Shown here in pieces: positions 1-64,000 of a stretch of 64,000 bases of DNA. The position numbers were made by a program, and so were the translations under genes. Positions within the stretch are counted from its first letter, which is position 1; each line of letters opens with the position of its first letter. The notes under the pieces are model-generated. The model worked only from the letters and a program-made list of their open reading frames with translations, ran no database searches and was not told the DNA's origin. This DNA is from Candidatus Melainabacteria bacterium 17Bon1m (GTDB lineage: Bacteria > Cyanobacteriota > Vampirovibrionia > Obscuribacterales > Obscuribacteraceae). Location: the NCBI GenBank assembly GCA_032128875.1, contig JAVLKG010000001.1, forward strand, positions 736,001 through 800,000. The letters are read 5' to 3'.

Positions 1-729
1 GAAGCCTGACTGCAGTACAATTCCCGCCACTTCTCGCTGTTTTGCAATCTGGCAGGTAACAGCGCAGCCCAGCGATTCGCCGTAAGCCAATATCTGTTTT
101 GGACTCCAACCTTTTACGTTATGCAGAAAGTCATAGGCAGCGACGCCGTCTTCAACGATGCCTCCAACAGACGGGTCTCCCTCGCTTTTACCGTAACCCT
201 GATAGTCATAGACGAGCACTGATGCCCCGAGGTTGAGCATATGCACGATATTCGGCAAGCGGTGAGCGTTGTTACCTGCGTTGCCGTGGCTCAGAAGAAA
301 TACCTGCTTGGCGCCTTGCCGCGCGAAGTAGAGCCCGTTCAACAGCTTGCCGTTCGCGGTTTTAAATTTAACTTCTTCTACTTTTGTTTTGAGCTTTTCC
401 TCAATGAATTGAAGCGGCTGCGCTATGTCATACGCAGTTTGGTCTGGAAAGAAGAGCAGAATGCGAGTGAGTTGAAACAGGCAGATAGGCGAAAGCAGGA
501 AGAAGAGAATGGTCAATTTCACTGCTTCTATAGTGGCGCGCCTTTTAAATGATGGCTTCTCACTTTCTTTGAGCTTCCAGCGATCGAGGTTGACGTACAG
601 CTTTGGCGCGTTTTCACTCTTAGTCAGAGCGCCCTCAGCCTCTGAGGATTTGTCTACCGTTTCATTTGAGCTGCTTGCTGATTGTGTCGTGGTTTCGGTT
701 TCTGGCATTGGGCTCGTGTTTGAATTCAC
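1..729 (-). CDS. Alpha/beta hydrolase (ABHD13/YfhR-like), membrane-anchored; 3' end truncated by window edge
   Basis: Not in the ORF track because it runs off the edge. Manual translation from GTG at 729 (GGAG upstream) gives a TM segment, SHGNAGN, YDYQGYGKSEG and the nucleophile elbow YGESLG. Confidence 0.85.
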   Translation of the reverse strand, partial: MNSNTSPMPETETTTQSASSSNETVDKSSEAEGALTKSENAPKLYVNLDRWKLKESEKPSFKRRATIEAVKLTILFFLLSPICLFQLTRILLFFPDQTAYDIAQPLQFIEEKLKTKVEEVKFKTANGKLLNGLYFARQGAKQVFLLSHGNAGNNAHRLPNIVHMLNLGASVLVYDYQGYGKSEGDPSVGGIVEDGVAAYDFLHNVKGWSPKQILAYGESLGCAVTCQIAKQREVAGIVLQSGF

Positions 730-942
730 GTTCTAATCTCCGGACGGCACGGGGGAGCGCAGCTGCATGTCAATAGCCTACAAGCAGCGAAGAGCGGCAG
801 TCGGAAAAGACGCTCAGTTAATATAGTGTTGCCTGCTTATGAGATTTTTGTGGAAAAACGGCAGTTATCGGCGAAATTGTTGATTTTCGGGCTGAGTATG
901 GGAATTGATAGGGTGAGGCGTGAACGCTTCTGACCGTTTAGG

Positions 943-2295
943 ATGGAAACTCAGGATTCAAGTCGGGATTCACTTATGGATCAGGTCGAAGAAAGCGTAG
1001 AAAGCTCGAACGTAGGTTGGGAAACCTTTTGGGAAGCAGGCAGCAGGGCCTTCCAGCTTGGTCGCTATGCCGACGCTGAGAAGCTGTTTCAGAAGTCACT
1101 TGCCGATGTGAAATCGCCTGATGCGGTTGATTCCAGGCGTAGTCCAGCCGAGGAAGATACGCTGTCCAATGCCACCACCGCAGAGCGCGTTGTTGCACAG
1201 GCGAAGATTTTGAGCAGCTTGGGCGAGCTTTATTTGGTCCAGGGCTGGCACGTTGAGGCGGAGAAGGCATACAAGAAAGCGATGTCCTTGAAAGAAAAAA
1301 TCTCCGGACCTGACAGTCTTTCGGTAGCGGAGATTTTGAACAAACTGGGAGTCATCTACCGCGCGCAGGGAAAATTTCAGGAAGTTGAGCCTGTTTTACG
1401 GCGCGCTTTGACTCTCTATGAAAAGGATACTTCTGCCAACAAGCTGGATTTGGCGACGGCGCTGGAGACGCTTGCTGATTTTTATCGCGCGCACGGGAAG
1501 TACGACATGGCGGAGCCACTATTTCAAAAGGGGCTTGCTATGCGGGAATCGGTGCTTGGTGCAGACCACCAGTCGATTGGTCCGGCATTGCAAAATCTTG
1601 CTTTGCTCAATCATGCGTCCGGCAAATACGATCTGGCAATGCCGCTTTATGAGCGCGCCTTGAAGATATCGGAAGCGACTTGGGGGGCTGAACATCCATC
1701 TTGTGCGACGATTTTGAATCAGCAAGGTGAGCTGTATCGCATGAAAGGTGATTTCCCCAGCGCGGAAAAAACTTTCTGGCGCGCGCTGCGTATCAGGCAG
1801 ACAGCGCTCGGGGTGGAACATCCAAGCACGGCGCAGAGTCTCGCCAGTCTCGCGCTGCTTTTCCATTTGCAATGCAAATACGATCAAGCAGAGCCTTTGT
1901 ACAAGACGCTGGTTGATTTGCGCACCAAAGATTGGGGACCGAAACATCCTCACGTTGCTGAGATGCTCAACAATCTTGCCGAGGTATATCAGGATCAAGG
2001 TAAATACAGCGAGGCGGAGCCTTTGTATTGGCGGGCTTTGTCGATTACGCAAGAAGCTCAAGGACCTGAGCATCCTAGCGTTGCGAAGGCGCTGCGAAAT
2101 CTGGCTGAGCTTTATGAAGAACAAGAAAATTACGACGAAGCAGATCGACTATTTCGCTGGGGGCTTGGCGTCGGAGAGAAAGCTCTGGGCAGCGAACATC
2201 CGGAAGTGACGGAGCTTATGGCTCGCTACGCATCTCTTCAAAAGCGTATGTCTGAGAATGACGAAGACACGCCATCGACAAATTGGCAGGATTAG
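943..2295 (+). CDS. Tetratricopeptide repeat protein (kinesin-light-chain-like 42-aa TPRs)
   Basis: Repeated 'G.EHP..A..LNNLA..Y..QGKY..AEPLY.RAL.I' units. Confidence 0.9.
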   Translation: METQDSSRDSLMDQVEESVESSNVGWETFWEAGSRAFQLGRYADAEKLFQKSLADVKSPDAVDSRRSPAEEDTLSNATTAERVVAQAKILSSLGELYLVQGWHVEAEKAYKKAMSLKEKISGPDSLSVAEILNKLGVIYRAQGKFQEVEPVLRRALTLYEKDTSANKLDLATALETLADFYRAHGKYDMAEPLFQKGLAMRESVLGADHQSIGPALQNLALLNHASGKYDLAMPLYERALKISEATWGAEHPSCATILNQQGELYRMKGDFPSAEKTFWRALRIRQTALGVEHPSTAQSLASLALLFHLQCKYDQAEPLYKTLVDLRTKDWGPKHPHVAEMLNNLAEVYQDQGKYSEAEPLYWRALSITQEAQGPEHPSVAKALRNLAELYEEQENYDEADRLFRWGLGVGEKALGSEHPEVTELMARYASLQKRMSENDEDTPSTNWQD

Positions 2296-2345
2296 GCGCT
2301 GCCTCCTTTGAAGTGTCCTGTGTTGGCAAAGAAGAGGCATTGTCC

Positions 2346-2395
2346 GTAGGGGCGATGCCATGCATCGCCCGGTCGACGCATGGCGTCGACCCTAC
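2346..2395. repeat. Inverted REP doublet (GTAG family)
   Basis: GTAGGGGCGATGCCATGCATCGCCC directly followed by the reverse complement of GTAGGGTCGACGCCATGCGTCGACC; lies between convergent genes. Confidence 0.85.
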
Positions 2396-2444
2396 AACCT
2401 TTTTATTTGCGCAGGATAGTGCCTCTTCTGACCTTACTTAGAAA

Positions 2445-3872
2445 CTAAGCAACAGGCACAGTAGTTTTCTCTTTGACGAGCTTTTTCTTCACGCCTTCGC
2501 CGGCAAGAAGCCCCGACGACGCGGCTTGCCCTACACCGCGAGTCCAGCTCGATGAGTCACCGATGATAAAGAGGTTCGGAATATTTGTCTCCATGTTTTT
2601 GGAAACAGTGATGGAATCGGGATAGCTCTTGCACTCAGGTGCAAACAACAGTGTTGAATCGTCGGCGACACCAGGACAAATTTTGTTGAGAGCATCGAGG
2701 TATTCGACAATGCCTTCCAAAATTCTGTGTGGGTAAGCCAGCGACACGTCACCGCATTCGGCTTCCAGAGTCGGTTTTACAAGATTATTCGTAAGCGACT
2801 TTGTGCGTCGTCCGGCACGTAGATCGCCCAGTCGTTGCACGAGTGGTCCGCCGCCTGCGAGCATGTTAACTACTTTGGCAATGGTCTGCGAGTAGAGCTG
2901 CGGGTCTTTGAATGGACGCGTGAATGTCTTCGAGACAAGAACAGCAAAGTTGTTGTTCTCGCTTTTCTCATACATCTTCGAGTGCCCATTCACAAGCACG
3001 TAATCGCGGTGGTTTTCCGGCGTGACGAAGCCCTTCGGATTGGAGCAAAAATTGCGAACCACGTCATTTGAATGTCTGCTTCTGTAATAAAGCTTAGGTT
3101 CGTAGAATCGCCTGTCTACTTCTTCTGTGAAGAAACAACTGGTCTCCACACGAATGCCGACATCAACTTGACCCGGATAAATATCCAGCGATTTGTAGAA
3201 CTCTTGCTGCGTCAGCCAGTGCGCGCCGCCTCGTCCGACAGACAAAACGCACATGTCGAAGAGCATTTCTTGCTCATTGCCTTGTTTTCTATAACCGTCG
3301 TATTGGACGAGGAACTGCTCGCCACGGCGAGAAACAGACTGTACCTTCATGTCCCAGTGGAAGGTGATGTTTGAGCCTTTCGCTTTGATTTCTTCCAGAA
3401 TGCTTGTGTTGATTGCCGGCGCATTATCAGAGCCGCAGTGCAGTAATTCTTGATAGTGGTAGGTCATGCCGGCCAGCGTTGCTTTTTTCTTGATCCACTC
3501 GAGATCTTCTTCATTCGGCTTTACGACCGGTATTTCGCAAGGAGCATGCTTCAAAATCGTCTCGCGAACGACGTTCAATTTCTTCTGCAATTCGTCGCCG
3601 CCAACCAGGTCATAGAGCCTTCCTCCAATGACTGGAGAGGCGGAAAGAATTACTTTGAAGTCATTCCAGCTTCCGGCCGACTGCCCGGGAGCGCAATAAC
3701 TGCAGGCTTTCGGAGGGCAAACGGTGAGCACGCCCTGGTCGATTGGGCAGGCATATCGCTTGTCATAAACAGGACCTACGTCGAAAACGTGTACTTCTAC
3801 ATCTGCGCCGGCTAGCTCCTTGAGAGCGAACAAACCGGAGGCACCTAATCCCACTAGTGCAAGCTTTTGCAT
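2445..3872 (-). CDS. NAD(P)/FAD-dependent oxidoreductase (COG2509-like)
   Basis: N-terminal GLGASG dinucleotide-binding motif, VDVGIRVE, FCSNPKG, VNGHS, and C-terminal TNIPNLFIIGD..SWTRG. Confidence 0.85.
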   Translation of the reverse strand: MQKLALVGLGASGLFALKELAGADVEVHVFDVGPVYDKRYACPIDQGVLTVCPPKACSYCAPGQSAGSWNDFKVILSASPVIGGRLYDLVGGDELQKKLNVVRETILKHAPCEIPVVKPNEEDLEWIKKKATLAGMTYHYQELLHCGSDNAPAINTSILEEIKAKGSNITFHWDMKVQSVSRRGEQFLVQYDGYRKQGNEQEMLFDMCVLSVGRGGAHWLTQQEFYKSLDIYPGQVDVGIRVETSCFFTEEVDRRFYEPKLYYRSRHSNDVVRNFCSNPKGFVTPENHRDYVLVNGHSKMYEKSENNNFAVLVSKTFTRPFKDPQLYSQTIAKVVNMLAGGGPLVQRLGDLRAGRRTKSLTNNLVKPTLEAECGDVSLAYPHRILEGIVEYLDALNKICPGVADDSTLLFAPECKSYPDSITVSKNMETNIPNLFIIGDSSSWTRGVGQAASSGLLAGEGVKKKLVKEKTTVPVA

Positions 3873-3910
3873 TTTTGTTGTGCTGTAACCCCTGAAATCC
3901 CCAAAGCGCC

Positions 3911-3945
3911 AGCGGTTTCACCCGTAATCGGGTAGTTATGCCGCC
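3911..3945 (-). promoter_or_regulatory. Candidate structured 5' leader motif
   Basis: Minus-strand GGCGG-CAUAACU-ACCCG-AUUA-CGGGU-GAAA-CCGCU, just downstream of a TAGAAT -10-like hexamer (3963-3968). Confidence 0.4.
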
Positions 3946-4041
3946 TGCCTGGCCAACATTTGATTCTACCACCGGAATCACCGGCTGGTACGGAATTCTT
4001 GACTACCTTAACACGAAATCAACTAAGGGCATTGGCCGCCC

Positions 4042-5283
4042 CTACTCGACGAACTTCTTCATCCGCTCGTGTTCCATCGTTTCGAGCATTCCATTCATTT
4101 GAGTGGACAATTCATCAGTGATCTTTTGCAAAGCCACTTTCTTGTTCGTCTTGTACTCGTGCTGATAGCTGCGCAAATCAATTGGGTTGCCGACATCAAT
4201 CATGATGCAGCGCGGCCCCTTGATAGATGTTTCTCCCAGCACTTCATGCTCGATGCGCTCCAGCACATCGGCAAAGCGCTCTTGCGTCATGTGCGATTTG
4301 ATATACCCGTCATATATAGAAACGAAGTTAACGACTCGATCAAGGTCTTTGTAGAAGCCCTTAATTTCTGTGGCTTTTTCTGCATGCAGCTCTTTTTCGT
4401 ACTCAGAAAGCCCGTCTTCTGATTCATAGACGAAGTCGTCGATTCTGTTGCGCAATAAGCGAACCGCATCCAGAGTACGATCGCTCCTCGGCAACTCGAT
4501 GTTCAAATAGCTGGACATGTGCGTGAGGATTGCCATTCTCAACGCCGTAATTCGATCGTTGAGAGTGGCGTCTTTGGACGGTTCTTGGTTGTATTCCGCT
4601 TCTAATGCCTTGATCAGCCTTTCTGCCACCGCCATCAGGCGTGGATAAAGCTTGGTCCCTGACGGTCTGGGCACGCCCATCTTCGCTTCCAATTTTGCCA
4701 ACGTATCGGCCAGGGCTGGCTTGATATCGCCGGTGTACGTGTATTTCAGAGCGATTGGGACGATGTAGATATGCTCGGCTACACCCTGCTTGTCGAGTTC
4801 GTCCATTGCCCAAAATGAAAGCTGCGCCGCGCCTGTTTCCAGCGGCAAGAGCGTGTCATTTTGTCTGGAGATTTCGCCTTCAGGGAAAAGCACAAGTTTT
4901 TGCTTTCCTTCCGAGAGAATCTTTTTGGTCATCTTGAATGACTCACGGTCGGGCGCGCCGCGCACTACCGAGTAAGCGCCAATGTGCTGCAACCACCATC
5001 CATTGAAGCCGTGGTCCCAGTCGAAGACTTCCCTGGCCGCGACGTAATTGAACGATTCCTTTGCCGCCTGTCCGAAAAAGAACATCGCTTGCGGATCGTG
5101 TCTGTTGGAATGGTTAGGGCATACCAGGGCACGCTTGCCTTTTAACTGGGCAAAACGCTGGAGAGCGCCGTCCTTTACTTTGATCTGCGTGTCGCTCATG
5201 CCGAACTTTTTATAGAGCGGCGCGCACAACTTAATGAAGCCGATCAGTAGAGGCGATTCTTTTGGGGGGCGAAAGTCAAGCAC
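4042..5283 (-). CDS. Phospholipid/glycerol acyltransferase (PlsC-like)
   Basis: NHSNRHD (HX4D) and LFPEG motifs. Confidence 0.88.
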   Translation of the reverse strand: MLDFRPPKESPLLIGFIKLCAPLYKKFGMSDTQIKVKDGALQRFAQLKGKRALVCPNHSNRHDPQAMFFFGQAAKESFNYVAAREVFDWDHGFNGWWLQHIGAYSVVRGAPDRESFKMTKKILSEGKQKLVLFPEGEISRQNDTLLPLETGAAQLSFWAMDELDKQGVAEHIYIVPIALKYTYTGDIKPALADTLAKLEAKMGVPRPSGTKLYPRLMAVAERLIKALEAEYNQEPSKDATLNDRITALRMAILTHMSSYLNIELPRSDRTLDAVRLLRNRIDDFVYESEDGLSEYEKELHAEKATEIKGFYKDLDRVVNFVSIYDGYIKSHMTQERFADVLERIEHEVLGETSIKGPRCIMIDVGNPIDLRSYQHEYKTNKKVALQKITDELSTQMNGMLETMEHERMKKFVE

Positions 5284-5397
5284 TGGTCTGTAAAACCGCG
5301 AGTTATTTGCGACTGAAACTCTCTTGCAAGTCCCAGTATAACAATGAATTTCAGACCGGCCTTCTTTGCTTCAGGCAAGCTCTAAAACGCTAACAGG

Positions 5398-6162
5398 TTA
5401 GGCAATAGCGCTAAACCGGAAGTTCCGCTTCTTGAGCTTGTGGATAAGCGTTCGGGCAGCCGCGATGGTTTGGTTGCCCGTTGGTTCTAACTCGTGCAAA
5501 ATCATAATTCCACCGGGAGCCGCATATTTAGACAGTCTGCTTACAACCGATCGCTCGCCTATTTTGCGCCAGTCTTCTGAAAACGCGCTCCAGTAAACGG
5601 TTTTCATCCCCTGCTCTTTTAGCAATGCATGCGCTTTTGTGTCGACGATGCCAAATGGTGGGCGAAACAATTTTGGCGATTCGCCGGTGATGTCCTTGAT
5701 TCTCTGGTTTGTTGAAAGTATCTCTTTCTCGAGTTTTTTTGTAGAGAGCAAAGGCAAAAATTGATGGCTGTACGTATGATTGCCGATGGAGTGTCCATGT
5801 TTGCTTACTTCTAAAAGTAAATCTTCGTGCATCTCGACTTGTTCGCCAATGACAAAGAAAGTCGCCTTTACGCCTTCTTCTTCGAATAGTTCTAGCAGGC
5901 GAGGCGTAGTAGCAGGGTTTGGCCCATCATCAAAGGTCAGGTGTATCTCTGCATTGCCACCAGATACGATGGCGGATTGCCCTTCGTCGTATTCCTCAGG
6001 CTGCTGTCCTTTCCAAAGTCCTTCCGGCAAAAGCAGCTTGGCGAGCCCTGTCAGGCCTTCCATGTGCAGGCGCGCAAAATTGTCCGATACCATGTCGGAT
6101 AACGTTAGCTTCGATTTTTTGCGAAGCTCGCTCGTGTTTTGCTGTGATGGTGAATTAGACAT
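5398..6162 (-). CDS. Polysaccharide deacetylase (CE4/NodB)
   Basis: TFDDGP, GNHTYSH, FRPPFG and ILH motifs. Confidence 0.92.
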   Translation of the reverse strand: MSNSPSQQNTSELRKKSKLTLSDMVSDNFARLHMEGLTGLAKLLLPEGLWKGQQPEEYDEGQSAIVSGGNAEIHLTFDDGPNPATTPRLLELFEEEGVKATFFVIGEQVEMHEDLLLEVSKHGHSIGNHTYSHQFLPLLSTKKLEKEILSTNQRIKDITGESPKLFRPPFGIVDTKAHALLKEQGMKTVYWSAFSEDWRKIGERSVVSRLSKYAAPGGIMILHELEPTGNQTIAAARTLIHKLKKRNFRFSAIA

Positions 6163-6976
6163 TGGCTGGTTCGCCCGACTTGGCCGTGTTTTGAATAAGC
6201 AGATGGATAGCGCGTCTTGCTTTGTCTCCTACTTCTTGTGAGCGTCTTTGCGCAATTGATTCGATGGCGCTGGCAAAAGCGTAGAATCGCTCGATTGGCA
6301 AATGCGTGGCTTTTGGATGAGGTAAAAGACTGCGCAGATATCCGCGCAGATTGTTACTCTCCTTGTCGCTAAGCGGCTGAATGAGCGACAAAAGCGGGCC
6401 CAAGGAGCGCAAAGAAATTAGCGGTGTCGAATAGGTAATCACATTTTTCGAGAGAGCCCGATGGATAAGAACGCATTGAGGCAGTGGTGCTTGTTTGTCA
6501 CTCGACCCTTCCGGGATCTTAACCATTTGGTCTGCCCACAGTCCAAAGTCATGCAACAGATCGAAAAGTGAACCGGCTTTCTTGCTCTCCTGACCAACCA
6601 CCGGGAGCAAGCCGTAAATAAGTGGTCTGGCATCGCACTTGTCAACGTCTTTCGATACGTTTAGCATCGCGCCTGATAAGGACGAAGCCTTGACCAGTAG
6701 TGCCGATTCGTTGATCTCTCCAATTCTGCCTGGGGCGAACTCGACTTCCTTAATCGAGTATTCCTGGCAGAGCAAAACGTCGAGCACTGCGTCTCCAACA
6801 ATGGCGCCGAATTCGGCTGAAGTTACGTTGCCGGTGACAAAGTAAATCATCACCTTCGGGATGTTTCTGCCAAGCGAGACGTGCAAAATCCCGGTCACCT
6901 TTTCCAGGCTCAAAAACTGCATCACATTGAAGATGGTGCCTTCGCGAACGGATGTGATGTGAAAGTTGATGCCCAC
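6155..6976 (-). CDS. DUF4388/PATAN-like domain protein
   Basis: N-terminal 'IFNVMQFLSLEKVTGILHV...IYFVTGNVTSA..G..GDAVL' pattern; overlaps the deacetylase start by 8 bp. Confidence 0.65.
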   Translation of the reverse strand: MGINFHITSVREGTIFNVMQFLSLEKVTGILHVSLGRNIPKVMIYFVTGNVTSAEFGAIVGDAVLDVLLCQEYSIKEVEFAPGRIGEINESALLVKASSLSGAMLNVSKDVDKCDARPLIYGLLPVVGQESKKAGSLFDLLHDFGLWADQMVKIPEGSSDKQAPLPQCVLIHRALSKNVITYSTPLISLRSLGPLLSLIQPLSDKESNNLRGYLRSLLPHPKATHLPIERFYAFASAIESIAQRRSQEVGDKARRAIHLLIQNTAKSGEPANV

Positions 6977-7141
6977 GGATTTGAAATAACCTGGAGGTAG
7001 TAGCCGATTCGTACTTTGAACCGGAACGAAGTCGGAAGCGCTAGGACGTGCTTCTTAAATTATATGCTTCCCGAAATCTAATTGGCAGCAACGCTATAAC
7101 CGTCGCTCGCTTGAATTTTGCGCACCCAACTAGGGGATGCT

Positions 7142-8785
7142 TTAGCTTGCCGGTTCAAGATTGAGTTTTGCCATCAGCGCTTTGCGAACGACCTCACGGT
7201 CATCGAAATGGATGGTCTTGTCAGCGAGGATCTGATAAGTCTCGTGCCCTTTGCCGGCAATCAAGATGACGTCTTTCTCGCTTGCGGCCTCAATTGCCAT
7301 ATGAATGGCTTGGGCGCGATCCGGCTCGACCTGCACGTCTTTCATTCGTTTGATTCCAGCAAGAATGTCCGCGATTATCTGTTGCGGATCTTCGGTTCGC
7401 GGGTTGTCCGAGGTTACGACAAGCTGGTCGGCGAGATTTTCGGCGATTTCGCCCATCTGTGGGCGTTTTGAATTGTCTCTGTCTCCGCCGCAGCCAAAGA
7501 CTACGTAAAGCTTTCCGCCCGCGGGGACGAGCTTTCTGGCTGCTTTGAGAACATTGTCAAGCCCATCCGGGGTGTGGGCATAGTCCACAAGGCAAAGGGG
7601 CTGAGCAAGGCTTTCGTTCTTGGGTCCAGACACTCTGACCAGCTCAAAACGTCCAGCCACACCTTCGAAAGTTTCGATAGCCGCCTTGAGTTCCGAGCGA
7701 TCTATACCTTCGTTTAAGCAGATAGCCAGGGCGGCCATGGCGTTGTAGACATTGAAGACACCGTTCAAACGCAAGTTGATTTCCATAGAACCTGCAGGTG
7801 TAGCCAATTCCAGGCGTGTGCCGTTGAAATCAAAGTCGGCTTTGACGGCGCGAACGTCGGCGGTTTCGTTCCATCCGTAAGTAAGGACGCGGACGGATTT
7901 GTCGAGAGACTTGATGAAGTCCGGAGCCAGCGCGTCATCCAGGTTGATGACTGCAGCTTTCGTATTCTGCACGCTCTCCGACAACTGGCTGAAGAGCAGT
8001 CTTTTCGATTTCCAGTAATGGTCCATTGTCTTGTGGAAATCGAGGTGGTCTTGCGTGATATTGGTCAGGCAGGCTGACGCAAACTGGCAGCCGTCGACTC
8101 TTTTGAGTGCCAGCGCGTGGCTGGAAACTTCCATTGCCACATGGCTCAAACCGCGCGAAACCATCGAAGCAAGCAGTTCTTGCAGGTCCGAGGCTTGCGG
8201 AGTGGTGAATTTCAGATCTTCGTATTGCTTGTCGCCGTCGGCTCTTGTCCAGCGTGCACCAAGCGTGCCAATTAGTCCAACGCGCTTGCCTGCCTTCTCT
8301 AGCAGGTGCTCAACCATGTGGGTTGTCGTAGTTTTGCCGTTGGTGCCGGTCACTCCAATGAGACGGAGTTTCGTGGACGGGCGGTCGAAGAAGTAATCGG
8401 AAGCCTTAGCCAGTGCCAATCTTACATCCGGCACAACAACAAAAGGCGCCGCCAGAGACTTCTCGTCCGATGGGCGCTTTTCAGTAATTATTAGAGCTGC
8501 GCCCTTCTTCAGCGCGTCTTGAATGAAGGCGTTACCATCTTGTTTTTGACCTTCGATGCAAAAGAATGCATCGCCTGGCGCTACAAGACGGGAGTCATAA
8601 CGGACTCCTTTAATCTGATCTGCTTTCTGTGCCTCCGGTCCTGCGTTCAAGACCGAAATTTCGCCCGCGAGGGACGTCTTCAACTGTGAAAGAAAATCAT
8701 CCAGCGGCTTTGCTGCTGGCTCAGTCTGTTGCGTCAACAAGTTATCGCCCGAATTTGAAACTGTAGAGGCAGCTTGCGCTGCCAT
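7142..8785 (-). CDS. murE: UDP-N-acetylmuramoyl-L-alanyl-D-glutamate--2,6-diaminopimelate ligase
   Basis: GVTGTNGKTT, MEVSSH, DHLDFH, DYAHTPD, DNPR (m-DAP specificity) and AGKGHE. Confidence 0.97.
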   Translation of the reverse strand: MAAQAASTVSNSGDNLLTQQTEPAAKPLDDFLSQLKTSLAGEISVLNAGPEAQKADQIKGVRYDSRLVAPGDAFFCIEGQKQDGNAFIQDALKKGAALIITEKRPSDEKSLAAPFVVVPDVRLALAKASDYFFDRPSTKLRLIGVTGTNGKTTTTHMVEHLLEKAGKRVGLIGTLGARWTRADGDKQYEDLKFTTPQASDLQELLASMVSRGLSHVAMEVSSHALALKRVDGCQFASACLTNITQDHLDFHKTMDHYWKSKRLLFSQLSESVQNTKAAVINLDDALAPDFIKSLDKSVRVLTYGWNETADVRAVKADFDFNGTRLELATPAGSMEINLRLNGVFNVYNAMAALAICLNEGIDRSELKAAIETFEGVAGRFELVRVSGPKNESLAQPLCLVDYAHTPDGLDNVLKAARKLVPAGGKLYVVFGCGGDRDNSKRPQMGEIAENLADQLVVTSDNPRTEDPQQIIADILAGIKRMKDVQVEPDRAQAIHMAIEAASEKDVILIAGKGHETYQILADKTIHFDDREVVRKALMAKLNLEPAS

Positions 8786-8819
8786 GCTGCGGGAGCCGTC
8801 GGCTCCACTACATCAATAT

Positions 8820-9071
8820 CTATACAGGGTAAACGGAGATAAGTTGACGTCCGCGTTGTGCTTCGAATTTGACCACGCCGTCAGCAACTGCGTAGAGCGA
8901 ATCGTCTCCGGCTACTCTGACGTTGGCGCCTGGATGAAAGCGGGTTCCGCGTTGTCTGACGAGAATGTTGCCGGCAGTTACCAATTCGCCGCCGTATCTC
9001 TTCACACCAAGGCGCTTGGGCTGACTATCGCGCCCGTTTCTTGTCGAACCTGCCCCTTTTTTATGTGCCAT
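8820..9071 (-). CDS. rpmA: 50S ribosomal protein L27
   Basis: [16 protein letters not shown]...RLGVKR. Confidence 0.98.
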
Positions 9072-9118
9072 GACAAATCACCTTTGTTATGTGTCCTAAT
9101 CAACTTCGCTCGAAGTGA

Positions 9119-9574
9119 TTACTCTGCTTTCTTCTTAGCTGCTGGTTTTTCTGCTGCTTTTGCCTTTGCTTCTTTCTTCGGCTCGGCTTTAGCTTTTGCC
9201 TCTTTCTTAGGCTCTGCTTTGGCTTTCTTCGATTGTTCGTCAGCTTTGGCAAGTTCCTTATCGTTCAATTTGATCGACTCAATAAGGATGCGTGTGTAGT
9301 GTTGGCGGTGACCCTGTTTCTTACGGGTGCCTTTCTTTGGCTTCATGTGATAGACGATGATCTTCTTGTTCTTGTCGTGACCAAGAATTTTGCCTTCCAC
9401 TTTGGCGCCTTCGATGAAAGGCTTGCCGACTGTGGACTTATCGCCATCTACGAGCATCAAAACGCGCTCAAATACAAATTTGTCGCCAGCCTTGCCGTCA
9501 GTCAAATCGACGTCTACAAAGCGGCCCGCTTCCAATTGAAATTGCCTTCCCGAGGCTTCTACGATGGCAAACAT
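9119..9574 (-). CDS. rplU: 50S ribosomal protein L21 with Lys/Ala/Glu-rich C-terminal extension
   Basis: MFAIVEASGRQF...KKQGHRQHYT. ATG at 9574 has GGAG upstream; the tail carries AKAEPKKE repeats. Confidence 0.96.
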   Translation of the reverse strand: MFAIVEASGRQFQLEAGRFVDVDLTDGKAGDKFVFERVLMLVDGDKSTVGKPFIEGAKVEGKILGHDKNKKIIVYHMKPKKGTRKKQGHRQHYTRILIESIKLNDKELAKADEQSKKAKAEPKKEAKAKAEPKKEAKAKAAEKPAAKKKAE

Positions 9575-9592
9575 TGTCGTCTCCAAATCTTG

Positions 9593-9635
9593 TACTCGTT
9601 AGCTAGTGTCCGAAAGGACCCGCTAATGCGCTGAA
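9593..9635 (-). promoter_or_regulatory. L21-leader-like RNA structure
   Basis: Minus-strand AGCGCA-UUAGC-GG-GUCC-UUUC-GGAC-ACUA-GCUAA-CGAGU directly upstream of rplU; the CGCA...CGAGU frame resembles the L21 leader. Confidence 0.5.
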
Positions 9636-9954
9636 TAAAATGTCGCCCCAACATTTAAGTGGGCGTAACGCCGTGTGCCCCATTCGGGGACTCGGGCGAC
9701 TGGCAATAGTACCAAATATAAATTGTGTCGTCCAAACATACGTAAATTGTCTTAAGCTTTATGTGATGGACTGTTGCGTGAGGACTGGCGCATTCTTGTG
9801 AGGCGGTAGGGAGAAAACCAGTCAGGGGCTGGTTCTTGGCAGGTTTTGGAAAAAACCGGAAACGTCGCATAATGAAAGGGTTTTCACCAGCCCATCTTAA
9901 TAAACAGACTCCGCCCGGCGATAGACTTTAGGTAGGTAAGAGGACGGGACACCA

Positions 9955-10164
9955 ATGAGCGAAGGCAACGAAGCCGAACTGGGCAGAAGCAAGTACGGTT
10001 CAACCCCGCAGGAGCACTTGCGGCACCTTTTAACGATTGGATGGAGTACAAAAAGTCCCCTAATACTTAAGTACGTTGCCGAGAATCGGCTGCAGCGAGA
10101 GCTTTCTGAATGGCAAGAGCTCGAGATTGCAGCTCCCGCGGCCAAAACGTCATCCAAGAAATAA
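9955..10164 (+). CDS. Small hypothetical protein (69 aa)
   Basis: ATG with GAGG upstream; fills the gap before the peroxiredoxin; no recognisable family. Confidence 0.5.
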   Translation: MSEGNEAELGRSKYGSTPQEHLRHLLTIGWSTKSPLILKYVAENRLQRELSEWQELEIAAPAAKTSSKK

Positions 10165-10169
10165 AGAGT

Positions 10170-10197
10170 GAAATTGCATCAATAATTGTGCAATTTC
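10170..10197. promoter_or_regulatory. Perfect 9-bp inverted repeat, candidate operator
   Basis: GAAATTGCA-TCAATAATTG-TGCAATTTC about 80 bp upstream of the peroxiredoxin start. Confidence 0.45.
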
Positions 10198-10278
10198 CAT
10201 TAAACATTTTAAGGATCTCGGCAGATGCTAATAAAATTGCCGGACTGATTCCCAAGCTTTTTTGGAGTGATTGCGTCT

Positions 10279-10818
10279 ATGTTGCAAGTTGGAAAAAGAG
10301 CTCCCGACTTTGATATGCCCTCGACCAAGGACATGAAAGGTCTCAAAGAGAACGTACGTTTGGCCGATTACAAAGGCAAATGGCTCGTCGTTTTCTTCTA
10401 CCCCCTGGATTTCACGTTCGTTTGCCCGACTGAAATCACCGCATTTGATAAGAGATACGACGAGTTCAAGAAAGCCGGCGCTGAAATCCTGGCTATCTCG
10501 ACCGACAGCGTATACAGCCACCGCGCTTGGATCCAAACCCCTGAAGACAAAGGCGGACTGGGCCCAATCAAGTTCGTATTGGCTTCCGACATCACCAAAG
10601 ATGTTAGCCGCGACTTCGGCGTATTGATGGAAGACAAAGGCATCGCATTGCGCGGCCTCTTCATCATCGATCCAGATGGCAACCTCCAATATCAAGTTGT
10701 CCACAGCCTCAACATCGGACGTTCGGTTGACGAAACTTTGAGAGTTCTCGAAGCACTCAAGACCGGCGGACTTTGCGGCGCTGACTGGAAGCCAGGCCAA
10801 AAGCCCCTCACCGTTTAA
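10279..10818 (+). CDS. 2-Cys peroxiredoxin (AhpC/TSA family, YkuU/AhpA-like)
   Basis: FYPLDFTFVCPTE peroxidatic motif and GGLCGADWKPG resolving Cys. Confidence 0.95.
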   Translation: MLQVGKRAPDFDMPSTKDMKGLKENVRLADYKGKWLVVFFYPLDFTFVCPTEITAFDKRYDEFKKAGAEILAISTDSVYSHRAWIQTPEDKGGLGPIKFVLASDITKDVSRDFGVLMEDKGIALRGLFIIDPDGNLQYQVVHSLNIGRSVDETLRVLEALKTGGLCGADWKPGQKPLTV

Positions 10819-10840
10819 TCACGGCGAGCCGAAAAATTTA

Positions 10841-10873
10841 CGGACCGCTCCTTTTGGGGCGGTCTGTTTTTTT
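10841..10873 (+). terminator. Rho-independent terminator
   Basis: CGGACCGCTCC-TTTT-GGGGCGGTCTG followed by a T tract. Confidence 0.8.
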
Positions 10874-11049
10874 GCAACATCTGCCGAGAATGGCTTCGCA
10901 ACAGTTAAATTACCTGCGACTTCTGCACTTGGAGCGATACAATAATCATTCGTAATCTGATGTGGTGGGCACGAGTTTCCCATTTGCATCGAGGGTCTGT
11001 CACTAGCCGTGCACACCCGAGTCCGAGCTAAGACCTAAAGGAGGTTCTG

Positions 11050-11529
11050 ATGCCACTTCGTATGGACGCTGCCCTGCCTTCGATTGAAGGCGGTACCGAG
11101 TGGTTTAACAGCCCACCGATCAAGAATGATGAGTTGAAAGGTGTTCCTGTACTTATCCATTTCTGGGCAATCAGCTGCGGCATTTGCAAAGAATCTCTGC
11201 CGGAAATTTCCGGTTGGCTCGACAAATACGGCAGCAAAGGTTTGAAGATAGTATCCGTGCACATGCCAAGGCAAGAATCGGATACCAACATTGATGCGGT
11301 CAAAGAAGCCATCAATGAGTACGAAGTGAAACAACCTTGCGTTGTAGACAACTGGCATGAAATCACTGACGGTTTTGAAAACAAGTACGTCCCCGCGTTC
11401 TACCTTTTTGATGAAGAAGGAAAAATGCGTCAATTCAATGCTGGCGAGAAAGCAGCCAAGCTCGTCGAATCGGCAATCGAAAGAGTAATCAACGCATACA
11501 CCGAGAAAAAAGAAGGCGCCAAAGCCTAG
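11050..11529 (+). CDS. Thiol-disulfide oxidoreductase (TlpA/YkuV-AhpT-like)
   Basis: LIHFWAISCGICKE, VHMPR and FENKYVPAFY. Confidence 0.9.
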   Translation: MPLRMDAALPSIEGGTEWFNSPPIKNDELKGVPVLIHFWAISCGICKESLPEISGWLDKYGSKGLKIVSVHMPRQESDTNIDAVKEAINEYEVKQPCVVDNWHEITDGFENKYVPAFYLFDEEGKMRQFNAGEKAAKLVESAIERVINAYTEKKEGAKA

Positions 11530-11602
11530 AGCTGAAGGCGAAAGCTGAAGCAAGACGGTTTGCAATTGGTAAACGCGAAAAAACAAAATTTGAGGGACGC
11601 TC

Positions 11603-12886
11603 ATGTCTACAACATCAGTGGTAAGCCGTTCGAAACAACTGGCAACCAGAGCTGAAGCGGTTATCCCAGGTGGAGTCAATTCACCTGCTCGTGCGCTGAA
11701 AGCAGTCGGTGCAGATCCAATCTATTTTGATCGTGGAGACGGACCTTATCTATTTGATGTAGATGGAAACCGCTTTATCGATTACGTTGGCTCATGGGGA
11801 CCGATGATCCTTGGTCATTGCCACCCGAGAGTGCTCGAAGCAATTGAGTCTACGGTTGCTCACGGAACCAGTTTTGGTGCGCCTTGCCGCCAAGAAGTAG
11901 AGATGGCTGAATTGGTATGCCAGCTCATTCCTTCAATCGAAATGGTGCGCATGGTCAACTCCGGCACGGAAGCAACCATGTCGGCAATCCGCGTGGCAAG
12001 AGCTTTCACTAAGCGTGACATTATCGTCAAATTCGAAGGTTGCTATCACGGTCACGGTGATTCGTTCCTCGCAAAGGCCGGCTCCGGATTAGCTACACTC
12101 GGCATCAGCAGCTGCCCGGGCGTTCCAGAAGAAGCGACCAAGCTGACCATCACTATTCCGTTTAATGATCTCGATGCAGTCAAAAAAGTTTTCAAAGAAC
12201 ACAGCAAAGAAATTGCTGCTGTAATTTTGGAACCTGTTGTCGGCAATGCAGGGCTGATTCTTCCTCAAGATGGTTTCCTCAAAGGCTTGAGAGATATCAC
12301 TGAGAAAGAAGGCGCTCTCTTGATCTTTGACGAAGTAATGACTGGCTTCAGAGTTGCCCTTGGTGGCGCTCAAGCGAGATATGAGATCAAGCCTGACCTC
12401 ACCACTCTAGGCAAAATCATCGGTGGTGGACTACCTGTAGGCGCATACGGCGGACGCAAGGACATCATGAAAATGATTGCCCCAAGCGGTTCTGTCTATC
12501 AAGCAGGTACGCTGTCCGGCAACCCGCTCGCCATGGCAGCAGGCCTTGCTCAACTAAAGATGCTTCAACAACCGGAGACATACGTAAAGCTCAACAACAA
12601 AACTGAGCTTCTCGCAAAAGGTCTCACTGCACTCGCTGAAAAGAAAGGCGGCATGAGAGTCGCTCATATCACCGGTATGATCACCCTCTTCTTCACTGAT
12701 AAAGAAGTCGTTGATTTTGAAACGGCGAAGAAGAGCGACACTGACAAGTTCGCCAAAGTCTGGCGCAAACTTGCGGAGAAGGGCATTTACTGGCCGCCAT
12801 CGCAGTTTGAAGCAGCATTCGTTTCGACAGTGCATTCGACTAAGGACATCGAGGAAACGCTCAAAGCCTTCGAAGAATCAGTGTAG
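11603..12886 (+). CDS. hemL: Glutamate-1-semialdehyde 2,1-aminomutase
   Basis: PGGVNSP, SGTEATM, FEGCYHGH, FDEVMTGFR and LGKIIGGGLPVG. Confidence 0.97.
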   Translation: MSTTSVVSRSKQLATRAEAVIPGGVNSPARALKAVGADPIYFDRGDGPYLFDVDGNRFIDYVGSWGPMILGHCHPRVLEAIESTVAHGTSFGAPCRQEVEMAELVCQLIPSIEMVRMVNSGTEATMSAIRVARAFTKRDIIVKFEGCYHGHGDSFLAKAGSGLATLGISSCPGVPEEATKLTITIPFNDLDAVKKVFKEHSKEIAAVILEPVVGNAGLILPQDGFLKGLRDITEKEGALLIFDEVMTGFRVALGGAQARYEIKPDLTTLGKIIGGGLPVGAYGGRKDIMKMIAPSGSVYQAGTLSGNPLAMAAGLAQLKMLQQPETYVKLNNKTELLAKGLTALAEKKGGMRVAHITGMITLFFTDKEVVDFETAKKSDTDKFAKVWRKLAEKGIYWPPSQFEAAFVSTVHSTKDIEETLKAFEESV

Positions 12887-12888
12887 TT

Positions 12889-13650
12889 TCAGCGATTCGA
12901 TTTGGTTTCAATTTCTGTGAGATGACCTTCTTTGCCTGCTCTCGCGTAGGCGAGTGTGATGGCGTTGACACTTAGAGCGCCGCTGTTCAGTAGCTCTCCG
13001 GCGCAAGCGGACAGAGTCGCTCCTGATGTGAGCAGGTCATCGACAAGGATGATGTGCTGACCTTCGCAGTATTTTTTGCTTGCTTGAAATGCGTCTTGAA
13101 CGTTTGCTTTTCTCTCCTGTTTTTTCAACTGATGTTGAGTTGCTGTTGCCTTTGTTCGTGTCAGCAAACGGGAATCAATACGAATGTCATGCTTGTATGC
13201 GACCGGGTTTGCTAATAGCTCCGCCTGGTTGAAACCACGCTTTACCATACGCCTCCAGTGCAAAGGAACCGGCACGAGAATGCAGTCTTTCACTCTAACC
13301 ATTTTGCTCAAGTCGTCCAGCGCCTGGTCGAGAAAGATCGAAAGATCTTCCGTGACAAGCCGGTCGTCATCATATTTTAAATGATAGAGCATCTTCTTGA
13401 GTGGACCGTGATAAGGTAAACGGCTTGCCACCAAAAGTGGTGCCATATCCTCTATGTTTACGATCTTCAGCAGCGATGGTTCAAGTTCTAGTTTGAAAAA
13501 ACAGCTGTCGCACAAAGTCGTTCGGTTTAACTCTTTCCAGCGTTTGGGACCACTGAGAAAGCCGACCAAATCAACCTTCAGCTCTTCACTGCAGACACGA
13601 CATTTTTCTTGGCACAGTGCGAATGAAAACGCATTGAATAACGCCTGCAC
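12889..13650 (-). CDS. comF: ComF family protein (double zinc ribbon plus phosphoribosyltransferase)
   Basis: CxxC...CxxC, VPVPLH..R...RGFNQA and LVDDLLTSGAT. Confidence 0.9.
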   Translation of the reverse strand: MQALFNAFSFALCQEKCRVCSEELKVDLVGFLSGPKRWKELNRTTLCDSCFFKLELEPSLLKIVNIEDMAPLLVASRLPYHGPLKKMLYHLKYDDDRLVTEDLSIFLDQALDDLSKMVRVKDCILVPVPLHWRRMVKRGFNQAELLANPVAYKHDIRIDSRLLTRTKATATQHQLKKQERKANVQDAFQASKKYCEGQHIILVDDLLTSGATLSACAGELLNSGALSVNAITLAYARAGKEGHLTEIETKSNR

Positions 13651-13860
13651 AAAATCACCTCCCTTTGAAGGATGGTTTTCTAGTTCAGTTTTGTATTTCC
13701 GTAGGGACAGAATTTGGGGACAAGTTATTAGACGAGCCGCCCAAACAAAAAGTTCAATCGCTATAAATCATTTTCGCGATTTACATTAGTTACTGAAAAA
13801 CCGGGCGAAAACCCAAACAGGGGCTAAGATAAGGCGTTTGAATCCTCGACTCGGCAACCG

Positions 13861-15186
13861 GTGACCATCATGCAAACAAGCACAGTCGACCAGGCAACTA
13901 AAGATTTGATTCGGCAAGCGGAAAAATCGCTTGCTGAACAATTTGAGTTTGTCGACGAGACCGCTTTGCAAAATCAGAGAAAAGTCCTCGATGCTTTTCG
14001 CAATCACAAACTGACCGAAGAGCACTTTGCTGAGAAGACTGGTTACGGAATTGACGATGCCGGCAGGGAGGCGCTCGATTCCATATTTGCCGAAGTTTTC
14101 AACGCGCCTGCCGCCGCTGTGAGAATGCAGGTGGTTTCAGGCACGCACGCACTGGCGCTGTGTCTTTATGGATGCCTTAAGCCTGGTGATAGGCTCGTCA
14201 GTATCACCGGCGCTCCATATGACACGTTGCAGCAGGTGATTGGTATTGCCGGGGACGGACGAGGTTCGCTCAAAGAGCTTGGTGTCTCCTATGCCGAAAT
14301 CGATATTGACCCCGCTCTATTAAATGTCTCGAACTATCACGCAGCCGGCATCGATGCACAGGTAGCGGCAGCCAGGGTTTTGGACCTTCAAAAACTTTTG
14401 GAAGCACCTACCAAATTGGTAACTATTCAGAAGTCTTGTGGTTATTCGTTCGATAGGCGCACGCTTTCCAACGAAGAAATCGGCAAAATGATAGCGTTGG
14501 TGAAGGCTACAAACCCGGATGTATTGGTCATGGTCGACAATTGCTACGGCGAGTTCGTCGAAGCTACGGAGCCGACAAGCCACGGTGCCGACATCATCGC
14601 CGGTTCTCTAATTAAGAACCCTGGCGGCGGTCTGGCTATATCTGGTGGCTATATTGCTGGTCGAGAAGATCTCATCGACTCTGCCCTGTTCCGCCTGACC
14701 GCGCCAGGCATTGGCGGTCACCAGGGGGTTAGCTTCAACCAAAACCGGCTCCTGTTCCAGGGATTGTTCCTCGCGCCCTCCGTAGTTGCCTCGGCGGTAA
14801 AAGGCGCAATGCTGTCTGCACTGGTCTTTAGCGACCTGGGTATGGATGTGAAGCCTGCCGCCACGGACAGAAGATTCGACATCATTCAAGCCATCAAGTT
14901 CGGAAACCGCCAGAAATTGGTCAATTTCTGTCGCGCCATTCAGTATTTCTCGCCCGTCAATGCTCACGTTTCGCCTGAGCCAGCTGAAATGCCCGGATAT
15001 GAAGATCAGGTGGTAATGGCAGGGGGCACTTTTGTTGAAGGTTCAACTATCGAACTGTCAGCAGATGGTCCACTTCGAGAGCCCTATGCTGCCTTTTTGC
15101 AGGGCGGCCTTACATATCTCCATATTAAGTGCATGCTAGAAGGGGCTATAACCCGCAGCAGGAGCGGCGAACTGCCATTTGTGTAG
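13861..15186 (+). CDS. PLP-dependent methionine gamma-lyase family / YnbB aluminium-resistance protein
   Basis: SGTHAL, VDNCYGEFVE, GSLIKNPGGG and GSTIELSADGP. Confidence 0.9.
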   Translation: MTIMQTSTVDQATKDLIRQAEKSLAEQFEFVDETALQNQRKVLDAFRNHKLTEEHFAEKTGYGIDDAGREALDSIFAEVFNAPAAAVRMQVVSGTHALALCLYGCLKPGDRLVSITGAPYDTLQQVIGIAGDGRGSLKELGVSYAEIDIDPALLNVSNYHAAGIDAQVAAARVLDLQKLLEAPTKLVTIQKSCGYSFDRRTLSNEEIGKMIALVKATNPDVLVMVDNCYGEFVEATEPTSHGADIIAGSLIKNPGGGLAISGGYIAGREDLIDSALFRLTAPGIGGHQGVSFNQNRLLFQGLFLAPSVVASAVKGAMLSALVFSDLGMDVKPAATDRRFDIIQAIKFGNRQKLVNFCRAIQYFSPVNAHVSPEPAEMPGYEDQVVMAGGTFVEGSTIELSADGPLREPYAAFLQGGLTYLHIKCMLEGAITRSRSGELPFV

Positions 15187-15277
15187 TGGGTAAATGTTTG
15201 CTTATCGCCTTTTCTAATCCCCTTTTCTTCTTTAGAATTAGAGTCTGAACTTCGCAAGTCGGTTGGAGGAGTCACTC

Positions 15278-16285
15278 TTGGTTGCTCAAATACGAAATAG
15301 AGCCAGTCTTTCGGTAGGCGTAAGCAGAGCGCAGGAGACAAGCGGACATTTTGACCTGAAGATTCTGTCCGGCACTGCCAACCCTGAACTCGCCAGAGAA
15401 GTCGCTGAGTATCTGGAACTGAGCGTCTCTCCGGTCAAAATTCAACCATTCTCTGATGGCGAGATATATGTGCAGCTCCAGGAGAGCGTGCGCGGCGTTG
15501 ATTGCTTCGTTGTGCAATCGACTTGTTCGCCGGTGAATGAAAATCTGATGGAACTGCTCATTATGCTTGATGCGCTGAAGAGAGCATCGGCAGGCAGAAT
15601 TACCGTCGTCATGCCTTATTTCGGATACGCTCGCCAAGACAGAAAGGCGGCTGGTCGCGAAGCCATCACAGCCAAGCTGGTGGCAGACCTACTCACCACG
15701 GCAGGTGCAGACCGCGTTGTGGCGCTGGACTTGCATGCACCGCAAATCATGGGCTTCTTCAATATCCTGGTTGACCACCTCTATGGCAGCCCGGTCTTGA
15801 TTGATTACATGAATTCGCTCGATCTCAAAGATATCGTTCTCGTCAGCCCCGACGTCGGTGGTGTGGCAAGAGCACGTGCATTCGCGAAGAAGTTGAACGA
15901 TTCACCTCTCGCCATCATCGACAAGCGCCGCACAAAGCACAACGAAGCCGAGTCACTCAGCCTTGTTGGTGACGTCAAAGGCAGAACGGCGATCATGGTA
16001 GACGATATGGTCGACACCGCAGGCACTCTAGTCAAAGGCGCTGAGTTGCTCAGAAGAGAAGGTGCCAAGTCGATTATTGCTTGCTCGACGCACGCCGTCC
16101 TTTCTGGTCCTGCCAACAAGCGTCTCGAAGAATCATGCATCGAGAAGCTCATCGTGACCAACTCTATCCCTCACGATCCAACCAAGATCTCCAAGAAGAT
16201 TATTCAAGTCAGCGTTGCCAAACTACTCGGCGAAGCGATTGCGCGGATTCACGACGATTCTTCCGTCAGTGAATTGTTCGAGTAG
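15278..16285 (+). CDS. prs: Ribose-phosphate pyrophosphokinase
   Basis: FSDGE, PYFGYARQDRK, DLHAPQI, SPDVGG and DDMVDTAGT; TTG start after GGAGGAG. Confidence 0.97.
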   Translation: MVAQIRNRASLSVGVSRAQETSGHFDLKILSGTANPELAREVAEYLELSVSPVKIQPFSDGEIYVQLQESVRGVDCFVVQSTCSPVNENLMELLIMLDALKRASAGRITVVMPYFGYARQDRKAAGREAITAKLVADLLTTAGADRVVALDLHAPQIMGFFNILVDHLYGSPVLIDYMNSLDLKDIVLVSPDVGGVARARAFAKKLNDSPLAIIDKRRTKHNEAESLSLVGDVKGRTAIMVDDMVDTAGTLVKGAELLRREGAKSIIACSTHAVLSGPANKRLEESCIEKLIVTNSIPHDPTKISKKIIQVSVAKLLGEAIARIHDDSSVSELFE

Positions 16286-16303
16286 TTCTGGGTTAACGAC
16301 GCG

Positions 16304-16933
16304 ATGATTCTTGAAACATTTCCAGCGGGTCCTTTGCAGTGCAACTGTTCGATCATCGCTTGCCCTGAGACAAAGGAGGCAATCGTTGTCGACCCGGGCG
16401 GCGATGTTCAGAAGATCATTGATCGTCTCAACAAGCAAGGACTGACGGTCAAATACCTGCTGCATACTCATGCGCACTTCGATCACATCATGGGTTCAAG
16501 AGAACTCAAAGAAAAGACCGGCGCGAAGATTTGCCTGCACGAAGGTGATCAGTGGCTGTACGACAACTTGCAGAAGCAATGCGGATTATTCGGCTTCAAA
16601 GCCACAGACACGCTTCCTGTCGACCACTACTTGCAAGATGAAGAAGAGGTCAAAGTAGGAAATCTCAAAACGACTGTAATCCACACTCCCGGTCACACGC
16701 CCGGCAGTTTATGTTTTTCAGTCAAAGAAAAAGAAAGCACCTTGTTTTCGGGCGACACCCTCTTTCAGCGTTCTATCGGCAGAACTGACCTCTGGGGTGG
16801 TTCGTTCGACGAAATCATCAAGTCGATTTCGCAACGCCTTTTCGTTCTCGATGACTCGACAAATGTGATTCCGGGACACGGGCCAAACACCGACATCTGG
16901 TCAGAGAAGCGCGAGAATCCATTCGTTCACTAG
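16304..16933 (+). CDS. MBL-fold metallo-hydrolase (glyoxalase II/YcbL-like)
   Basis: THAHFDH, HTPGHTPG, SGDTLF and PGHG. Confidence 0.93.
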   Translation: MILETFPAGPLQCNCSIIACPETKEAIVVDPGGDVQKIIDRLNKQGLTVKYLLHTHAHFDHIMGSRELKEKTGAKICLHEGDQWLYDNLQKQCGLFGFKATDTLPVDHYLQDEEEVKVGNLKTTVIHTPGHTPGSLCFSVKEKESTLFSGDTLFQRSIGRTDLWGGSFDEIIKSISQRLFVLDDSTNVIPGHGPNTDIWSEKRENPFVH

Positions 16934-16945
16934 TTAAAGACTAGT

Positions 16946-17020
16946 TTGACTACGATTGGGTTGATCTCGACCAGCTTGATCTCGACCAGCTTGATCTCGA
17001 CTAGCTTGATTTCGACTAGT
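16946..17020. repeat. 15-bp tandem repeat (four close copies plus a degenerate upstream copy)
   Basis: TTGATCTCGACCAGC x2, TTGATCTCGACTAGC, TTGATTTCGACTAGT at 16961-17020. Confidence 0.9.
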
Positions 17021-17037
17021 TTTGCACAGGCAATTAC

Positions 17038-18168
17038 TTAGTGTCTGGCTGCGCCAAGAATTTGATCTGCGCGCTTTTGCAGGTCTTCGGCTTCACTCAT
17101 ACGACCTTGCGTTTTGCAGATATTTGCCAGATTTCTGAGACTCATGCCCACATTGACGTGGTCGCTGCCGAAATTCTTTTCGTAAATGCCTAGAGCTTGG
17201 CGGGAAAGCGACTCTGCTTTTTCCATGCGTCCTTTCGACTCATAGAAAAGTGACATCGAAACCAGTGTAGTTGCCACTTCTGGGTGGTCTGTGCCCAACA
17301 CGGAGGAGAACAGCTGGAGCGCCCGAATGAAGAGCGGCTCTGCTTCCGAGAATTTATTCGTTCTGTGATAGAGCACTGCTAAATTGTGCAAACCGGTGGC
17401 CACCTCAGGGTGATCTGAGCCGAGGTTCTTTTCGAAAATCTCGAGCGAACGTCTGTGCAATGGCTCGGCGCGCTCATAATCGCCCATATAGGAATAGTTG
17501 TTGGCCAGACTGCGAAGCCCTTCGGCAACGTCCAAATGGTCGCTGCCCAGAACTTTCTCCTTAATTTGAAGGGCTCTTTCGTAATATTGGGTCGCTTCTT
17601 CGTACTCGCCGAGCTTTCTTAAAACGCGAGCAAATGTCTTCAAGCTGTCCGCAACTTCGAGGTTGTCAGGCGCCAGCGGGCTCTCTTTGAGAGTGAGCGA
17701 CTGGCGAAGAATCGGTTCGGCTTCTTGAAAGCGACCGACCAAAGAGTAGTAGTTGCCGAGCGCGCGGCGACTTTCGCCGGCTTTGGGATGGTCTTGCCCT
17801 AGCGCCTTCTGGCGAATTTCCAGCGTGCGCTTGAGAAGGTCTTCGGCGTGTTCGATTTTCCCCTGGGCCAGGTGAGTGCGTGCCAGCAGGGAAAGGCATT
17901 CCGCTACGTGTAGGTGTTCTTTTCCTTGCTGCGCTTCGCGGATGTTGAGGGCTCTATTGAGAAGTGACTCTGCTTCTTCGTGTCTATTGGTATGGATGTA
18001 GAGCTGGGCGAGATCGACGCAACTGGTGGCGATTCGCAGGTTTTCGGGACCCGACTTCATCGCCTCTTCCAGGGCTGAAGTCCAGCATTTCAAGCACTCT
18101 TCATAATCCTGTGCCTTGAAAGCCTTCTGGCCTTGCCGTTTTAGATTCTCCCAATTCTCGTTGACCAT
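17038..18168 (-). CDS. Tetratricopeptide repeat protein (KLC-like)
   Basis: Repeated 'LG.DHP.VA..L.NLA..Y....+..EAEPL..RAL.I' units. Confidence 0.9.
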   Translation of the reverse strand: MVNENWENLKRQGQKAFKAQDYEECLKCWTSALEEAMKSGPENLRIATSCVDLAQLYIHTNRHEEAESLLNRALNIREAQQGKEHLHVAECLSLLARTHLAQGKIEHAEDLLKRTLEIRQKALGQDHPKAGESRRALGNYYSLVGRFQEAEPILRQSLTLKESPLAPDNLEVADSLKTFARVLRKLGEYEEATQYYERALQIKEKVLGSDHLDVAEGLRSLANNYSYMGDYERAEPLHRRSLEIFEKNLGSDHPEVATGLHNLAVLYHRTNKFSEAEPLFIRALQLFSSVLGTDHPEVATTLVSMSLFYESKGRMEKAESLSRQALGIYEKNFGSDHVNVGMSLRNLANICKTQGRMSEAEDLQKRADQILGAARH

Positions 18169-18390
18169 TAGTCGTCCAAATTTCCAAGAGCTACGTGGAT
18201 ACCTGACTCAGATCTTACAACCAATTCTTACTTGCGATTGGCGAAAAACTTGCCCTGTCACTAATCTTTGTCTGCCTTTGTGGACGAGTTTGATACCAGA
18301 TGCGGTAGCAGTGCAGGCAGGCGCAGAGAGCGGTCCGTAATGTTTATGGCGCAGCGTGTTACAACGAAACGACGTGATTATTGCAGAGTG

Positions 18391-19842
18391 CTATTGCGGG
18401 GCGGCTGCGCTTGTCGGGTTGATAAGCTTCGAGTCTTTGAGGTCGGAGCGTATAGCTTTGGACAGTTCGATTTTCGCAGTTTTTCTTCGAGCATTTAGCC
18501 AGCGCTCGAGAGCGGCTTTGGCATTGGGTTCTTGAAGCTTTTGCTTGATAAAATCCTTCACGTCTGCAAATACGAACGGTCCAGCCGGCTGGCGGTCAGT
18601 CACTTTCATAATCACATAGCCAACTTCGATTGGCATTACTTTCGGTGCCGTCTCCCCGGCTTTCAAGTTCTCGAGCATTTGTTTCACTGCAGGTTGCAGC
18701 ATGCTCAGCTCTACCCAGCCGGCGTCACCACCGGTTTTTCCAGCACGAGCTTGAACATCATCGGTGTTTTCGTTTGCTAACAGTTTGAAGTCTTCGCCCT
18801 TCTGCGCGCGTTTGAGAATGTCGTCTGCTTTCTTGGCGAGTTCAGCCTTTTTCGCTTTGATGGCTTCTTCTAATTCAGAAGGGCTGATATCCGGCTTGAC
18901 ACGCACGATCTGGCTTTTGATGCCTTCCAGATTGCCAATGTTTTCTTCTGGTGCGGCAATGATGATCTGGCTCAGGCGAATACGCTCGCCGTGTTTGAAC
19001 TTATCTTTGTTGGTCTCGAAGAACTTCTTCGCGACGTCGTCAGTCACTGGTGATTCGTTGACGATTTTGTCTTGAATCATGATGACCATAAAATTGTTGA
19101 CGATGTCATCACGGTAGACTTCCGGTGACAAACCTGACTGTTTAAGCGCTCTCGGATAAACTTCCGAATCTTTCAATTCCATGTAGTTGTTGAAAGCCTT
19201 TTGTGTAAAACCTCTGGCGCGCGCTTCTGCCAAGAAGAGTTCATGGTCGACAAGCGAGTCCAGCAGCCCTTCTTCTTGAAGTGTGCGGAACATCTTATTG
19301 GCGAGCGCCTCTTCCATAATCAGTTTTTCAAACTGTGCTTCGGACAAATTGCCGGACTTGAGAAACTCTTTGAATTTCTCGGGAGTGTTGCCACGAGCCA
19401 TTTTTGCCGCTTCCAGCAGTTTTGCCTTTTCGTCTGCGGTGAGAGTCATGCCGCGGCGTTTTGCTTCTTCTAAATAGGGCTTTGTGATGCCTGGATCCAT
19501 TGCCATAGTGTCTTGAAACTTCTGCATGTTCGTCTTCAACTGACGCCTGTAGGTAGCCATCGTTATCGGCTGACCTTCTACGTAGCAGATGATTACTTCA
19601 TCGCCCAACTGTTTTGCCTTAATCACCTTCATCGCATCAGCGACTTGCGGCAGGTCCATAACAGCTTTCTTCTCTTCAGCAGGTTTGCCGTCTTTCGTGG
19701 CGCCTGTACTGGTACCATCCGGTGTTTTGCCGTCCACTTTTGTGGCGTCGCCGGTGGTGTCAGCTGGTTTGTCTGGATTCTGGCAAGCCTGCAAGCAAAC
19801 GATTGATAGAAGTGCCACTGACAGTGCTGTTAGTCTCTTCAT
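18391..19842 (-). CDS. Parvulin-type peptidyl-prolyl isomerase lipoprotein (PrsA/SurA-like)
   Basis: Lipobox LQAC, SurA-N-like helical region, then RLSQIII...GEDFKLLA...GGDAGW. Confidence 0.88.
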   Translation of the reverse strand: MKRLTALSVALLSIVCLQACQNPDKPADTTGDATKVDGKTPDGTSTGATKDGKPAEEKKAVMDLPQVADAMKVIKAKQLGDEVIICYVEGQPITMATYRRQLKTNMQKFQDTMAMDPGITKPYLEEAKRRGMTLTADEKAKLLEAAKMARGNTPEKFKEFLKSGNLSEAQFEKLIMEEALANKMFRTLQEEGLLDSLVDHELFLAEARARGFTQKAFNNYMELKDSEVYPRALKQSGLSPEVYRDDIVNNFMVIMIQDKIVNESPVTDDVAKKFFETNKDKFKHGERIRLSQIIIAAPEENIGNLEGIKSQIVRVKPDISPSELEEAIKAKKAELAKKADDILKRAQKGEDFKLLANENTDDVQARAGKTGGDAGWVELSMLQPAVKQMLENLKAGETAPKVMPIEVGYVIMKVTDRQPAGPFVFADVKDFIKQKLQEPNAKAALERWLNARRKTAKIELSKAIRSDLKDSKLINPTSAAAPQ

Positions 19843-19922
19843 TCTGCTGTTTATAAGCCTCTCGTTTGTCTGTTCTGATATCGATCTGCATCTTTCGAGA
19901 TGCAGGTTATTTTTCCATCTCG

Positions 19923-22900
19923 CTATCGTGCCGCCACGGAAGTTAGAACCATAGCACTAAGCAATTCTTCAAGCAAATCAAGTTGCTCAACAGGCGAAAG
20001 TCCTTGTGAGCGCACAAGAATGCACGGCGCCGGACCGATACCGCCTGCTTGTCCAGGCTTATAAGTTGTACGGCTGGCAAGATGTTTTGGCAGTCTGCTT
20101 TGTACCGGCATCCATTCATTTAACCGGAATGCCACAGACAGTTTCAAGCTCATGCCATCCGGCTTGATAGCTGACACCTGAGCCTTGGCGCAAAGCAAAC
20201 GCAATCGAACAACTTTGGCCAGATTGTCGACTTCTTCCGGTGCTTTGCCGAAGCGATCTTTCCACTCTTCTTTGAGAATGCTGAGGTCTTTGTCCGACTT
20301 AACATCCGCAAGACGCTTGTATTCAATTAAGCGCTGATCGGGATCAGGCATGTATGTTTCGGGAATGAAGGCTGACACGTTGATATCGATTTGAGCGTCG
20401 GCGTCTGTAGAAACGCTCTGTCCTTTGAGTTCTGCAACCGATTCTTCCAGCAGTTTGCAATAAAGTTCAAAACCAACTGAAATCATGTGTCCATGCTGTT
20501 CGGCGCCAAGGATGTTACCTACTCCTCTAATTTCCATGTCGCGCAATGCGATCTGATAACCAGAGCCAAGCGATGTGAATTCTCTAATAGCTTTGAGTCT
20601 GCTTTGGGCTGTTTCCGTCAGCACCTTCTGTGGACGACAGAGGCAGTAGGCGTAAGCCTGCAGGTCAGAACGACCCACCCGTCCTCGCAACTGATAGAGC
20701 TGCGCAAGACCGAACTTATCGGCTTCGTTGACGATAATCGTGTTGCAATTTGGAATGTCCAAGCCTGATTCAATGATAGTCGTGCAAACAAGTACGTCGA
20801 ATTGATGCGCTGCAAAGTCCAGCATCACATTTTCCAGTTCGCGCTCGGACATCTGTCCGTGCCCGATGATGAGCCTTGCTTCCGGTACGAGCTGTTTTAC
20901 TTCGAAGGCGATTTGCTCGATCGACTCAATGCGGTTGTGTACGAAATAGACCTGACCGCCTCTTTCCATTTCGTGCAGAATTGCGGTACGAACCAGCGGC
21001 AATTTGTATTCGCCGACGAATGTTTTGATGGGCAGTCTGTTTACAGGCGGTGTGTGTATTAGTGACATGTCGCGAGCGCCGGACAGTGCCATGTGCAATG
21101 TTCTCGGAATAGGCGTTGCGGACATGGTGAGCACGTCTACCATGACTCTTAGCTGTTTCAATTTCTCTTTGTGCCCGACGCCGAATCTCTGTTCTTCGTC
21201 GATAATCAGAAGTCCGAGATCTTTGAAGGCGATGTCCTTCTGCAACATTCTGTGCGTTCCAACCACGACGTCGCATTCGCCGACGCCTAGTTTTTGAACC
21301 ACTTCTCTCTGCTCTTTGGCTGTTCTAAAACGGCTGAGCAACCCGACTCTGATCGGGTAGGCGCTGAAGCGTTCGCAGAGATTGTTGTAGTGTTGCTGCG
21401 CAAGAATTGTGGTGGGAACAAGAACCGCAACTTGCTTGCCTGACATTACTGTTTTGAAAATTCCACGAATTGCCACTTCGGTTTTTCCGAAGCCGACGTC
21501 TCCGCAAATCAGCCTGTCCATCGGCTTATTCGCTTCTAGGTCATGCTTAACGTCTTGAATAGCTTGCCATTGATCGGGTGTTTCTTCATAAGGAAACGCC
21601 TCTTCCATTTCGTATTGCCAGGGAGTATCCGGTATGCACTGGAAACCCTCTTGCTTGGCGCGAATAGCATAAAGATTGACGAGATCTTCTGCGACTTGTT
21701 TTACAGATTTTTTGACGCGTTTTTTCGTCGACTCCCACTCTGCGCCGCCGAGGCGAGAGAGTCTAGGCGCGCTATCACCGGCTCCACGATAGCGGCTGAG
21801 GAGGTTGATTTGATCGACTGGAACATACAAGCGGTCGTCGCCTGTATATTGAACGGTCAGATATTCTCGTTGTTGGTTGTCGACGGCAATACGCTGAACG
21901 CCCACGAATTGACCGATTCCGTGCTTCATATGCACGACGTAGTCACCAACTTTTAGATCGGAGACAGACGTGAAACGCTCGTACGTCTTTTCTGCAACCT
22001 GGCGACGATAGACTGTCGGTCGGCGTTTTAGTCCGAACATCTCTGCGTCGGTGATGGAAACAAGCATGATATCGTCAAGGCGGAATCCCTGAACGAAACC
22101 ATGTCTGGTTACCCAGACTTCGCTGCCAGAGCCAGGAGTCTTGCCTCGGGCTACTAGCTCTGCAAATGATAGAGTTTGTGTTTCGGATGGGTTCAAATTG
22201 CCGGCACTCGCAGCCGCGTCGGGCGAACCGGGCTCGTGGTGCCGAATATCGCTTTCAGCTCCCAGATATCTGGCGGGCGTATCCCATTCGCGCAGAAGTC
22301 CGAGCAGTCGTTGAGGCTGTTCGGTCGAGATGACGACTTGATATTCGTTGCGTCTGAATGACCGGACCTTTTCAATTACTGCCTGCATTTGATTGCCGAA
22401 TCGCTCAATAGGATGGCAGTCGAATTGCACTACAGCGTGCTCAGCCTCATCAGGGAATGCCGGCAGGCTGGACAGATAGACCTTCTGGAAGCTGGAGATG
22501 CGGGTCTTCAGCTCTTCGAAATTAGAGTGAAGCGCACGCGGCAGGGCAAGCAATCGTCCAGTCGAGACACCTTCTTTGAACGCGTCATTGAGCTTTTCTT
22601 CATAGCTGATAAGTGACGATGTGAGCAGATCCCACTCATCGAAAAATACCAGTCCCTTCTCGGGAAGGTAGTCCGCAAGCGTGGCGAAGCGATCGCTGAC
22701 AAACGGATAATAGTATTCACAAGATTCCGGATATTGCCCCGAGGCAAATCCGGTCAGGTCGTTTTCTATTATGGAGAGAAGGGTTTCCTTGGCTCCGTCT
22801 TCCAGTTTTTCGGCAGATGCCTCAGCATGCTCGCGCAGTCTGGCGATCAAATCATCTTTGAATTCTTTGGTGTCATCGAGGACTATCCAGTATCTTGGCG

Positions 22901-23681
22901 GAATAAGAACTTCATTCAATTCATCGACAGACCGCTGGTTGTCGATGTTGAACTGACGAATCGATTCGACTTCATCATCAAACAGCTCGATACGCATCGG
23001 AAAGCCGCTTGACGGGTAGATGTCGATAATGTCTCCCCTGATACTGAATTCGCCGCGTAGAGTAACAAGACTTTCTCTGGAATAGCCAAGTCCTGCCAGC
23101 CTTCTAGCCAGGTCTTCGCGGTCGACGGTTGCACCTTTTTTGAGAGCGAAACTTTTTTCTTTCAATGTTTCTGCATCGAGAACTCTTTGGATAAGGGCTC
23201 GAATCGGCACGATCACCAAGTAAGGTTCGTCGTTGCCGTACATAATGCGGTTCAAGACTTCCAGCTGCGGAGCTATGTTGTCCGGGCTGCTAAGAACCTG
23301 TTCGTACGGCGAGACCTCCGACGACGGGTAAAAGTAAACGGGATAGCGACTGAGATTGGAGAGTTCGTGCTTGAGTCTCGAAGCGACCTGGTTGTCTTGG
23401 ACAATTATGAAAAACGGTCTTTTGACCTCATGGTTGAGAACCGAAAGCACCAGCGATTTTGCAGAATCCGAAAGACCTGAGAGGTTCAATTCCGTCTGCG
23501 AATGACGTGCTGTGCGGGCTAATAACTTTGCATATTGAGGCGAGCCCAAGAAGCGCTGATGAAGGGCACTAGCGAGTATATTTTCGCGTGTTTGCCGAGA
23601 AGAATCGCCTGTATTTTGAGACTGAGTTGCCATATTTCCTGATGGTGCCGCCTGGTTCACTCCAAACTCCGTTTCGAACAT
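19923..23681 (-). CDS. mfd: Transcription-repair coupling factor
   Basis: UvrB-like N-terminus, CarD/RID (GDYVVH..HGIG), GDVGFGKTEVA, DEEQRFG, QLRGRVGR and TRCF C-terminus. Confidence 0.97.
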   Translation of the reverse strand: MFETEFGVNQAAPSGNMATQSQNTGDSSRQTRENILASALHQRFLGSPQYAKLLARTARHSQTELNLSGLSDSAKSLVLSVLNHEVKRPFFIIVQDNQVASRLKHELSNLSRYPVYFYPSSEVSPYEQVLSSPDNIAPQLEVLNRIMYGNDEPYLVIVPIRALIQRVLDAETLKEKSFALKKGATVDREDLARRLAGLGYSRESLVTLRGEFSIRGDIIDIYPSSGFPMRIELFDDEVESIRQFNIDNQRSVDELNEVLIPPRYWIVLDDTKEFKDDLIARLREHAEASAEKLEDGAKETLLSIIENDLTGFASGQYPESCEYYYPFVSDRFATLADYLPEKGLVFFDEWDLLTSSLISYEEKLNDAFKEGVSTGRLLALPRALHSNFEELKTRISSFQKVYLSSLPAFPDEAEHAVVQFDCHPIERFGNQMQAVIEKVRSFRRNEYQVVISTEQPQRLLGLLREWDTPARYLGAESDIRHHEPGSPDAAASAGNLNPSETQTLSFAELVARGKTPGSGSEVWVTRHGFVQGFRLDDIMLVSITDAEMFGLKRRPTVYRRQVAEKTYERFTSVSDLKVGDYVVHMKHGIGQFVGVQRIAVDNQQREYLTVQYTGDDRLYVPVDQINLLSRYRGAGDSAPRLSRLGGAEWESTKKRVKKSVKQVAEDLVNLYAIRAKQEGFQCIPDTPWQYEMEEAFPYEETPDQWQAIQDVKHDLEANKPMDRLICGDVGFGKTEVAIRGIFKTVMSGKQVAVLVPTTILAQQHYNNLCERFSAYPIRVGLLSRFRTAKEQREVVQKLGVGECDVVVGTHRMLQKDIAFKDLGLLIIDEEQRFGVGHKEKLKQLRVMVDVLTMSATPIPRTLHMALSGARDMSLIHTPPVNRLPIKTFVGEYKLPLVRTAILHEMERGGQVYFVHNRIESIEQIAFEVKQLVPEARLIIGHGQMSERELENVMLDFAAHQFDVLVCTTIIESGLDIPNCNTIIVNEADKFGLAQLYQLRGRVGRSDLQAYAYCLCRPQKVLTETAQSRLKAIREFTSLGSGYQIALRDMEIRGVGNILGAEQHGHMISVGFELYCKLLEESVAELKGQSVSTDADAQIDINVSAFIPETYMPDPDQRLIEYKRLADVKSDKDLSILKEEWKDRFGKAPEEVDNLAKVVRLRLLCAKAQVSAIKPDGMSLKLSVAFRLNEWMPVQSRLPKHLASRTTYKPGQAGGIGPAPCILVRSQGLSPVEQLDLLEELLSAMVLTSVAAR

Positions 23682-23994
23682 TCAAATTTCGCTCAAATTT
23701 GAGAGTCGTCAAATTCTTTCTATTCGATGCGTGTTTTCGTCGAGCTTCAGCAATTCAGAAGCGCAATCGAACCAAATTTGGCGAATTTTTTATCGTAGCA
23801 TGCGAACACCATAGAACGCCCGTCCAACGCCCCATTTGTGTTATGTGGCGTAATTATCGTCTACACCCCGACAGGCGCCATTCTCGGGCAGTTGTTACTT
23901 TGCTTTCAGGGTGGAAAATTCATCGTTTCAACTTTACAGAAAGCTCATGAGTGTTCAGGTATTATGTCCTTGATAATGTTTAAGGGAATTTTGG

Positions 23995-25410
23995 ATGAGA
24001 CCAGTCGTGCTTAGAAACCTGAAGATTTTCGTCTCAGTTTTCGCGGCTGCGTCTGTTTTCGCCACTCCTCCTAGTTTGGCGCAAAAACATCACTATGCGC
24101 CGGACGTCGGACAGCGCATCGATATTGCCGGACAGTTGAGTAAGGAGGGCAAGTTCGACGAAGCCCGCCGCGTTCTTTCCGAAGCACTGCAGCTCGACGC
24201 CAACTGCTGCGATTGCTTGAACAGTCTGGGGATAACCTATTTCAAAGAAGGGCGACTGAAGGAGGCGGAAGCCAACTTCCGTGGTGCTCTCAAGATCGAC
24301 CCTCTCTACTTGGAAGCGCTCTGCAACTTGGGTTTGTGCCTTTATCAGCAGGGCGAGTCTCACTATGCCGAAGCGATAGTTTATTTCAGCCAAGCGCTAG
24401 AATTGACGCAAAACAAAGACTTCCAATTACACAAAAATCTCGCCGATGTTTTGCGTGATAAGGGCGACTTCAAAGAAGCGGCCATGCATTACGGCGAAGC
24501 GGTGCGTCTGCAACCAGACTATGCGCCTGCATACAATGGGCTGTCCATGCTGTATTACAGGCTGAAGCAGTTCGACAAGGCCTACGAAGAAGCGCTGAAG
24601 GCGGTTAAGTTCAGACCTGATTATGCCCTCGGTTATTTCTACCTGGGTATGATCGAGACCTCTCGAAAGCACGTACCGCAGGCGATCCAGTATTACGAGA
24701 CATCGCTCAAGTACGAGCCAAATCCTCGCTATGCTGCAGACACGCGGCAGAAAATCGCCGATTTGAAGGCTGGATTTATGCCACCTTCTGATAATTCCGG
24801 CTCATCTACAGCCGCTCCAGGCGCTGTCGCTCCTTCTGTCTCGATTTCTGCACTGGTTCGCTCTCAGGAATGGGAAAAGGCGGAAAACGAGCTGTCTCGC
24901 GTGCTTTCCAATCCCCGAGGAAAGACCGCTAACAACTACAACAATTACGGATATGTTCTTTCCCGCCGCCAGAACTTCGAGGGCGCCATTGTCGCTTACA
25001 GAAAAGCCATCGACCTCAAGAAAGGCATGTTCCCTGAGGCTCGTTACAATTTGGGTCAGGTTTTGCGTCTGAACAATCAACCGAAGGAAGCGGAGAAACA
25101 AATCTTTGCGGCAGTTCAAGAAGCGAAACAAATGAACAAGCGATTTCCAGCTGCATTGAACGCCTATGCCCTGATGCGCAAGTCGCACGGTGACTTGAAA
25201 GGCGCCAAAACCTACTATGTCAGCGCCCTCACACAGGCCGCAGATACGATGCCTGTGATTCATTACAATTATGCAATTTTGCTCGAGAAGACTGAAAATA
25301 GTAAGGAAGCGGTCGCACAGTACAGGCGCTATCTAGCCCTTGCTCCAGCGGGGAAAAACGCCAAAGCTGCACAGGAGCGACTCAGACGATTGACCGGTGC
25401 GTCTAAATAG
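23995..25410 (+). CDS. Exported tetratricopeptide repeat protein
   Basis: Signal peptide (..PSLA-Q), multiple TPRs, and C-terminal YLALAPAG..A..AQERL cap. Confidence 0.88.
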   Translation: MRPVVLRNLKIFVSVFAAASVFATPPSLAQKHHYAPDVGQRIDIAGQLSKEGKFDEARRVLSEALQLDANCCDCLNSLGITYFKEGRLKEAEANFRGALKIDPLYLEALCNLGLCLYQQGESHYAEAIVYFSQALELTQNKDFQLHKNLADVLRDKGDFKEAAMHYGEAVRLQPDYAPAYNGLSMLYYRLKQFDKAYEEALKAVKFRPDYALGYFYLGMIETSRKHVPQAIQYYETSLKYEPNPRYAADTRQKIADLKAGFMPPSDNSGSSTAAPGAVAPSVSISALVRSQEWEKAENELSRVLSNPRGKTANNYNNYGYVLSRRQNFEGAIVAYRKAIDLKKGMFPEARYNLGQVLRLNNQPKEAEKQIFAAVQEAKQMNKRFPAALNAYALMRKSHGDLKGAKTYYVSALTQAADTMPVIHYNYAILLEKTENSKEAVAQYRRYLALAPAGKNAKAAQERLRRLTGASK

Positions 25411-25521
25411 GCTGTCAAGACAAGCTGGGGCGTCTGTTGTACAATCAACTTCCGTGGCTCTGGCTACGGCAATATTTGCCGTTATTTTTTCGTGTTATGA
25501 AACGGAGTTCTGAGCAGGACA

Positions 25522-26697
25522 ATGAGCGTTACAGAGAAGGACATCAATAGCGCCGCACCGGCAGCGAATCCTCAACATACAGAGGAGATGCTGGAGGCTG
25601 TTTGCGCTGTTGCTCGCGCTCGGGAAGCCACGCCGGTTCCGGCTGGAAAGACACGCGTTGCGGTTCTTATGAGCGGTGGCGTCGACAGCTCAGCAACTGC
25701 CTATCTGCTTAAAGAGCAAGGATATGATGTCGTCGGTGTGACTGGTTGGCTGATCAAATCAGGCAGCCGTTGCTGCGATACGGGCATGATCGATGCTGCC
25801 CGCGTCTGCGAGCAACTTGAGGTAGACCATCATGCGGTCGATTTGAGAGAGCTTTTCAAAACGCAAATCATTGACGATTTCCATCAGTCGTATGCACGTG
25901 CGCGCACTCCGTTGCCTTGCAGTTTGTGCAACACGGTAATTAAGTGGGGCGCATTGATGAATTATGGGCGCAAGATTCTTGGCGCCGAGTACATTGCCAC
26001 TGGTCACTATGGGCGTATCGCTGAGATCGATGGGCAAATCAGACTCGCTCGTGCAAAAGATCCCAAGAAAGATCAATCATATGTGCTCTGGGGTTTGACG
26101 CTCGACCAGCTCAAGCACACCTTGCTTCCGCTCGGCGATTACAACAAAGACGAGATTCGTGCTATTGCTGCTAAGGCCGATCTGACGACTGCCAATCGCC
26201 CTGACAGCCAAGATCTCTGCTTCATTCCTATGGGCAAGACACCACAAGAGTATCTGTCCGGCTTCCTTCCGGAGCTGCCCGGACCAATTTTGCACGCCCT
26301 TACCGGCGACCTTATGGGCGAGCATAAAGGCACGCACAATTTTACGATTGGTCAGCGCCGCGGTATCAATATCTCGTACAAAGAGCCGCTTTACGTCACT
26401 TCTATTGATCCCGATATGCGCATTGTTTATGTGGGACCAAAAGAGGCTCTGCTTCGTCGCGAGCTGACGGCGTCCTTCATGAACTGGATGCTTGAGGCAC
26501 CACCGGCGGAGCCATTTAGAGCTCAGGTGAAAATCAGATACAACAGCCCTACGGCACCAGCCCTGGTTACACCATTGCCTGACAATAAGACATCGGTGCT
26601 CTTCGACGACGCGCAGCCTGCAATCACTCCCGGTCAAGTCCTCGGCATTTACGATCTGTCTGACGCATATATCATGGGTGGCGGCTGGATAGACTGA
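25522..26697 (+). CDS. mnmA: tRNA-specific 2-thiouridylase
   Basis: MSGGVDSS, CN..IKW, IATGHY, KDQSY, DSQDLCF, TIGQRRG and AITPGQ. Confidence 0.96.
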   Translation: MSVTEKDINSAAPAANPQHTEEMLEAVCAVARAREATPVPAGKTRVAVLMSGGVDSSATAYLLKEQGYDVVGVTGWLIKSGSRCCDTGMIDAARVCEQLEVDHHAVDLRELFKTQIIDDFHQSYARARTPLPCSLCNTVIKWGALMNYGRKILGAEYIATGHYGRIAEIDGQIRLARAKDPKKDQSYVLWGLTLDQLKHTLLPLGDYNKDEIRAIAAKADLTTANRPDSQDLCFIPMGKTPQEYLSGFLPELPGPILHALTGDLMGEHKGTHNFTIGQRRGINISYKEPLYVTSIDPDMRIVYVGPKEALLRRELTASFMNWMLEAPPAEPFRAQVKIRYNSPTAPALVTPLPDNKTSVLFDDAQPAITPGQVLGIYDLSDAYIMGGGWID

Positions 26698-26915
26698 TCT
26701 GCAACGATCAAATGTCAAAGCCTTTTGAAAGCTATTGAAAACGCAATTTAATCACGCGGGGTGAAATCCCCCGAATTCGTGTTGTCATGCTGTTTCCCAT
26801 TTGCTGAAATCGGGAACCAATGCGGTATCGGTTAGTCGAATGTTCAGTATTTGTGTTGCTAACGTAAAAAACAAAACCTATAATACGAACTTGGTAGTCA
26901 CGGATCTTGATTTAA

Positions 26916-28628
26916 ATGCTTCTGAAAAACCGCGTCTTCACTAGGTTTAAGCCACTAACATTCGTGCTTGCAGCACTAATGGTGGCATCTTCGATATGCG
27001 TTTCGGATATCAGCGCAGATGCGCGCACTAGATCTAAGAGTCGTGCTTCTGCGTCAACGCGAAGCAGTGGTTCTTCGCGCTCCGCAAGATCATCCAGAGG
27101 ACGTTCACGAACAGTCGTGCAATATTCAGGTTCGCGCCGCCGCACCGTTGCGGTAAGCAGAAGCCGGGTCACCGCATCGTCTCGACACCGTAGTCGCACA
27201 ATTCGCATTGTCAGGCAGCCGCGCCCTAAGTACGCTTATTCACTCAGCTTGTTCTTAATGCACGCTCCTGCTTTCGACAAGAGCCCGCTTGACCAGCAGA
27301 CAAGTGAAAAGATTGCACGCGCATGGGACCGTGGTATCGCAGATAGTTACCCTGCTCGCACACTCGTGAGGGCGGGTGTTGTTTCGTACCATCCCCTTCG
27401 CGGTGGCATTTTCTATCGACGCGAACCTGTCAAATACATTGTTTTGCACTCAACCGAAACCGGTGTGCCTGTCAGTGCAGTCAACGTCATCGAAGGCTGG
27501 AGCTCAATGGGGCGTCGCCATCCAGGTGCTCAATATGTAGTTGAGCGTGACGGCACAATCTATCAAGCTGTAGATCCGGATCTCGCCACTGTGCACGTCA
27601 ATATCTTCAAGACTTTGCCTGGTATCAACAACGACAACAGCATCGGTATAGAAATGAATCACACCGGCAGGCAGAATTATCCTGCTGCGCAGCGTGAAGC
27701 AGTTTCCAAATTGCTTGCCTATCTCCAAAATCGCTACCAAGTCGATCATGCCAACGTGATCACGCACAGGTACGCACAGCAAGGCGATCATACCGACCCT
27801 GTCAATTTTGATTTGGAAGGATTTCTCGCCTACAAAAACAATTTCCAAAAGCAGGCTCTTGCTTACAAAGTCAAAGGGTTGGAGAAAGAAGTTAAGACCT
27901 GGAACGAGCCCTCCGCCGCTTCTACTATCCTGCAACCGCATCCCGTGCAATCAGTCGATGCAGTTGAGCGTGCGGACAAAAAGCTGGATAGAAATGAAAA
28001 GGTCAAAGTCGCTCCGTTGCCTATTGTCGATGAGCCGGTGCGGACCGCACAGCCTGGAAACGCATTGGAGTTGAAGGGACCGATCGAGGTTGATCCTGCA
28101 GCTGCAACCGATTTAAATCAGAAAGAAACATTTGAAGTGGACGGACCCGGTGCCACCAAGGGTGGTGAAACATCTGAATCCGATAGATCCGGCGGTGGAA
28201 AATCTGAGTCTGCAAAACAAGATTCCTCGCCAGATTCTCCCAAGCCGAAATTCACCCCAGGACCTGACAGCGCGCCAGAATCAAAGTTGAGCAGCCCGCA
28301 TACGAAGTTTGCACCAGCGCATGTGATCAACCAGCTGCCCAAGAAAGAGTTAGAAAACTCATCGCACAAAGTGACTACACTGCCTGTCCACAAGGAAGTT
28401 GTAACTCACAAGTCAAACGATGATGCCCCCCTGACGCAGTTTGTACCAGGTGACAAGGTTACGCACACCCAGGTAAAACCAGCCGCTCGCACAGCCACTG
28501 CCGCTCCGAGAGCAGTAGCGGCCAAGCCGCCTGTCGAAGAGCAAATTCAGCCGAAGGACTTGAAGCCGACTGCAAAGAAATCGATGTTCCAGCGCTTCCG
28601 GTCTTATTTGAAAGATAACTTCCAATAA
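26916..28628 (+). CDS. Exported N-acetylmuramoyl-L-alanine amidase (Amidase_2/PGRP-type) with low-complexity flanks
   Basis: Signal peptide, R/S-rich segment, YIVLHST...YVVERDGTIYQ...SIGIE...ITHR...HTDP, then a long P/K/S-rich tail. Confidence 0.85.
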   Translation: MLLKNRVFTRFKPLTFVLAALMVASSICVSDISADARTRSKSRASASTRSSGSSRSARSSRGRSRTVVQYSGSRRRTVAVSRSRVTASSRHRSRTIRIVRQPRPKYAYSLSLFLMHAPAFDKSPLDQQTSEKIARAWDRGIADSYPARTLVRAGVVSYHPLRGGIFYRREPVKYIVLHSTETGVPVSAVNVIEGWSSMGRRHPGAQYVVERDGTIYQAVDPDLATVHVNIFKTLPGINNDNSIGIEMNHTGRQNYPAAQREAVSKLLAYLQNRYQVDHANVITHRYAQQGDHTDPVNFDLEGFLAYKNNFQKQALAYKVKGLEKEVKTWNEPSAASTILQPHPVQSVDAVERADKKLDRNEKVKVAPLPIVDEPVRTAQPGNALELKGPIEVDPAAATDLNQKETFEVDGPGATKGGETSESDRSGGGKSESAKQDSSPDSPKPKFTPGPDSAPESKLSSPHTKFAPAHVINQLPKKELENSSHKVTTLPVHKEVVTHKSNDDAPLTQFVPGDKVTHTQVKPAARTATAAPRAVAAKPPVEEQIQPKDLKPTAKKSMFQRFRSYLKDNFQ

Positions 28629-28633
28629 ACGAG

Positions 28634-28815
28634 ATCGTGGGGGCGCGTTGCACGCGCTCTTTTCCTGTAGGGGCGACGCCATGCGTCGACCACTGCCGGC
28701 GAGCCGCCGGCGCTCCCAGGATTTATCGTGGCGGCGCGTTGCACGCGCCCTTTTCATGTAGAGGCGACGCCATGCGTCGACTTGTTTTGAACACGCGCAA
28801 ACGATGCGCGACTAC
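28634..28815. repeat. REP cluster (BIME-like): two direct copies of a composite 57-bp unit plus extra palindromes
   Basis: ATCGTGGGGGCGCGTTGCACGCGCTCTTTTCCTGTAGGGGCGACGCCATGCGTCGAC at 28634-28690 and a near copy at 28725-28781; between convergent genes. Confidence 0.85.
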
Positions 28816-29459
28816 GGTTGGTTCAACGAAATATCCAAAATACTCGAGTAACCGTTCGGACCAGCGTTCAAATCGCTTTCGATAAGCGAAACGGTACTAA
28901 TCTGATGCGTGAGCGGGAAGAACCCATCTGGAATCTCGAAATCTTTGAGTGAACGTTTCGCTTTGTCGGCATCTCTCTGTTTGTGGTCGGGAGAAAAGCG
29001 ACAAACTGTAAGATGTGGACGGAATCGCTTGAAGCGTTGCACCTTGTCGCTCTTCTCCAAGTACTGCGACAAACTTTCGGTAATTGCGCTGTTGAGACTT
29101 TCCGCTTGGGGGCAGTCTTCCGTGGCTTCAAGAACAAGAACGCGCGGCGCTTTGAGCGAAGACCACACTTCAACTCTGTCGTACTGAATCTCAAAAGAAC
29201 GATTGCCTTGATTCATCCACTGTGCGAGCGTGGATTGCAAATCACTTTTCACGTTTTCGATGCGTGATCGTTCGACATCACCGATGAAAAGCCACGTCAG
29301 GTGCAGTTTTGGGAGTGGCACGAAGCGTGCTTTGATCTGCCATTGCTGCGACAACCGGCTATTCATGTGTTCGAGTTTTTTGACCATGACCGCCTGCTCA
29401 GCGGCGAGGAATGTTCCGACAAATAGGCGTTTCATTCCTTCTTGAGTCATTATTCTCAA
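28812..29459 (-). CDS. thpR: RNA 2',3'-cyclic phosphodiesterase (2H phosphoesterase)
   Basis: RLFVG, LHLTWLFIG and FRPHLTVCR (two HxT motifs). Confidence 0.9.
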   Translation of the reverse strand: MRIMTQEGMKRLFVGTFLAAEQAVMVKKLEHMNSRLSQQWQIKARFVPLPKLHLTWLFIGDVERSRIENVKSDLQSTLAQWMNQGNRSFEIQYDRVEVWSSLKAPRVLVLEATEDCPQAESLNSAITESLSQYLEKSDKVQRFKRFRPHLTVCRFSPDHKQRDADKAKRSLKDFEIPDGFFPLTHQISTVSLIESDLNAGPNGYSSILDISLNQP

Positions 29460-29462
29460 TCC

Positions 29463-31622
29463 TCAGTCCACTTCTTTGCCGCTGCTGTAGAAGCTTCTGC
29501 CAGTTGCCGCCATCTGTTTTAGATACGGACTGACCTCGCGATGAGGACCCGGTTCTTTGTAGATTTCTTCCAATTTTTCAATGATGTACGGAATGCCGAG
29601 CGAGTCCGCATAGCGCAGAAGTCCGCCGCGGAAGGGTGGAAAGCCCATCCCCAAGACAGTCGCAACATCGACTTCCCGCGGTCTGCGAACGACTTTTTCG
29701 TCCAAGCAGCGTGCGGCTTCATCAATCATAGGCAGCAAAATGTGTTCTGCTAATTTCTTGCATTCTTCTTGGGGAGCCTTTTCGCTGCTGACGTTCAGTT
29801 TCAAAATGTTAGTCAGGTCAGGATCCATTCCGATGTTTCTGCCGGACTCATCCCAGTTGTAGAGTCCCTTGCCGTGTCGTTTTCCTATGATGCCAATGTC
29901 CTTGACACCTTTCAGGCAAGCCGGCTTCTTAAAGCGTTCGCCGAAATTGTCTTGCAATGAATCAGCAACAAGCAGTGCGACATCCATTCCGACTTCATCT
30001 GTGACACCCCATGGTCCAAGCGGCATTCCAAAGTCTATCGCGGCGTCGTCGATCCAGTTGATTGCTGTGCCGAGGTCGACCAATCTGGCTGCTTCATTTA
30101 TGTAGCAGCACAACAGTCTGTTGACGAGAAAGCAGGTGCTGTCCTTAATTGGCAGAGGCAATTTGTCTAGCGCCGCAAGGAAAGAAAGCACTTTAGATTG
30201 GCTTTCCCGTCCGGCATTTTTCGCTGGAATGACTTCCACCAAAGGCATTCTGTCGACCGGATGAAAGAAGTGGATGCCGAAGAACTCGTGCTTGGCTGCG
30301 AGTGTTTCTACCAGCTTGTTCACCGAGAGTGAGGATGTGTTGGTAGCGACGATCGCCGTGGGTTTCAAAAGCGGCAAGACCTTCGAAAGTATCTCAATCT
30401 TAGTCTCGAAAACCTCAGCGCATGCTTCTACCAGTAAATCAACGTTAGCCAGGTCTTCATACGAATTAGCCGATTTGATCGAGCCGAACGTTCTGACATT
30501 TTCATCTTCAGCGTTGGATTTTTCTGCACGGTTGACGTTGTTTGTGACAGTCTCCAACATCAGTTCTTGGCGGTCTGCGCTGGCGGATTTAACGACGACG
30601 TCAAATCCTCTTATGGCGGCCCAGCTCGCGATGTTGGTACCCATGATGCCACCACCAATGATGCCGACCGATTTAATTGGTTCTGACCCTTGCTTGGCTG
30701 CTTTCGCAGAAGCAGACATCTTGTAGAACTCTGTGGTGAAAAAGAGGAAGATCAAATTTCGCGCAATTTCGCTGAAAGAAAGTTCTGCAAATGCACGTGC
30801 CTCAAATTCATGACCTTTGTCCATGCCTTGAGTGAGCCCGGTTTTGATTGATTCGAGTGCCTTAACCGGTGCAGGATAATTGCCTTTTGTTTTGATGCGC
30901 AGTGTGCGCTCCATCATCTTGAAGTATTTTTCTTGTTTTTCAGGAGTGTCAGCGACGGCTCCGTGGGGAATGGATTTCCAGTCTGGTGCTGCTGCAAGTT
31001 CCAAACAAATTTCTTCTGCTCTGGGGATGAGCCTTTCCTTTTCGACCAGCTCGTCGAGGATGCCTAGCTCGAGAGCCTTTTTGGCACTTACGGTCTGCGC
31101 GAAAAGAATGAATTCGGTGGCTGCCCTTAAATCGATCAAACGCGGCAAACGTTGAGTGCCACCCAGTCCAGGAAGCAATCCAAGCTTCACTTCCGGAAGA
31201 CCAATGACTGTTTCGGGCGAGTCTGTCGCGATTCTGCGCGCACCGCTCAATGCCAGCTCGAGCCCACCGCCCAGACAGGTTCCATTAATTCCAAACACTG
31301 TAGGGATCGATAGATTTGTGATTCTTGTCAGAAGATCTTGCCCGCGCCTTGACATTGCATGCGCCTCTTCGACGTTCATCTTAAGAACTTCGTGCAGGTC
31401 GGCGCCGGAAACGAAATTACTTTCCTTAGCGGAAACCATGACAATACCCTTGATTTTCGGGTCTTTCTCAATCTCTGTGATGGCCGCTTCGAGCTGTCGA
31501 AGTACTTCGGTCGACAGCCAGTTTTCCTTTTGGCTGGAGTCGAAACTAATGAGTGCCAGACCGTTTGAGCGCTTTTCGAGAAGAACCAGTTTGCGCTCGG
31601 TTTCCAGAGATGCTTGTGTCAT
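29463..31622 (-). CDS. fadJ: Fatty acid oxidation complex alpha subunit (enoyl-CoA hydratase / 3-hydroxyacyl-CoA dehydrogenase)
   Basis: CLGGGLELAL, GLPEVKLGLLPG, GGGIMG, TNTSSL, HFFHPV and GFPPFRGG. Confidence 0.9.
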   Translation of the reverse strand: MTQASLETERKLVLLEKRSNGLALISFDSSQKENWLSTEVLRQLEAAITEIEKDPKIKGIVMVSAKESNFVSGADLHEVLKMNVEEAHAMSRRGQDLLTRITNLSIPTVFGINGTCLGGGLELALSGARRIATDSPETVIGLPEVKLGLLPGLGGTQRLPRLIDLRAATEFILFAQTVSAKKALELGILDELVEKERLIPRAEEICLELAAAPDWKSIPHGAVADTPEKQEKYFKMMERTLRIKTKGNYPAPVKALESIKTGLTQGMDKGHEFEARAFAELSFSEIARNLIFLFFTTEFYKMSASAKAAKQGSEPIKSVGIIGGGIMGTNIASWAAIRGFDVVVKSASADRQELMLETVTNNVNRAEKSNAEDENVRTFGSIKSANSYEDLANVDLLVEACAEVFETKIEILSKVLPLLKPTAIVATNTSSLSVNKLVETLAAKHEFFGIHFFHPVDRMPLVEVIPAKNAGRESQSKVLSFLAALDKLPLPIKDSTCFLVNRLLCCYINEAARLVDLGTAINWIDDAAIDFGMPLGPWGVTDEVGMDVALLVADSLQDNFGERFKKPACLKGVKDIGIIGKRHGKGLYNWDESGRNIGMDPDLTNILKLNVSSEKAPQEECKKLAEHILLPMIDEAARCLDEKVVRRPREVDVATVLGMGFPPFRGGLLRYADSLGIPYIIEKLEEIYKEPGPHREVSPYLKQMAATGRSFYSSGKEVD

Positions 31623-31704
31623 GTTAATTCCCAGGTTTTTGCCAAGATTGACCGACCTAGTCTACTAGCCAGGGCCGAAGTTTCCTTCAAAAACCAGGAA
31701 TAGC

Positions 31705-32259
31705 TTAACTATCCTTTTCCTTCCGGATTTGCTTGATTTCTTTCTTCAGCACTTCCTCTACGCCCTTTGGACCACCCATGCCTTTGAGCAACAGTGCGCC
31801 GCCGACGGCGAATGGAAGCAATATCATTACCATGCTCAGCAACGGAATATTGGCGAAATTCATACGCAACGAGGACAGAATGGAAAAGAAGATAAGGGCT
31901 ACAGAACCGGCTGTTATCGCCCATCCTGCCCGGGCTTTGGAGTCGTAAAACATCCAGCCGATGCCAAACATAAGAGGAACAAGCAGCAAACCAAAACCGC
32001 CACTGCCAAATCCAAGCATGCCCATGACACCAGAGCCTACTGTTACGTGCTGGAACATCATCAGCACACCGATGCCGATTAGACCCAAACCGCCGAAATA
32101 GCACAAGTCCGATTTGACCGTCGTAGCCGGTGTTTGCGAACCACCGGTCGTGAGAGTGGTTGATTTGTTGTCGGACGCGAGTTGACCCGGGGACTCTTTA
32201 AGGACTGAGGTTTCCAGCTCGAGGAGCTTCTTCTTAATCTCTTCTTCCTTGCGGTTCAT
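31705..32259 (-). CDS. Hypothetical membrane protein (about 4 TM)
   Basis: GGAGG RBS; Gly-rich hydrophobic segments between charged termini. Confidence 0.75.
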   Translation of the reverse strand: MNRKEEEIKKKLLELETSVLKESPGQLASDNKSTTLTTGGSQTPATTVKSDLCYFGGLGLIGIGVLMMFQHVTVGSGVMGMLGFGSGGFGLLLVPLMFGIGWMFYDSKARAGWAITAGSVALIFFSILSSLRMNFANIPLLSMVMILLPFAVGGALLLKGMGGPKGVEEVLKKEIKQIRKEKDS

Positions 32260-32434
32260 TGGACCTCCAGGCAGTCCTGAAAAACGTTGGCTGCAGGGCG
32301 CATAGCTACTTATTCAATTATTTGGAACAGGTGCTGCAACCAACAAAAAGCGACAAATTAAATAACAATCGAATCACTACCCAATAATGGTTGCAACCAG
32401 CATAGCACCGAATTTAGGCGGAGCCGGAAGGGGC

Positions 32435-34198
32435 TTATCCGGAGGCGCCTGCGCCGGTTTGCGCCGTTGCCTTTTCTTGAAAGCGCTGGGCAATTGGCAT
32501 TCGCCAACCCATCCCGAAGGCGCGTGACGAAACCTTCAATCCCGGCGCCGCCTGTTTGCGTTTGTACTCGTTGCGATCGATGCGGTTGATAACGTCCTGC
32601 ACCACCTCGGGGCGATAGCCGAGTCTTATGATTTCATCCGGTTTGCGCCGTTGTTCTACATATGCGTGCAAAATGCCGTCCAATATCACATATGGTGGCA
32701 GGCTATCCTGATCGAGCTGGTTGGGGCGCAACTCTGCAGAGGGTGGCTTGTCTATCGTGCTTACAGGAATAATGGGCTTCCCGGCTTCTTCGTTGATATA
32801 TCGGGCGACGTCGTAGACCATCATTTTGGGAAGGTCTGATATCACGGCGAGGCCGCCGCACATGTCACCATATAGAGTGCAATAACCGACAGCTAGTTCT
32901 GACTTGTTGCCGGTGGCGAGTACCAGATGACCAAACTTGTTGGAAGCCGCCATCAGGATCGCGCCGCGTATCCTTGCCTGGATGTTCTCTTCGGTAACAT
33001 CCCGCTCTCGCCCGGCAAAGAGCGGAGACAGCATGGTGTCATAGGCATTCATTGCAGGTTCAATGGGCACAATGTGAAACTCGATGCCCAGAGTTTCTGC
33101 CAGCTCTCTGGCATCATCAATAGAATGTTGGGAGGAAAACGGCGAAGGCATGGCGATACCCATTACGTTTTCTTTGCCCACAGCTTTTACCGCAATGGCA
33201 GCGGTTACTGCCGAATCGATACCGCCGGAAAGTCCAATCACAGCTTTCTTAAATCCGCATTTGCGCATGTAGTCGCGCGTTCCCAAGACAAGGGCCGCAA
33301 GCGTGTTGACGGTTCTGTCTGAGGAAAATTCGGTAATTTCTCCCGACAGTTTTAGAGACGACTCTTTCCTTATTTTGCCTGGTGCAATCTTTGCTTCCGT
33401 CTCTTTCGCTTTTGACGCTTTCTCTTCTTCTGTTTCTCTCTGCTCTACATCTACATAGATCAAGTCTTCTTCAAAAGCCTTTGCCATGGCGATTAACTCG
33501 CCCCGTTCGCTCATAACAAACGACCGACCATCAAAGATCAATTGATCGTTTCCACCAACGCTGTTTACATAAATCATCGGCAGCTGGTGACGTCGAGTCT
33601 GTTCTTTCACAAGTTCTAAGCGAATATGTTCTTTCCCAACGGCAAACGGTGACGCCGAAATATTGATAAGAAGGTCCGGTTTTTTCTCGCTAAGGAGTTG
33701 CAGCGGATCAATTTGATAGGAGAGTTTTTCCAATATATCGCCACGAGTCCAGATGTCTTCGCAAATGGAAAGCCCCACGCTTAAGTCTTTGAGGTGAATG
33801 GGCGTGTGTTGTGTAGCCGGTTGGAAATAGCGATCTTCGTCAAATACATCGTATGTTGGCAGCAATGTTTTGTGCTGAACTGCCTTGATAGCACCATCTT
33901 CAATGAATGCGCAGGCGTTGAATAGATGCCGTCCTTTGCCATGATTTACATCAACGAAACCAACGATTGCAGCAATGGGCAACTTCTCTTTTAGGCTGTG
34001 CAAACCCTCCAAGTTGGCCTGAATAAAGCTATCTTTGAGAAGCAAGTCTAAAGGCGGGTAGCCCGCGACGGCGAGTTCCGGAAAGACAATCAAATCTGCC
34101 CCGGCGGCTTTGGCCCGATTGGCGAATTCCAGCATTTTGTCTGTATTGCCGGTAATGTCACCGACCGTGGTGTTAATTTGTCCGAGCGCGATTTTCAT
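32435..34198 (-). CDS. nadE: Glutamine-dependent NAD+ synthetase
   Basis: Nitrilase-like domain (FPEL, ICED) plus GLSGGIDS, ENIQARIRG, TGNKSE and PSAEL. Confidence 0.96.
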   Translation of the reverse strand: MKIALGQINTTVGDITGNTDKMLEFANRAKAAGADLIVFPELAVAGYPPLDLLLKDSFIQANLEGLHSLKEKLPIAAIVGFVDVNHGKGRHLFNACAFIEDGAIKAVQHKTLLPTYDVFDEDRYFQPATQHTPIHLKDLSVGLSICEDIWTRGDILEKLSYQIDPLQLLSEKKPDLLINISASPFAVGKEHIRLELVKEQTRRHQLPMIYVNSVGGNDQLIFDGRSFVMSERGELIAMAKAFEEDLIYVDVEQRETEEEKASKAKETEAKIAPGKIRKESSLKLSGEITEFSSDRTVNTLAALVLGTRDYMRKCGFKKAVIGLSGGIDSAVTAAIAVKAVGKENVMGIAMPSPFSSQHSIDDARELAETLGIEFHIVPIEPAMNAYDTMLSPLFAGRERDVTEENIQARIRGAILMAASNKFGHLVLATGNKSELAVGYCTLYGDMCGGLAVISDLPKMMVYDVARYINEEAGKPIIPVSTIDKPPSAELRPNQLDQDSLPPYVILDGILHAYVEQRRKPDEIIRLGYRPEVVQDVINRIDRNEYKRKQAAPGLKVSSRAFGMGWRMPIAQRFQEKATAQTGAGASG

Positions 34199-34443
34199 TA
34201 GGTTGCCTTTACAGCTGTTTTTACAGTGCGTTTAACAAGCGGCCTTTCATGGGACATATTTATCAGGACACTCGTTCCAAGAAAAAGAATTATCGCAGTT
34301 TCTTGGGGATTGGGCTCAAAACTGCCCTGGGCGCCGGATCTAGCGGAAAAGAACAGGTTCTGCTTGAATAATAAAAGCCCATTCATTTTTAGAAGTAAGT
34401 AGCTATAATTGTTAAATCCCGTTTACTAGAAAGTAAGGTGTCC

Positions 34444-35949
34444 ATGAGCGGCTTAGTAGCTAAATCCTTAGCTAGCAAGGTGAAAACGCTTGCTATCACC
34501 GCCGTGTTTTCTGGTCTTTCAGTTGCATCGTCAACGCTTCCGATGCTGGCTCAAGTCTCTCATGAGGGAGTCGCAGCCGCAGGAACTCAGGCGCATGCGA
34601 CACATCACCTTTCGAGGCACTTGACCGGACCGGCAGACGGAGCCGGTCTTTGGCTCAATATGTGGAATTATCCGCTGCCAGAGAATGCAGATGCTTACTG
34701 CAAGAAGATGCACAATCATGGGATTCGCAATCTTTTCGTCCAAACTTCCCGCAGCACTACGCCAGCTATCTGTGAGCCGGCGCGTTTAAGCGCCTTGATT
34801 GATGCGGCGCACCGCTACAAAATACGGGTTATTTGCTGGGGCTATCACGAGCTGGCCAATCCGGCAGTCGATGCAGCCAAGATGATTGCGGCAGCTAAAT
34901 TCACCAGCGAGCGCGGAGATCATATTGATGCTGTTGCACCCAACCTGGAGAAAAATCTTGATGCCAAGGCTGTAGAAGCCTATCTCAAAGACATTCGTGC
35001 TGCGATCGGACCGAATATGCCGATTATGGCCGTCGTCTACAGCCCTCTGAATAGAGCTCCCCAGGTCGCGAAAACCCCTTGGAAGTTGCTCGCAAAATAT
35101 TGCGACATCATTGCGCCGATGGCATACTGGAACTCCAAATGGCAGAAATATTCAGCCTATGAGTACACCTGGTCGACGGTCAAAATGGTTCGCCAGTTGA
35201 GCGGTAAGCCGGATGTTGAGGTTCACGTTATCGGTGACGGCATGGGCACGAAAGCCGATTCCATCAACGATTTCATGCGCGCTTGCAAGGCTGCCGAAGC
35301 AACGTCAGCCAGTTTGTATCCGAATCACCAGCCGACAGACGAGCAGCTAATCTGCCTCTCGAAGTATTTCGAGTATTTCCCTGTCAACTCCCGCTACCGC
35401 CTCTTCGCCCTTCGCGAACTGACAGCCTCCGGCGTTATTGAGCCGTTGGCGATGGGTGATCCTGCTGCTTCCATCTCGCGTGGAGACTTCTATGTTCTCG
35501 TCCTACGCCAGTTGGACCGACACAATGTTTTAGCCAAGCGCTCGCCTCTGGAGCGGACCTCCTTGCCCTTGGACGTGACCAAAGTTGGTGCTTACAAACT
35601 TCTTGCTCGCGTTAAAGCGGTTGAAGCGAAGGGGTTGGAGCTGGCTTCGGAAGAGTCCTTGGACGACTATCTTCGTCGCCCAATGTGGCCACGTGAGGCT
35701 CTTGAGCTTGTCGCCCGCCTGGTGGAAGTTCAAACAAGCTTAAAACGCCTGCCGCCGACAGTGATTGAGCACTATGCTCGTGCTTACCGCGGGACTGCTG
35801 TCGCTCGAAAAGACGGCGAGGTCAATGGTTGGCTAGGGCAACCCGCATTTGCGGAACGTCCGAGCGCTCAGAACGCCCCTGGGGCTCGCCCTCTCAGCTA
35901 TCTCGACGCCGCCCAGATCTCCCTGGATGCTGTCTCCGGCTTGAGATAA
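34444..35949 (+). CDS. Exported protein with glycoside-hydrolase-like barrel and degenerate SLH-like C-terminus
   Basis: Signal peptide; GxWxxxW, GIRNLFVQ, LIDAAH..KI.V..W and DIIAPMAYW; C-terminal 'SGVI...DP..SISRGDF' and related motifs. Confidence 0.6.
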   Translation: MSGLVAKSLASKVKTLAITAVFSGLSVASSTLPMLAQVSHEGVAAAGTQAHATHHLSRHLTGPADGAGLWLNMWNYPLPENADAYCKKMHNHGIRNLFVQTSRSTTPAICEPARLSALIDAAHRYKIRVICWGYHELANPAVDAAKMIAAAKFTSERGDHIDAVAPNLEKNLDAKAVEAYLKDIRAAIGPNMPIMAVVYSPLNRAPQVAKTPWKLLAKYCDIIAPMAYWNSKWQKYSAYEYTWSTVKMVRQLSGKPDVEVHVIGDGMGTKADSINDFMRACKAAEATSASLYPNHQPTDEQLICLSKYFEYFPVNSRYRLFALRELTASGVIEPLAMGDPAASISRGDFYVLVLRQLDRHNVLAKRSPLERTSLPLDVTKVGAYKLLARVKAVEAKGLELASEESLDDYLRRPMWPREALELVARLVEVQTSLKRLPPTVIEHYARAYRGTAVARKDGEVNGWLGQPAFAERPSAQNAPGARPLSYLDAAQISLDAVSGLR

Positions 35950-36303
35950 CCCGATCTCATTCATTGAAAACTTGAAAGTCGCTTTCATGCGGCTTACGAT
36001 CACGCCGGAAATGCCGCTGACTACCATGGCGCAAATGCCGCCCCAGCCAAGGGATTGCAATCGGCCTTTCAAGGGATCAAAATGAAGTTAAAGCCGAAGT
36101 GTTGAGGTGATTATTTGCCGGACACGGGTACAAAACTGGTAAGTAATTCGACCGAAACTTTGGCAAATCCAAGGTTCATAACTGGTTAGAAATTGACGAT
36201 TTTCGACAGAACAACATCACCGGCATGACGAGCGAGCGCGGAGGCACTCGGCTCACGTGGCCGGTTTTACATTTATAGTCCCCCTCTGAAAGGAGGTTTG
36301 ATC

Positions 36304-36891
36304 ATGCAAGTGACCGTAACCGGGCGCAATATCGAGCTTACTCCGGCCCTCAAAGATTATTTGGTAGACAAGTTAGCTCGAGCGCAAAAACACTTCGATC
36401 ATGCTCTCAGCATTACAGCCCTGCTCAGCGTAGCCAAGAATAAATCGATCGCCAATAATCAAACGGCTGAAATAACGATCAGTCTTAACGGCTCGGTTAT
36501 TCGAGGAGAAGAGTCGACCGAGAATATGTACGCCTCCATCGATTTGGTCGCAGACAAAATTGAGCGTCAGCTGCGTAAGTACAAGACAAGGTATTGGCAT
36601 AAGGGCAATAAAGGCAAGGACAGGGGGGAACACAGTCCACCTGTTGACGTCAGTCCGTCTGAGGACGACGATTTCGCCGTTCAGAAAGAGATTGCCCTGG
36701 AGGACATCAAGCCGAAAATTGTTCGCTCGAAGCGCTTCCCATTGAAGCCGATGTTGCCTGAAGAAGCCTGCAAGCATATGGATCTGCTCGGACATGACTT
36801 CTTTATGTTCATCAACTCCGAGACACAACAAGTCAACACTGTTTATCACAGACGCGACGGCAATTACGGTTTGATCGAACCCGAGGCATAA
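36304..36891 (+). CDS. hpf: Ribosome hibernation promoting factor, long HPF/RaiA
   Basis: VTGRNIELTPAL, NMYASIDLV.DKIERQLRKYK and KPM..EEA..MDLLGHDF...YHRRDGNYGLIEP. Confidence 0.96.
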   Translation: MQVTVTGRNIELTPALKDYLVDKLARAQKHFDHALSITALLSVAKNKSIANNQTAEITISLNGSVIRGEESTENMYASIDLVADKIERQLRKYKTRYWHKGNKGKDRGEHSPPVDVSPSEDDDFAVQKEIALEDIKPKIVRSKRFPLKPMLPEEACKHMDLLGHDFFMFINSETQQVNTVYHRRDGNYGLIEPEA

Positions 36892-37265
36892 ATCCGGGTC
36901 TGCTTGAAAACCAAAGTGGCAATTTGTTTGCTCTAGCTGTTTCCGCAGCTTCTATTGCGGCGCACTGGGGCGGGCGTTTGCCGCACTTTGCAGCGCTTTG
37001 AAAAATCAACGACAGCAAAAGGCAAGCTTCTGGTTTGAAAATTCAGCACCCGATTTCGCGGAGCACCAAAAAGCGCGATATTGCGTGTTGGGTGTCTGAG
37101 TTTTCAGGAGATCAGGAAAAATCCTGTGGCTATATAAATAGATTCAATTAAAATCCATTCTTGGTATGCTGTGAGAGCCTGCGGGGGTCAACCTTCCGGG
37201 TGGTTAGTAACGGCGTATTCAAACGGCTAAAAATTGAATCGCGATTTTTCGAGGGGCGTAGAGCG

Positions 37266-40200
37266 GTGTCATCCATTTCAGATCGTGGTGTAGCAAAACG
37301 AATTTTTCTTTCGCTTTTGGTTGCAGGGACAGTATTCATAGGTCCATCATCAATAAGCGCATATGCCGATGCAAACGCTGTAATCGGCATGAATAATGAG
37401 GGTGTAAAGGCGCTCAATGCGGGCAATTTTGCACTAGCGATTCAAAAATTCGAAGCAGCGTTGCAGATGGATAAGTCCTATCAGCTAGCGCGAGAAAACC
37501 TCGCGATCGCTCACAACAACTATGGACTGCAGCTCGCGAAGAGCAATCCGCAAGAAGCGCTCAAGCAGTTTCACCAGGCGTACTATTTAAATAAGACGAA
37601 TGCCACCACTGCGCAAAACGTGGAAGGCATTATTAGAATGCTCGGAAAAGATCCGCGCGATTTCAAAACGCGTATTCAGATGGCTGATCAAGCCCGCATG
37701 TCCGGTGACTTTGTCGGCGCAATTGTTGAGTACGCAGAAGCGCTCAAGATCAAAGACGATGCGAAGATTCACGTGAAACTCGGCGATGTGTATCGTGTCC
37801 GCGATAACGTTGATGATGCGATCAAAGAGTATCAAGCGGCTGCGCGCTCAGGCGACAGCGCTGAAGTTGAAGTAAAGCTTGGGCAAGCGCTGCAAGCGAA
37901 AGGAGACCTTCCAAATGCTGTTGTTGCTTTCGGAAAAGCGCTTGCATTTAAGCCCGATGACAGCGATACATTAGATGCGCTGCAAGCGGCATGGGAAGAC
38001 GCTCTCAAAAAAGATCCATTGGCGCCAGATAATCACATCGGTCTTGGACAAGCATTGCAATTCCGCGGTGACTTCGGTGGTGCTACAGCAGAGTATAAGC
38101 AAGCAATTCAATTGTCGAAGGGCAATAATCCAACCGCTCAAAAGTTGTTGAATGCGTTGCCTGAGGTAATCAGGAAAGCAACAATCGACAAGTACATCAA
38201 TAATGGTGTCGACTTGCAGAGTAAAGGATTGCTGGAGCCCGCTCTGGAGTCATATAACAAAGCCCTTCAGAGCGATCCCAACAATGCTGCCATCTGGGTA
38301 AACATCGGAACTGTTTATCAAGCGAAGAAGGACTATTCCAAAGCTGTTGAAGCGTATCAAAAAGCATTGACTCTGGATCCTAGAAACACAGCCGCTGCAG
38401 AAGGTTTCAAAAGCTGCCAGGATCTCATGCAAGAGCAGCAGATTACGGCGTCGGAAAATGCTGCCGGAGATGCTTACAAACAAGGACGTTACGAAGAGGC
38501 GCTCAAGATCTATGGTTCTCTGATCCAAAAGGATCCCAAGAACGCAGCCTACTACTATAACCGTGGTGCTGCGCAGCAGATGTTGAAACAGTTTGACTTG
38601 GCGATGGCTGATTACAATCAGGCGATGAGTCTTGATCCGAAGAACAAGACATACAGCGATGCCATGGATTCGGCGAAGAAGGCTAAAGTTGATCCGATCA
38701 TTGCGGATGCTGTGGCAAAGCACAAAGCTGAGGACTATCAGGGAGCAATTGCAGGCTATCAACAAGCGCTTGCGATTCAGCCTAATAACGCTCCTCTCTG
38801 GTTCAACCTGGCCAGTGCACAGTATGCGATGGAAGACTATTCTCGCGCACGCGACTCGTATCAAAAGGCGTTAGAAGTTGATCCTAAAGGTCAGGTTGAC
38901 GATCTGTATTTGATCGCGGTTATCGATGAACACTATGGAAAAGGCCCGCAGGCGCAGGGTGAATACTTGCGTTATATGTCGCAAGCTCCCAATGGAAAGT
39001 ACGCTGCTCAAGCTAAAGAGCGTGTTACTGCACTAAACAAAGGCGAGCCTCCGCAGAAGATCAAGGGCAAGGCGGAAATCGCCGCTGAGAAATCTGCTGA
39101 CGATGCGTATCAGGCAGCAATGAATTTGAGCAATGCCGGCAAGATGGATGATGCGATTGCACAGATTCAAAAAGCGATTGCAGCTCAGCCGAAATATGCA
39201 GACTACTATGCGGTTTACGGTTCCTTCTTGCAAAAGCAAGGTAAATTCGACGAGGCGATGGCGCAGTACAAACAGGCCGCATCAATCGATCCGAAGAACC
39301 CCAAAAACCAAGAATATTTGAATGCTGTCAACGATGCGCAGGGTGACAAAGTGGCACCGATTGCAGATGCTGCTGTAAAGCTCCAGCAAGAAGGCAAGCT
39401 GCAAGAGGCAATCGCCAAGTATCAGGAAGCGATCGCAATTCTTCCAAACAACGGTGCGCTCTGGAGAAACATGGGCAGTGCGTATCAAGCTGCCGACGAT
39501 TTCAACAATGCGTTTAACGCCTATAAGAAAGCATATGCTGCCGACCCGAAGGGCGAAGTAAACTGCCTTTATTTCATGGCAGTGATTGATGAAAACTACA
39601 AACGCGGTCAAGCAGCGTTTGACAAATACAATCAATACAAGCGCGAAGCGCCTGCCGGCCAGTTCATCAAAGAAGCTAATGCGCGTATCGCTGCGTTAAG
39701 CAAAAACGTCGCTGACACTATTGCAATGCAGACTCAAGCTGAAGCAAAAGCTGATGCTGAGGTTCAAAAACTCATTCAACAAGCAGCTGATGCATACAAT
39801 CAGAAGAATTATGACGTGGCAATTGGTTTGTACCAGCAAATCGCCCAGCTAAAGCCGAAAGAGCCTTCCATACCGTTTTCACTTGGTGCTATTTATCAAA
39901 GCAAGGAAGATTGGAATAATGCTGTCCAGTTTTTCCAACAAGCTGTAAACATGGATCCGAAGAACAAGCAATATGCTGAAGCTTTGGCGGCTGCAAAGGC
40001 GAGTGCCGTTGGACCTGTAATGCAAGAGGGCTATCAAAAGCAAACCGCTGGTGATTTCGCCGGCGCAATTCCTCTGTATGAGAAAGGCTTGCAGCAATAT
40101 CCAAACAATGCCGCCGGTTGGACAAGTTTGGCTGCTTGCTATCAAGCAACTGATGCGTTCCAAAAAGCTTACGATGCATACAAAAAAGGTTATGACCTTG

Positions 40201-41039
40201 ATCCAAAGGGACAAGTCGGCAACCTTTATTTCATGGGTATCCTCGACGAAAACTTCGGAAAGGGTAATCAGGCCTGGAACGAATATCGCGATTATGTCGC
40301 AAAAGATCCACGCGGTGCTTACACATCCGACGCGCAGTCACGAATTGCCAGACTTGGTAAGAACGTGAATGACGTCGTAAAATTGCAAACATCCAATCAG
40401 GTCAAAGCTCAAGGCGAAGCCGCTGCAGCTTACGATGCTGCGGTGAAATTGCAAACAGATCAGAAGTACGACGAGTCGATTGCTAAATACAAAGAAGCAA
40501 TTGCGCTTCTGCCAAATAGCGATTCCTTCTACTACGGTATGGGAACTTGCTATCAAGCAAAAAATGACATTGACCTTGCAATTGAAGCGTACAAGAAGGC
40601 GATTAGCCTTGCGCCCAACAATCCGACGTACAAGCAGACACTAAGCGGTGCGCAGCAAATCAAGGCGGCTCCGTTGATCGATTCTGCGATCAAGAAGCAA
40701 ACCGATGCTGCCAAACCTGATCTGCCTGGTGCGATCGCAGACTATGAAGCGGCCTTGAAGTTGTGGAACGATCCTTCGACCCACATGAACTTGGGTACTG
40801 CGTATCAAGCGGCTAACAACTTAAACAGAGCAATGCAGGAATACAATACTGCTCTGCAAATGGACGCGCGTACCTGCGTCGAGTGCTACTACTATCGTGG
40901 CACTCTATGGGAAGCCTTGAAAAACATTCCGAATGCAATCAAGGACTACCAAGCGTACCTGCGTGCTGCCCCAACCGGTCAAAGTGCTGGTCCTGTTCGC
41001 GAACGCATCAAGATCCTTGCGCCCGCCGGCAAGAGGTAG
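37266..41039 (+). CDS. Large exported TPR protein with four ~220-aa super-repeats
   Basis: Signal peptide (..SAYA-D) and dense TPRs; start chosen at in-frame GTG 37266 (ORF open from 37161). Confidence 0.88.
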   Translation: MSSISDRGVAKRIFLSLLVAGTVFIGPSSISAYADANAVIGMNNEGVKALNAGNFALAIQKFEAALQMDKSYQLARENLAIAHNNYGLQLAKSNPQEALKQFHQAYYLNKTNATTAQNVEGIIRMLGKDPRDFKTRIQMADQARMSGDFVGAIVEYAEALKIKDDAKIHVKLGDVYRVRDNVDDAIKEYQAAARSGDSAEVEVKLGQALQAKGDLPNAVVAFGKALAFKPDDSDTLDALQAAWEDALKKDPLAPDNHIGLGQALQFRGDFGGATAEYKQAIQLSKGNNPTAQKLLNALPEVIRKATIDKYINNGVDLQSKGLLEPALESYNKALQSDPNNAAIWVNIGTVYQAKKDYSKAVEAYQKALTLDPRNTAAAEGFKSCQDLMQEQQITASENAAGDAYKQGRYEEALKIYGSLIQKDPKNAAYYYNRGAAQQMLKQFDLAMADYNQAMSLDPKNKTYSDAMDSAKKAKVDPIIADAVAKHKAEDYQGAIAGYQQALAIQPNNAPLWFNLASAQYAMEDYSRARDSYQKALEVDPKGQVDDLYLIAVIDEHYGKGPQAQGEYLRYMSQAPNGKYAAQAKERVTALNKGEPPQKIKGKAEIAAEKSADDAYQAAMNLSNAGKMDDAIAQIQKAIAAQPKYADYYAVYGSFLQKQGKFDEAMAQYKQAASIDPKNPKNQEYLNAVNDAQGDKVAPIADAAVKLQQEGKLQEAIAKYQEAIAILPNNGALWRNMGSAYQAADDFNNAFNAYKKAYAADPKGEVNCLYFMAVIDENYKRGQAAFDKYNQYKREAPAGQFIKEANARIAALSKNVADTIAMQTQAEAKADAEVQKLIQQAADAYNQKNYDVAIGLYQQIAQLKPKEPSIPFSLGAIYQSKEDWNNAVQFFQQAVNMDPKNKQYAEALAAAKASAVGPVMQEGYQKQTAGDFAGAIPLYEKGLQQYPNNAAGWTSLAACYQATDAFQKAYDAYKKGYDLDPKGQVGNLYFMGILDENFGKGNQAWNEYRDYVAKDPRGAYTSDAQSRIARLGKNVNDVVKLQTSNQVKAQGEAAAAYDAAVKLQTDQKYDESIAKYKEAIALLPNSDSFYYGMGTCYQAKNDIDLAIEAYKKAISLAPNNPTYKQTLSGAQQIKAAPLIDSAIKKQTDAAKPDLPGAIADYEAALKLWNDPSTHMNLGTAYQAANNLNRAMQEYNTALQMDARTCVECYYYRGTLWEALKNIPNAIKDYQAYLRAAPTGQSAGPVRERIKILAPAGKR

Positions 41040-41044
41040 TTCTT

Positions 41045-41069
41045 GTTGGGGCGACGCCATGCGTCGCCC
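41045..41069 (+). repeat. Single REP copy
   Basis: GTTGGGGCGACGCCATGCGTCGCCC. Confidence 0.8.
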
Positions 41070-41092
41070 TGTCTAAGATTGGAACGTCTGCG

Positions 41093-41992
41093 ATGTCGAA
41101 AACCACCAAAGCCAACGGTTCTTCAAAGACGGCAAAAGCTTCTTCCGACAAGAAGCTACTTTTTGGTGGTCACGTAAATGGTGGCGTCAAGGGTTCCGTC
41201 AGCAAAGCGGAAGAAATTGGCGCGCAGGTGATGCAGATTTTTCTTGGCTCTCCGCAATCATGGGCTGACGCTGCGCCGCTAGACAAGGATGTTGACCTGT
41301 TCGTTTCGCAAGTCTCAGAGAAGAAACTTGGCCCTGTTTTTGTTCACGGCAATTACCTCGTAAATCTCGCTTCCAATGACAGCACCAATTTGCAAAAATC
41401 CATCGACAAGTTGCGACATACGCTTTTCTTGTCGGACCGGATTCGCGCTCAGGCTGTCATATTCCACCCTGGTGCCGCAGGTCAGACATCGAAACCGGAC
41501 GCTCTGAAAAAGGTGGTGGCATCGATCAAGGAAATTTTGAAGGGCTACAAAGGTGATTGCAAACTTGCTCTTGAGGTTTGCGCTGGAGCCGGAACCACAA
41601 TTGGGGACAGGTTTTCCGACCTTAGCACCATAATTGATGCCCTGGACGGGGACGAACGACTTGCCGTTTGCCTCGACACCTGCCACCTATTTGCCGCCGG
41701 TTATGACGTCAGTTCTGCATCCGGATTGAAAGCAACGTTGGCTGAGTTTGAGGCTGAAGTGGGGTTTGAGCGTCTTATAGCCATTCACGCAAATGATTCA
41801 AAGACTCCTTTGGGCGCTCGAAGAGATCGCCACGAAAACATTGGACAGGGTTGTATCGGAGAAGATGGCTTCCGAAGAATGTTGCAGCACAAGGCTTTGC
41901 GGTATGTGCCTTGGGTTTTGGAAGTGCCAGGATTTTCGGGTAAGGGGCCTGATCGCGAAAACCTCGACATACTCAGACTTCTCGCTTCTTGA
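41093..41992 (+). CDS. nfo: Endonuclease IV (AP endonuclease 2)
   Basis: VHGNYLVNLAS, FHPG, CLDTCHLFAAGY, HANDSK and DRHENIGQG. Confidence 0.93.
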   Translation: MSKTTKANGSSKTAKASSDKKLLFGGHVNGGVKGSVSKAEEIGAQVMQIFLGSPQSWADAAPLDKDVDLFVSQVSEKKLGPVFVHGNYLVNLASNDSTNLQKSIDKLRHTLFLSDRIRAQAVIFHPGAAGQTSKPDALKKVVASIKEILKGYKGDCKLALEVCAGAGTTIGDRFSDLSTIIDALDGDERLAVCLDTCHLFAAGYDVSSASGLKATLAEFEAEVGFERLIAIHANDSKTPLGARRDRHENIGQGCIGEDGFRRMLQHKALRYVPWVLEVPGFSGKGPDRENLDILRLLAS

Positions 41993-42028
41993 AACTTCGT
42001 GTATGCTATTGACATGGGCTTCTGAGGC

Positions 42029-43072
42029 ATGTCTAGGCACATGTGGAAACACAGGACAACAAACTTACTATTAGTATTGGCTCTGGGACTTGGTTTTGCA
42101 TTTCCGAGCGGCGCACTTTCTGCAGAGCCAGATTGGATACGATATTCGCTTGGTGCAAAACGGGCGATGGCTGCGGCAAACTACAACGAAGCCGAGGACC
42201 TTTTGAAGCGGGCCGACAAAGAAGCCGACGGCATCTCGAACAACACATCGCACAAGGCAATCACGTTGGGCAACCTATCCCTCGTGTACAAGGCAAAAGG
42301 CGATTATCCAAATGCTGAGCTTTGCGCCAGGCAATCCGTTGAATTGATGCGCAAGTTGGAAAAACGTGATGACTTTTCTTTTGCTGTTGCGCTGAGTAAT
42401 CTCGCAGGTATTCTCAAAGATCAGGCTAAGTTTAAGGATGCAGAGCCGATGTACGAAGGTGCATTAGCTATTATCGAAAAAATGCGCGGACCTGAGAGTT
42501 CTGAGTACGCAACCGTCACAGATAACCTTGCCTTGCTCTACATGCGTCAAGGACATTTCGATATGGCGATGCCGTTGCAAGAAAAGGCTCTTGTTACCTA
42601 CGAAAAGGTGCTTGGACCGGACCATCCCGATGTAGCAATTGCACTAGGAAATTTAGCCGAGAGTTATAAGAGAGTCCATAAAGAGAAAGAAGCGATCGTT
42701 TTGCTTGAACGCTCTTTGAAAATTATGGAGAAAGTCTACGGTGATGAACACCCAAGCGTAGCCACTGCGTTGGATAACTTGGCGTGCTTCTACGCGGATC
42801 AAAAGGACTATGAAAAGGCTGAGAAGCTCGAGCTAAAGTCCATTGCAATTTACGAGAAAACCGTTGGAGCCGATCACCCTGATATGGCAATTACACTCGA
42901 TAATTTGTGCGAGGTCTATCAAAAACAGGGGCGCTTGGAAGAAGGTCAACGCCTGAGAGAACGTGCGTTGAAGATTTCTGAGAAGTCGCTTGGTGCCACG
43001 CATCCATTTACTGTGAGTGTGAAAGAACGTTTGGAGCAAATGCATAAGGCGCAAGTTCCAGTTAAGAACTGA
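42029..43072 (+). CDS. Exported TPR protein (KLC-like)
   Basis: Signal peptide plus 'GPDHPDVA..L.NLA' repeats. Confidence 0.88.
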   Translation: MSRHMWKHRTTNLLLVLALGLGFAFPSGALSAEPDWIRYSLGAKRAMAAANYNEAEDLLKRADKEADGISNNTSHKAITLGNLSLVYKAKGDYPNAELCARQSVELMRKLEKRDDFSFAVALSNLAGILKDQAKFKDAEPMYEGALAIIEKMRGPESSEYATVTDNLALLYMRQGHFDMAMPLQEKALVTYEKVLGPDHPDVAIALGNLAESYKRVHKEKEAIVLLERSLKIMEKVYGDEHPSVATALDNLACFYADQKDYEKAEKLELKSIAIYEKTVGADHPDMAITLDNLCEVYQKQGRLEEGQRLRERALKISEKSLGATHPFTVSVKERLEQMHKAQVPVKN

Positions 43073-43081
43073 ATTAACGCC

Positions 43082-43106
43082 GGTCGACGCATGGCGTGCC
43101 CCTTAC
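43082..43106 (-). repeat. Single REP copy
   Basis: Reverse complement reads GTAAGGGGCACGCCATGCGTCGACC. Confidence 0.75.
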
Positions 43107-43276
43107 AGTAAACAATTACAGGCAAACCGTCCTCTACTGACTGGGGTTTACCCGGTATAAATTTGTTTCGCGCAGCCGCACAATAGGCTGGCTCATCAAA
43201 CATCAAGCCATCTGCATATCGGATTTCTCCGGGTCGTTTGCGACCGGGGTGGCTATTGCTTTTCGGAGAACTAAAC

Positions 43277-43906
43277 ATGAACAAGTTGTCCCTTACTATG
43301 TCTTTCGTCTCTTTGGTTTCCGCTGCCGTTGCTGTTTCCACAGTTGCGTTGCCTGCTTCAGCACAGAATCATTCTCGGATTACCAAAGACGAACTGCAGC
43401 CGACAACATGGTTCAAGGCTAGACGTCAGGTTCGAGTCGAGGACACTACTCCGATCGTCAAATACGATACTCCTGCTGCACCAGAGCCTGTTTACCTCAT
43501 TCCCACAGGTTTGCCGAAGGCCAAAGCGGCACCTGTGGTGGTGCTCCCGGGACCAGCGCAGACTGGTGGTACAGGCGGTGGCGTCGTTGCGCCGCCAGGA
43601 TACGCTGTTGTTGATCCGAATCAGCCATCACCTTCACGGTTCGGGAGTAATATCCCTGCTAGAGGAATGGGGCCCGTAGGACCTTTGCCGAATGGAAATT
43701 CGACGAATGTTCTCTCAGGAAGAATGTCGGGAGTGCCGAAGTCTCCTGCCGGTTCCGTTGCCGCACCAGCACGAGTTTTCCCAGCGGGTGATGCTGCCCC
43801 TAAGACCGCTGTGTATCAACCATCGAGAACGACTGCGACAGGCACAGGAAGTTCGAATACTTCTGTGAAGACTAGCGTTATAGGTGATCTGCTGAAGAAG
43901 AAGTAG
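43277..43906 (+). CDS. Exported Pro/Gly-rich hypothetical protein
   Basis: GGAGA RBS, signal peptide ending LPASA-Q; resembles 57617..58321. Confidence 0.8.
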   Translation: MNKLSLTMSFVSLVSAAVAVSTVALPASAQNHSRITKDELQPTTWFKARRQVRVEDTTPIVKYDTPAAPEPVYLIPTGLPKAKAAPVVVLPGPAQTGGTGGGVVAPPGYAVVDPNQPSPSRFGSNIPARGMGPVGPLPNGNSTNVLSGRMSGVPKSPAGSVAAPARVFPAGDAAPKTAVYQPSRTTATGTGSSNTSVKTSVIGDLLKKK

Positions 43907-44699
43907 TTGGGTGTGTTCGATGATAATTAACGACAACACCTGCAAGTACAAGAGAAAGTCCAAGCAAAATGCTACTGGTCAGGATTGCTGCGGGCATTCC
44001 AAAAGCGTACAAGCTGTCGGTTCTCATTGGTTCAATAATCAAACGCCCGATTGAGTATCCTGCTATGTACAAACATGAGAGCAGACCAGGGTAGTTCTTG
44101 ACGCGCTCTGCAAGCCCAAAGTAGAGGATGCAAAAAAGTAAAACGTCGTACACAGCCTCATACAAAAACGTTGGATGGAAATATAGTTGGTCGCGAAATT
44201 CCAGAGGGCGATTTGCCTCAGGGATAAACAGCCGGAGCGGAAAGTCGCTGCTGACCGGCTTTCCGAAGGCTTCTGAATTGAAGAAATTACCCCAGCGTCC
44301 GATCGCTTGTGCAAGTGGAATGCTCCCGAGCAGCAAGTCTGCCGTCTTCAAAAATGGCAGCTTTCTGACTTTGCAGTAGATAAAACCAGCGAGGATGCCG
44401 CCGAGTATTCCTCCGTGGATGGACAAACCGCCCGTCCAAATCATGAAGGCTTGCAGGGGTTCTTCCAAAAAGTGCTTGTAGTTCAAAAGCACGAAGTAGA
44501 GTCGCGCGCCGACTACTCCGCCACCAAATCCCCAAAAAGCTGTGTTGAGCAGCTCTTCTGTGTCCATCTCCCACTTTTTGCCAAGGCGCATTGCCATTGC
44601 CGCGGCCGAGAAAAATCCCAGTACGAACATCAGCCCATACCAGCGTACGGTGACTGGGCCGAGTTTAAATATGATGGCGCCGGGAGATTCGAAGTTCAA
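43878..44699 (-). CDS. lgt: Prolipoprotein diacylglyceryl transferase
   Basis: VRWYG, GARLY, GGLSIHGG, QAIGRWGNFFNSEAFG and HPTFLYE. Confidence 0.97.
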   Translation of the reverse strand: MNFESPGAIIFKLGPVTVRWYGLMFVLGFFSAAAMAMRLGKKWEMDTEELLNTAFWGFGGGVVGARLYFVLLNYKHFLEEPLQAFMIWTGGLSIHGGILGGILAGFIYCKVRKLPFLKTADLLLGSIPLAQAIGRWGNFFNSEAFGKPVSSDFPLRLFIPEANRPLEFRDQLYFHPTFLYEAVYDVLLFCILYFGLAERVKNYPGLLSCLYIAGYSIGRLIIEPMRTDSLYAFGMPAAILTSSILLGLSLVLAGVVVNYHRTHPTTSSSADHL

Positions 44700-44755
44700 A
44701 AAATATATGCCTTGCAGCCGTCAAAAAAGCGCCGTCTCAACTAGCATGCGCTCGC

Positions 44756-45034
44756 TTAGTACGGAGCTTGATCGTTGGGATATTTGCCGCCGTAGACGTC
44801 TTTCGGCGCTTTCCCGTTGCTTCTTTCTTGGTTGGCAGGCAGTTTGCTGTCGTGCTGCTCGTCGTGCGGATCATCGCCGTGCGGATCCGGACCATGGGGG
44901 TCTAAACCGCCGTATTTCTGGGCGATTATGTACTGACCTTGAATTTTGCACTTTGTCAGTGGGTTGATAGAAACGCTTTTCACATCCAGAGACGGCGTGT
45001 GAGATATAGCGACGGACAATAGGATATCCAGCAT
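44756..45034 (-). CDS. Small hypothetical protein with DPHG repeats
   Basis: GGAGG RBS before ATG 45034; contains LDPHGPDPHGDDPHDEQHD. Confidence 0.65.
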   Translation of the reverse strand: MLDILLSVAISHTPSLDVKSVSINPLTKCKIQGQYIIAQKYGGLDPHGPDPHGDDPHDEQHDSKLPANQERSNGKAPKDVYGGKYPNDQAPY

Positions 45035-45201
45035 GGTCAACCTCCGGCAGATTGGAGAATTCACGGTCGCCGTTTGACAACCTTGAAAGTATACATGATA
45101 GGGGCAGTCTGGGCGCAGTTTTCCTTAAAACTCGAAGAATGCCGCTACTTTGTTTGTCAGCGGCTTTAGAATAAGCCATTGCACCAAATTTTGGAAGATA
45201 T

Positions 45202-46764
45202 ATGGCAAAGACGAAAACGCGCTGGATCTGCCAGCAGTGTGGGTTTCAGGCAAACGGATTTCTCGGGCGCTGCACAGAATGCGGGTCTTGGGGATCTCTT
45301 GTCGAAGAACTGGTTGGTGAAGCGGCCGGTGCTGCGGCACAGACACTTTTAAGTCGTTCACACGCTTCGTTTGGCAAGAGCGGGCGGTCTCAGGAGGGCG
45401 AGCGTGCCTCAGCTTTGCCGCTTTCAGAAATCGAAGCTTCCGACAGCCAACGAATGGCAACCGGTTTGGCTGGTGTGGATGAAGTTCTTGGCGGAGGTTT
45501 GGTGCCTGGAAGTGTTGTCCTGCTGGCAGGAGACCCGGGTATCGGCAAGTCTACGCTTTTACTCCAGGTGGCCAGGCATTTGAGCAAAGGCAGCACCTTG
45601 CTGTATGTCGCCGGTGAAGAGTCCGCCCACCAGGTGCGTCTCCGGGCTGAGCGCCTTGGTGTGTCTTCGAACAATATTTTGGTGGACGCGGGACAGAATG
45701 TTGTGTCGATTGCGCAAACGATGATGTCGACCGACACGCGCGTCACCATTGTCGACAGTATTCAATCTGTCTTTCATCCTGAGGTCGAAAGCGCGCCCGG
45801 CTCGGTGAGCCAGGTCCGCGAGTCCGCTCAGGCTCTCATCGCTGCCGCGAAAGAGCATGGCATCGCCACCATTCTTGTCGGTCACGTGACGAAAGAAGGC
45901 GCCATCGCCGGACCTCGTGTTTTGGAGCACATGGTCGATGTGGTAATTCAGTTTGAAGGCGACCGTGCGCGCGAGCTGAGAATTTTGCGCGGCGTGAAAA
46001 ACCGTTTTGGCGCAACGCACGAGATTGCAGTGTTTTCCATGACGGACAAAGGTCTGCAGGAGGTCGACAATCCTAGTGCGCTTTTCCTGGGTGACAGATT
46101 GAATCACTTGGGCAAGAAGCAATCACCTCCCGGAACCGCCGTTATTGCGGGTGGAGAGGGGCGGCGTTCACTTCTGCTTGAGGTTCAGGCACTGGTTTCC
46201 AACACGGCTTTTTCCAATGCGCGCCGCGTGGCCAATGGTTTTGACTACAATCGTCTGTTGCAGCTCATTGCTGTTCTCGAAAAGAAAGCCGGGCTATTCC
46301 TGTCGCACTGCGATGTTTACGTAAATGTAGTGGGCGGCATGGAATTTTCCGATCCTTCCGGCGACCTCGGCATTGCCGTGGCCATAGCCACTTCCTTGCT
46401 CGATCGCTCCATTGATCCCGGTTTGCTTTTCCTTGGAGAAATTGGTCTGACCGGTGAAGTTCGCCCGGTGAAAGCGGTTTTACAGCGCCTAAAAGAAGCT
46501 CAAAAGCTCGGCTTTCAGCGTGCGATTGTCCCGAAAGCCAATCTGCCTTTGGACGGAAACCTTGACCCCATGGAAGTTGTAGGCGTTGAAACTCTGGCTG
46601 ATGCGCTTGCTCAAGCGATTCCCGGATTTGAAACAGCCAAGAAGCGCCCACCAAGCTCTGGTGAGAAGAAACAATACGGTGGTTCGGATGAAGCGATGAA
46701 CGCTGTGAAAAGGCGTTATGCTCAAGGAGAGAGGCGCGATTTAGAGGGCGCATTCCAGGATTGA
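45202..46764 (+). CDS. radA: DNA repair protein RadA/Sms
   Basis: CxxC..CxxC zinc finger, GDPGIGKSTL, KNRFG and Lon-like C-terminal domain. Confidence 0.97.
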   Translation: MAKTKTRWICQQCGFQANGFLGRCTECGSWGSLVEELVGEAAGAAAQTLLSRSHASFGKSGRSQEGERASALPLSEIEASDSQRMATGLAGVDEVLGGGLVPGSVVLLAGDPGIGKSTLLLQVARHLSKGSTLLYVAGEESAHQVRLRAERLGVSSNNILVDAGQNVVSIAQTMMSTDTRVTIVDSIQSVFHPEVESAPGSVSQVRESAQALIAAAKEHGIATILVGHVTKEGAIAGPRVLEHMVDVVIQFEGDRARELRILRGVKNRFGATHEIAVFSMTDKGLQEVDNPSALFLGDRLNHLGKKQSPPGTAVIAGGEGRRSLLLEVQALVSNTAFSNARRVANGFDYNRLLQLIAVLEKKAGLFLSHCDVYVNVVGGMEFSDPSGDLGIAVAIATSLLDRSIDPGLLFLGEIGLTGEVRPVKAVLQRLKEAQKLGFQRAIVPKANLPLDGNLDPMEVVGVETLADALAQAIPGFETAKKRPPSSGEKKQYGGSDEAMNAVKRRYAQGERRDLEGAFQD

Positions 46765-46767
46765 GAT

Positions 46768-48756
46768 ATGCGCGAGTCGAAGTCTAAGTACCAGAACGAA
46801 AAGGTTCAAAACGCACTATCCACCTTGCCAGACTCTCCCGGAGTTTATCTTTTCAAGGATGAAGAAGGGACGATTATCTACATTGGTAAGGCGCTTAGTC
46901 TGAAGAGCCGCGTGCGTTCGTATTGGCTGGAAAATTCCGTGCGCGAGCGGCCGAAGCTGGCTGTTTTGATGCCGAAAGTTGCTGACGTAAATATCATCGT
47001 CACTAATTCCGAGAAGGAAGCGTTGCTCCTTGAAGCGAATCTCGTCCGGCAGCACATGCCGCGCTACAACGTCACGTTGAAAGACGATAAGCGCTACCCT
47101 TGGTTGGCGATTACTTATGATGTTGCATTTCCACGTCTTGTGATGGTGCGCGATCCACAGAAATATAAAAAGGAAAATCCAAAGTCTCGCGTTTTTGGTC
47201 CGTATGTCGAAACCGGCATGATGTGGGATACGGTGCGGGTTTTGCGTAAGGTCTTTCCGATGAGGCAGCGCAAGAGCCCGCTGTTTAAAGATCGTCCCTG
47301 CATGAATTATTACATCGGTTTGTGTTTAGGTCCTTGTCAAAAACTCGTGACAGAACCAGATTATTTGCAAATGGTGGGTCAAGTCGAAATGTTCCTCGCT
47401 GGGCGTCAGACAGAGGTTTTGACCTTGCTTAAGCAAGAAATGGAAGCTGCTTCAGAGCAAATGGAATATGAGAAAGCGGCTAAGGTTCGTGACCGCTTGC
47501 GAGCTCTCGAGACTGTCATTGAAAAACAAACGGTAATGTTCAAAGACAAGAAGGTCAATCAGGACATTGTCGCAGAAGCGCATGCTAACAAGCTTATCGC
47601 CATATGTATGATGCGTGTGAGAGAGGGAAAACTCATCTCGTCGGAAACAGTTTGCTTGCCTCTCATGGATCGCACTTCATGGGATGAAGCGTATCAATCG
47701 TTTATCGATCTTTATTACACCTCCGTCGAGGACATCGGAGTGCCGCATGAGGTGATGCTTCAACATCAACTCGACGATGAATCTGCGCTGGCGGAAGTTC
47801 TTCAGGCGAAGGCAAAACACGTGGTGAAAGTTGGTATTCCGCAGCGCGGCGGTAAAGTGAAAATGATCGACATGGCGAAGAAAAACGCTGAGTTGGCGCT
47901 GGAAAAGGAGATTACAGAGAAGCAAGAAGCGGACGCAAAGGTTGTGCGCCTTCTCTCGCATATGCAGGAGGAACTTGGCACTTCCAAACCCCCGAGGCGC
48001 ATCGAATGTTTCGACATTTCTAACATTCAAGGTACAGACAACGTCGCCAGCATGGTGGTCTTCGAGGATGGGCAGCCGAAAAAGTCCGATTACAGGCGTT
48101 TCAAAATCCGAGCAGTTGAAGGTGTTGCCAATGACTTCGCTTCGATGAAAGAGGTCGTCAGTCGACGCTATTCGCGTTTGCAAAAAGAGGAGAAGCCTTT
48201 CCCTGACCTGATTATCATCGACGGCGGTAAGGGGCAACTCAATGCGGCGGTCGAAGCGCTGGATGAGTTGAACATAAAAGATATCGATATTATTGGACTT
48301 GCTAAGAAGCAAGAAGAAGTTTACAAGCCTGGAAACCCACGCCCCTTGCTTATTTCAAGGCGCAGCGAGGCGCTGCACGTGCTGCAACGAACACGGGACG
48401 AAGCGCACAGATTTGCAATAACCTTTCACCGGAAGCTCAGAGCCAAGCGCTCTCTCATGTCTGGTCTGGACCTTTTGCCAGGCGTTGGCGAGTCGAGGCG
48501 CAAGCTTTTGATTAAGCATTTGGGAACGTTTGAGAAAATCAAGCAAGCGTCGTTGGAAGAGCTTATGGCGGTGCCAGGTTTGCCCAAAAACGTTGCTGCG
48601 TCCATATTTGCAGCCTTGTCGGCTGGCAAGGAAGATAAGAAAAACGCTAGTGACAAAGCCTCCGAGAATGGCGACGGAGATGAGACAATAGGCGATATCG
48701 AAGACAATGAAATTGAAATTGATATTGAAAGCGTGAGGTCGAAAGCAGATGTTTAG
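46768..48756 (+). CDS. uvrC: Excinuclease ABC subunit C
   Basis: GVY..IYIGKA GIY-YIG, IECFDISN, DGGKGQ, RDEAHRFA and HhH. Confidence 0.97.
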   Translation: MRESKSKYQNEKVQNALSTLPDSPGVYLFKDEEGTIIYIGKALSLKSRVRSYWLENSVRERPKLAVLMPKVADVNIIVTNSEKEALLLEANLVRQHMPRYNVTLKDDKRYPWLAITYDVAFPRLVMVRDPQKYKKENPKSRVFGPYVETGMMWDTVRVLRKVFPMRQRKSPLFKDRPCMNYYIGLCLGPCQKLVTEPDYLQMVGQVEMFLAGRQTEVLTLLKQEMEAASEQMEYEKAAKVRDRLRALETVIEKQTVMFKDKKVNQDIVAEAHANKLIAICMMRVREGKLISSETVCLPLMDRTSWDEAYQSFIDLYYTSVEDIGVPHEVMLQHQLDDESALAEVLQAKAKHVVKVGIPQRGGKVKMIDMAKKNAELALEKEITEKQEADAKVVRLLSHMQEELGTSKPPRRIECFDISNIQGTDNVASMVVFEDGQPKKSDYRRFKIRAVEGVANDFASMKEVVSRRYSRLQKEEKPFPDLIIIDGGKGQLNAAVEALDELNIKDIDIIGLAKKQEEVYKPGNPRPLLISRRSEALHVLQRTRDEAHRFAITFHRKLRAKRSLMSGLDLLPGVGESRRKLLIKHLGTFEKIKQASLEELMAVPGLPKNVAASIFAALSAGKEDKKNASDKASENGDGDETIGDIEDNEIEIDIESVRSKADV

Positions 48757-48858
48757 CTTTTTCATAAAGCGCAAGAAGCAGGTAATGAGTTTCATCATCG
48801 TCATTATGGTGTTTACCTTTCTGGCGTCACTCGTGCCGCAAGTAATGTTTCTCTTGAA

Positions 48859-51546
48859 GTGAGCAGCAAGGCAGACTGGTCGGAACTACCCATAGTTTCC
48901 GCCATCTACTGCGCAGTGCTAGCCTATCTCGTTTCGCCCTTCTGGCTGAATAACCAAAGCCTCTACATTGCCGACGTTACTTACAATTTCGTTCCGGCTG
49001 GCAGATATATAGAACAAATTTTTCGGGATAGTGGCGGTTTCACTTTGATGAAGCCGATGTGGAATCCCTTTTTGCTATGTGGTGCTCCAGAAGTTTCTGT
49101 CGCGTGGCCGCTGGCGTACCTGCCCGGGTATGCAGCATGCTTGTTCAATTCCGCTCAGGGGCAAGCTTTTCTGATTTTCTTCCACCTGCTTGTCGCTGGT
49201 CTAGGTGGTTATATTTGGTTTTGGAAAAACGATGATCGCTCGTCGCTCGATTCGAATTTGATTGGGCGCAGCACGCCGCTGGTCAATGCGATAACAAGTC
49301 CGTCCGCGCTTTTTGGCTTCATGTTTATGCTTTGCGGTTACATGGTCGGCTCCAGTATCAATTTGTCTTTGATGTTTTCTGTCTGCTGGACACCGCTGGC
49401 GTTGTATTTGATAGATCGACTAGCTACCTCTCGAACATCCTTTCTCCCTCTAACAGGCTTACTGGCGTTGGTTTTAGCGCAGCAATTCGGCGCAGGAAGA
49501 CCGGAGATGTTCCTTGGGGAATGTGTTCTGTACGCTTGCTATGCCCTGCTCAAAATTGCAGAACACGCTCCGGATGAAACTCAAAGAAGTGCCGCCGGTC
49601 GTTTCATTGGCGGTCTTGTTGCGGCTCTGCTGCTGTCACTTTTGTTCAACGCTGCAAACATTTTGCCAATGATAGAGGCAGTGAAAAACTCGCCGCGTCT
49701 GCCGAAATTTGATCCAGCGGATGGACTAAATTGGAGTGCTGGTTGGTTCGAGTTTCTCGGAATCATTCTCATGCAACCGCTTGGCCAGCTGAATATGGCG
49801 CATTATTCGCTGTATCCAACTTATCCAAATTCAATGGCATATGTGACCAGTCTTTTCCTAGGGGCACCAGTATTGGTGCTTGCTTTTTTTGGAACCGGCG
49901 ATTCTTCGTGGAAGCAAAAGGGCTTCTGGCTGTGGATGATCTTTATTTTTACTCTGGTGTCGCTTGGTGAGTTCATCCCGATTTGGAAACCAATTTACGA
50001 GGCAATCCCTTCGGTAAACCTTTTGCGTTTTCCGGTAAAGATGACCGTCTTTGTAGAACTTGCGATCATCGCACTAGCCGCTCGCGGCTGGTCTTCTGTA
50101 ATAAGAGGCAGTGTCACGCGCAGTGATTTTAATGGTGGGGCTGTCTTCTGGGGCGTGTTGCTCGTTGTCAGTTTTGCCGTTCTTGCCAGTATGCTTCTCG
50201 GCAATATGCAGCCTCTAAGCGTAGTAATGGCAATGAGCTCCGGCTGCGATGACTTGAATATGGCGAAAGAGGCGGCGCTAAAACTGACTGCTCATGCGAC
50301 TATCGCTGGGTTGACCGGCTTTGCGACCTGTATTGCGCTGGCAAATTTGAAAGGGCGTTATGAGGGTTTGATCCGTTTTTGTCTGGTTTCTCTTATCGTT
50401 TCTTCTCTCGTTATAAACGGCACAAAGCATCTCTGGCACACAGTTGATGCGACTTTCTTTGAGGACAAGGCAAATGTGCTTTCTCTGATTAAGACTTCGC
50501 CATCGCCGTCATTATCATCATCATCATCTTCATCTTTTGAAGCGAACAATTTCAAGGTCTTATCACTCTTCCGCCACCCGATTGCAGTGCCGCAGAAGGT
50601 TCTGGAAGCACCGGAAGCGACCATGGAGAGGGACTTCATGGCTTATGCGAGATATATTCTGGCTCCGAATACAAACATAGACCGCCGGATACCAATGCTT
50701 AGCGGCATGTCTGTTCTGCCAGATTGGGCAACTGTCTTTATGGAGACTGGCATTTTGCCGCGCTCAATGATAAGGGCAGAACTCTCGCATGAAGCAGGGA
50801 AATCAGATGTGCCGCTGTACAAATGGTGTCAGGCAACGGCGACAAAATACATTCTCTGCCCGATTAATATGCAGTCTGAGGAAGACTTGAACGTGCGTGA
50901 GGCAAAAGGGCTCGACCCGCACTATTTCAAGGTTGCCGCTGAGGATAAGAAGTTGAATGTGCGTATCTATGAGGTTTCGCCGATAAGAAATCGTGTTCAG
51001 CTTTTTTCGCGCGCAAGTAAGGCAGAGTCTCGAATCGATGCTCTCAGGACTATCAATCGCTCTGATACCGAGCGCTATGATCCTCTTTCAGAGTGCATCC
51101 TGTGCGAACCTGATGCAGCGGGCATACTAAGTTTTGAGGCAAAAAGACCGGCGCTGGATGAAGATCTTTTCAATCAAGTATTGAACGGACAAATCGTAAA
51201 TCGCCCCGGAAGCGCGGAAATCAAGGCGGATTCCCATGAGAATGTTGTCGTTGAAGTCGATGCTGCTGTTCCTTCTGTTCTAGTTTTCGCAGATAGCTAC
51301 TACAGTGGTTGGACTGCGACCGACAACGGGGCTCCAGCCCATCTATTAATCGCGGATGGGTTAATGAAGTCAGTTTTGGTTAAGCCCGGCAAGCATCAAC
51401 TGGTTTTCCAGTTCACTCCGAAAGCCTATATCTACGGACTCTACATAGGCGCCGGCACTTTGGCTGCTCTCCTTGCTTTGATATTTCCTGCCTTACTGGT
51501 TGGCAACCTCAATCGCCGCCGCCAACGTGCGATAATTCAGAGCTGA
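48859..51546 (+). CDS. Polytopic membrane protein, YfhO-like / GT-C glycosyltransferase-like
   Basis: [10 protein letters not shown], many TM helices, and C-terminal '[14 protein letters not shown]....V.PGKH.L.F.F.P'. Confidence 0.8.
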
Positions 51547-52829
51547 TGCAAAAGTTGATGACACAGCCGCTTGCAGACAGAATGCGCCCGCGCTCACTCG
51601 ATGAGGTCGTGGGGCAGGTAAAGCTGCTCTCAGAAGAAGGGATTCTTCGCCAGATGGTGGAATCCGGGCGGTTGTCGTCTTTTATTCTATGGGGACCGCC
51701 TGGGGTCGGAAAGACAACCCTTGCGCGCATGGTCGCTTCTACGACCGACAGCAAGTTTGTCGCATTCTCCGCAGTTGTTTCCGGCATCAAAGAAATCAAA
51801 GCGCTAATGGCGGAAGCCGAAGCGTTTATGAATATAGAAGCTCGTCAGACTGTGCTGTTCGTCGATGAGATTCATCGCTTCAACAAAGCTCAGCAGGACG
51901 CATTTTTGCCGTATGTTGAAAGCGGTGTGATCGTGTTGGTCGGCGCGACCACCGAGAACCCATCATTCGAGATCAATTCGGCACTACTTTCCCGGCTGAA
52001 AGTTCTTGTGCTTGAAGAGTTAAGCAACGAGCAGTTGGTCACAATCATGAAGCGCGCACTCACTGATGAAGAGCGCGGTTTGGGTAAAGAGGGCGTGAGT
52101 ATTTCGGATGAAAAACTCTCGCTAATCGGCATGTATGCGTCGGGTGATGCGCGCACGACTCTAAACACTTTAGAGCTGGCCGTTATGATGGCGAAGCGCA
52201 GAAAAGCTGATGAAGTCAGCGATTCAGACTTGAAGAGCGCAATTCAGCAGAGCATGTTGCGCTACGACAAGAATGGAGAGAATCACTTTAATTTGATATC
52301 CGCATTGCATAAGTCGATGCGCAACTCCGATGTCGATGCCAGTTTGTATTGGCTTGCACGAATGCTGGAGGCGGGTGAAGACCCGATGTACGTGGCGCGG
52401 CGAGTAGTTCGCTTTGCCTCGGAAGACGTCGGATTGGCGGCTCCCCAGGGTATGACACAAGCAGTTGCTGCGATGCAAGCAGTGCAGCTAATTGGAATGC
52501 CTGAGGCAAGTACGGCTCTCGCGCAAGCAGTTGTTTATCTTGCGTTGGCTCCGAAATCTAACGCGGTATATCGCGCGTATGGCGATGCCAAATCGGATGT
52601 GATGAACCACGAGCAGTATCCGGTGCCGTTGCATCTGCGCAATGCGCCGACGAAGTTGATGAAGGATATCGGTTATTCGAAAGGCTATCAGTACGCGCAT
52701 GATTTCGAGGGCGGGAAAGCGGCGGAGATGAACTGCTTGCCGGATCAATTGAAGGGACGTAAGTACTACAGTCCTACAGTTCGCGGCTTCGAAGGCAAAC
52801 TCAAGAAAGCGCTAGACGCAAAGTCATGA
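51546..52829 (+). CDS. rarA: Replication-associated recombination protein A (MgsA)
   Basis: [37 protein letters not shown] and GYQYAHD. Confidence 0.97.
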
Positions 52830-52835
52830 TCTAAG

Positions 52836-52929
52836 GTAGGTCGACGTCATGCGTCGACCATTACAAAAGTGCGGTCGACGCATGACGCGACCCTGCAGAA
52901 AAAGGGCGCGTGCAACGCGCCCCCACGAT
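52836..52929. repeat. REP cluster: one REP plus an inverted copy of the composite unit
   Basis: GTAGGTCGACGTCATGCGTCGACC, then 52873-52929 is the reverse complement of a close variant of the unit at 28634. Confidence 0.85.
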
Positions 52930-52940
52930 CAAATAAATGG

Positions 52941-52966
52941 AAAAGGCGGCTGCTTTCGCAACCGCC
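52941..52966 (-). terminator. Rho-independent terminator for the minus-strand gene 53031..53639
   Basis: Minus-strand GGCGGTTGC-GAAA-GCAGCCGCC-TTTT. Confidence 0.65.
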
Positions 52967-53030
52967 CATCCGAGCCAAGCCAACTTATGTTACCGGGGAT
53001 ACCTTTTGCTGCAGTTTCCGGGACACCGGG

Positions 53031-53639
53031 TTACCGAACTTTGAACATATTAAGCAGTGGGCTATACCACTTGCGTGCTTTGAGCGTTTCAACGTCAGCT
53101 TTTGCTTCGTTGAGCAATCTTGAGAGTCTTGCGTTTTCTAACTCGTTGACGTTAGCGATGTCTTCGAGATAATCGCGCTCGACTTTCAATTTAGACAAAG
53201 CTGTCATCAAATACTTGCGCTCTGTCACTGCTGCATCGCGCTCGCATTCTTTGCTCTTAAACTCTCTAAGCTCTCGCTCCATTGCCGGCATCTTGCTGAG
53301 CTGCCAGTACTGATTGACTACAATCTGCTTGATTTGAGCATTCTCTTCGAGCGTTTCTTGTAGCTTTTGCAGTAAAGCAATTACACGACGTTGTAAATAG
53401 GCATTCTCTTCATTAGCCTTAGCGAGTATTTGCTGTTCGCGATACTTCTGGACCATTTCCAGAACTTGTCGACGAATGCGTTTTTCTCGGGCTAGTTTGG
53501 CGCGGTTGTCCTCTCCGTCTGCCACCACCTCTGATGCCCACTTGAATATGTGGTCGAGACCTTCAAGTCCGACGGCCTCCTGGTGTGCATCTGGAGCTAC
53601 AGGGAATTGTTGTACGGCGTTAGATTGCTGAATGGTCAC
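53031..53639 (-). CDS. Hypothetical coiled-coil protein
   Basis: Strong RBS; E/K/R/L-rich heptads; amphipathic C-terminus RKWYSPLLNMFK. Confidence 0.8.
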   Translation of the reverse strand: MTIQQSNAVQQFPVAPDAHQEAVGLEGLDHIFKWASEVVADGEDNRAKLAREKRIRRQVLEMVQKYREQQILAKANEENAYLQRRVIALLQKLQETLEENAQIKQIVVNQYWQLSKMPAMERELREFKSKECERDAAVTERKYLMTALSKLKVERDYLEDIANVNELENARLSRLLNEAKADVETLKARKWYSPLLNMFKVR

Positions 53640-53847
53640 GTGCTCCCCCCTTTCTCGTTAATATCATACCGATAAAAGATCCGTTTGTGCAAAAGAATTT
53701 TTGCCACCATGGGTAGAGCTGCCACCGCATGTGAAACTAGGGTCATATCTGGTGGCTGATACCATATGCGGAGTGATCAGATCTTGACTACCACTTGCCT
53801 GATCTGCGCACACATTGACGCTTTTGGATGTCTTTTGAAAATAGATT

Positions 53848-54531
53848 CTAGTTATCGATCGCGTGGTGCTCTCCAGCGACAAATTCCAAAAGCCTGGCAA
53901 ATTTGTCCAGACTTTCCAAAATCGCTGAGACTTTTGCCGGGGACTTGCCTGTATCGTCTGCATCGATAATCAGCGCGCTGACTTTGTTTTCGCCTACTGT
54001 AAGACTGCACGCTCCTGATCTTTCGAAGAGTTCGATCAGGTTTCGCACTGTTTCTGGTTCCTCGAAAATGAAGCCTGCTTTTTCCTTCTGTCTTGATTCG
54101 AGTGATAGTCCGTTTGAATTCAGTAGTGCTACCGAAACAAGGTCAGTGCCTGCCTGTTGCTGTGGATCTAGTTTAAAGATCTTGAATTCGATCTCGCATT
54201 CGCATTGCACGCTGATCAGAAGATCTTCTTGCGCAGAGTTTGCGCTGTTAGCGACGCCGCTGCGAACTTGGTCTAGAGACGTCCGCTCGTGCTGATATCG
54301 GATCGTGCTTGGTCTGTCATTGATTTCACCTGCAACGATCAACGTGTGGGGATTGTCGGAAGCTAGAAGTTCCATATCAAGTTCTTCTGCGAGCTTAGAG
54401 GCCTTTGCTCGGCGAATATTTGTAGACGTTTTATAGGCGGCCGCACAAAGAACTGCGACGACAATGATGCCGCCAAATAAAAAAGTGTAGTGAATCGCGT
54501 CCACTCGTTCCAAACCAAGCTGCAAATACAT
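53848..54531 (-). CDS. Hypothetical membrane-anchored protein
   Basis: One N-terminal TM helix followed by a soluble alpha/beta region. Confidence 0.7.
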   Translation of the reverse strand: MYLQLGLERVDAIHYTFLFGGIIVVAVLCAAAYKTSTNIRRAKASKLAEELDMELLASDNPHTLIVAGEINDRPSTIRYQHERTSLDQVRSGVANSANSAQEDLLISVQCECEIEFKIFKLDPQQQAGTDLVSVALLNSNGLSLESRQKEKAGFIFEEPETVRNLIELFERSGACSLTVGENKVSALIIDADDTGKSPAKVSAILESLDKFARLLEFVAGEHHAIDN

Positions 54532-54711
54532 GTCTGACAGTATTAGGGTGGGCAGCAGGCGTCAAGCTTGCTTTTCTTATTTGGCTGAAAAAGTGTCAGG
54601 GGTGAGCTTTCGGGCTCTTCCCGGGTGGTCCGAAATTCTCTGGCTCTTCCTCAATGGCTGCTTGACAGCCGGGCTTCCCTCCTCAATCCGTTCCTTTTAT
54701 ATAGGCGTTTT

Positions 54712-54793
54712 ATCCGCAGCCGGCTTTCGGCGGTCTTAGTGGGAGAAACCGCATCGCTGTGCGTAAGACCACCAACGACAGGCAGGGGCGGAT
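54712..54793 (+). promoter_or_regulatory. Candidate structured leader of the exported-protein/pilin locus
   Basis: Nested pairings ATCCGC/GCGGAT and GGTCTTA/TAAGACC, plus internal GCCG-GCTTT-CGGC and GTGG-GAGAAA-CCGC hairpins. Confidence 0.4.
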
Positions 54794-54907
54794 TTTCGTA
54801 CATTAAGCGTAAGTTTGAATAGCCAGGTGCAGTGTCATCAGTTGTGCCGCAGCCCTGAAAACCAGACCCAGTCCCAAAAGACAACCGAGCGTAGCTCCAA
54901 AAGACCA

Positions 54908-55690
54908 ATGAAAACGATGAACATCACAAGCAATGCGACAACGAGAAAGGCGACGAAATGCCTCACAGCCGCTGCTTTTGCTGTCTTTGTCTCGGTTGGT
55001 TTGGCTACTGCCGCTCAAGCGCAGATTGATACTCTGCGCAATCCGACCATTCCTGGAGCCATGTACTCCTCGCCTTATACCTGCCCACCTGAAGGCTGCC
55101 CGCCTCCCCCCGGAGCCGGCTCTGCACCACCTCCTGTGACGCAAGGACATTACGGCGCGCCTGAGTCCATGCCCTGGGTGAGAAACATTCCCGCCACTCA
55201 AATTGACCAATCCAATTCATATGTAGGGCTTCCTTCGAACCAAACGTTGGCTGCTCCTTATACTCTGGGTTCGCAATTGCAAGTCCCACACCCGCCATCC
55301 ACGCCTGGCGGCGACTACGGTCAAATACCAGGACCGGCAAACTTCTACGCTCCCCCTGCCGCTCTTGTCAATATTTGCCCGCAAGGCGGAATGCCTGGAG
55401 ATCAAGCTCCAATCCAGAGATGGGGCGGACAAACAACTAGAGACCTCGGTCTTCCTAGATGCCACGGCTCGCAACTCACCGATTTCGGCGACAAGCTCAG
55501 CCAAAAACCAAATTTATGCGCACAGCCACAATCATCCCAAGATGGACCGCGCCCGCAAGGTCAAGGTCTTATGGGTGGTGGATCTGTACGCGCGTCCATT
55601 GGGGGCGCGCAAGCCGCAACCGACCTGCACGGCAATCGCACGCTGTTCAGAGGTCAAACCCGTTCACGCCTAACAATCGCTCCTTATTAA
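54908..55690 (+). CDS. Exported Pro/Gly-rich protein, paralog A
   Basis: Signal peptide ending AAQA-Q; CPPEG, PVT.GH, PWV and QIDQ motifs shared with the next gene. Confidence 0.8.
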   Translation: MKTMNITSNATTRKATKCLTAAAFAVFVSVGLATAAQAQIDTLRNPTIPGAMYSSPYTCPPEGCPPPPGAGSAPPPVTQGHYGAPESMPWVRNIPATQIDQSNSYVGLPSNQTLAAPYTLGSQLQVPHPPSTPGGDYGQIPGPANFYAPPAALVNICPQGGMPGDQAPIQRWGGQTTRDLGLPRCHGSQLTDFGDKLSQKPNLCAQPQSSQDGPRPQGQGLMGGGSVRASIGGAQAATDLHGNRTLFRGQTRSRLTIAPY

Positions 55691-55717
55691 ATGAAGGCTT
55701 TCAGGAGGCCACACGCC

Positions 55718-56689
55718 ATGCTTAATTCGAGGACATTAAAAGCAGTAATCGCAGCAGCAGCGCTGTGCTCACTGAATGTTCCTGTGTTTGCACAGGGAAC
55801 GACCACGCTACGGACACCACTCATACCGGGAGCGATTCCTTCGCCACCCTTTGTATGTCCGCCAGAAGGACAGCCGCCAGCGGTTGGTGATGGACCGACT
55901 TCTGCTCCAGTGACCCCAGGTCACTTGAACTCACCGGAACTGCTTCCGTGGGTACCGGCAATTCCTTCTAACCAAATCGACCAAGGTTCGTCCGGCGTCC
56001 CGCTTCCTTTTGGACCGCCCGTCGAAATGCCGCCTGGCGTTCTCGGACCGGCATTGACTCCTTTTATACCTAAGACACCGTCTACCCCCGGGGCTGACCC
56101 AGGGTCGATGACGGCACCGATGGGATTCATCAATCCTGCCGATCAAATGAATATCATCCCGACTGGAGGACTTCCGGGAACAGGTGGTTACAACACAACT
56201 ATCAATAAGATTCGCCGCGGCGGACAAGAAACCCACCAATGGGGTATCCGTGAAAACCAATCAGTATTAGGTGGCGGCGGACCGACCCAAGACATCATCA
56301 CTGAGTTCGGCTCCCTGGCCGGCTGGGGTATGCCATACGGCGTGCCTACCGGCAACGGATACAACAAGGGACCTGCCGGTTACAACGATAGTTTGAGAAC
56401 CAGCGCCATTGAATTGGGCGGCGGTCAGCGCTTCAAAGTTGGAGATTGCAAAATCCCAACCGGATCCACCCTTCTCGACTACGGCACATCTGCCACACGT
56501 ATGAATGGAATCGGGGCTCTCAACGCCTGGCAATCGACTGAATTCGGTCAAGGCTTCCGCCGTATGCCGCTATACAGCTCGAAAACCACTGATTTTGGCT
56601 ACCCCTACACGATCTTTGATCCAGCCAATATCAACTATCAAAAAACTGGTCAACACCAACTGCCTACAGCAATTGAGACGAATTTCTAG
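55718..56689 (+). CDS. Exported Pro/Gly-rich protein, paralog B
   Basis: AGGAGG RBS, signal peptide ending VFA-Q; repeated T[DE]FG-like motifs. Confidence 0.82.
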   Translation: MLNSRTLKAVIAAAALCSLNVPVFAQGTTTLRTPLIPGAIPSPPFVCPPEGQPPAVGDGPTSAPVTPGHLNSPELLPWVPAIPSNQIDQGSSGVPLPFGPPVEMPPGVLGPALTPFIPKTPSTPGADPGSMTAPMGFINPADQMNIIPTGGLPGTGGYNTTINKIRRGGQETHQWGIRENQSVLGGGGPTQDIITEFGSLAGWGMPYGVPTGNGYNKGPAGYNDSLRTSAIELGGGQRFKVGDCKIPTGSTLLDYGTSATRMNGIGALNAWQSTEFGQGFRRMPLYSSKTTDFGYPYTIFDPANINYQKTGQHQLPTAIETNF

Positions 56690-56705
56690 CCAAAAGCTGG
56701 AAAAA

Positions 56706-56740
56706 GGGGGGGATCTTCCCATGATGGTGGGAAATCCCCC
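56706..56740. other. Intergenic hairpin
   Basis: GGGGGAT.TTCCCA-TGATGG-TGGGAA.ATCCCCC between paralog B and the Q-rich gene. Confidence 0.55.
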
Positions 56741-56839
56741 GATTTCAAAACCCCCGACGATTCCCTAATATGAGCACATCAGGCAACCACATGGTTTCCG
56801 AACCGCACAGTTTCCCTTCTATAAGACCGAACCAAGAAA

Positions 56840-57601
56840 ATGAAAGCAGTCGACACCACCAAACAAATCGCCAAGGAAGCAGCTACTAAGCTTGCAATTT
56901 CCTTGACCGTTGTTTCGGTAGTCGCGCTTTCAACCTCGCCAGTAATGGCTCAAGGTTTGCAAGGCGGTCAAATGGAACAGCTCTCTCAAATGAGCGGACT
57001 GGGCGCAGACCAAGAATCACTTCTGCCACCGGAAGTGGTGCCAATGGATTCGCAAGCAGCTCAACAGCTCTCGCAATCCCAAGCACAAGCAAGACAGATG
57101 GGTGGCTACGATGCAGTTCAACCGGGTGCCACGCCGATGAACGCTCGCAACAACAGACAAGATGCATTCAACGCTCTTATGGGCCGCGAAGATCTCAGTC
57201 AACAAATGAATCCGGCACAATTCCAGCCGATGAACGGAGCACAAATGGACCAGTACGCACCTGGTCAGCTCCTGCCCCAAGCTCAAAACCAAGCCGGTCA
57301 ACAGTTCAACCAACAACTAGCTCAACAACAACAGCAAATGGGCGTAACCGCCTGGCAGCAACCAGGACAAAACGGAAATTCCTTCCCAGCCCAAAATCAA
57401 ACGCTCGCCGGAAAAGTCAAAAAAGCACCTGTTAAAGGTCTCGCACGAACCGGCTTAGCTCACACTCTTACCGGCTTAGCCGCCTTCGGCGCCGGCGCCT
57501 ACACCATGTCCTTGATGAGAAGCCCCGCGATGCTCTACTCCGGCGGAATGATGGGATTCGGACTCGGCAATTACGCACTACGCAACGGTTTCAGGTTTTA
57601 A
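56840..57601 (+). CDS. Exported Gln-rich protein with C-terminal Gly-rich hydrophobic hairpin
   Basis: Signal peptide ending VMA-Q, Q/G/M-rich body, and C-terminal TLTGLAAFGAGAY...GGMMGFGLGNYAL. Confidence 0.8.
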   Translation: MKAVDTTKQIAKEAATKLAISLTVVSVVALSTSPVMAQGLQGGQMEQLSQMSGLGADQESLLPPEVVPMDSQAAQQLSQSQAQARQMGGYDAVQPGATPMNARNNRQDAFNALMGREDLSQQMNPAQFQPMNGAQMDQYAPGQLLPQAQNQAGQQFNQQLAQQQQQMGVTAWQQPGQNGNSFPAQNQTLAGKVKKAPVKGLARTGLAHTLTGLAAFGAGAYTMSLMRSPAMLYSGGMMGFGLGNYALRNGFRF

Positions 57602-57616
57602 ACCAAGGTGATTACG

Positions 57617-58321
57617 ATGAACGCCAAATTCGCAATACTCTCAACCACGATCGCAATCATCGCCGCTTCGAGCACGGTACTGCCAGCTCAAGCTCAGCAC
57701 AGAGATCGCGGAGCAAGATTTGATTTCGCTCCTCAGATTTACAAACTCGAAGAATCAAAAGTTCCTCCAGGTTACGGCGCACCGCCGCCTAGTAATCATT
57801 CTGTTAAGCACGCCAGCATGCCCTCGAGAAGTTCCCTGCTCGGAATCGATCCAGCAATGCTTGCAGCTGCCCGTCCAGTACAACGCGGTCCCCGCGTAGC
57901 ACCGATTGCAGCAACGACAGTAGCTGCTTCGCCGAGCTGGACAAATGCGGTTCCGTTCTTGAATCCATTCGCTCCAGTAGCGAACAAGGGTCAATTCGGT
58001 CAACCACTCAACCCGAATGTTCCGCCTGTAGTGGCTTCATTGCCTCCGCAAGCGAGCAAAGCCCAACCGAGGACGATTGCTCCGTCTTCAAACACCAGCC
58101 TCTCGGGCAAAATCAACCCCCGACGCTCATCTACTGCAGTTGCCGCTCGTCGCGTACCGCGTGCGAACGCCTTGGCTGCAAAACAAGGAGCTCCTATCCA
58201 GAGCTACGGCAACAATTTCGGCTACACAGCCGGTTCGACAGCCCCAGTGGGCAGCGGTGCTAGCACCAGCGTAACCGGAAATGTATATGGTCGAGTCCTG
58301 TACAAATCAACAAAGCATTAA
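57617..58321 (+). CDS. Exported Pro/Ala/Ser-rich protein
   Basis: Signal peptide ending LPAQA-Q; similar architecture to 43277..43906. Confidence 0.8.
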   Translation: MNAKFAILSTTIAIIAASSTVLPAQAQHRDRGARFDFAPQIYKLEESKVPPGYGAPPPSNHSVKHASMPSRSSLLGIDPAMLAAARPVQRGPRVAPIAATTVAASPSWTNAVPFLNPFAPVANKGQFGQPLNPNVPPVVASLPPQASKAQPRTIAPSSNTSLSGKINPRRSSTAVAARRVPRANALAAKQGAPIQSYGNNFGYTAGSTAPVGSGASTSVTGNVYGRVLYKSTKH

Positions 58322-58378
58322 TTCAGACGCCACGGTCAACACAACATCTCAACGAAAAACCTAATGGAGGGTAATTCA

Positions 58379-58810
58379 ATGGCAACCACTATCAAATCAC
58401 TGGCGAAGAAAGTAGCTTCTTCCCGTCACTTCAAAGTTGCCTCACGCGTGGGCTTCCTCCTGGCTCCTCAACTGGTCCTTATGGCTATTGGTGTATATGA
58501 CCAAGCAGCTCATGCACAAGGCTTGGTTGGAGCTCCGGTCGATCCCCGTTACGGGCAATCAAATGAAGTAGGTCAATTGGCAGACTTCGGTTATGACACC
58601 GCTCGCGACATCTCCCGTGTAGTTACCGCACTTTCAACAGTTCCTTCCTCGATGGCTGGAATGAAGATCGCCTTCGGTCAACGTGACGGTGGTGAATCCG
58701 CGATGAACGTAGCCAAAGGTCTGGGCATCGGATTCGGCGGACCGACAGCGGTTCACTTGATCGGTACCTTCGCTATCAACAACTTCGGCGGTCTCGGCGG
58801 CGGTCTCTAA
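58379..58810 (+). CDS. TrbC/VirB2-like pilin precursor
   Basis: GGAGG RBS; long basic leader ending AAHA-Q; core 'AGMKIAFG..DGG....VAKGLGIGFGGPTAVHLI' matches the VirB2/TrbC two-helix pattern (recognised by eye). Confidence 0.6.
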   Translation: MATTIKSLAKKVASSRHFKVASRVGFLLAPQLVLMAIGVYDQAAHAQGLVGAPVDPRYGQSNEVGQLADFGYDTARDISRVVTALSTVPSSMAGMKIAFGQRDGGESAMNVAKGLGIGFGGPTAVHLIGTFAINNFGGLGGGL

Positions 58811-58981
58811 AGAGAACCTGCAACCAAGAGATTCACCAAAAAGTTGAATCGCAAAGTCCACAACTAGAAAAAACTAGATAGGAAAAACTATAGAGAATTC
58901 GGCATTGCTCGCCGGACTTCTCCTGGACAGAAATTGAACCGACGAAATCACGATTTGTCGGAATCATCTGAAAGGTCTGAA

Positions 58982-59011
58982 GGGCCGGTATCGCCAAGAT
59001 ACCGGCCTTTT
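58982..59011 (+). terminator. Rho-independent terminator after the pilin-like gene
   Basis: GGCCGGTATC-GCCAA-GATACCGGCC-TTTT. Confidence 0.75.
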
Positions 59012-59136
59012 GTCCCGGATGGGAATTTCCCCAATGACAGGGTCTTGCAATATTCATATTATTTGTCCATAGCCAGGGAGGCACCACCCACGCCGAACTG
59101 AGCCATGGTTCTAAATTCAAAACAGAGACTCACCCC

Positions 59137-62100
59137 GTGAACAAAGGCAACAAACTCCGAAAACGAACAATAAAGGCGCTCTTCGCGTTATTCATGACGC
59201 TGACGCCTATGTTTGTGTTTGTAGGTTCGGCACTTGCCCAAACCAGAGAGCCCACGCTTTCCGACAGTCTTCCTGTCGATCCAGGCGTCGGCAATCTTTC
59301 GCAAGGCGCCCAACAAACTCAAAACACCGTCCCGAGTGCATATGCTGATGCACCCGGCGAAGTGCCTCTCGTTTACACGGCTGCGACAAACAACACAACT
59401 GGCGTCATTCAGAATGTCACCAACACTCTTCTGGGCACTGGCGAACTCGGCTACATCAACGATACCTACATGGGTATCAAGAGATTCTGGGGCGATGACA
59501 TCATCGGCAACTTGTTCCAGAACATCGGTCAATTACTTGGTAAGTGGATTTCAGAGTGGATCAACGGCTGGGTAGCCGACACGGTCCGCTTCCTTACTGC
59601 ATTTCTGCGTACCTTTGTTTTGAACCCGAACATCGCCGTCAACGGTATTCAGAACGGTCCTGGTGCTGGACAAGCTGACGACATCTCTCCCTACATCCGC
59701 GCCGCTGCTGACGTGATGTACGGTATCGCTGTCGACTTGCTCCTCCTGCTCTTCATTCTCTGCATTTGGAAATTCTGGGCAGAAGCCTCCTGGCGCGGTG
59801 GCGGCGGACTCATGGGTTCTGTCGGTCGCTTGATTTTTACAGCAGGTCTCTTGCTGGCTTGGCCAACTATTTATGCCTTCATCATTCAAATCACGAATGA
59901 AATGATTCAGGCAATCTACTTCAACTCTGCAGACGACATCATGCGTCTGGACGCTGCCATGGCTTCCGCAGTTAAAGGCGGTTTGATGGCAGGCGCCGGA
60001 CTTCTCGCCCATGCGTTCGCTCCGATCGTTGGCGGTGCTGCCGGCGGTTTGGCACTCGGCTTGGTTGGTGAAATCGTCGCTTTTGCCGGTCTCGTAATTT
60101 ACTTGATCATCGGCGGCATCTTAATTGCGCAGCTCATCTACATCTTGGTTTTGAAAGCAATTCAAACCGCGCTGCTCACTGCACAATATATGTTTGGTCC
60201 CATCTTCCTGGTGTTCTTCGCAACACCTGACACGGAAAACGTGGCCACTGGTTATGTTAAGTCCTTCGTTGAAGTCAGCCTCTGGACATTCGTCTGGGTC
60301 GGCTTGTTGAAGATCATGGTCATCATCCTCTTCTCCGACTTCAACCCCTGGGGCAAGATCATTATGGCGATCGGCGTTCTGCAGCTGATGATTCAGGTGC
60401 CGTCGTTCCTCGCTCGTGCTCAAATCAGCCCGATGTCCGATTTCGTTTCAGCCGGTTTGATCACCGGTGGATTGCTCGGCATGGGCAAGGCGCTCGCCAA
60501 CAAGGGCGGCGACCTAATGGACAGATTCTCCAAATGGCGCGGTAGTTTGCAAGACGGCGGCGCTCGTGGTCCGCAACAAACTCAATCCGTCAAGATGAAC
60601 GGCTTGCCGCATGCTCCGCAAGATCCGGAAGCATTCAACAAGATTCAAAACGCAGCCAAAGGCGATTTGAACAACGGCAACAAGCCTGGCGACAAAACAA
60701 AGACAGAGAATCCAAACGGTCAAAACCTCAAGCCTCTTACAGAAGCTGACAGAAAGAAACAAGAAGAGGAAGAGAAGAAGAAACGCGAAGCTCTGAAGAA
60801 TGGCAACGGTATGCCTGAGCAAGCCAAAGCCGTAACCGGCGCTGATGGCACCACTACTGCAGTTCCACCTAAGAAAGGCGATCTGGCAGAAGGACTGAAA
60901 GACGGTCTCAAGGGTGGTTTGGCAGCAGCAGGTGTTGGCGCAGTTTTGGCTGGTGCACAAGCTTCCGACGCACAAAAGAAAAATCAAACCGGCACCACCG
61001 CTTCCGAGCAAGCTGCCAAAGATCGTGCTAACGAGATGGCTGCAATGTTCGGTCTGGATACCAGCGGACAAGGTCAACAAGCTGGTCAGCAAGCTCAAAA
61101 GCCGATGACCGAGAAAGAAAAAGAAGATGCTGAAAAGGCTAAGGCTGCAGCAGCTCTCGGTGTCAAAGATTCCAAACTGCAAGTTCAAGACAAGACAAAG
61201 ACCGACGGAAAAACCAAAACCGACGAGAAGAAAAACGAAAACGCAGTTCCTGTCCTTCCGCCGGCAAGTGGTCTTCCTGGCGCCAAGAAAGGTGAAGGCG
61301 TAGTTCCTCCTTTGAATGCAGTCGGCGCTGACGGCAGACCGCTCAAGGTCACCGAAAAAGGCGACGGCACCGGCACTGACAAAGGCGTCAACCAAGTTGA
61401 AGCCGAGCAAAAGAATGAAACTGAAACCGCTGGTCTCAACGCACAAAGAGATACCAACCTGCGCGTCAATCAAACCGACGACAAGAAAGGTGTCGCTGGT
61501 AAGACTGGTGAGCCGAAGCTGACCACCGATGCCAAAGATTTGACTGGCAAGAACGCCGCTCAAGGAAGAAACGGCGTAGGTCCGGTTGTTCCTCCGCTCA
61601 CACCGCCTAAGGGTGATGCTGCAGGTACCGGTGCAAACCAAGGTCAAAACCTCAACAACGGCAAAACCACTGAAACTCTTCAAGGCGGACCAGAACAGGG
61701 AGCAACCGGCACGCAAGAGCACGAACAAATTGTCTCTCTCGGTCAAGGCGTCAACGGACAAGGCATCAACCTTCGCGTTACCCAAACACCGATCAACGCT
61801 GGTGGACGTACCCCTGTAAATCAACAAACCGCTCAAGTTGTTCCGCCCAGCAGACAAGCTGGAACCATGGGACAACAAACCGCTTCGCCTATTTCCGGCG
61901 CAGCTGCCAACCTCGGACAAACCACTGCGGCGGCTGCCACCATGGGCAACCCGGACGTCACCACCATGAACGTTCCGGAGGCACTGCAAGATATCGCAGG
62001 TCCCGGTAAGGTTGACCCCTTCACCGCATTCGACCACTCCGGATACGGCGGTGTTGCTCCGAACATCATGGCTAAGTTGATCCGTACTTACGACGGCGTA

Positions 62101-64000
62101 TCCATGGGTAAATCGCCTGACGGACAAGCAACCATCGTTGGTTCACCAAGAGGTGTTGCTCACGTTCGTTTCGGCGCCAATGCCACGCAAGAACAAAAGG
62201 CTATGCAAATTGCCTCAGCCGGGTATGCACAAACCATGACCGATGACGCTGAAGCATTCGATGCAGCACGTCAATCTGCAATCGACTCCGGCGCTGACCA
62301 GCCCAAAGGTTTCGCAGATAGAGTTGCAGGAAACTGGCTGCAATACAAAGGCTCGAGCTGGAGAGAAACCTACCGCGCCAAGCGTCAGTTCCAACAAGCG
62401 ATGTTCTCGGAAGCTGTCAGCGGCGCTCAAGCGTACGTGACCGGCGACGAGGCAGGCGCCAACGCATTCACCGATCACCTGCGCACACGTTTCGGCGATA
62501 TGACTCCCGAAAAACAAGCCTGGATGATGCACACATTGACCGACAACACATCGCCAGAATCCGGCTTCGGTACAGCTCGTTGGCCCGCAACGGACGCCTT
62601 GGTCTCTGCCAACATGGGCATCGATCCATACAACAGAGCAGCAATGGCCAGAGTACTCGGCACCAACATTCCAGTGTGGCAGCGTCCGCTCGCCGCCAAG
62701 GGTATCGCCAACTACATGAAGGGTGTAGTCGACGAGCGCGCAACACCAGACACGACCAACGAAGAAAGAGCAGCAATGGCCGGTGGTTTGACTGGAAGAC
62801 TGTCTCCAGCCATCGTAGATGCTTGCGCAACAATCCAGCAGTTCGACGCATCGCCTGAAGCGACCTTGAAGAATCCGAACTTCGTCAACGCCGTTGCTAT
62901 CAGAGGCGCATCGTACGCAAGAGATCCCAACGTACAAAACCCGATGAGACAAGCCTACGACGAAGAAATGCTCAAGAGCAGAATGTTCGGCGGCGGCGGC
63001 TCAACCGTAACAACTCAAGTATCCGGCAGCATCATCGGTGGTGGTGGCGGCGGTGGAGACAACGGCGGTGGCTACAGCAGAGTAGTCGATCTGCCTCCTC
63101 CAACCGATGGCGGCGGCGGAATGGGCGGCGCTCAATTCTCCGGTTCCTTCAACGTACCGCCACAACGCGGAACCACTCAGCAAAATCTCACATACCGTGT
63201 CAATCCGGGTCAATCACGTGGCGTAAGCAACGGTGCTGTACCGAACTTGACCGCAGAATCGCTGCAAGGCAGAACCGAAACTCAAGTCAATATCGTCAAC
63301 CCGCAAGCCGGCAATCAGGTTGTGAACTTCGAAGCAGAAGCTATCGTTCAACAATCCAACTCCGCATTGCCGCCGGTAATCAACCAAGGCTTGATCCCGA
63401 GAGTGCCGACCAACACAGTCAACGTCGTCAACGTCAAGCTTCGCCATCAGCAAGGCAACGCCAACGGACAAAACATCAGCATGTCCGTAAACGGCGAAAC
63501 CCAAGGGTCATCCGACGTCCGCATCGGCCGCGTCACTGAATCCGGCAACAACCAACCGCAAGTGATTCAATCCGATGCTACCGTAGAAGTTCTGCACAAT
63601 GGTGGCGGAGACAACGGTGGAGCGATTCAGCAAGCTGTGTCCTCAGTAGCTCAAACAGCTCCTGCAGCACTGCCTCCTGGTGTAGACATCTTCGTTGAAA
63701 TGCAACAATCCGGTTTCACCGATGCACAAAGACGCGATCCCAACATCGTTGCCGGCGCATCGCAAATCTACAACGCTTCCGGTGGTGACAGACAAGCGAT
63801 GGTAACGGCAGCATTGACTGCACGTGCTCTTGGTTCTGACAGCGGCAGCTTCGGTATGAAGTCTGTACAAGTTGTTCAAACCATGATCGACGCAGGCTGG
63901 AAGCCGAACCAAATCTCTGCTCACGATATTCATATCGCTGAGATGATTGTCGACCACGGTGGTGACACTGGCGCTGGACAAGGCGGCGGATATCCAACTC
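59137..64000 (+). CDS. Giant VirB6/TrbL-like polytopic membrane protein with long C-terminal extension (>1,620 aa, truncated by window end)
   Basis: Not in the ORF track because it has no stop in the window. Manual translation from GTG 59137 gives a signal peptide (..GSALA-Q), a TM block with 'QTALLTAQYMFGPIFLVFFATPDTENVATGYVKSFVEVSLWTFVW...QVPSFL' typical of TrbL/VirB6, then more than 1,100 hydrophilic aa. Confidence 0.75.
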   Translation, partial: MNKGNKLRKRTIKALFALFMTLTPMFVFVGSALAQTREPTLSDSLPVDPGVGNLSQGAQQTQNTVPSAYADAPGEVPLVYTAATNNTTGVIQNVTNTLLGTGELGYINDTYMGIKRFWGDDIIGNLFQNIGQLLGKWISEWINGWVADTVRFLTAFLRTFVLNPNIAVNGIQNGPGAGQADDISPYIRAAADVMYGIAVDLLLLLFILCIWKFWAEASWRGGGGLMGSVGRLIFTAGLLLAWPTIYAFIIQITNEMIQAIYFNSADDIMRLDAAMASAVKGGLMAGAGLLAHAFAPIVGGAAGGLALGLVGEIVAFAGLVIYLIIGGILIAQLIYILVLKAIQTALLTAQYMFGPIFLVFFATPDTENVATGYVKSFVEVSLWTFVWVGLLKIMVIILFSDFNPWGKIIMAIGVLQLMIQVPSFLARAQISPMSDFVSAGLITGGLLGMGKALANKGGDLMDRFSKWRGSLQDGGARGPQQTQSVKMNGLPHAPQDPEAFNKIQNAAKGDLNNGNKPGDKTKTENPNGQNLKPLTEADRKKQEEEEKKKREALKNGNGMPEQAKAVTGADGTTTAVPPKKGDLAEGLKDGLKGGLAAAGVGAVLAGAQASDAQKKNQTGTTASEQAAKDRANEMAAMFGLDTSGQGQQAGQQAQKPMTEKEKEDAEKAKAAAALGVKDSKLQVQDKTKTDGKTKTDEKKNENAVPVLPPASGLPGAKKGEGVVPPLNAVGADGRPLKVTEKGDGTGTDKGVNQVEAEQKNETETAGLNAQRDTNLRVNQTDDKKGVAGKTGEPKLTTDAKDLTGKNAAQGRNGVGPVVPPLTPPKGDAAGTGANQGQNLNNGKTTETLQGGPEQGATGTQEHEQIVSLGQGVNGQGINLRVTQTPINAGGRTPVNQQTAQVVPPSRQAGTMGQQTASPISGAAANLGQTTAAAATMGNPDVTTMNVPEALQDIAGPGKVDPFTAFDHSGYGGVAPNIMAKLIRTYDGVSMGKSPDGQATIVGSPRGVAHVRFGANATQEQKAMQIASAGYAQTMTDDAEAFDAARQSAIDSGADQPKGFADRVAGNWLQYKGSSWRETYRAKRQFQQAMFSEAVSGAQAYVTGDEAGANAFTDHLRTRFGDMTPEKQAWMMHTLTDNTSPESGFGTARWPATDALVSANMGIDPYNRAAMARVLGTNIPVWQRPLAAKGIANYMKGVVDERATPDTTNEERAAMAGGLTGRLSPAIVDACATIQQFDASPEATLKNPNFVNAVAIRGASYARDPNVQNPMRQAYDEEMLKSRMFGGGGSTVTTQVSGSIIGGGGGGGDNGGGYSRVVDLPPPTDGGGGMGGAQFSGSFNVPPQRGTTQQNLTYRVNPGQSRGVSNGAVPNLTAESLQGRTETQVNIVNPQAGNQVVNFEAEAIVQQSNSALPPVINQGLIPRVPTNTVNVVNVKLRHQQGNANGQNISMSVNGETQGSSDVRIGRVTESGNNQPQVIQSDATVEVLHNGGGDNGGAIQQAVSSVAQTAPAALPPGVDIFVEMQQSGFTDAQRRDPNIVAGASQIYNASGGDRQAMVTAALTARALGSDSGSFGMKSVQVVQTMIDAGWKPNQISAHDIHIAEMIVDHGGDTGAGQGGGYPT

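What the first reader, a model, noticed from the sequence alone, without database searches (positions are those of the whole stretch)
54712..64000. Divergent, chromosome-resident type IV secretion/pilus-like locus with novel exported subunits
Seen: six co-oriented genes, all with Sec-type signal peptides cleaved before Gln (AxA-Q-like). They are four low-complexity exported proteins of no recognisable family, a small two-helix protein followed by its own terminator, and a giant polytopic protein. Established: VirB2/TrbC pilin next to VirB6/TrbL is a core signature of type IV secretion/conjugation systems, and a T4SS has been proposed as the predation machinery of the melainabacterium Vampirovibrio. 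Inference: this is the 5' part of a lineage-specific T4SS-derived apparatus (contact-dependent secretion, DNA transfer, adhesion or predation) in which the usual VirB5/7/9/10-type parts are replaced or supplemented by unknown Pro/Gly/Gln-rich proteins. No integrase, relaxase, tRNA site or transposase marks the left border.
Basis: partly seen in the sequence, partly recalled or inferred. Interest (0 to 1): 0.85.

Follow-up and report, generated by a model that had tools for sequence, protein, structure and literature searches.

The report
Order-wide divergent type IV secretion system
The six exported-protein genes are the front half of a very divergent type IV secretion gene cluster that every sampled member of the non-photosynthetic cyanobacterial order Obscuribacterales carries in its chromosome, built partly from proteins of no known family.

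Summary
Six co-oriented genes each carry a signal peptide ending Ala|Gln, and none has a Pfam or NCBIfam hit.

Just past the window end lie a DUF2225 protein, a VirB3-like protein, a VirB4/TraC ATPase, a VirB8-like bitopic protein and a VirD4 coupling protein. The giant protein's N-terminal membrane domain folds like VirB6; R388 TrwI and Legionella DotA are the two best of 48,161 chains.

The small protein is a confident two-helix hairpin. It is 82-100% conserved and often tandemly amplified. It shows no profile similarity to TrbC/VirB2, and the same domain ends many unrelated membrane proteins, so "pilin" stays a candidate.

The cluster sits in conserved housekeeping synteny. It was found in all sampled genomes of two families and in no other family of the class. 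It has an ancient paralogue. It matches no curated VirB4 subfamily and is neither cyanobacterial MPF_C nor the plasmid T-type system of Vampirovibrio.

Relaxase plus coupling-protein modules without their own VirB4 are common in these genomes and may use this machine.

An earlier report of this scan (e1-3891939) reached the same reading on another genome.

Verdict: a real, new variant of T4SS whose substrate is unknown.

The parts
53031..53639 (-). Divergently oriented 202-aa coiled-coil-like protein of no family. It is kept next to the cluster in two other genera and may be an associated gene.
   Evidence: ORF. No Pfam family. Homologues lie directly upstream of g1 in G021 and G024.
54815..55690 (+). 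g1: exported Pro/Gly/Gln-rich protein with 8 Cys. The probable start is the ATG at 54908. It is a paralogue of g2 and has a conserved C-terminal ...TIAPY/F.
   Evidence: 40% identity to g2 over about 170-200 aa. 0 Pfam/NCBIfam families. Orthologues in 4 other genomes with a conserved aromatic C-terminus.
55691..56689 (+). g2: exported Gly/Pro-rich 332-aa protein with a conserved C-terminal half ending ...TNF. It is an orphan family.
   Evidence: 187 relatives, those that carry a name all 'hypothetical protein' from Obscuribacterales/Melainabacteria MAGs. ESM Atlas best score is only 0.76.
56840..57601 (+). g3: exported Gln/Ala-rich protein with a Gly-rich hydrophobic C-terminal region ending in an aromatic residue (...NGFRF).
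   Evidence: 0 families.
57608..58321 (+). g4: exported Ala/Pro/Ser-rich protein with a basic C-terminus.
   Evidence: 0 families.
58364..58810 (+). g5: small exported two-helix hairpin protein (probable start 58379; 46-aa leader; 97-aa mature part). It is the candidate major small subunit (pilin-like) of the machine.
   Evidence: AF2 gives helices 25-60 and 68-97 with pLDDT above 90 in the helices. Found in 47 of 47 and 2 of 2 genomes of two families and 0 of 151 elsewhere in the class, at 82-100% identity, with tandem copies. Nearest named clusters in the ESM Atlas are T4SS pilin-like families at 0.88-0.89, which is a lead only. No Pfam hit. hhalign against TrbC gives 0.3%.
58980..59010 (+). 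G+C-rich hairpin followed by TTTTG, a terminator-like site after g5.
   Evidence: Not called by the consensus scanner.
59034..59062 (+). Sigma-70-like promoter match (10 of 12) ahead of g6.
   Evidence: This is a consensus match only; 3 were found in the region against 3.5 expected.
59137..64000 (+). g6: giant protein of 1688 aa that ends 203 nt beyond the window. It has a signal peptide, a conserved periplasmic stretch, a VirB6-like six-helix membrane domain (residues about 148-433), then a variable, low-complexity C-terminal extension of about 1200 aa.

The rest of the cluster lies beyond the window and cannot be listed here. In L003 coordinates (L003 = G000:C1:790000-809999; window coordinate = L003 + 53999):
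- palindromic repeat 10249-10271
- g7 DUF2225 11092-11835
- g8 VirB3-like 11920-12258
- g9 VirB4 12251-15070
- g10 VirB8-like 15119-15778
- g11 VirD4 coupling protein 15945-18896
- palindromic repeat 18902-18924
   Evidence: g6:
-. Fold matches to TrwI/VirB6 and DotA.
- The N-terminal 480 aa are 58-71% identical across genera in A2 and A4 (closer within the genus), down to 30% in paralogues of A4.
- Found in 54 of 57 and 3 of 3 genomes; the open frames holding the match range from 1010 to 2384 aa among the matches of 46% identity or more that are not cut short.

Downstream genes:
- ORFs.
- DUF2225 1.6e-6, VirB4 and T4CP families.
- g8 and g10 by place, size and topology only.
- Palindromic repeats.

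Best explanation
The finding is the 5' half of an 18-kb, eleven-gene chromosomal type IV secretion (T4SS) cluster. The cluster is a distinct, vertically inherited variant restricted to the order Obscuribacterales.

Shown:
- A VirB4-family ATPase and a VirD4-family coupling ATPase are present.
- The giant protein g6 has a VirB6-fold membrane domain.
- The whole set g1-g11 is conserved in order across genera.
- The cluster lies in housekeeping synteny without mobile-element marks.

Inferred mechanism:
- VirB3-like g8, VirB4 g9, VirB8-like g10 and the VirB6 domain of g6 form the inner-membrane channel and assembly platform.
- The abundant, very conserved hairpin protein g5 is extracted from the membrane and assembled on that platform as the conduit or filament, the role VirB2 has elsewhere.
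- The exported orphan proteins g1-g4, three of which end in a conserved aromatic residue, stand in for the missing VirB7/9/10 periplasmic and outer-membrane parts.
- The variable C-terminal extension of g6 reaches the cell surface or the target cell.
- The cluster's own coupling protein g11, perhaps with the DUF2225 protein g7 as adaptor, feeds a host-owned substrate (protein or DNA, unknown) into the channel.
- The many relaxase plus coupling-protein modules in these genomes, which lack any VirB4 of their own, probably use the same channel for conjugative transfer.
For: T4SS core:
- VirB4: NCBIfam TraC-F-type 1.4e-49, CD1110 3.7e-44, VirB4_CagE 5.6e-38; Pfam P-loop_TraG 1.4e-18. T4CP: Pfam T4SS-DNA_transf 1.5e-18, TraG-D_C 4.3e-8.
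- VirB6 fold: Foldseek ranks 1-7 are all TrwI/VirB6 (E about 1e-2, probability 0.98-1.00). The independent VIA-align search of 48,161 chains puts TrwI first (Z 10.4, 236 residues aligned, model 148-433) and DotA second (Z 9.6).

Conservation:
- The order g1-g11 is the same in 3 other genera over their whole fetched loci. It is the same in 2 more as far as the fetched DNA reaches. In the second family it is split into g1-g6 and g7-g11.

Distribution:
- VirB4 in 23 of 24 and 3 of 3 genomes of the two families at 73-99% identity.
- g5 in 47 of 47 and 2 of 2, and 0 of 151 in nine other families of the class.
- g6 N-terminus in 54 of 57 and 3 of 3.
- 0 of 300 other genomes of a phylum sample match the VirB4 at E 1e-5.

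Vertical inheritance:
- MgsA and the coiled-coil gene lie upstream of g1 in another genus too.
- No tRNA, no integrase in the flanks, GC 50-55% against 49% for the contig.

g5 as the major subunit:
- Confident helical hairpin, 46-aa leader, 2-4 tandem copies in several genomes, hairpin terminator-like site behind it. The ESM Atlas gives T4SS pilin-like families as the nearest named clusters (lead only).

Hitch-hiking elements:
- G000 holds two relaxase-T4CP modules on other contigs and only two VirB4 genes.
- Across 61 genomes of the order, 45 have this relaxase family, with up to 9 matches.
- 48 have two or more T4CP matches.
- 50 have exactly two VirB4-family matches, and only one genome (G016) has canonical high-scoring VirB4.
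- By eye, 18 relaxase hits lie within about 3 kb of a T4CP hit.
Against: - No protein of the cluster reaches the curated cut-off of any VirB4 or T4CP subfamily model of NCBIfam.
- g5 has no sequence or profile similarity to TrbC/VirB2. Its fold is an unspecific hairpin.
- The g5 domain also ends VIT, vWA, peptidase M56, Ser/Thr kinase, TIR and zinc-ribbon proteins. This is not known for VirB2 pilins and fits a general membrane module.
- Near-invariance of g5 is unusual for a pilin.
- The g6 model is of low overall confidence (mean pLDDT 58). Z about 10 is within the range that helical bundles can reach by chance, according to the tool's own note.
- VirB3- and VirB8-likeness rest on position and topology only.
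- The roles of g1-g4 are pure inference.
- No expression evidence: the 'RNA' runs that hold the locus carry 20-180 kb contigs and so probably DNA.
- Use of the machine by the relaxase modules is a correlation. Matches are not copy numbers, and these assemblies are incomplete MAGs.
Confidence: 0.72

Rival explanations
1. The cluster is a T4SS, but g5 is not a pilin. It is a lineage-specific two-helix inner-membrane module that oligomerises or docks other proteins. The machine is pilus-less, like the minimal VirB3/4/6/8/D4 systems of monoderm bacteria. Proteins that end in the same domain (VIT/vWA adhesin-like, kinase, TIR, M56, zinc-ribbon) are anchored or recruited through it.
For: - The same about 97-residue domain ends a 993-aa VIT protein in this genome and about 220-aa zinc-ribbon proteins.
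- There are 180 representatives at E 1e-3 in 1.84 billion proteins. Of the 150 listed, most match at or within a few residues of their own C-terminus.
- Of 29 longer ones scanned, 4 carry VIT and 1 each VWA_3, Peptidase_M56, Pkinase and TIR_2.
- There is no TrbC profile similarity.
- The component set lacks VirB7/9/10/11.
Against: - The T4SS-linked copies have much less hydrophobic, Gly/Ser/Thr-rich helices and an acidic-neutral loop. The fused copies have classical hydrophobic helices and a strongly basic loop. That fits extraction from the membrane.
- Tandem amplification, a long leader and a position directly before VirB6 are pilin-like.
- The hosts are assumed to be diderm (no call tested this), so some conduit across the periplasm is needed.
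Confidence: 0.35
2. The machine is a dedicated effector-translocating or predation/contact-killing apparatus. This would resemble other order-wide chromosomal T4SSs (Rickettsiales Rvh, Xanthomonadales X-T4SS, Legionellales Dot/Icm; recalled, not tested here). DNA transfer by the relaxase modules would be incidental or absent.
For: - Order-wide vertical conservation and an ancient paralogous cluster.
- Its own divergent coupling protein with long extensions.
- A variable, giant, probably surface-exposed VirB6 extension.
- Runs that hold the locus are labelled plankton and algal-bloom metagenomes.
Against: - No effector, toxin-immunity pair or known secretion signal was identified in or beside the cluster.
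- Nothing in the papers found points to predation in Obscuribacterales (searches found none on their secretion systems).
- Habitat labels are no evidence of prey contact.
Confidence: 0.3
3. The cluster is the mating-pair-formation module of an integrative conjugative element or other recently acquired mobile island.
For: It encodes VirB4 and a coupling protein, the hallmarks of conjugative systems. GC is slightly above the contig mean.
Against: - No relaxase, integrase, transposase or tRNA at the locus.
- The same flanking housekeeping genes occur in other genera.
- It is present in nearly every sampled genome of two families, with identities that fall from the genus through the family to the second family.
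- The best plasmid VirB4 is only 22-23% identical.
Confidence: 0.04
4. The cluster is a DNA-uptake or DNA-release system of the ComB or gonococcal-island kind, serving natural transformation.
For: It is chromosomal, conserved and lacks a relaxase in cis. T4SS-derived competence and DNA-release systems exist (recalled).
Against: ComB-type uptake systems lack a coupling protein, and DNA-release systems need a relaxase (recalled). Here a coupling protein is present and conserved. No competence genes were seen beside it.
Confidence: 0.07

Closest known systems
Minimal VirB3/VirB4/VirB6/VirB8/VirD4 systems of monoderm bacteria (MPF_FA/FATA, for example the CD1110/CD1115 family of Clostridia)
   Same: The detectable core set is the same, and VirB7/9/10/11 are absent. 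The CD1110 VirB4 model is the second-best NCBIfam hit (3.7e-44). The CD1115 VirD4 model is the best T4CP hit (3.8e-16).
   Different: Scores lie far below the curated cut-offs (151 against 325 bits; 59 against 250). The host lineage is assumed to be diderm (not tested here). Five exported orphan proteins and a pilin-like gene precede VirB6. No VirB1-like hydrolase was found.
F-type systems (MPF_F): TraC ATPase and TraG, a VirB6-like N-terminus with a large C-terminal domain
   Same: The best VirB4 profile is TraC-F-type (1.4e-49). The architecture of a VirB6-like membrane domain plus a long extension resembles TraG (recalled).
   Different: 168.8 bits against a cut-off of 567. No TraB/K/V/E/L family was detected. 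The best plasmid VirB4 is 22-23% identical.
R388 TrwI/VirB6 and Legionella DotA (solved T4SS inner-membrane/stalk proteins)
   Same: Shared fold of g6 residues 148-433: 7o3v_F Z 10.4, rmsd 6.0, 236 aligned; 9ngy Z 9.6. Foldseek ranks 1-7 are all TrwI chains.
   Different: 11-17% identity. No Pfam TrbL/VirB6 hit. g6 is about five times longer than TrwI.
Cyanobacterial MPF_C (Nostoc sp. PCC 7120 plasmid alpha)
   Same: Same phylum. VirB3-like, VirB4 and a T4CP lie in one locus, and both VirB4 proteins are 939 aa.
   Different: The VirB4 proteins are 19% identical (pairwise E 3e-7). MPF_C has VirB9 and VirB10 homologues and sits with a MobV relaxase on a plasmid (PMC4027160, passages read).
   Same: Same class of non-photosynthetic cyanobacteria, and a T4SS proposed to matter for lifestyle (PMC4451040, passages read).
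   Different: That system is T-type (trbE closest to Nitrosomonas), lies largely on conjugative plasmids with relaxases, and is flagged as alien. Here VirB4_CagE scores 130.7 against a cut-off of 643. The cluster was not found in the other families of the class sampled.
Rickettsiales vir homologue (Rvh) T4SS (recalled, not tested here)
   Same: Order-wide, chromosomal and vertically inherited. Components are duplicated, VirB6 proteins are extended, and operons are split. All of these are seen here.
   Different: Rvh is a recognisable T-type system with VirB7-11 homologues (recalled). This one is not.

Membership tests
Type IV secretion system (VirB4-based) | VirB4-family ATPase in the locus | tested here: met
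   NCBIfam TraC-F-type 1.4e-49, VirB4_CagE 5.6e-38; Pfam P-loop_TraG 1.4e-18. All are below the curated subfamily cut-offs.
Type IV secretion system (VirB4-based) | VirB6-like polytopic inner-membrane protein | tested here: met
   Met by fold only. TrwI/VirB6 takes Foldseek ranks 1-7. VIA-align gives Z 10.4 for TrwI and Z 9.6 for DotA as the top two of 48,161 chains. Model pLDDT is 58 overall and 70-85 in the membrane helices. There is no Pfam hit.
Type IV secretion system (VirB4-based) | Type IV coupling protein (VirD4/TraG) | tested here: met
   Pfam T4SS-DNA_transf 1.5e-18 (67 bits against a cut-off of 20.1), TraG-D_C and TrwB_AAD_bind.
Type IV secretion system (VirB4-based) | VirB3-like and VirB8-like small membrane proteins flanking VirB4 | tested here: inconclusive
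   Position, size and predicted topology fit. There are no family hits even at E 10 and no PDB sequence match for a 7-sequence profile of g10. Neither protein was folded.
Type IV secretion system (VirB4-based) | Outer-membrane core (VirB7/VirB9/VirB10) and VirB11 ATPase | tested here: not met
   No such family appears in any ORF of the cluster by Pfam or NCBIfam. These parts are not universal among T4SS classes.
TrbC/VirB2 pilin family (PF04956), for g5 | Sequence or profile similarity to TrbC/VirB2 | tested here: not met
   No Pfam hit at E up to 10. hhalign of the 87-sequence g5 alignment against a 33-sequence TrbC/VirB2 alignment gives probability 0.3%. That TrbC alignment covers one subfamily only.
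TrbC/VirB2 pilin family (PF04956), for g5 | Small exported protein with a long leader and a two-helix hydrophobic hairpin, encoded beside VirB6/VirB3/VirB4 | tested here: met
   These features are shared with many non-pilin membrane proteins. Fold searches are unspecific, so this row concerns resemblance, not membership.
MPF_C (cyanobacterial class) | VirB4 of the MPF_C clade, with VirB9/VirB10 homologues in the locus | tested here: not met
   19% identity and E 3e-7 to the Nostoc alpha-plasmid VirB4. That is weaker than the profile hits to the TraC and CD1110 families. No VirB9/VirB10 family was found. CONJscan profiles were not available.
MPF_T (VirB/Trb type, as in Vampirovibrio) | VirB4_CagE/TrbE equivalog score over the cut-off | tested here: not met
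   TIGR00929 gives 130.7 bits against 643.1. TrbE gives 30.5 against 1020. For comparison, a true Trb-type locus in relative G016 scores 576 bits.
Integrative conjugative element / conjugative plasmid | Relaxase, integrase or att/tRNA site linked to the MPF genes; patchy distribution | tested here: not met
   Relaxase families: PF03432 appears only on contigs C17 and C27, and PF08751, PF03389 and PF01076 have no hit. There is no tRNA. The flanks are housekeeping and conserved. Presence is near-universal. MOBH, MOBT, MOBC and MOBB relaxase models were not searched.

The most novel reading that the evidence does not exclude
Obscuribacterales own a ninth, host-encoded class of mating-pair-formation machine.

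- Its periplasmic and outer-membrane parts (g1-g4) and its conduit subunit (g5) are not homologous to VirB2/5/7/9/10.
- It has been kept vertically for the life of the order.
- It serves as a shared channel for a swarm of minimal mobile elements that carry only a relaxase and their own coupling protein.
- The g5 hairpin domain doubles as a lineage-wide docking tag. Through it adhesin-like (VIT/vWA), kinase and TIR proteins would be placed in the same membrane assembly.
Probability: 0.3. Interest if true: 0.85.

Novelty: new variant of a known kind. Interest (0 to 1): 0.68.

Why it matters
T4SS diversity is usually described with eight classes defined on VirB4 (PMC4027160). This cluster reaches the cut-off of none of the curated VirB4 subfamily models.

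It appears to lack the VirB7/9/10 core, although the host lineage is assumed to have an outer membrane. That raises the question of how the outer membrane is crossed. Four orphan exported proteins are concrete candidates.

The cluster is a core, vertically inherited trait of a whole order of non-photosynthetic cyanobacteria found in sludge, soil, water and algal blooms. It therefore probably shapes how these bacteria touch other cells or exchange DNA.

Host-owned VirB4 genes combined with many relaxase-plus-coupling-protein modules give a testable case of mobile elements that depend on a chromosomal channel.

The g5 domain family is a new membrane module with an unusual range of fusion partners.

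Tried and rejected
- Complex prediction of the g6 VirB6 domain (residues 140-440) with mature g5 gave 'no answer' (score 0.00). It is evidence neither way.
- Foldseek and VIA-align with the g5 model returned only generic helical hairpins (best E 2.5; best Z 7.4). No conjugative pilin stood out.
- Profiles of g5, g6 and g10 against PDB sequences gave nothing meaningful. The g6 C-terminal 788 aa hit only Gly-linker regions of scFv chains.
- The ESM Atlas did not hold g6 and gave no lead for a g2 homologue (0.76).
- The Myxococcus plasmid with the best plasmid VirB4 hit has only hypothetical neighbours.
- The idea that g4 is homologous to the first gene of the paralogous cluster was rejected (BLASTP E 13).
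- The 105-aa ORF between g6 and g7 has no orthologue in the six compared loci and is taken as spurious.
- Expression could not be shown. Runs X1 and X2 are labelled RNA but hold one identical 20.4-kb contig across the whole cluster, and contigs up to 181 kb, so they probably contain DNA. Run X6 has short contigs over g4-g5, but the runs were found with that very stretch.
- A VirB4 tree with reference MPF classes was considered.
Those genes are now described under the g6 part.

Full report
**What is in the window**

ORF listing shows six + strand genes between 54815 and the window end. I call them g1-g6. Each starts with a basic stretch, a hydrophobic stretch and a small-x-small site followed by Gln: AQA|Q, VFA|Q, VMA|Q, AQA|Q, AHA|Q, ALA|Q. 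These sites were read by eye and with a hydropathy script, not with a dedicated predictor.

In a crude genome-wide scan, 95 of 1152 signal-peptide-like sites (8%) have Gln at +1, so six of six is not chance. The junction is kept in orthologues: g1 5 of 5, g2 5 of 5, g3 7 of 7, g4 4 of 7 and g6 7 of 7.

None of the six has a Pfam or NCBIfam hit. g1 and g2 are paralogues, 40% identical over about 170-200 residues. g1, g2 and g3 end in a conserved aromatic residue (...APY/F...TNF...RF/RY). That recalls outer-membrane-targeted proteins, but it is only a hint.

A hairpin at 58980-59010 followed by TTTTG lies behind g5. The consensus scanner did not call it.

**What lies just beyond the window**

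The window is G000:C1:736001-800000. Reading on gives:

- g6 ends 203 nt past the window and is 1688 aa long.
- g7 is a DUF2225 protein (Pfam 1.6e-6).
- g8 is a 112-aa protein with two hydrophobic segments that overlaps the next gene.
- g9 is a 939-aa VirB4/TraC-family ATPase (NCBIfam TraC-F-type 1.4e-49, CD1110 3.7e-44, VirB4_CagE 5.6e-38).
- g10 is a 219-aa bitopic protein.
- g11 is a 983-aa VirD4-type coupling protein (Pfam T4SS-DNA_transf 1.5e-18).

All NCBIfam scores are far below the curated subfamily cut-offs. No VirB7, VirB9, VirB10, VirB11 or VirB1 family appears anywhere in the cluster.

**The giant protein is VirB6-like**

I folded residues 1-480 of g6 with a 39-sequence alignment. 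Mean pLDDT is 58, and 70-85 in the membrane helices.

- Foldseek against the PDB gives TrwI/VirB6 chains of the R388 T4SS at ranks 1-7 (E about 1e-2, probability 0.98-1.00).
- The independent VIA-align pass over 48,161 representative chains gives TrwI first (Z 10.4, rmsd 6.0, 236 residues, model 148-433). The Legionella DotA protochannel is second (Z 9.6). I-BAR domains come next at 8.3.

The tool warns that helical bundles can reach such Z by arrangement alone. Even so, the two top hits are both the VirB6-class proteins of solved T4SSs, and the gene sits in a VirB4 cluster, so I accept the assignment.

The N-terminal 480 residues are 58-71% identical across genera. The C-terminal extension varies in length; the open frames holding the match range from 1010 to 2384 aa among the matches of 46% identity or more that are not cut short.

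**The small protein**

g5 has a 46-residue leader and a 97-residue mature part. AF2 with an 87-sequence alignment gives a hairpin of two long helices, residues 25-60 and 68-97, with pLDDT above 90 in the helices.

It is the best-conserved protein of the cluster, at 82-100% identity, and still 90-91% in the second family. It was found in 47 of 47 and 2 of 2 genomes of the two families and in 0 of 151 genomes of nine other families of the class. It often stands in 2-4 tandem copies.

These traits suit a major structural subunit. The ESM Atlas lists T4SS pilin-like families as the nearest named clusters: DUF4134 at 0.89, TrbC/VirB2 at 0.88 and DUF2976 at 0.88. By the tool's own rules these are leads only.

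Several results weigh against a simple VirB2 call:

- There is no Pfam hit even at E 10.
- hhalign against a TrbC/VirB2 alignment, built from a true TrbC found in relative G016, gives 0.3%.
- The fold searches are unspecific.
- The same domain forms the C-terminus of many other proteins. The domain consists of a conserved periplasmic motif, helix, loop, helix and a ...INNxGGLGGGL tail.

Examples of such fusion proteins are a 993-aa VIT protein in this genome and about 220-aa zinc-ribbon proteins. A search of 1.84 billion representatives found 180 members at E 1e-3. Of 29 longer members scanned, 4 carry VIT and 1 each VWA_3, Peptidase_M56, Pkinase and TIR_2.

In the fused copies the helices are plainly hydrophobic and the loop is strongly basic. 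In the T4SS-linked copies the helices are Gly/Ser/Thr-rich. I therefore keep 'pilin-like conduit subunit' as the leading reading and 'general membrane docking module' as a serious rival.

**Distribution and inheritance**

Protein names in the large databases place the lineage in Candidatus Obscuribacterales / Melainabacteria. Every named relative of g5 and g2 is 'hypothetical protein'.

- VirB4 orthologues at 73-99% identity occur in 23 of 24 and 3 of 3 sampled genomes of two families of the order.
- They were not found in a 300-genome sample of the rest of the phylum at E 1e-5.
- The gene order g1-g11 is the same in three other genera over whole fetched loci, and in two more as far as the fetched DNA reaches.
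- In the second family the cluster is split into g1-g6 and g7-g11 on different contigs.
- Upstream of g1, the MgsA/RarA gene and a small coiled-coil gene are the same in another genus.
- There is no tRNA, integrase or transposase.

This is vertical inheritance, not a mobile island.

A second cluster on contig C3 holds a VirB6-like gene, a giant gene, DUF2225, a VirB3-like gene, a VirB4 at 25% identity and small bitopic proteins, with no coupling protein beside it. It is equally widespread. The duplication therefore predates the order's radiation.

**Relation to known classes**

- The best plasmid VirB4 among 72,556 plasmids is 22-23% identical (Myxococcus 'TraC family').
- The MPF_C VirB4 of Nostoc plasmid alpha is 19% identical (E 3e-7). 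That locus has a TrbI/VirB10 protein and a MobV relaxase (PMC4027160, passages).
- The Vampirovibrio system is T-type and plasmid-borne (PMC4451040, passages).
- One relative (G016) does carry a canonical Trb-type locus (TrbB-C-D-E; VirB4 576 bits). This shows what a recently acquired system looks like in these genomes.

Full-text searches found no paper on a T4SS in Obscuribacterales. The term pairs searched were Obscuribacter + type IV secretion, Melainabacteria + VirB4, Obscuribacterales + T4SS, and Vampirovibrionia + secretion system. Supplements were not read.

**A lead on function**

G000 has two relaxase (MobA/VirD2-like) genes on contigs C17 and C27. Each lies next to a canonical 650-aa coupling protein (159 and 188 bits). 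The assembly holds only the two divergent VirB4 genes.

Across 61 genomes of the order:

- 45 have this relaxase family, with up to 9 matches at 26-100% identity, none of them in the 3 genomes of the second family.
- 48 have two or more coupling-protein matches.
- 50 have exactly two VirB4-family matches, and only G016 has canonical ones.

By eye, 18 relaxase hits lie within about 3 kb of a coupling-protein hit. These minimal modules plausibly dock on the host's machine.

The cluster's own coupling protein is divergent (about 65-74 bits) and conserved, which suggests a host-owned substrate as well. Which substrate, protein or DNA, is not known. Order-wide chromosomal T4SSs elsewhere are mostly effector translocators (recalled), so that rival stays open.

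**Limits**

- g8 and g10 are VirB3- and VirB8-like by place and topology only.
- g1-g4 have no assigned fold.
- Transcription is not shown.
- MOBH/T/C/B relaxase models were not searched.
- Matches in MAGs are not copy numbers.

An earlier report of this scan (e1-3891939) reached the same overall reading on another genome. I tested its claim independently here.

Noticed in passing
G000:C3:872000-891999 (L026 85-16609): A second, paralogous T4SS-like cluster. It holds an exported 228-aa protein (SMA|Q), a lipoprotein-like 662-aa protein, a 902-aa VirB6-like protein, a 1772-aa giant protein, DUF2225, a VirB3-like protein, a VirB4 (25% identical to g9) and two small bitopic proteins. No coupling protein lies beside it. 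It is equally widespread in the order.
   Followed up: partly
G000:C2:60835-63816 (L042 10835-13816, - strand): A 993-aa protein with an N-terminal polytopic domain, a VIT domain and a C-terminal copy of the g5 hairpin domain (56% identical). It sits upstream of a stressosome-like RsbR/STAS/kinase/SpoIIE gene set.
   Followed up: partly
G000:C17:68700-72596 and G000:C27:5051-8422: Two related modules of a small ORF, a MobA/VirD2-like relaxase, a 280-aa ORF and a canonical TraG/VirD4 coupling protein. No VirB4 was found with them. Similar modules occur in most genomes of the family.
   Followed up: partly
window 52839 region; L003 10249-10271 and 18902-18924: A dispersed palindromic repeat (GGTCGACGCCATGCGTCGACC-like) stands right after mgsA, after g6 and after g11. 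There are 53 matches with up to 2 mismatches in the genome, both strands counted. It is probably a REP-like or terminator element marking ends of transcription units.
   Followed up: partly
G000:C14:28882-32295 (L093 6883-10296): An orphan 1137-aa protein whose VirB6-like membrane domain (41-42% identical to g6) sits at the C-terminus instead of the N-terminus. No T4SS genes were seen in the ORF list around it.
   Followed up: no
L047-L057 (several relatives): A family of about 210-245-aa proteins joins an N-terminal Cys-rich zinc-ribbon-like domain (...C..W..M.....RFC..C...V.NLS...) to a membrane anchor and the g5-like domain. It keeps the same A|QGLVG junction.
   Followed up: no
G016:C1:157000-168999 (L121 2859-6964): One relative carries a canonical Trb-type locus (TrbB, TrbC pilin, TrbD, TrbE) in addition to the two order-specific clusters. 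A second canonical VirB4 lies on the same contig.
   Followed up: partly
G000:C4:434994-437606 (L116 9995-12607, - strand): An orphan 871-aa protein with weak coupling-protein domains (about 31 bits). It lies next to a 1494-aa Ser/Thr kinase-cyclase-AAA-TPR protein.
   Followed up: no
runs X1, X2 laid on L003: Libraries labelled transcriptomic RNA-Seq give one identical 20.4-kb contig across the whole cluster, and contigs up to 181 kb. They evidently contain genomic DNA of this organism.
   Followed up: no
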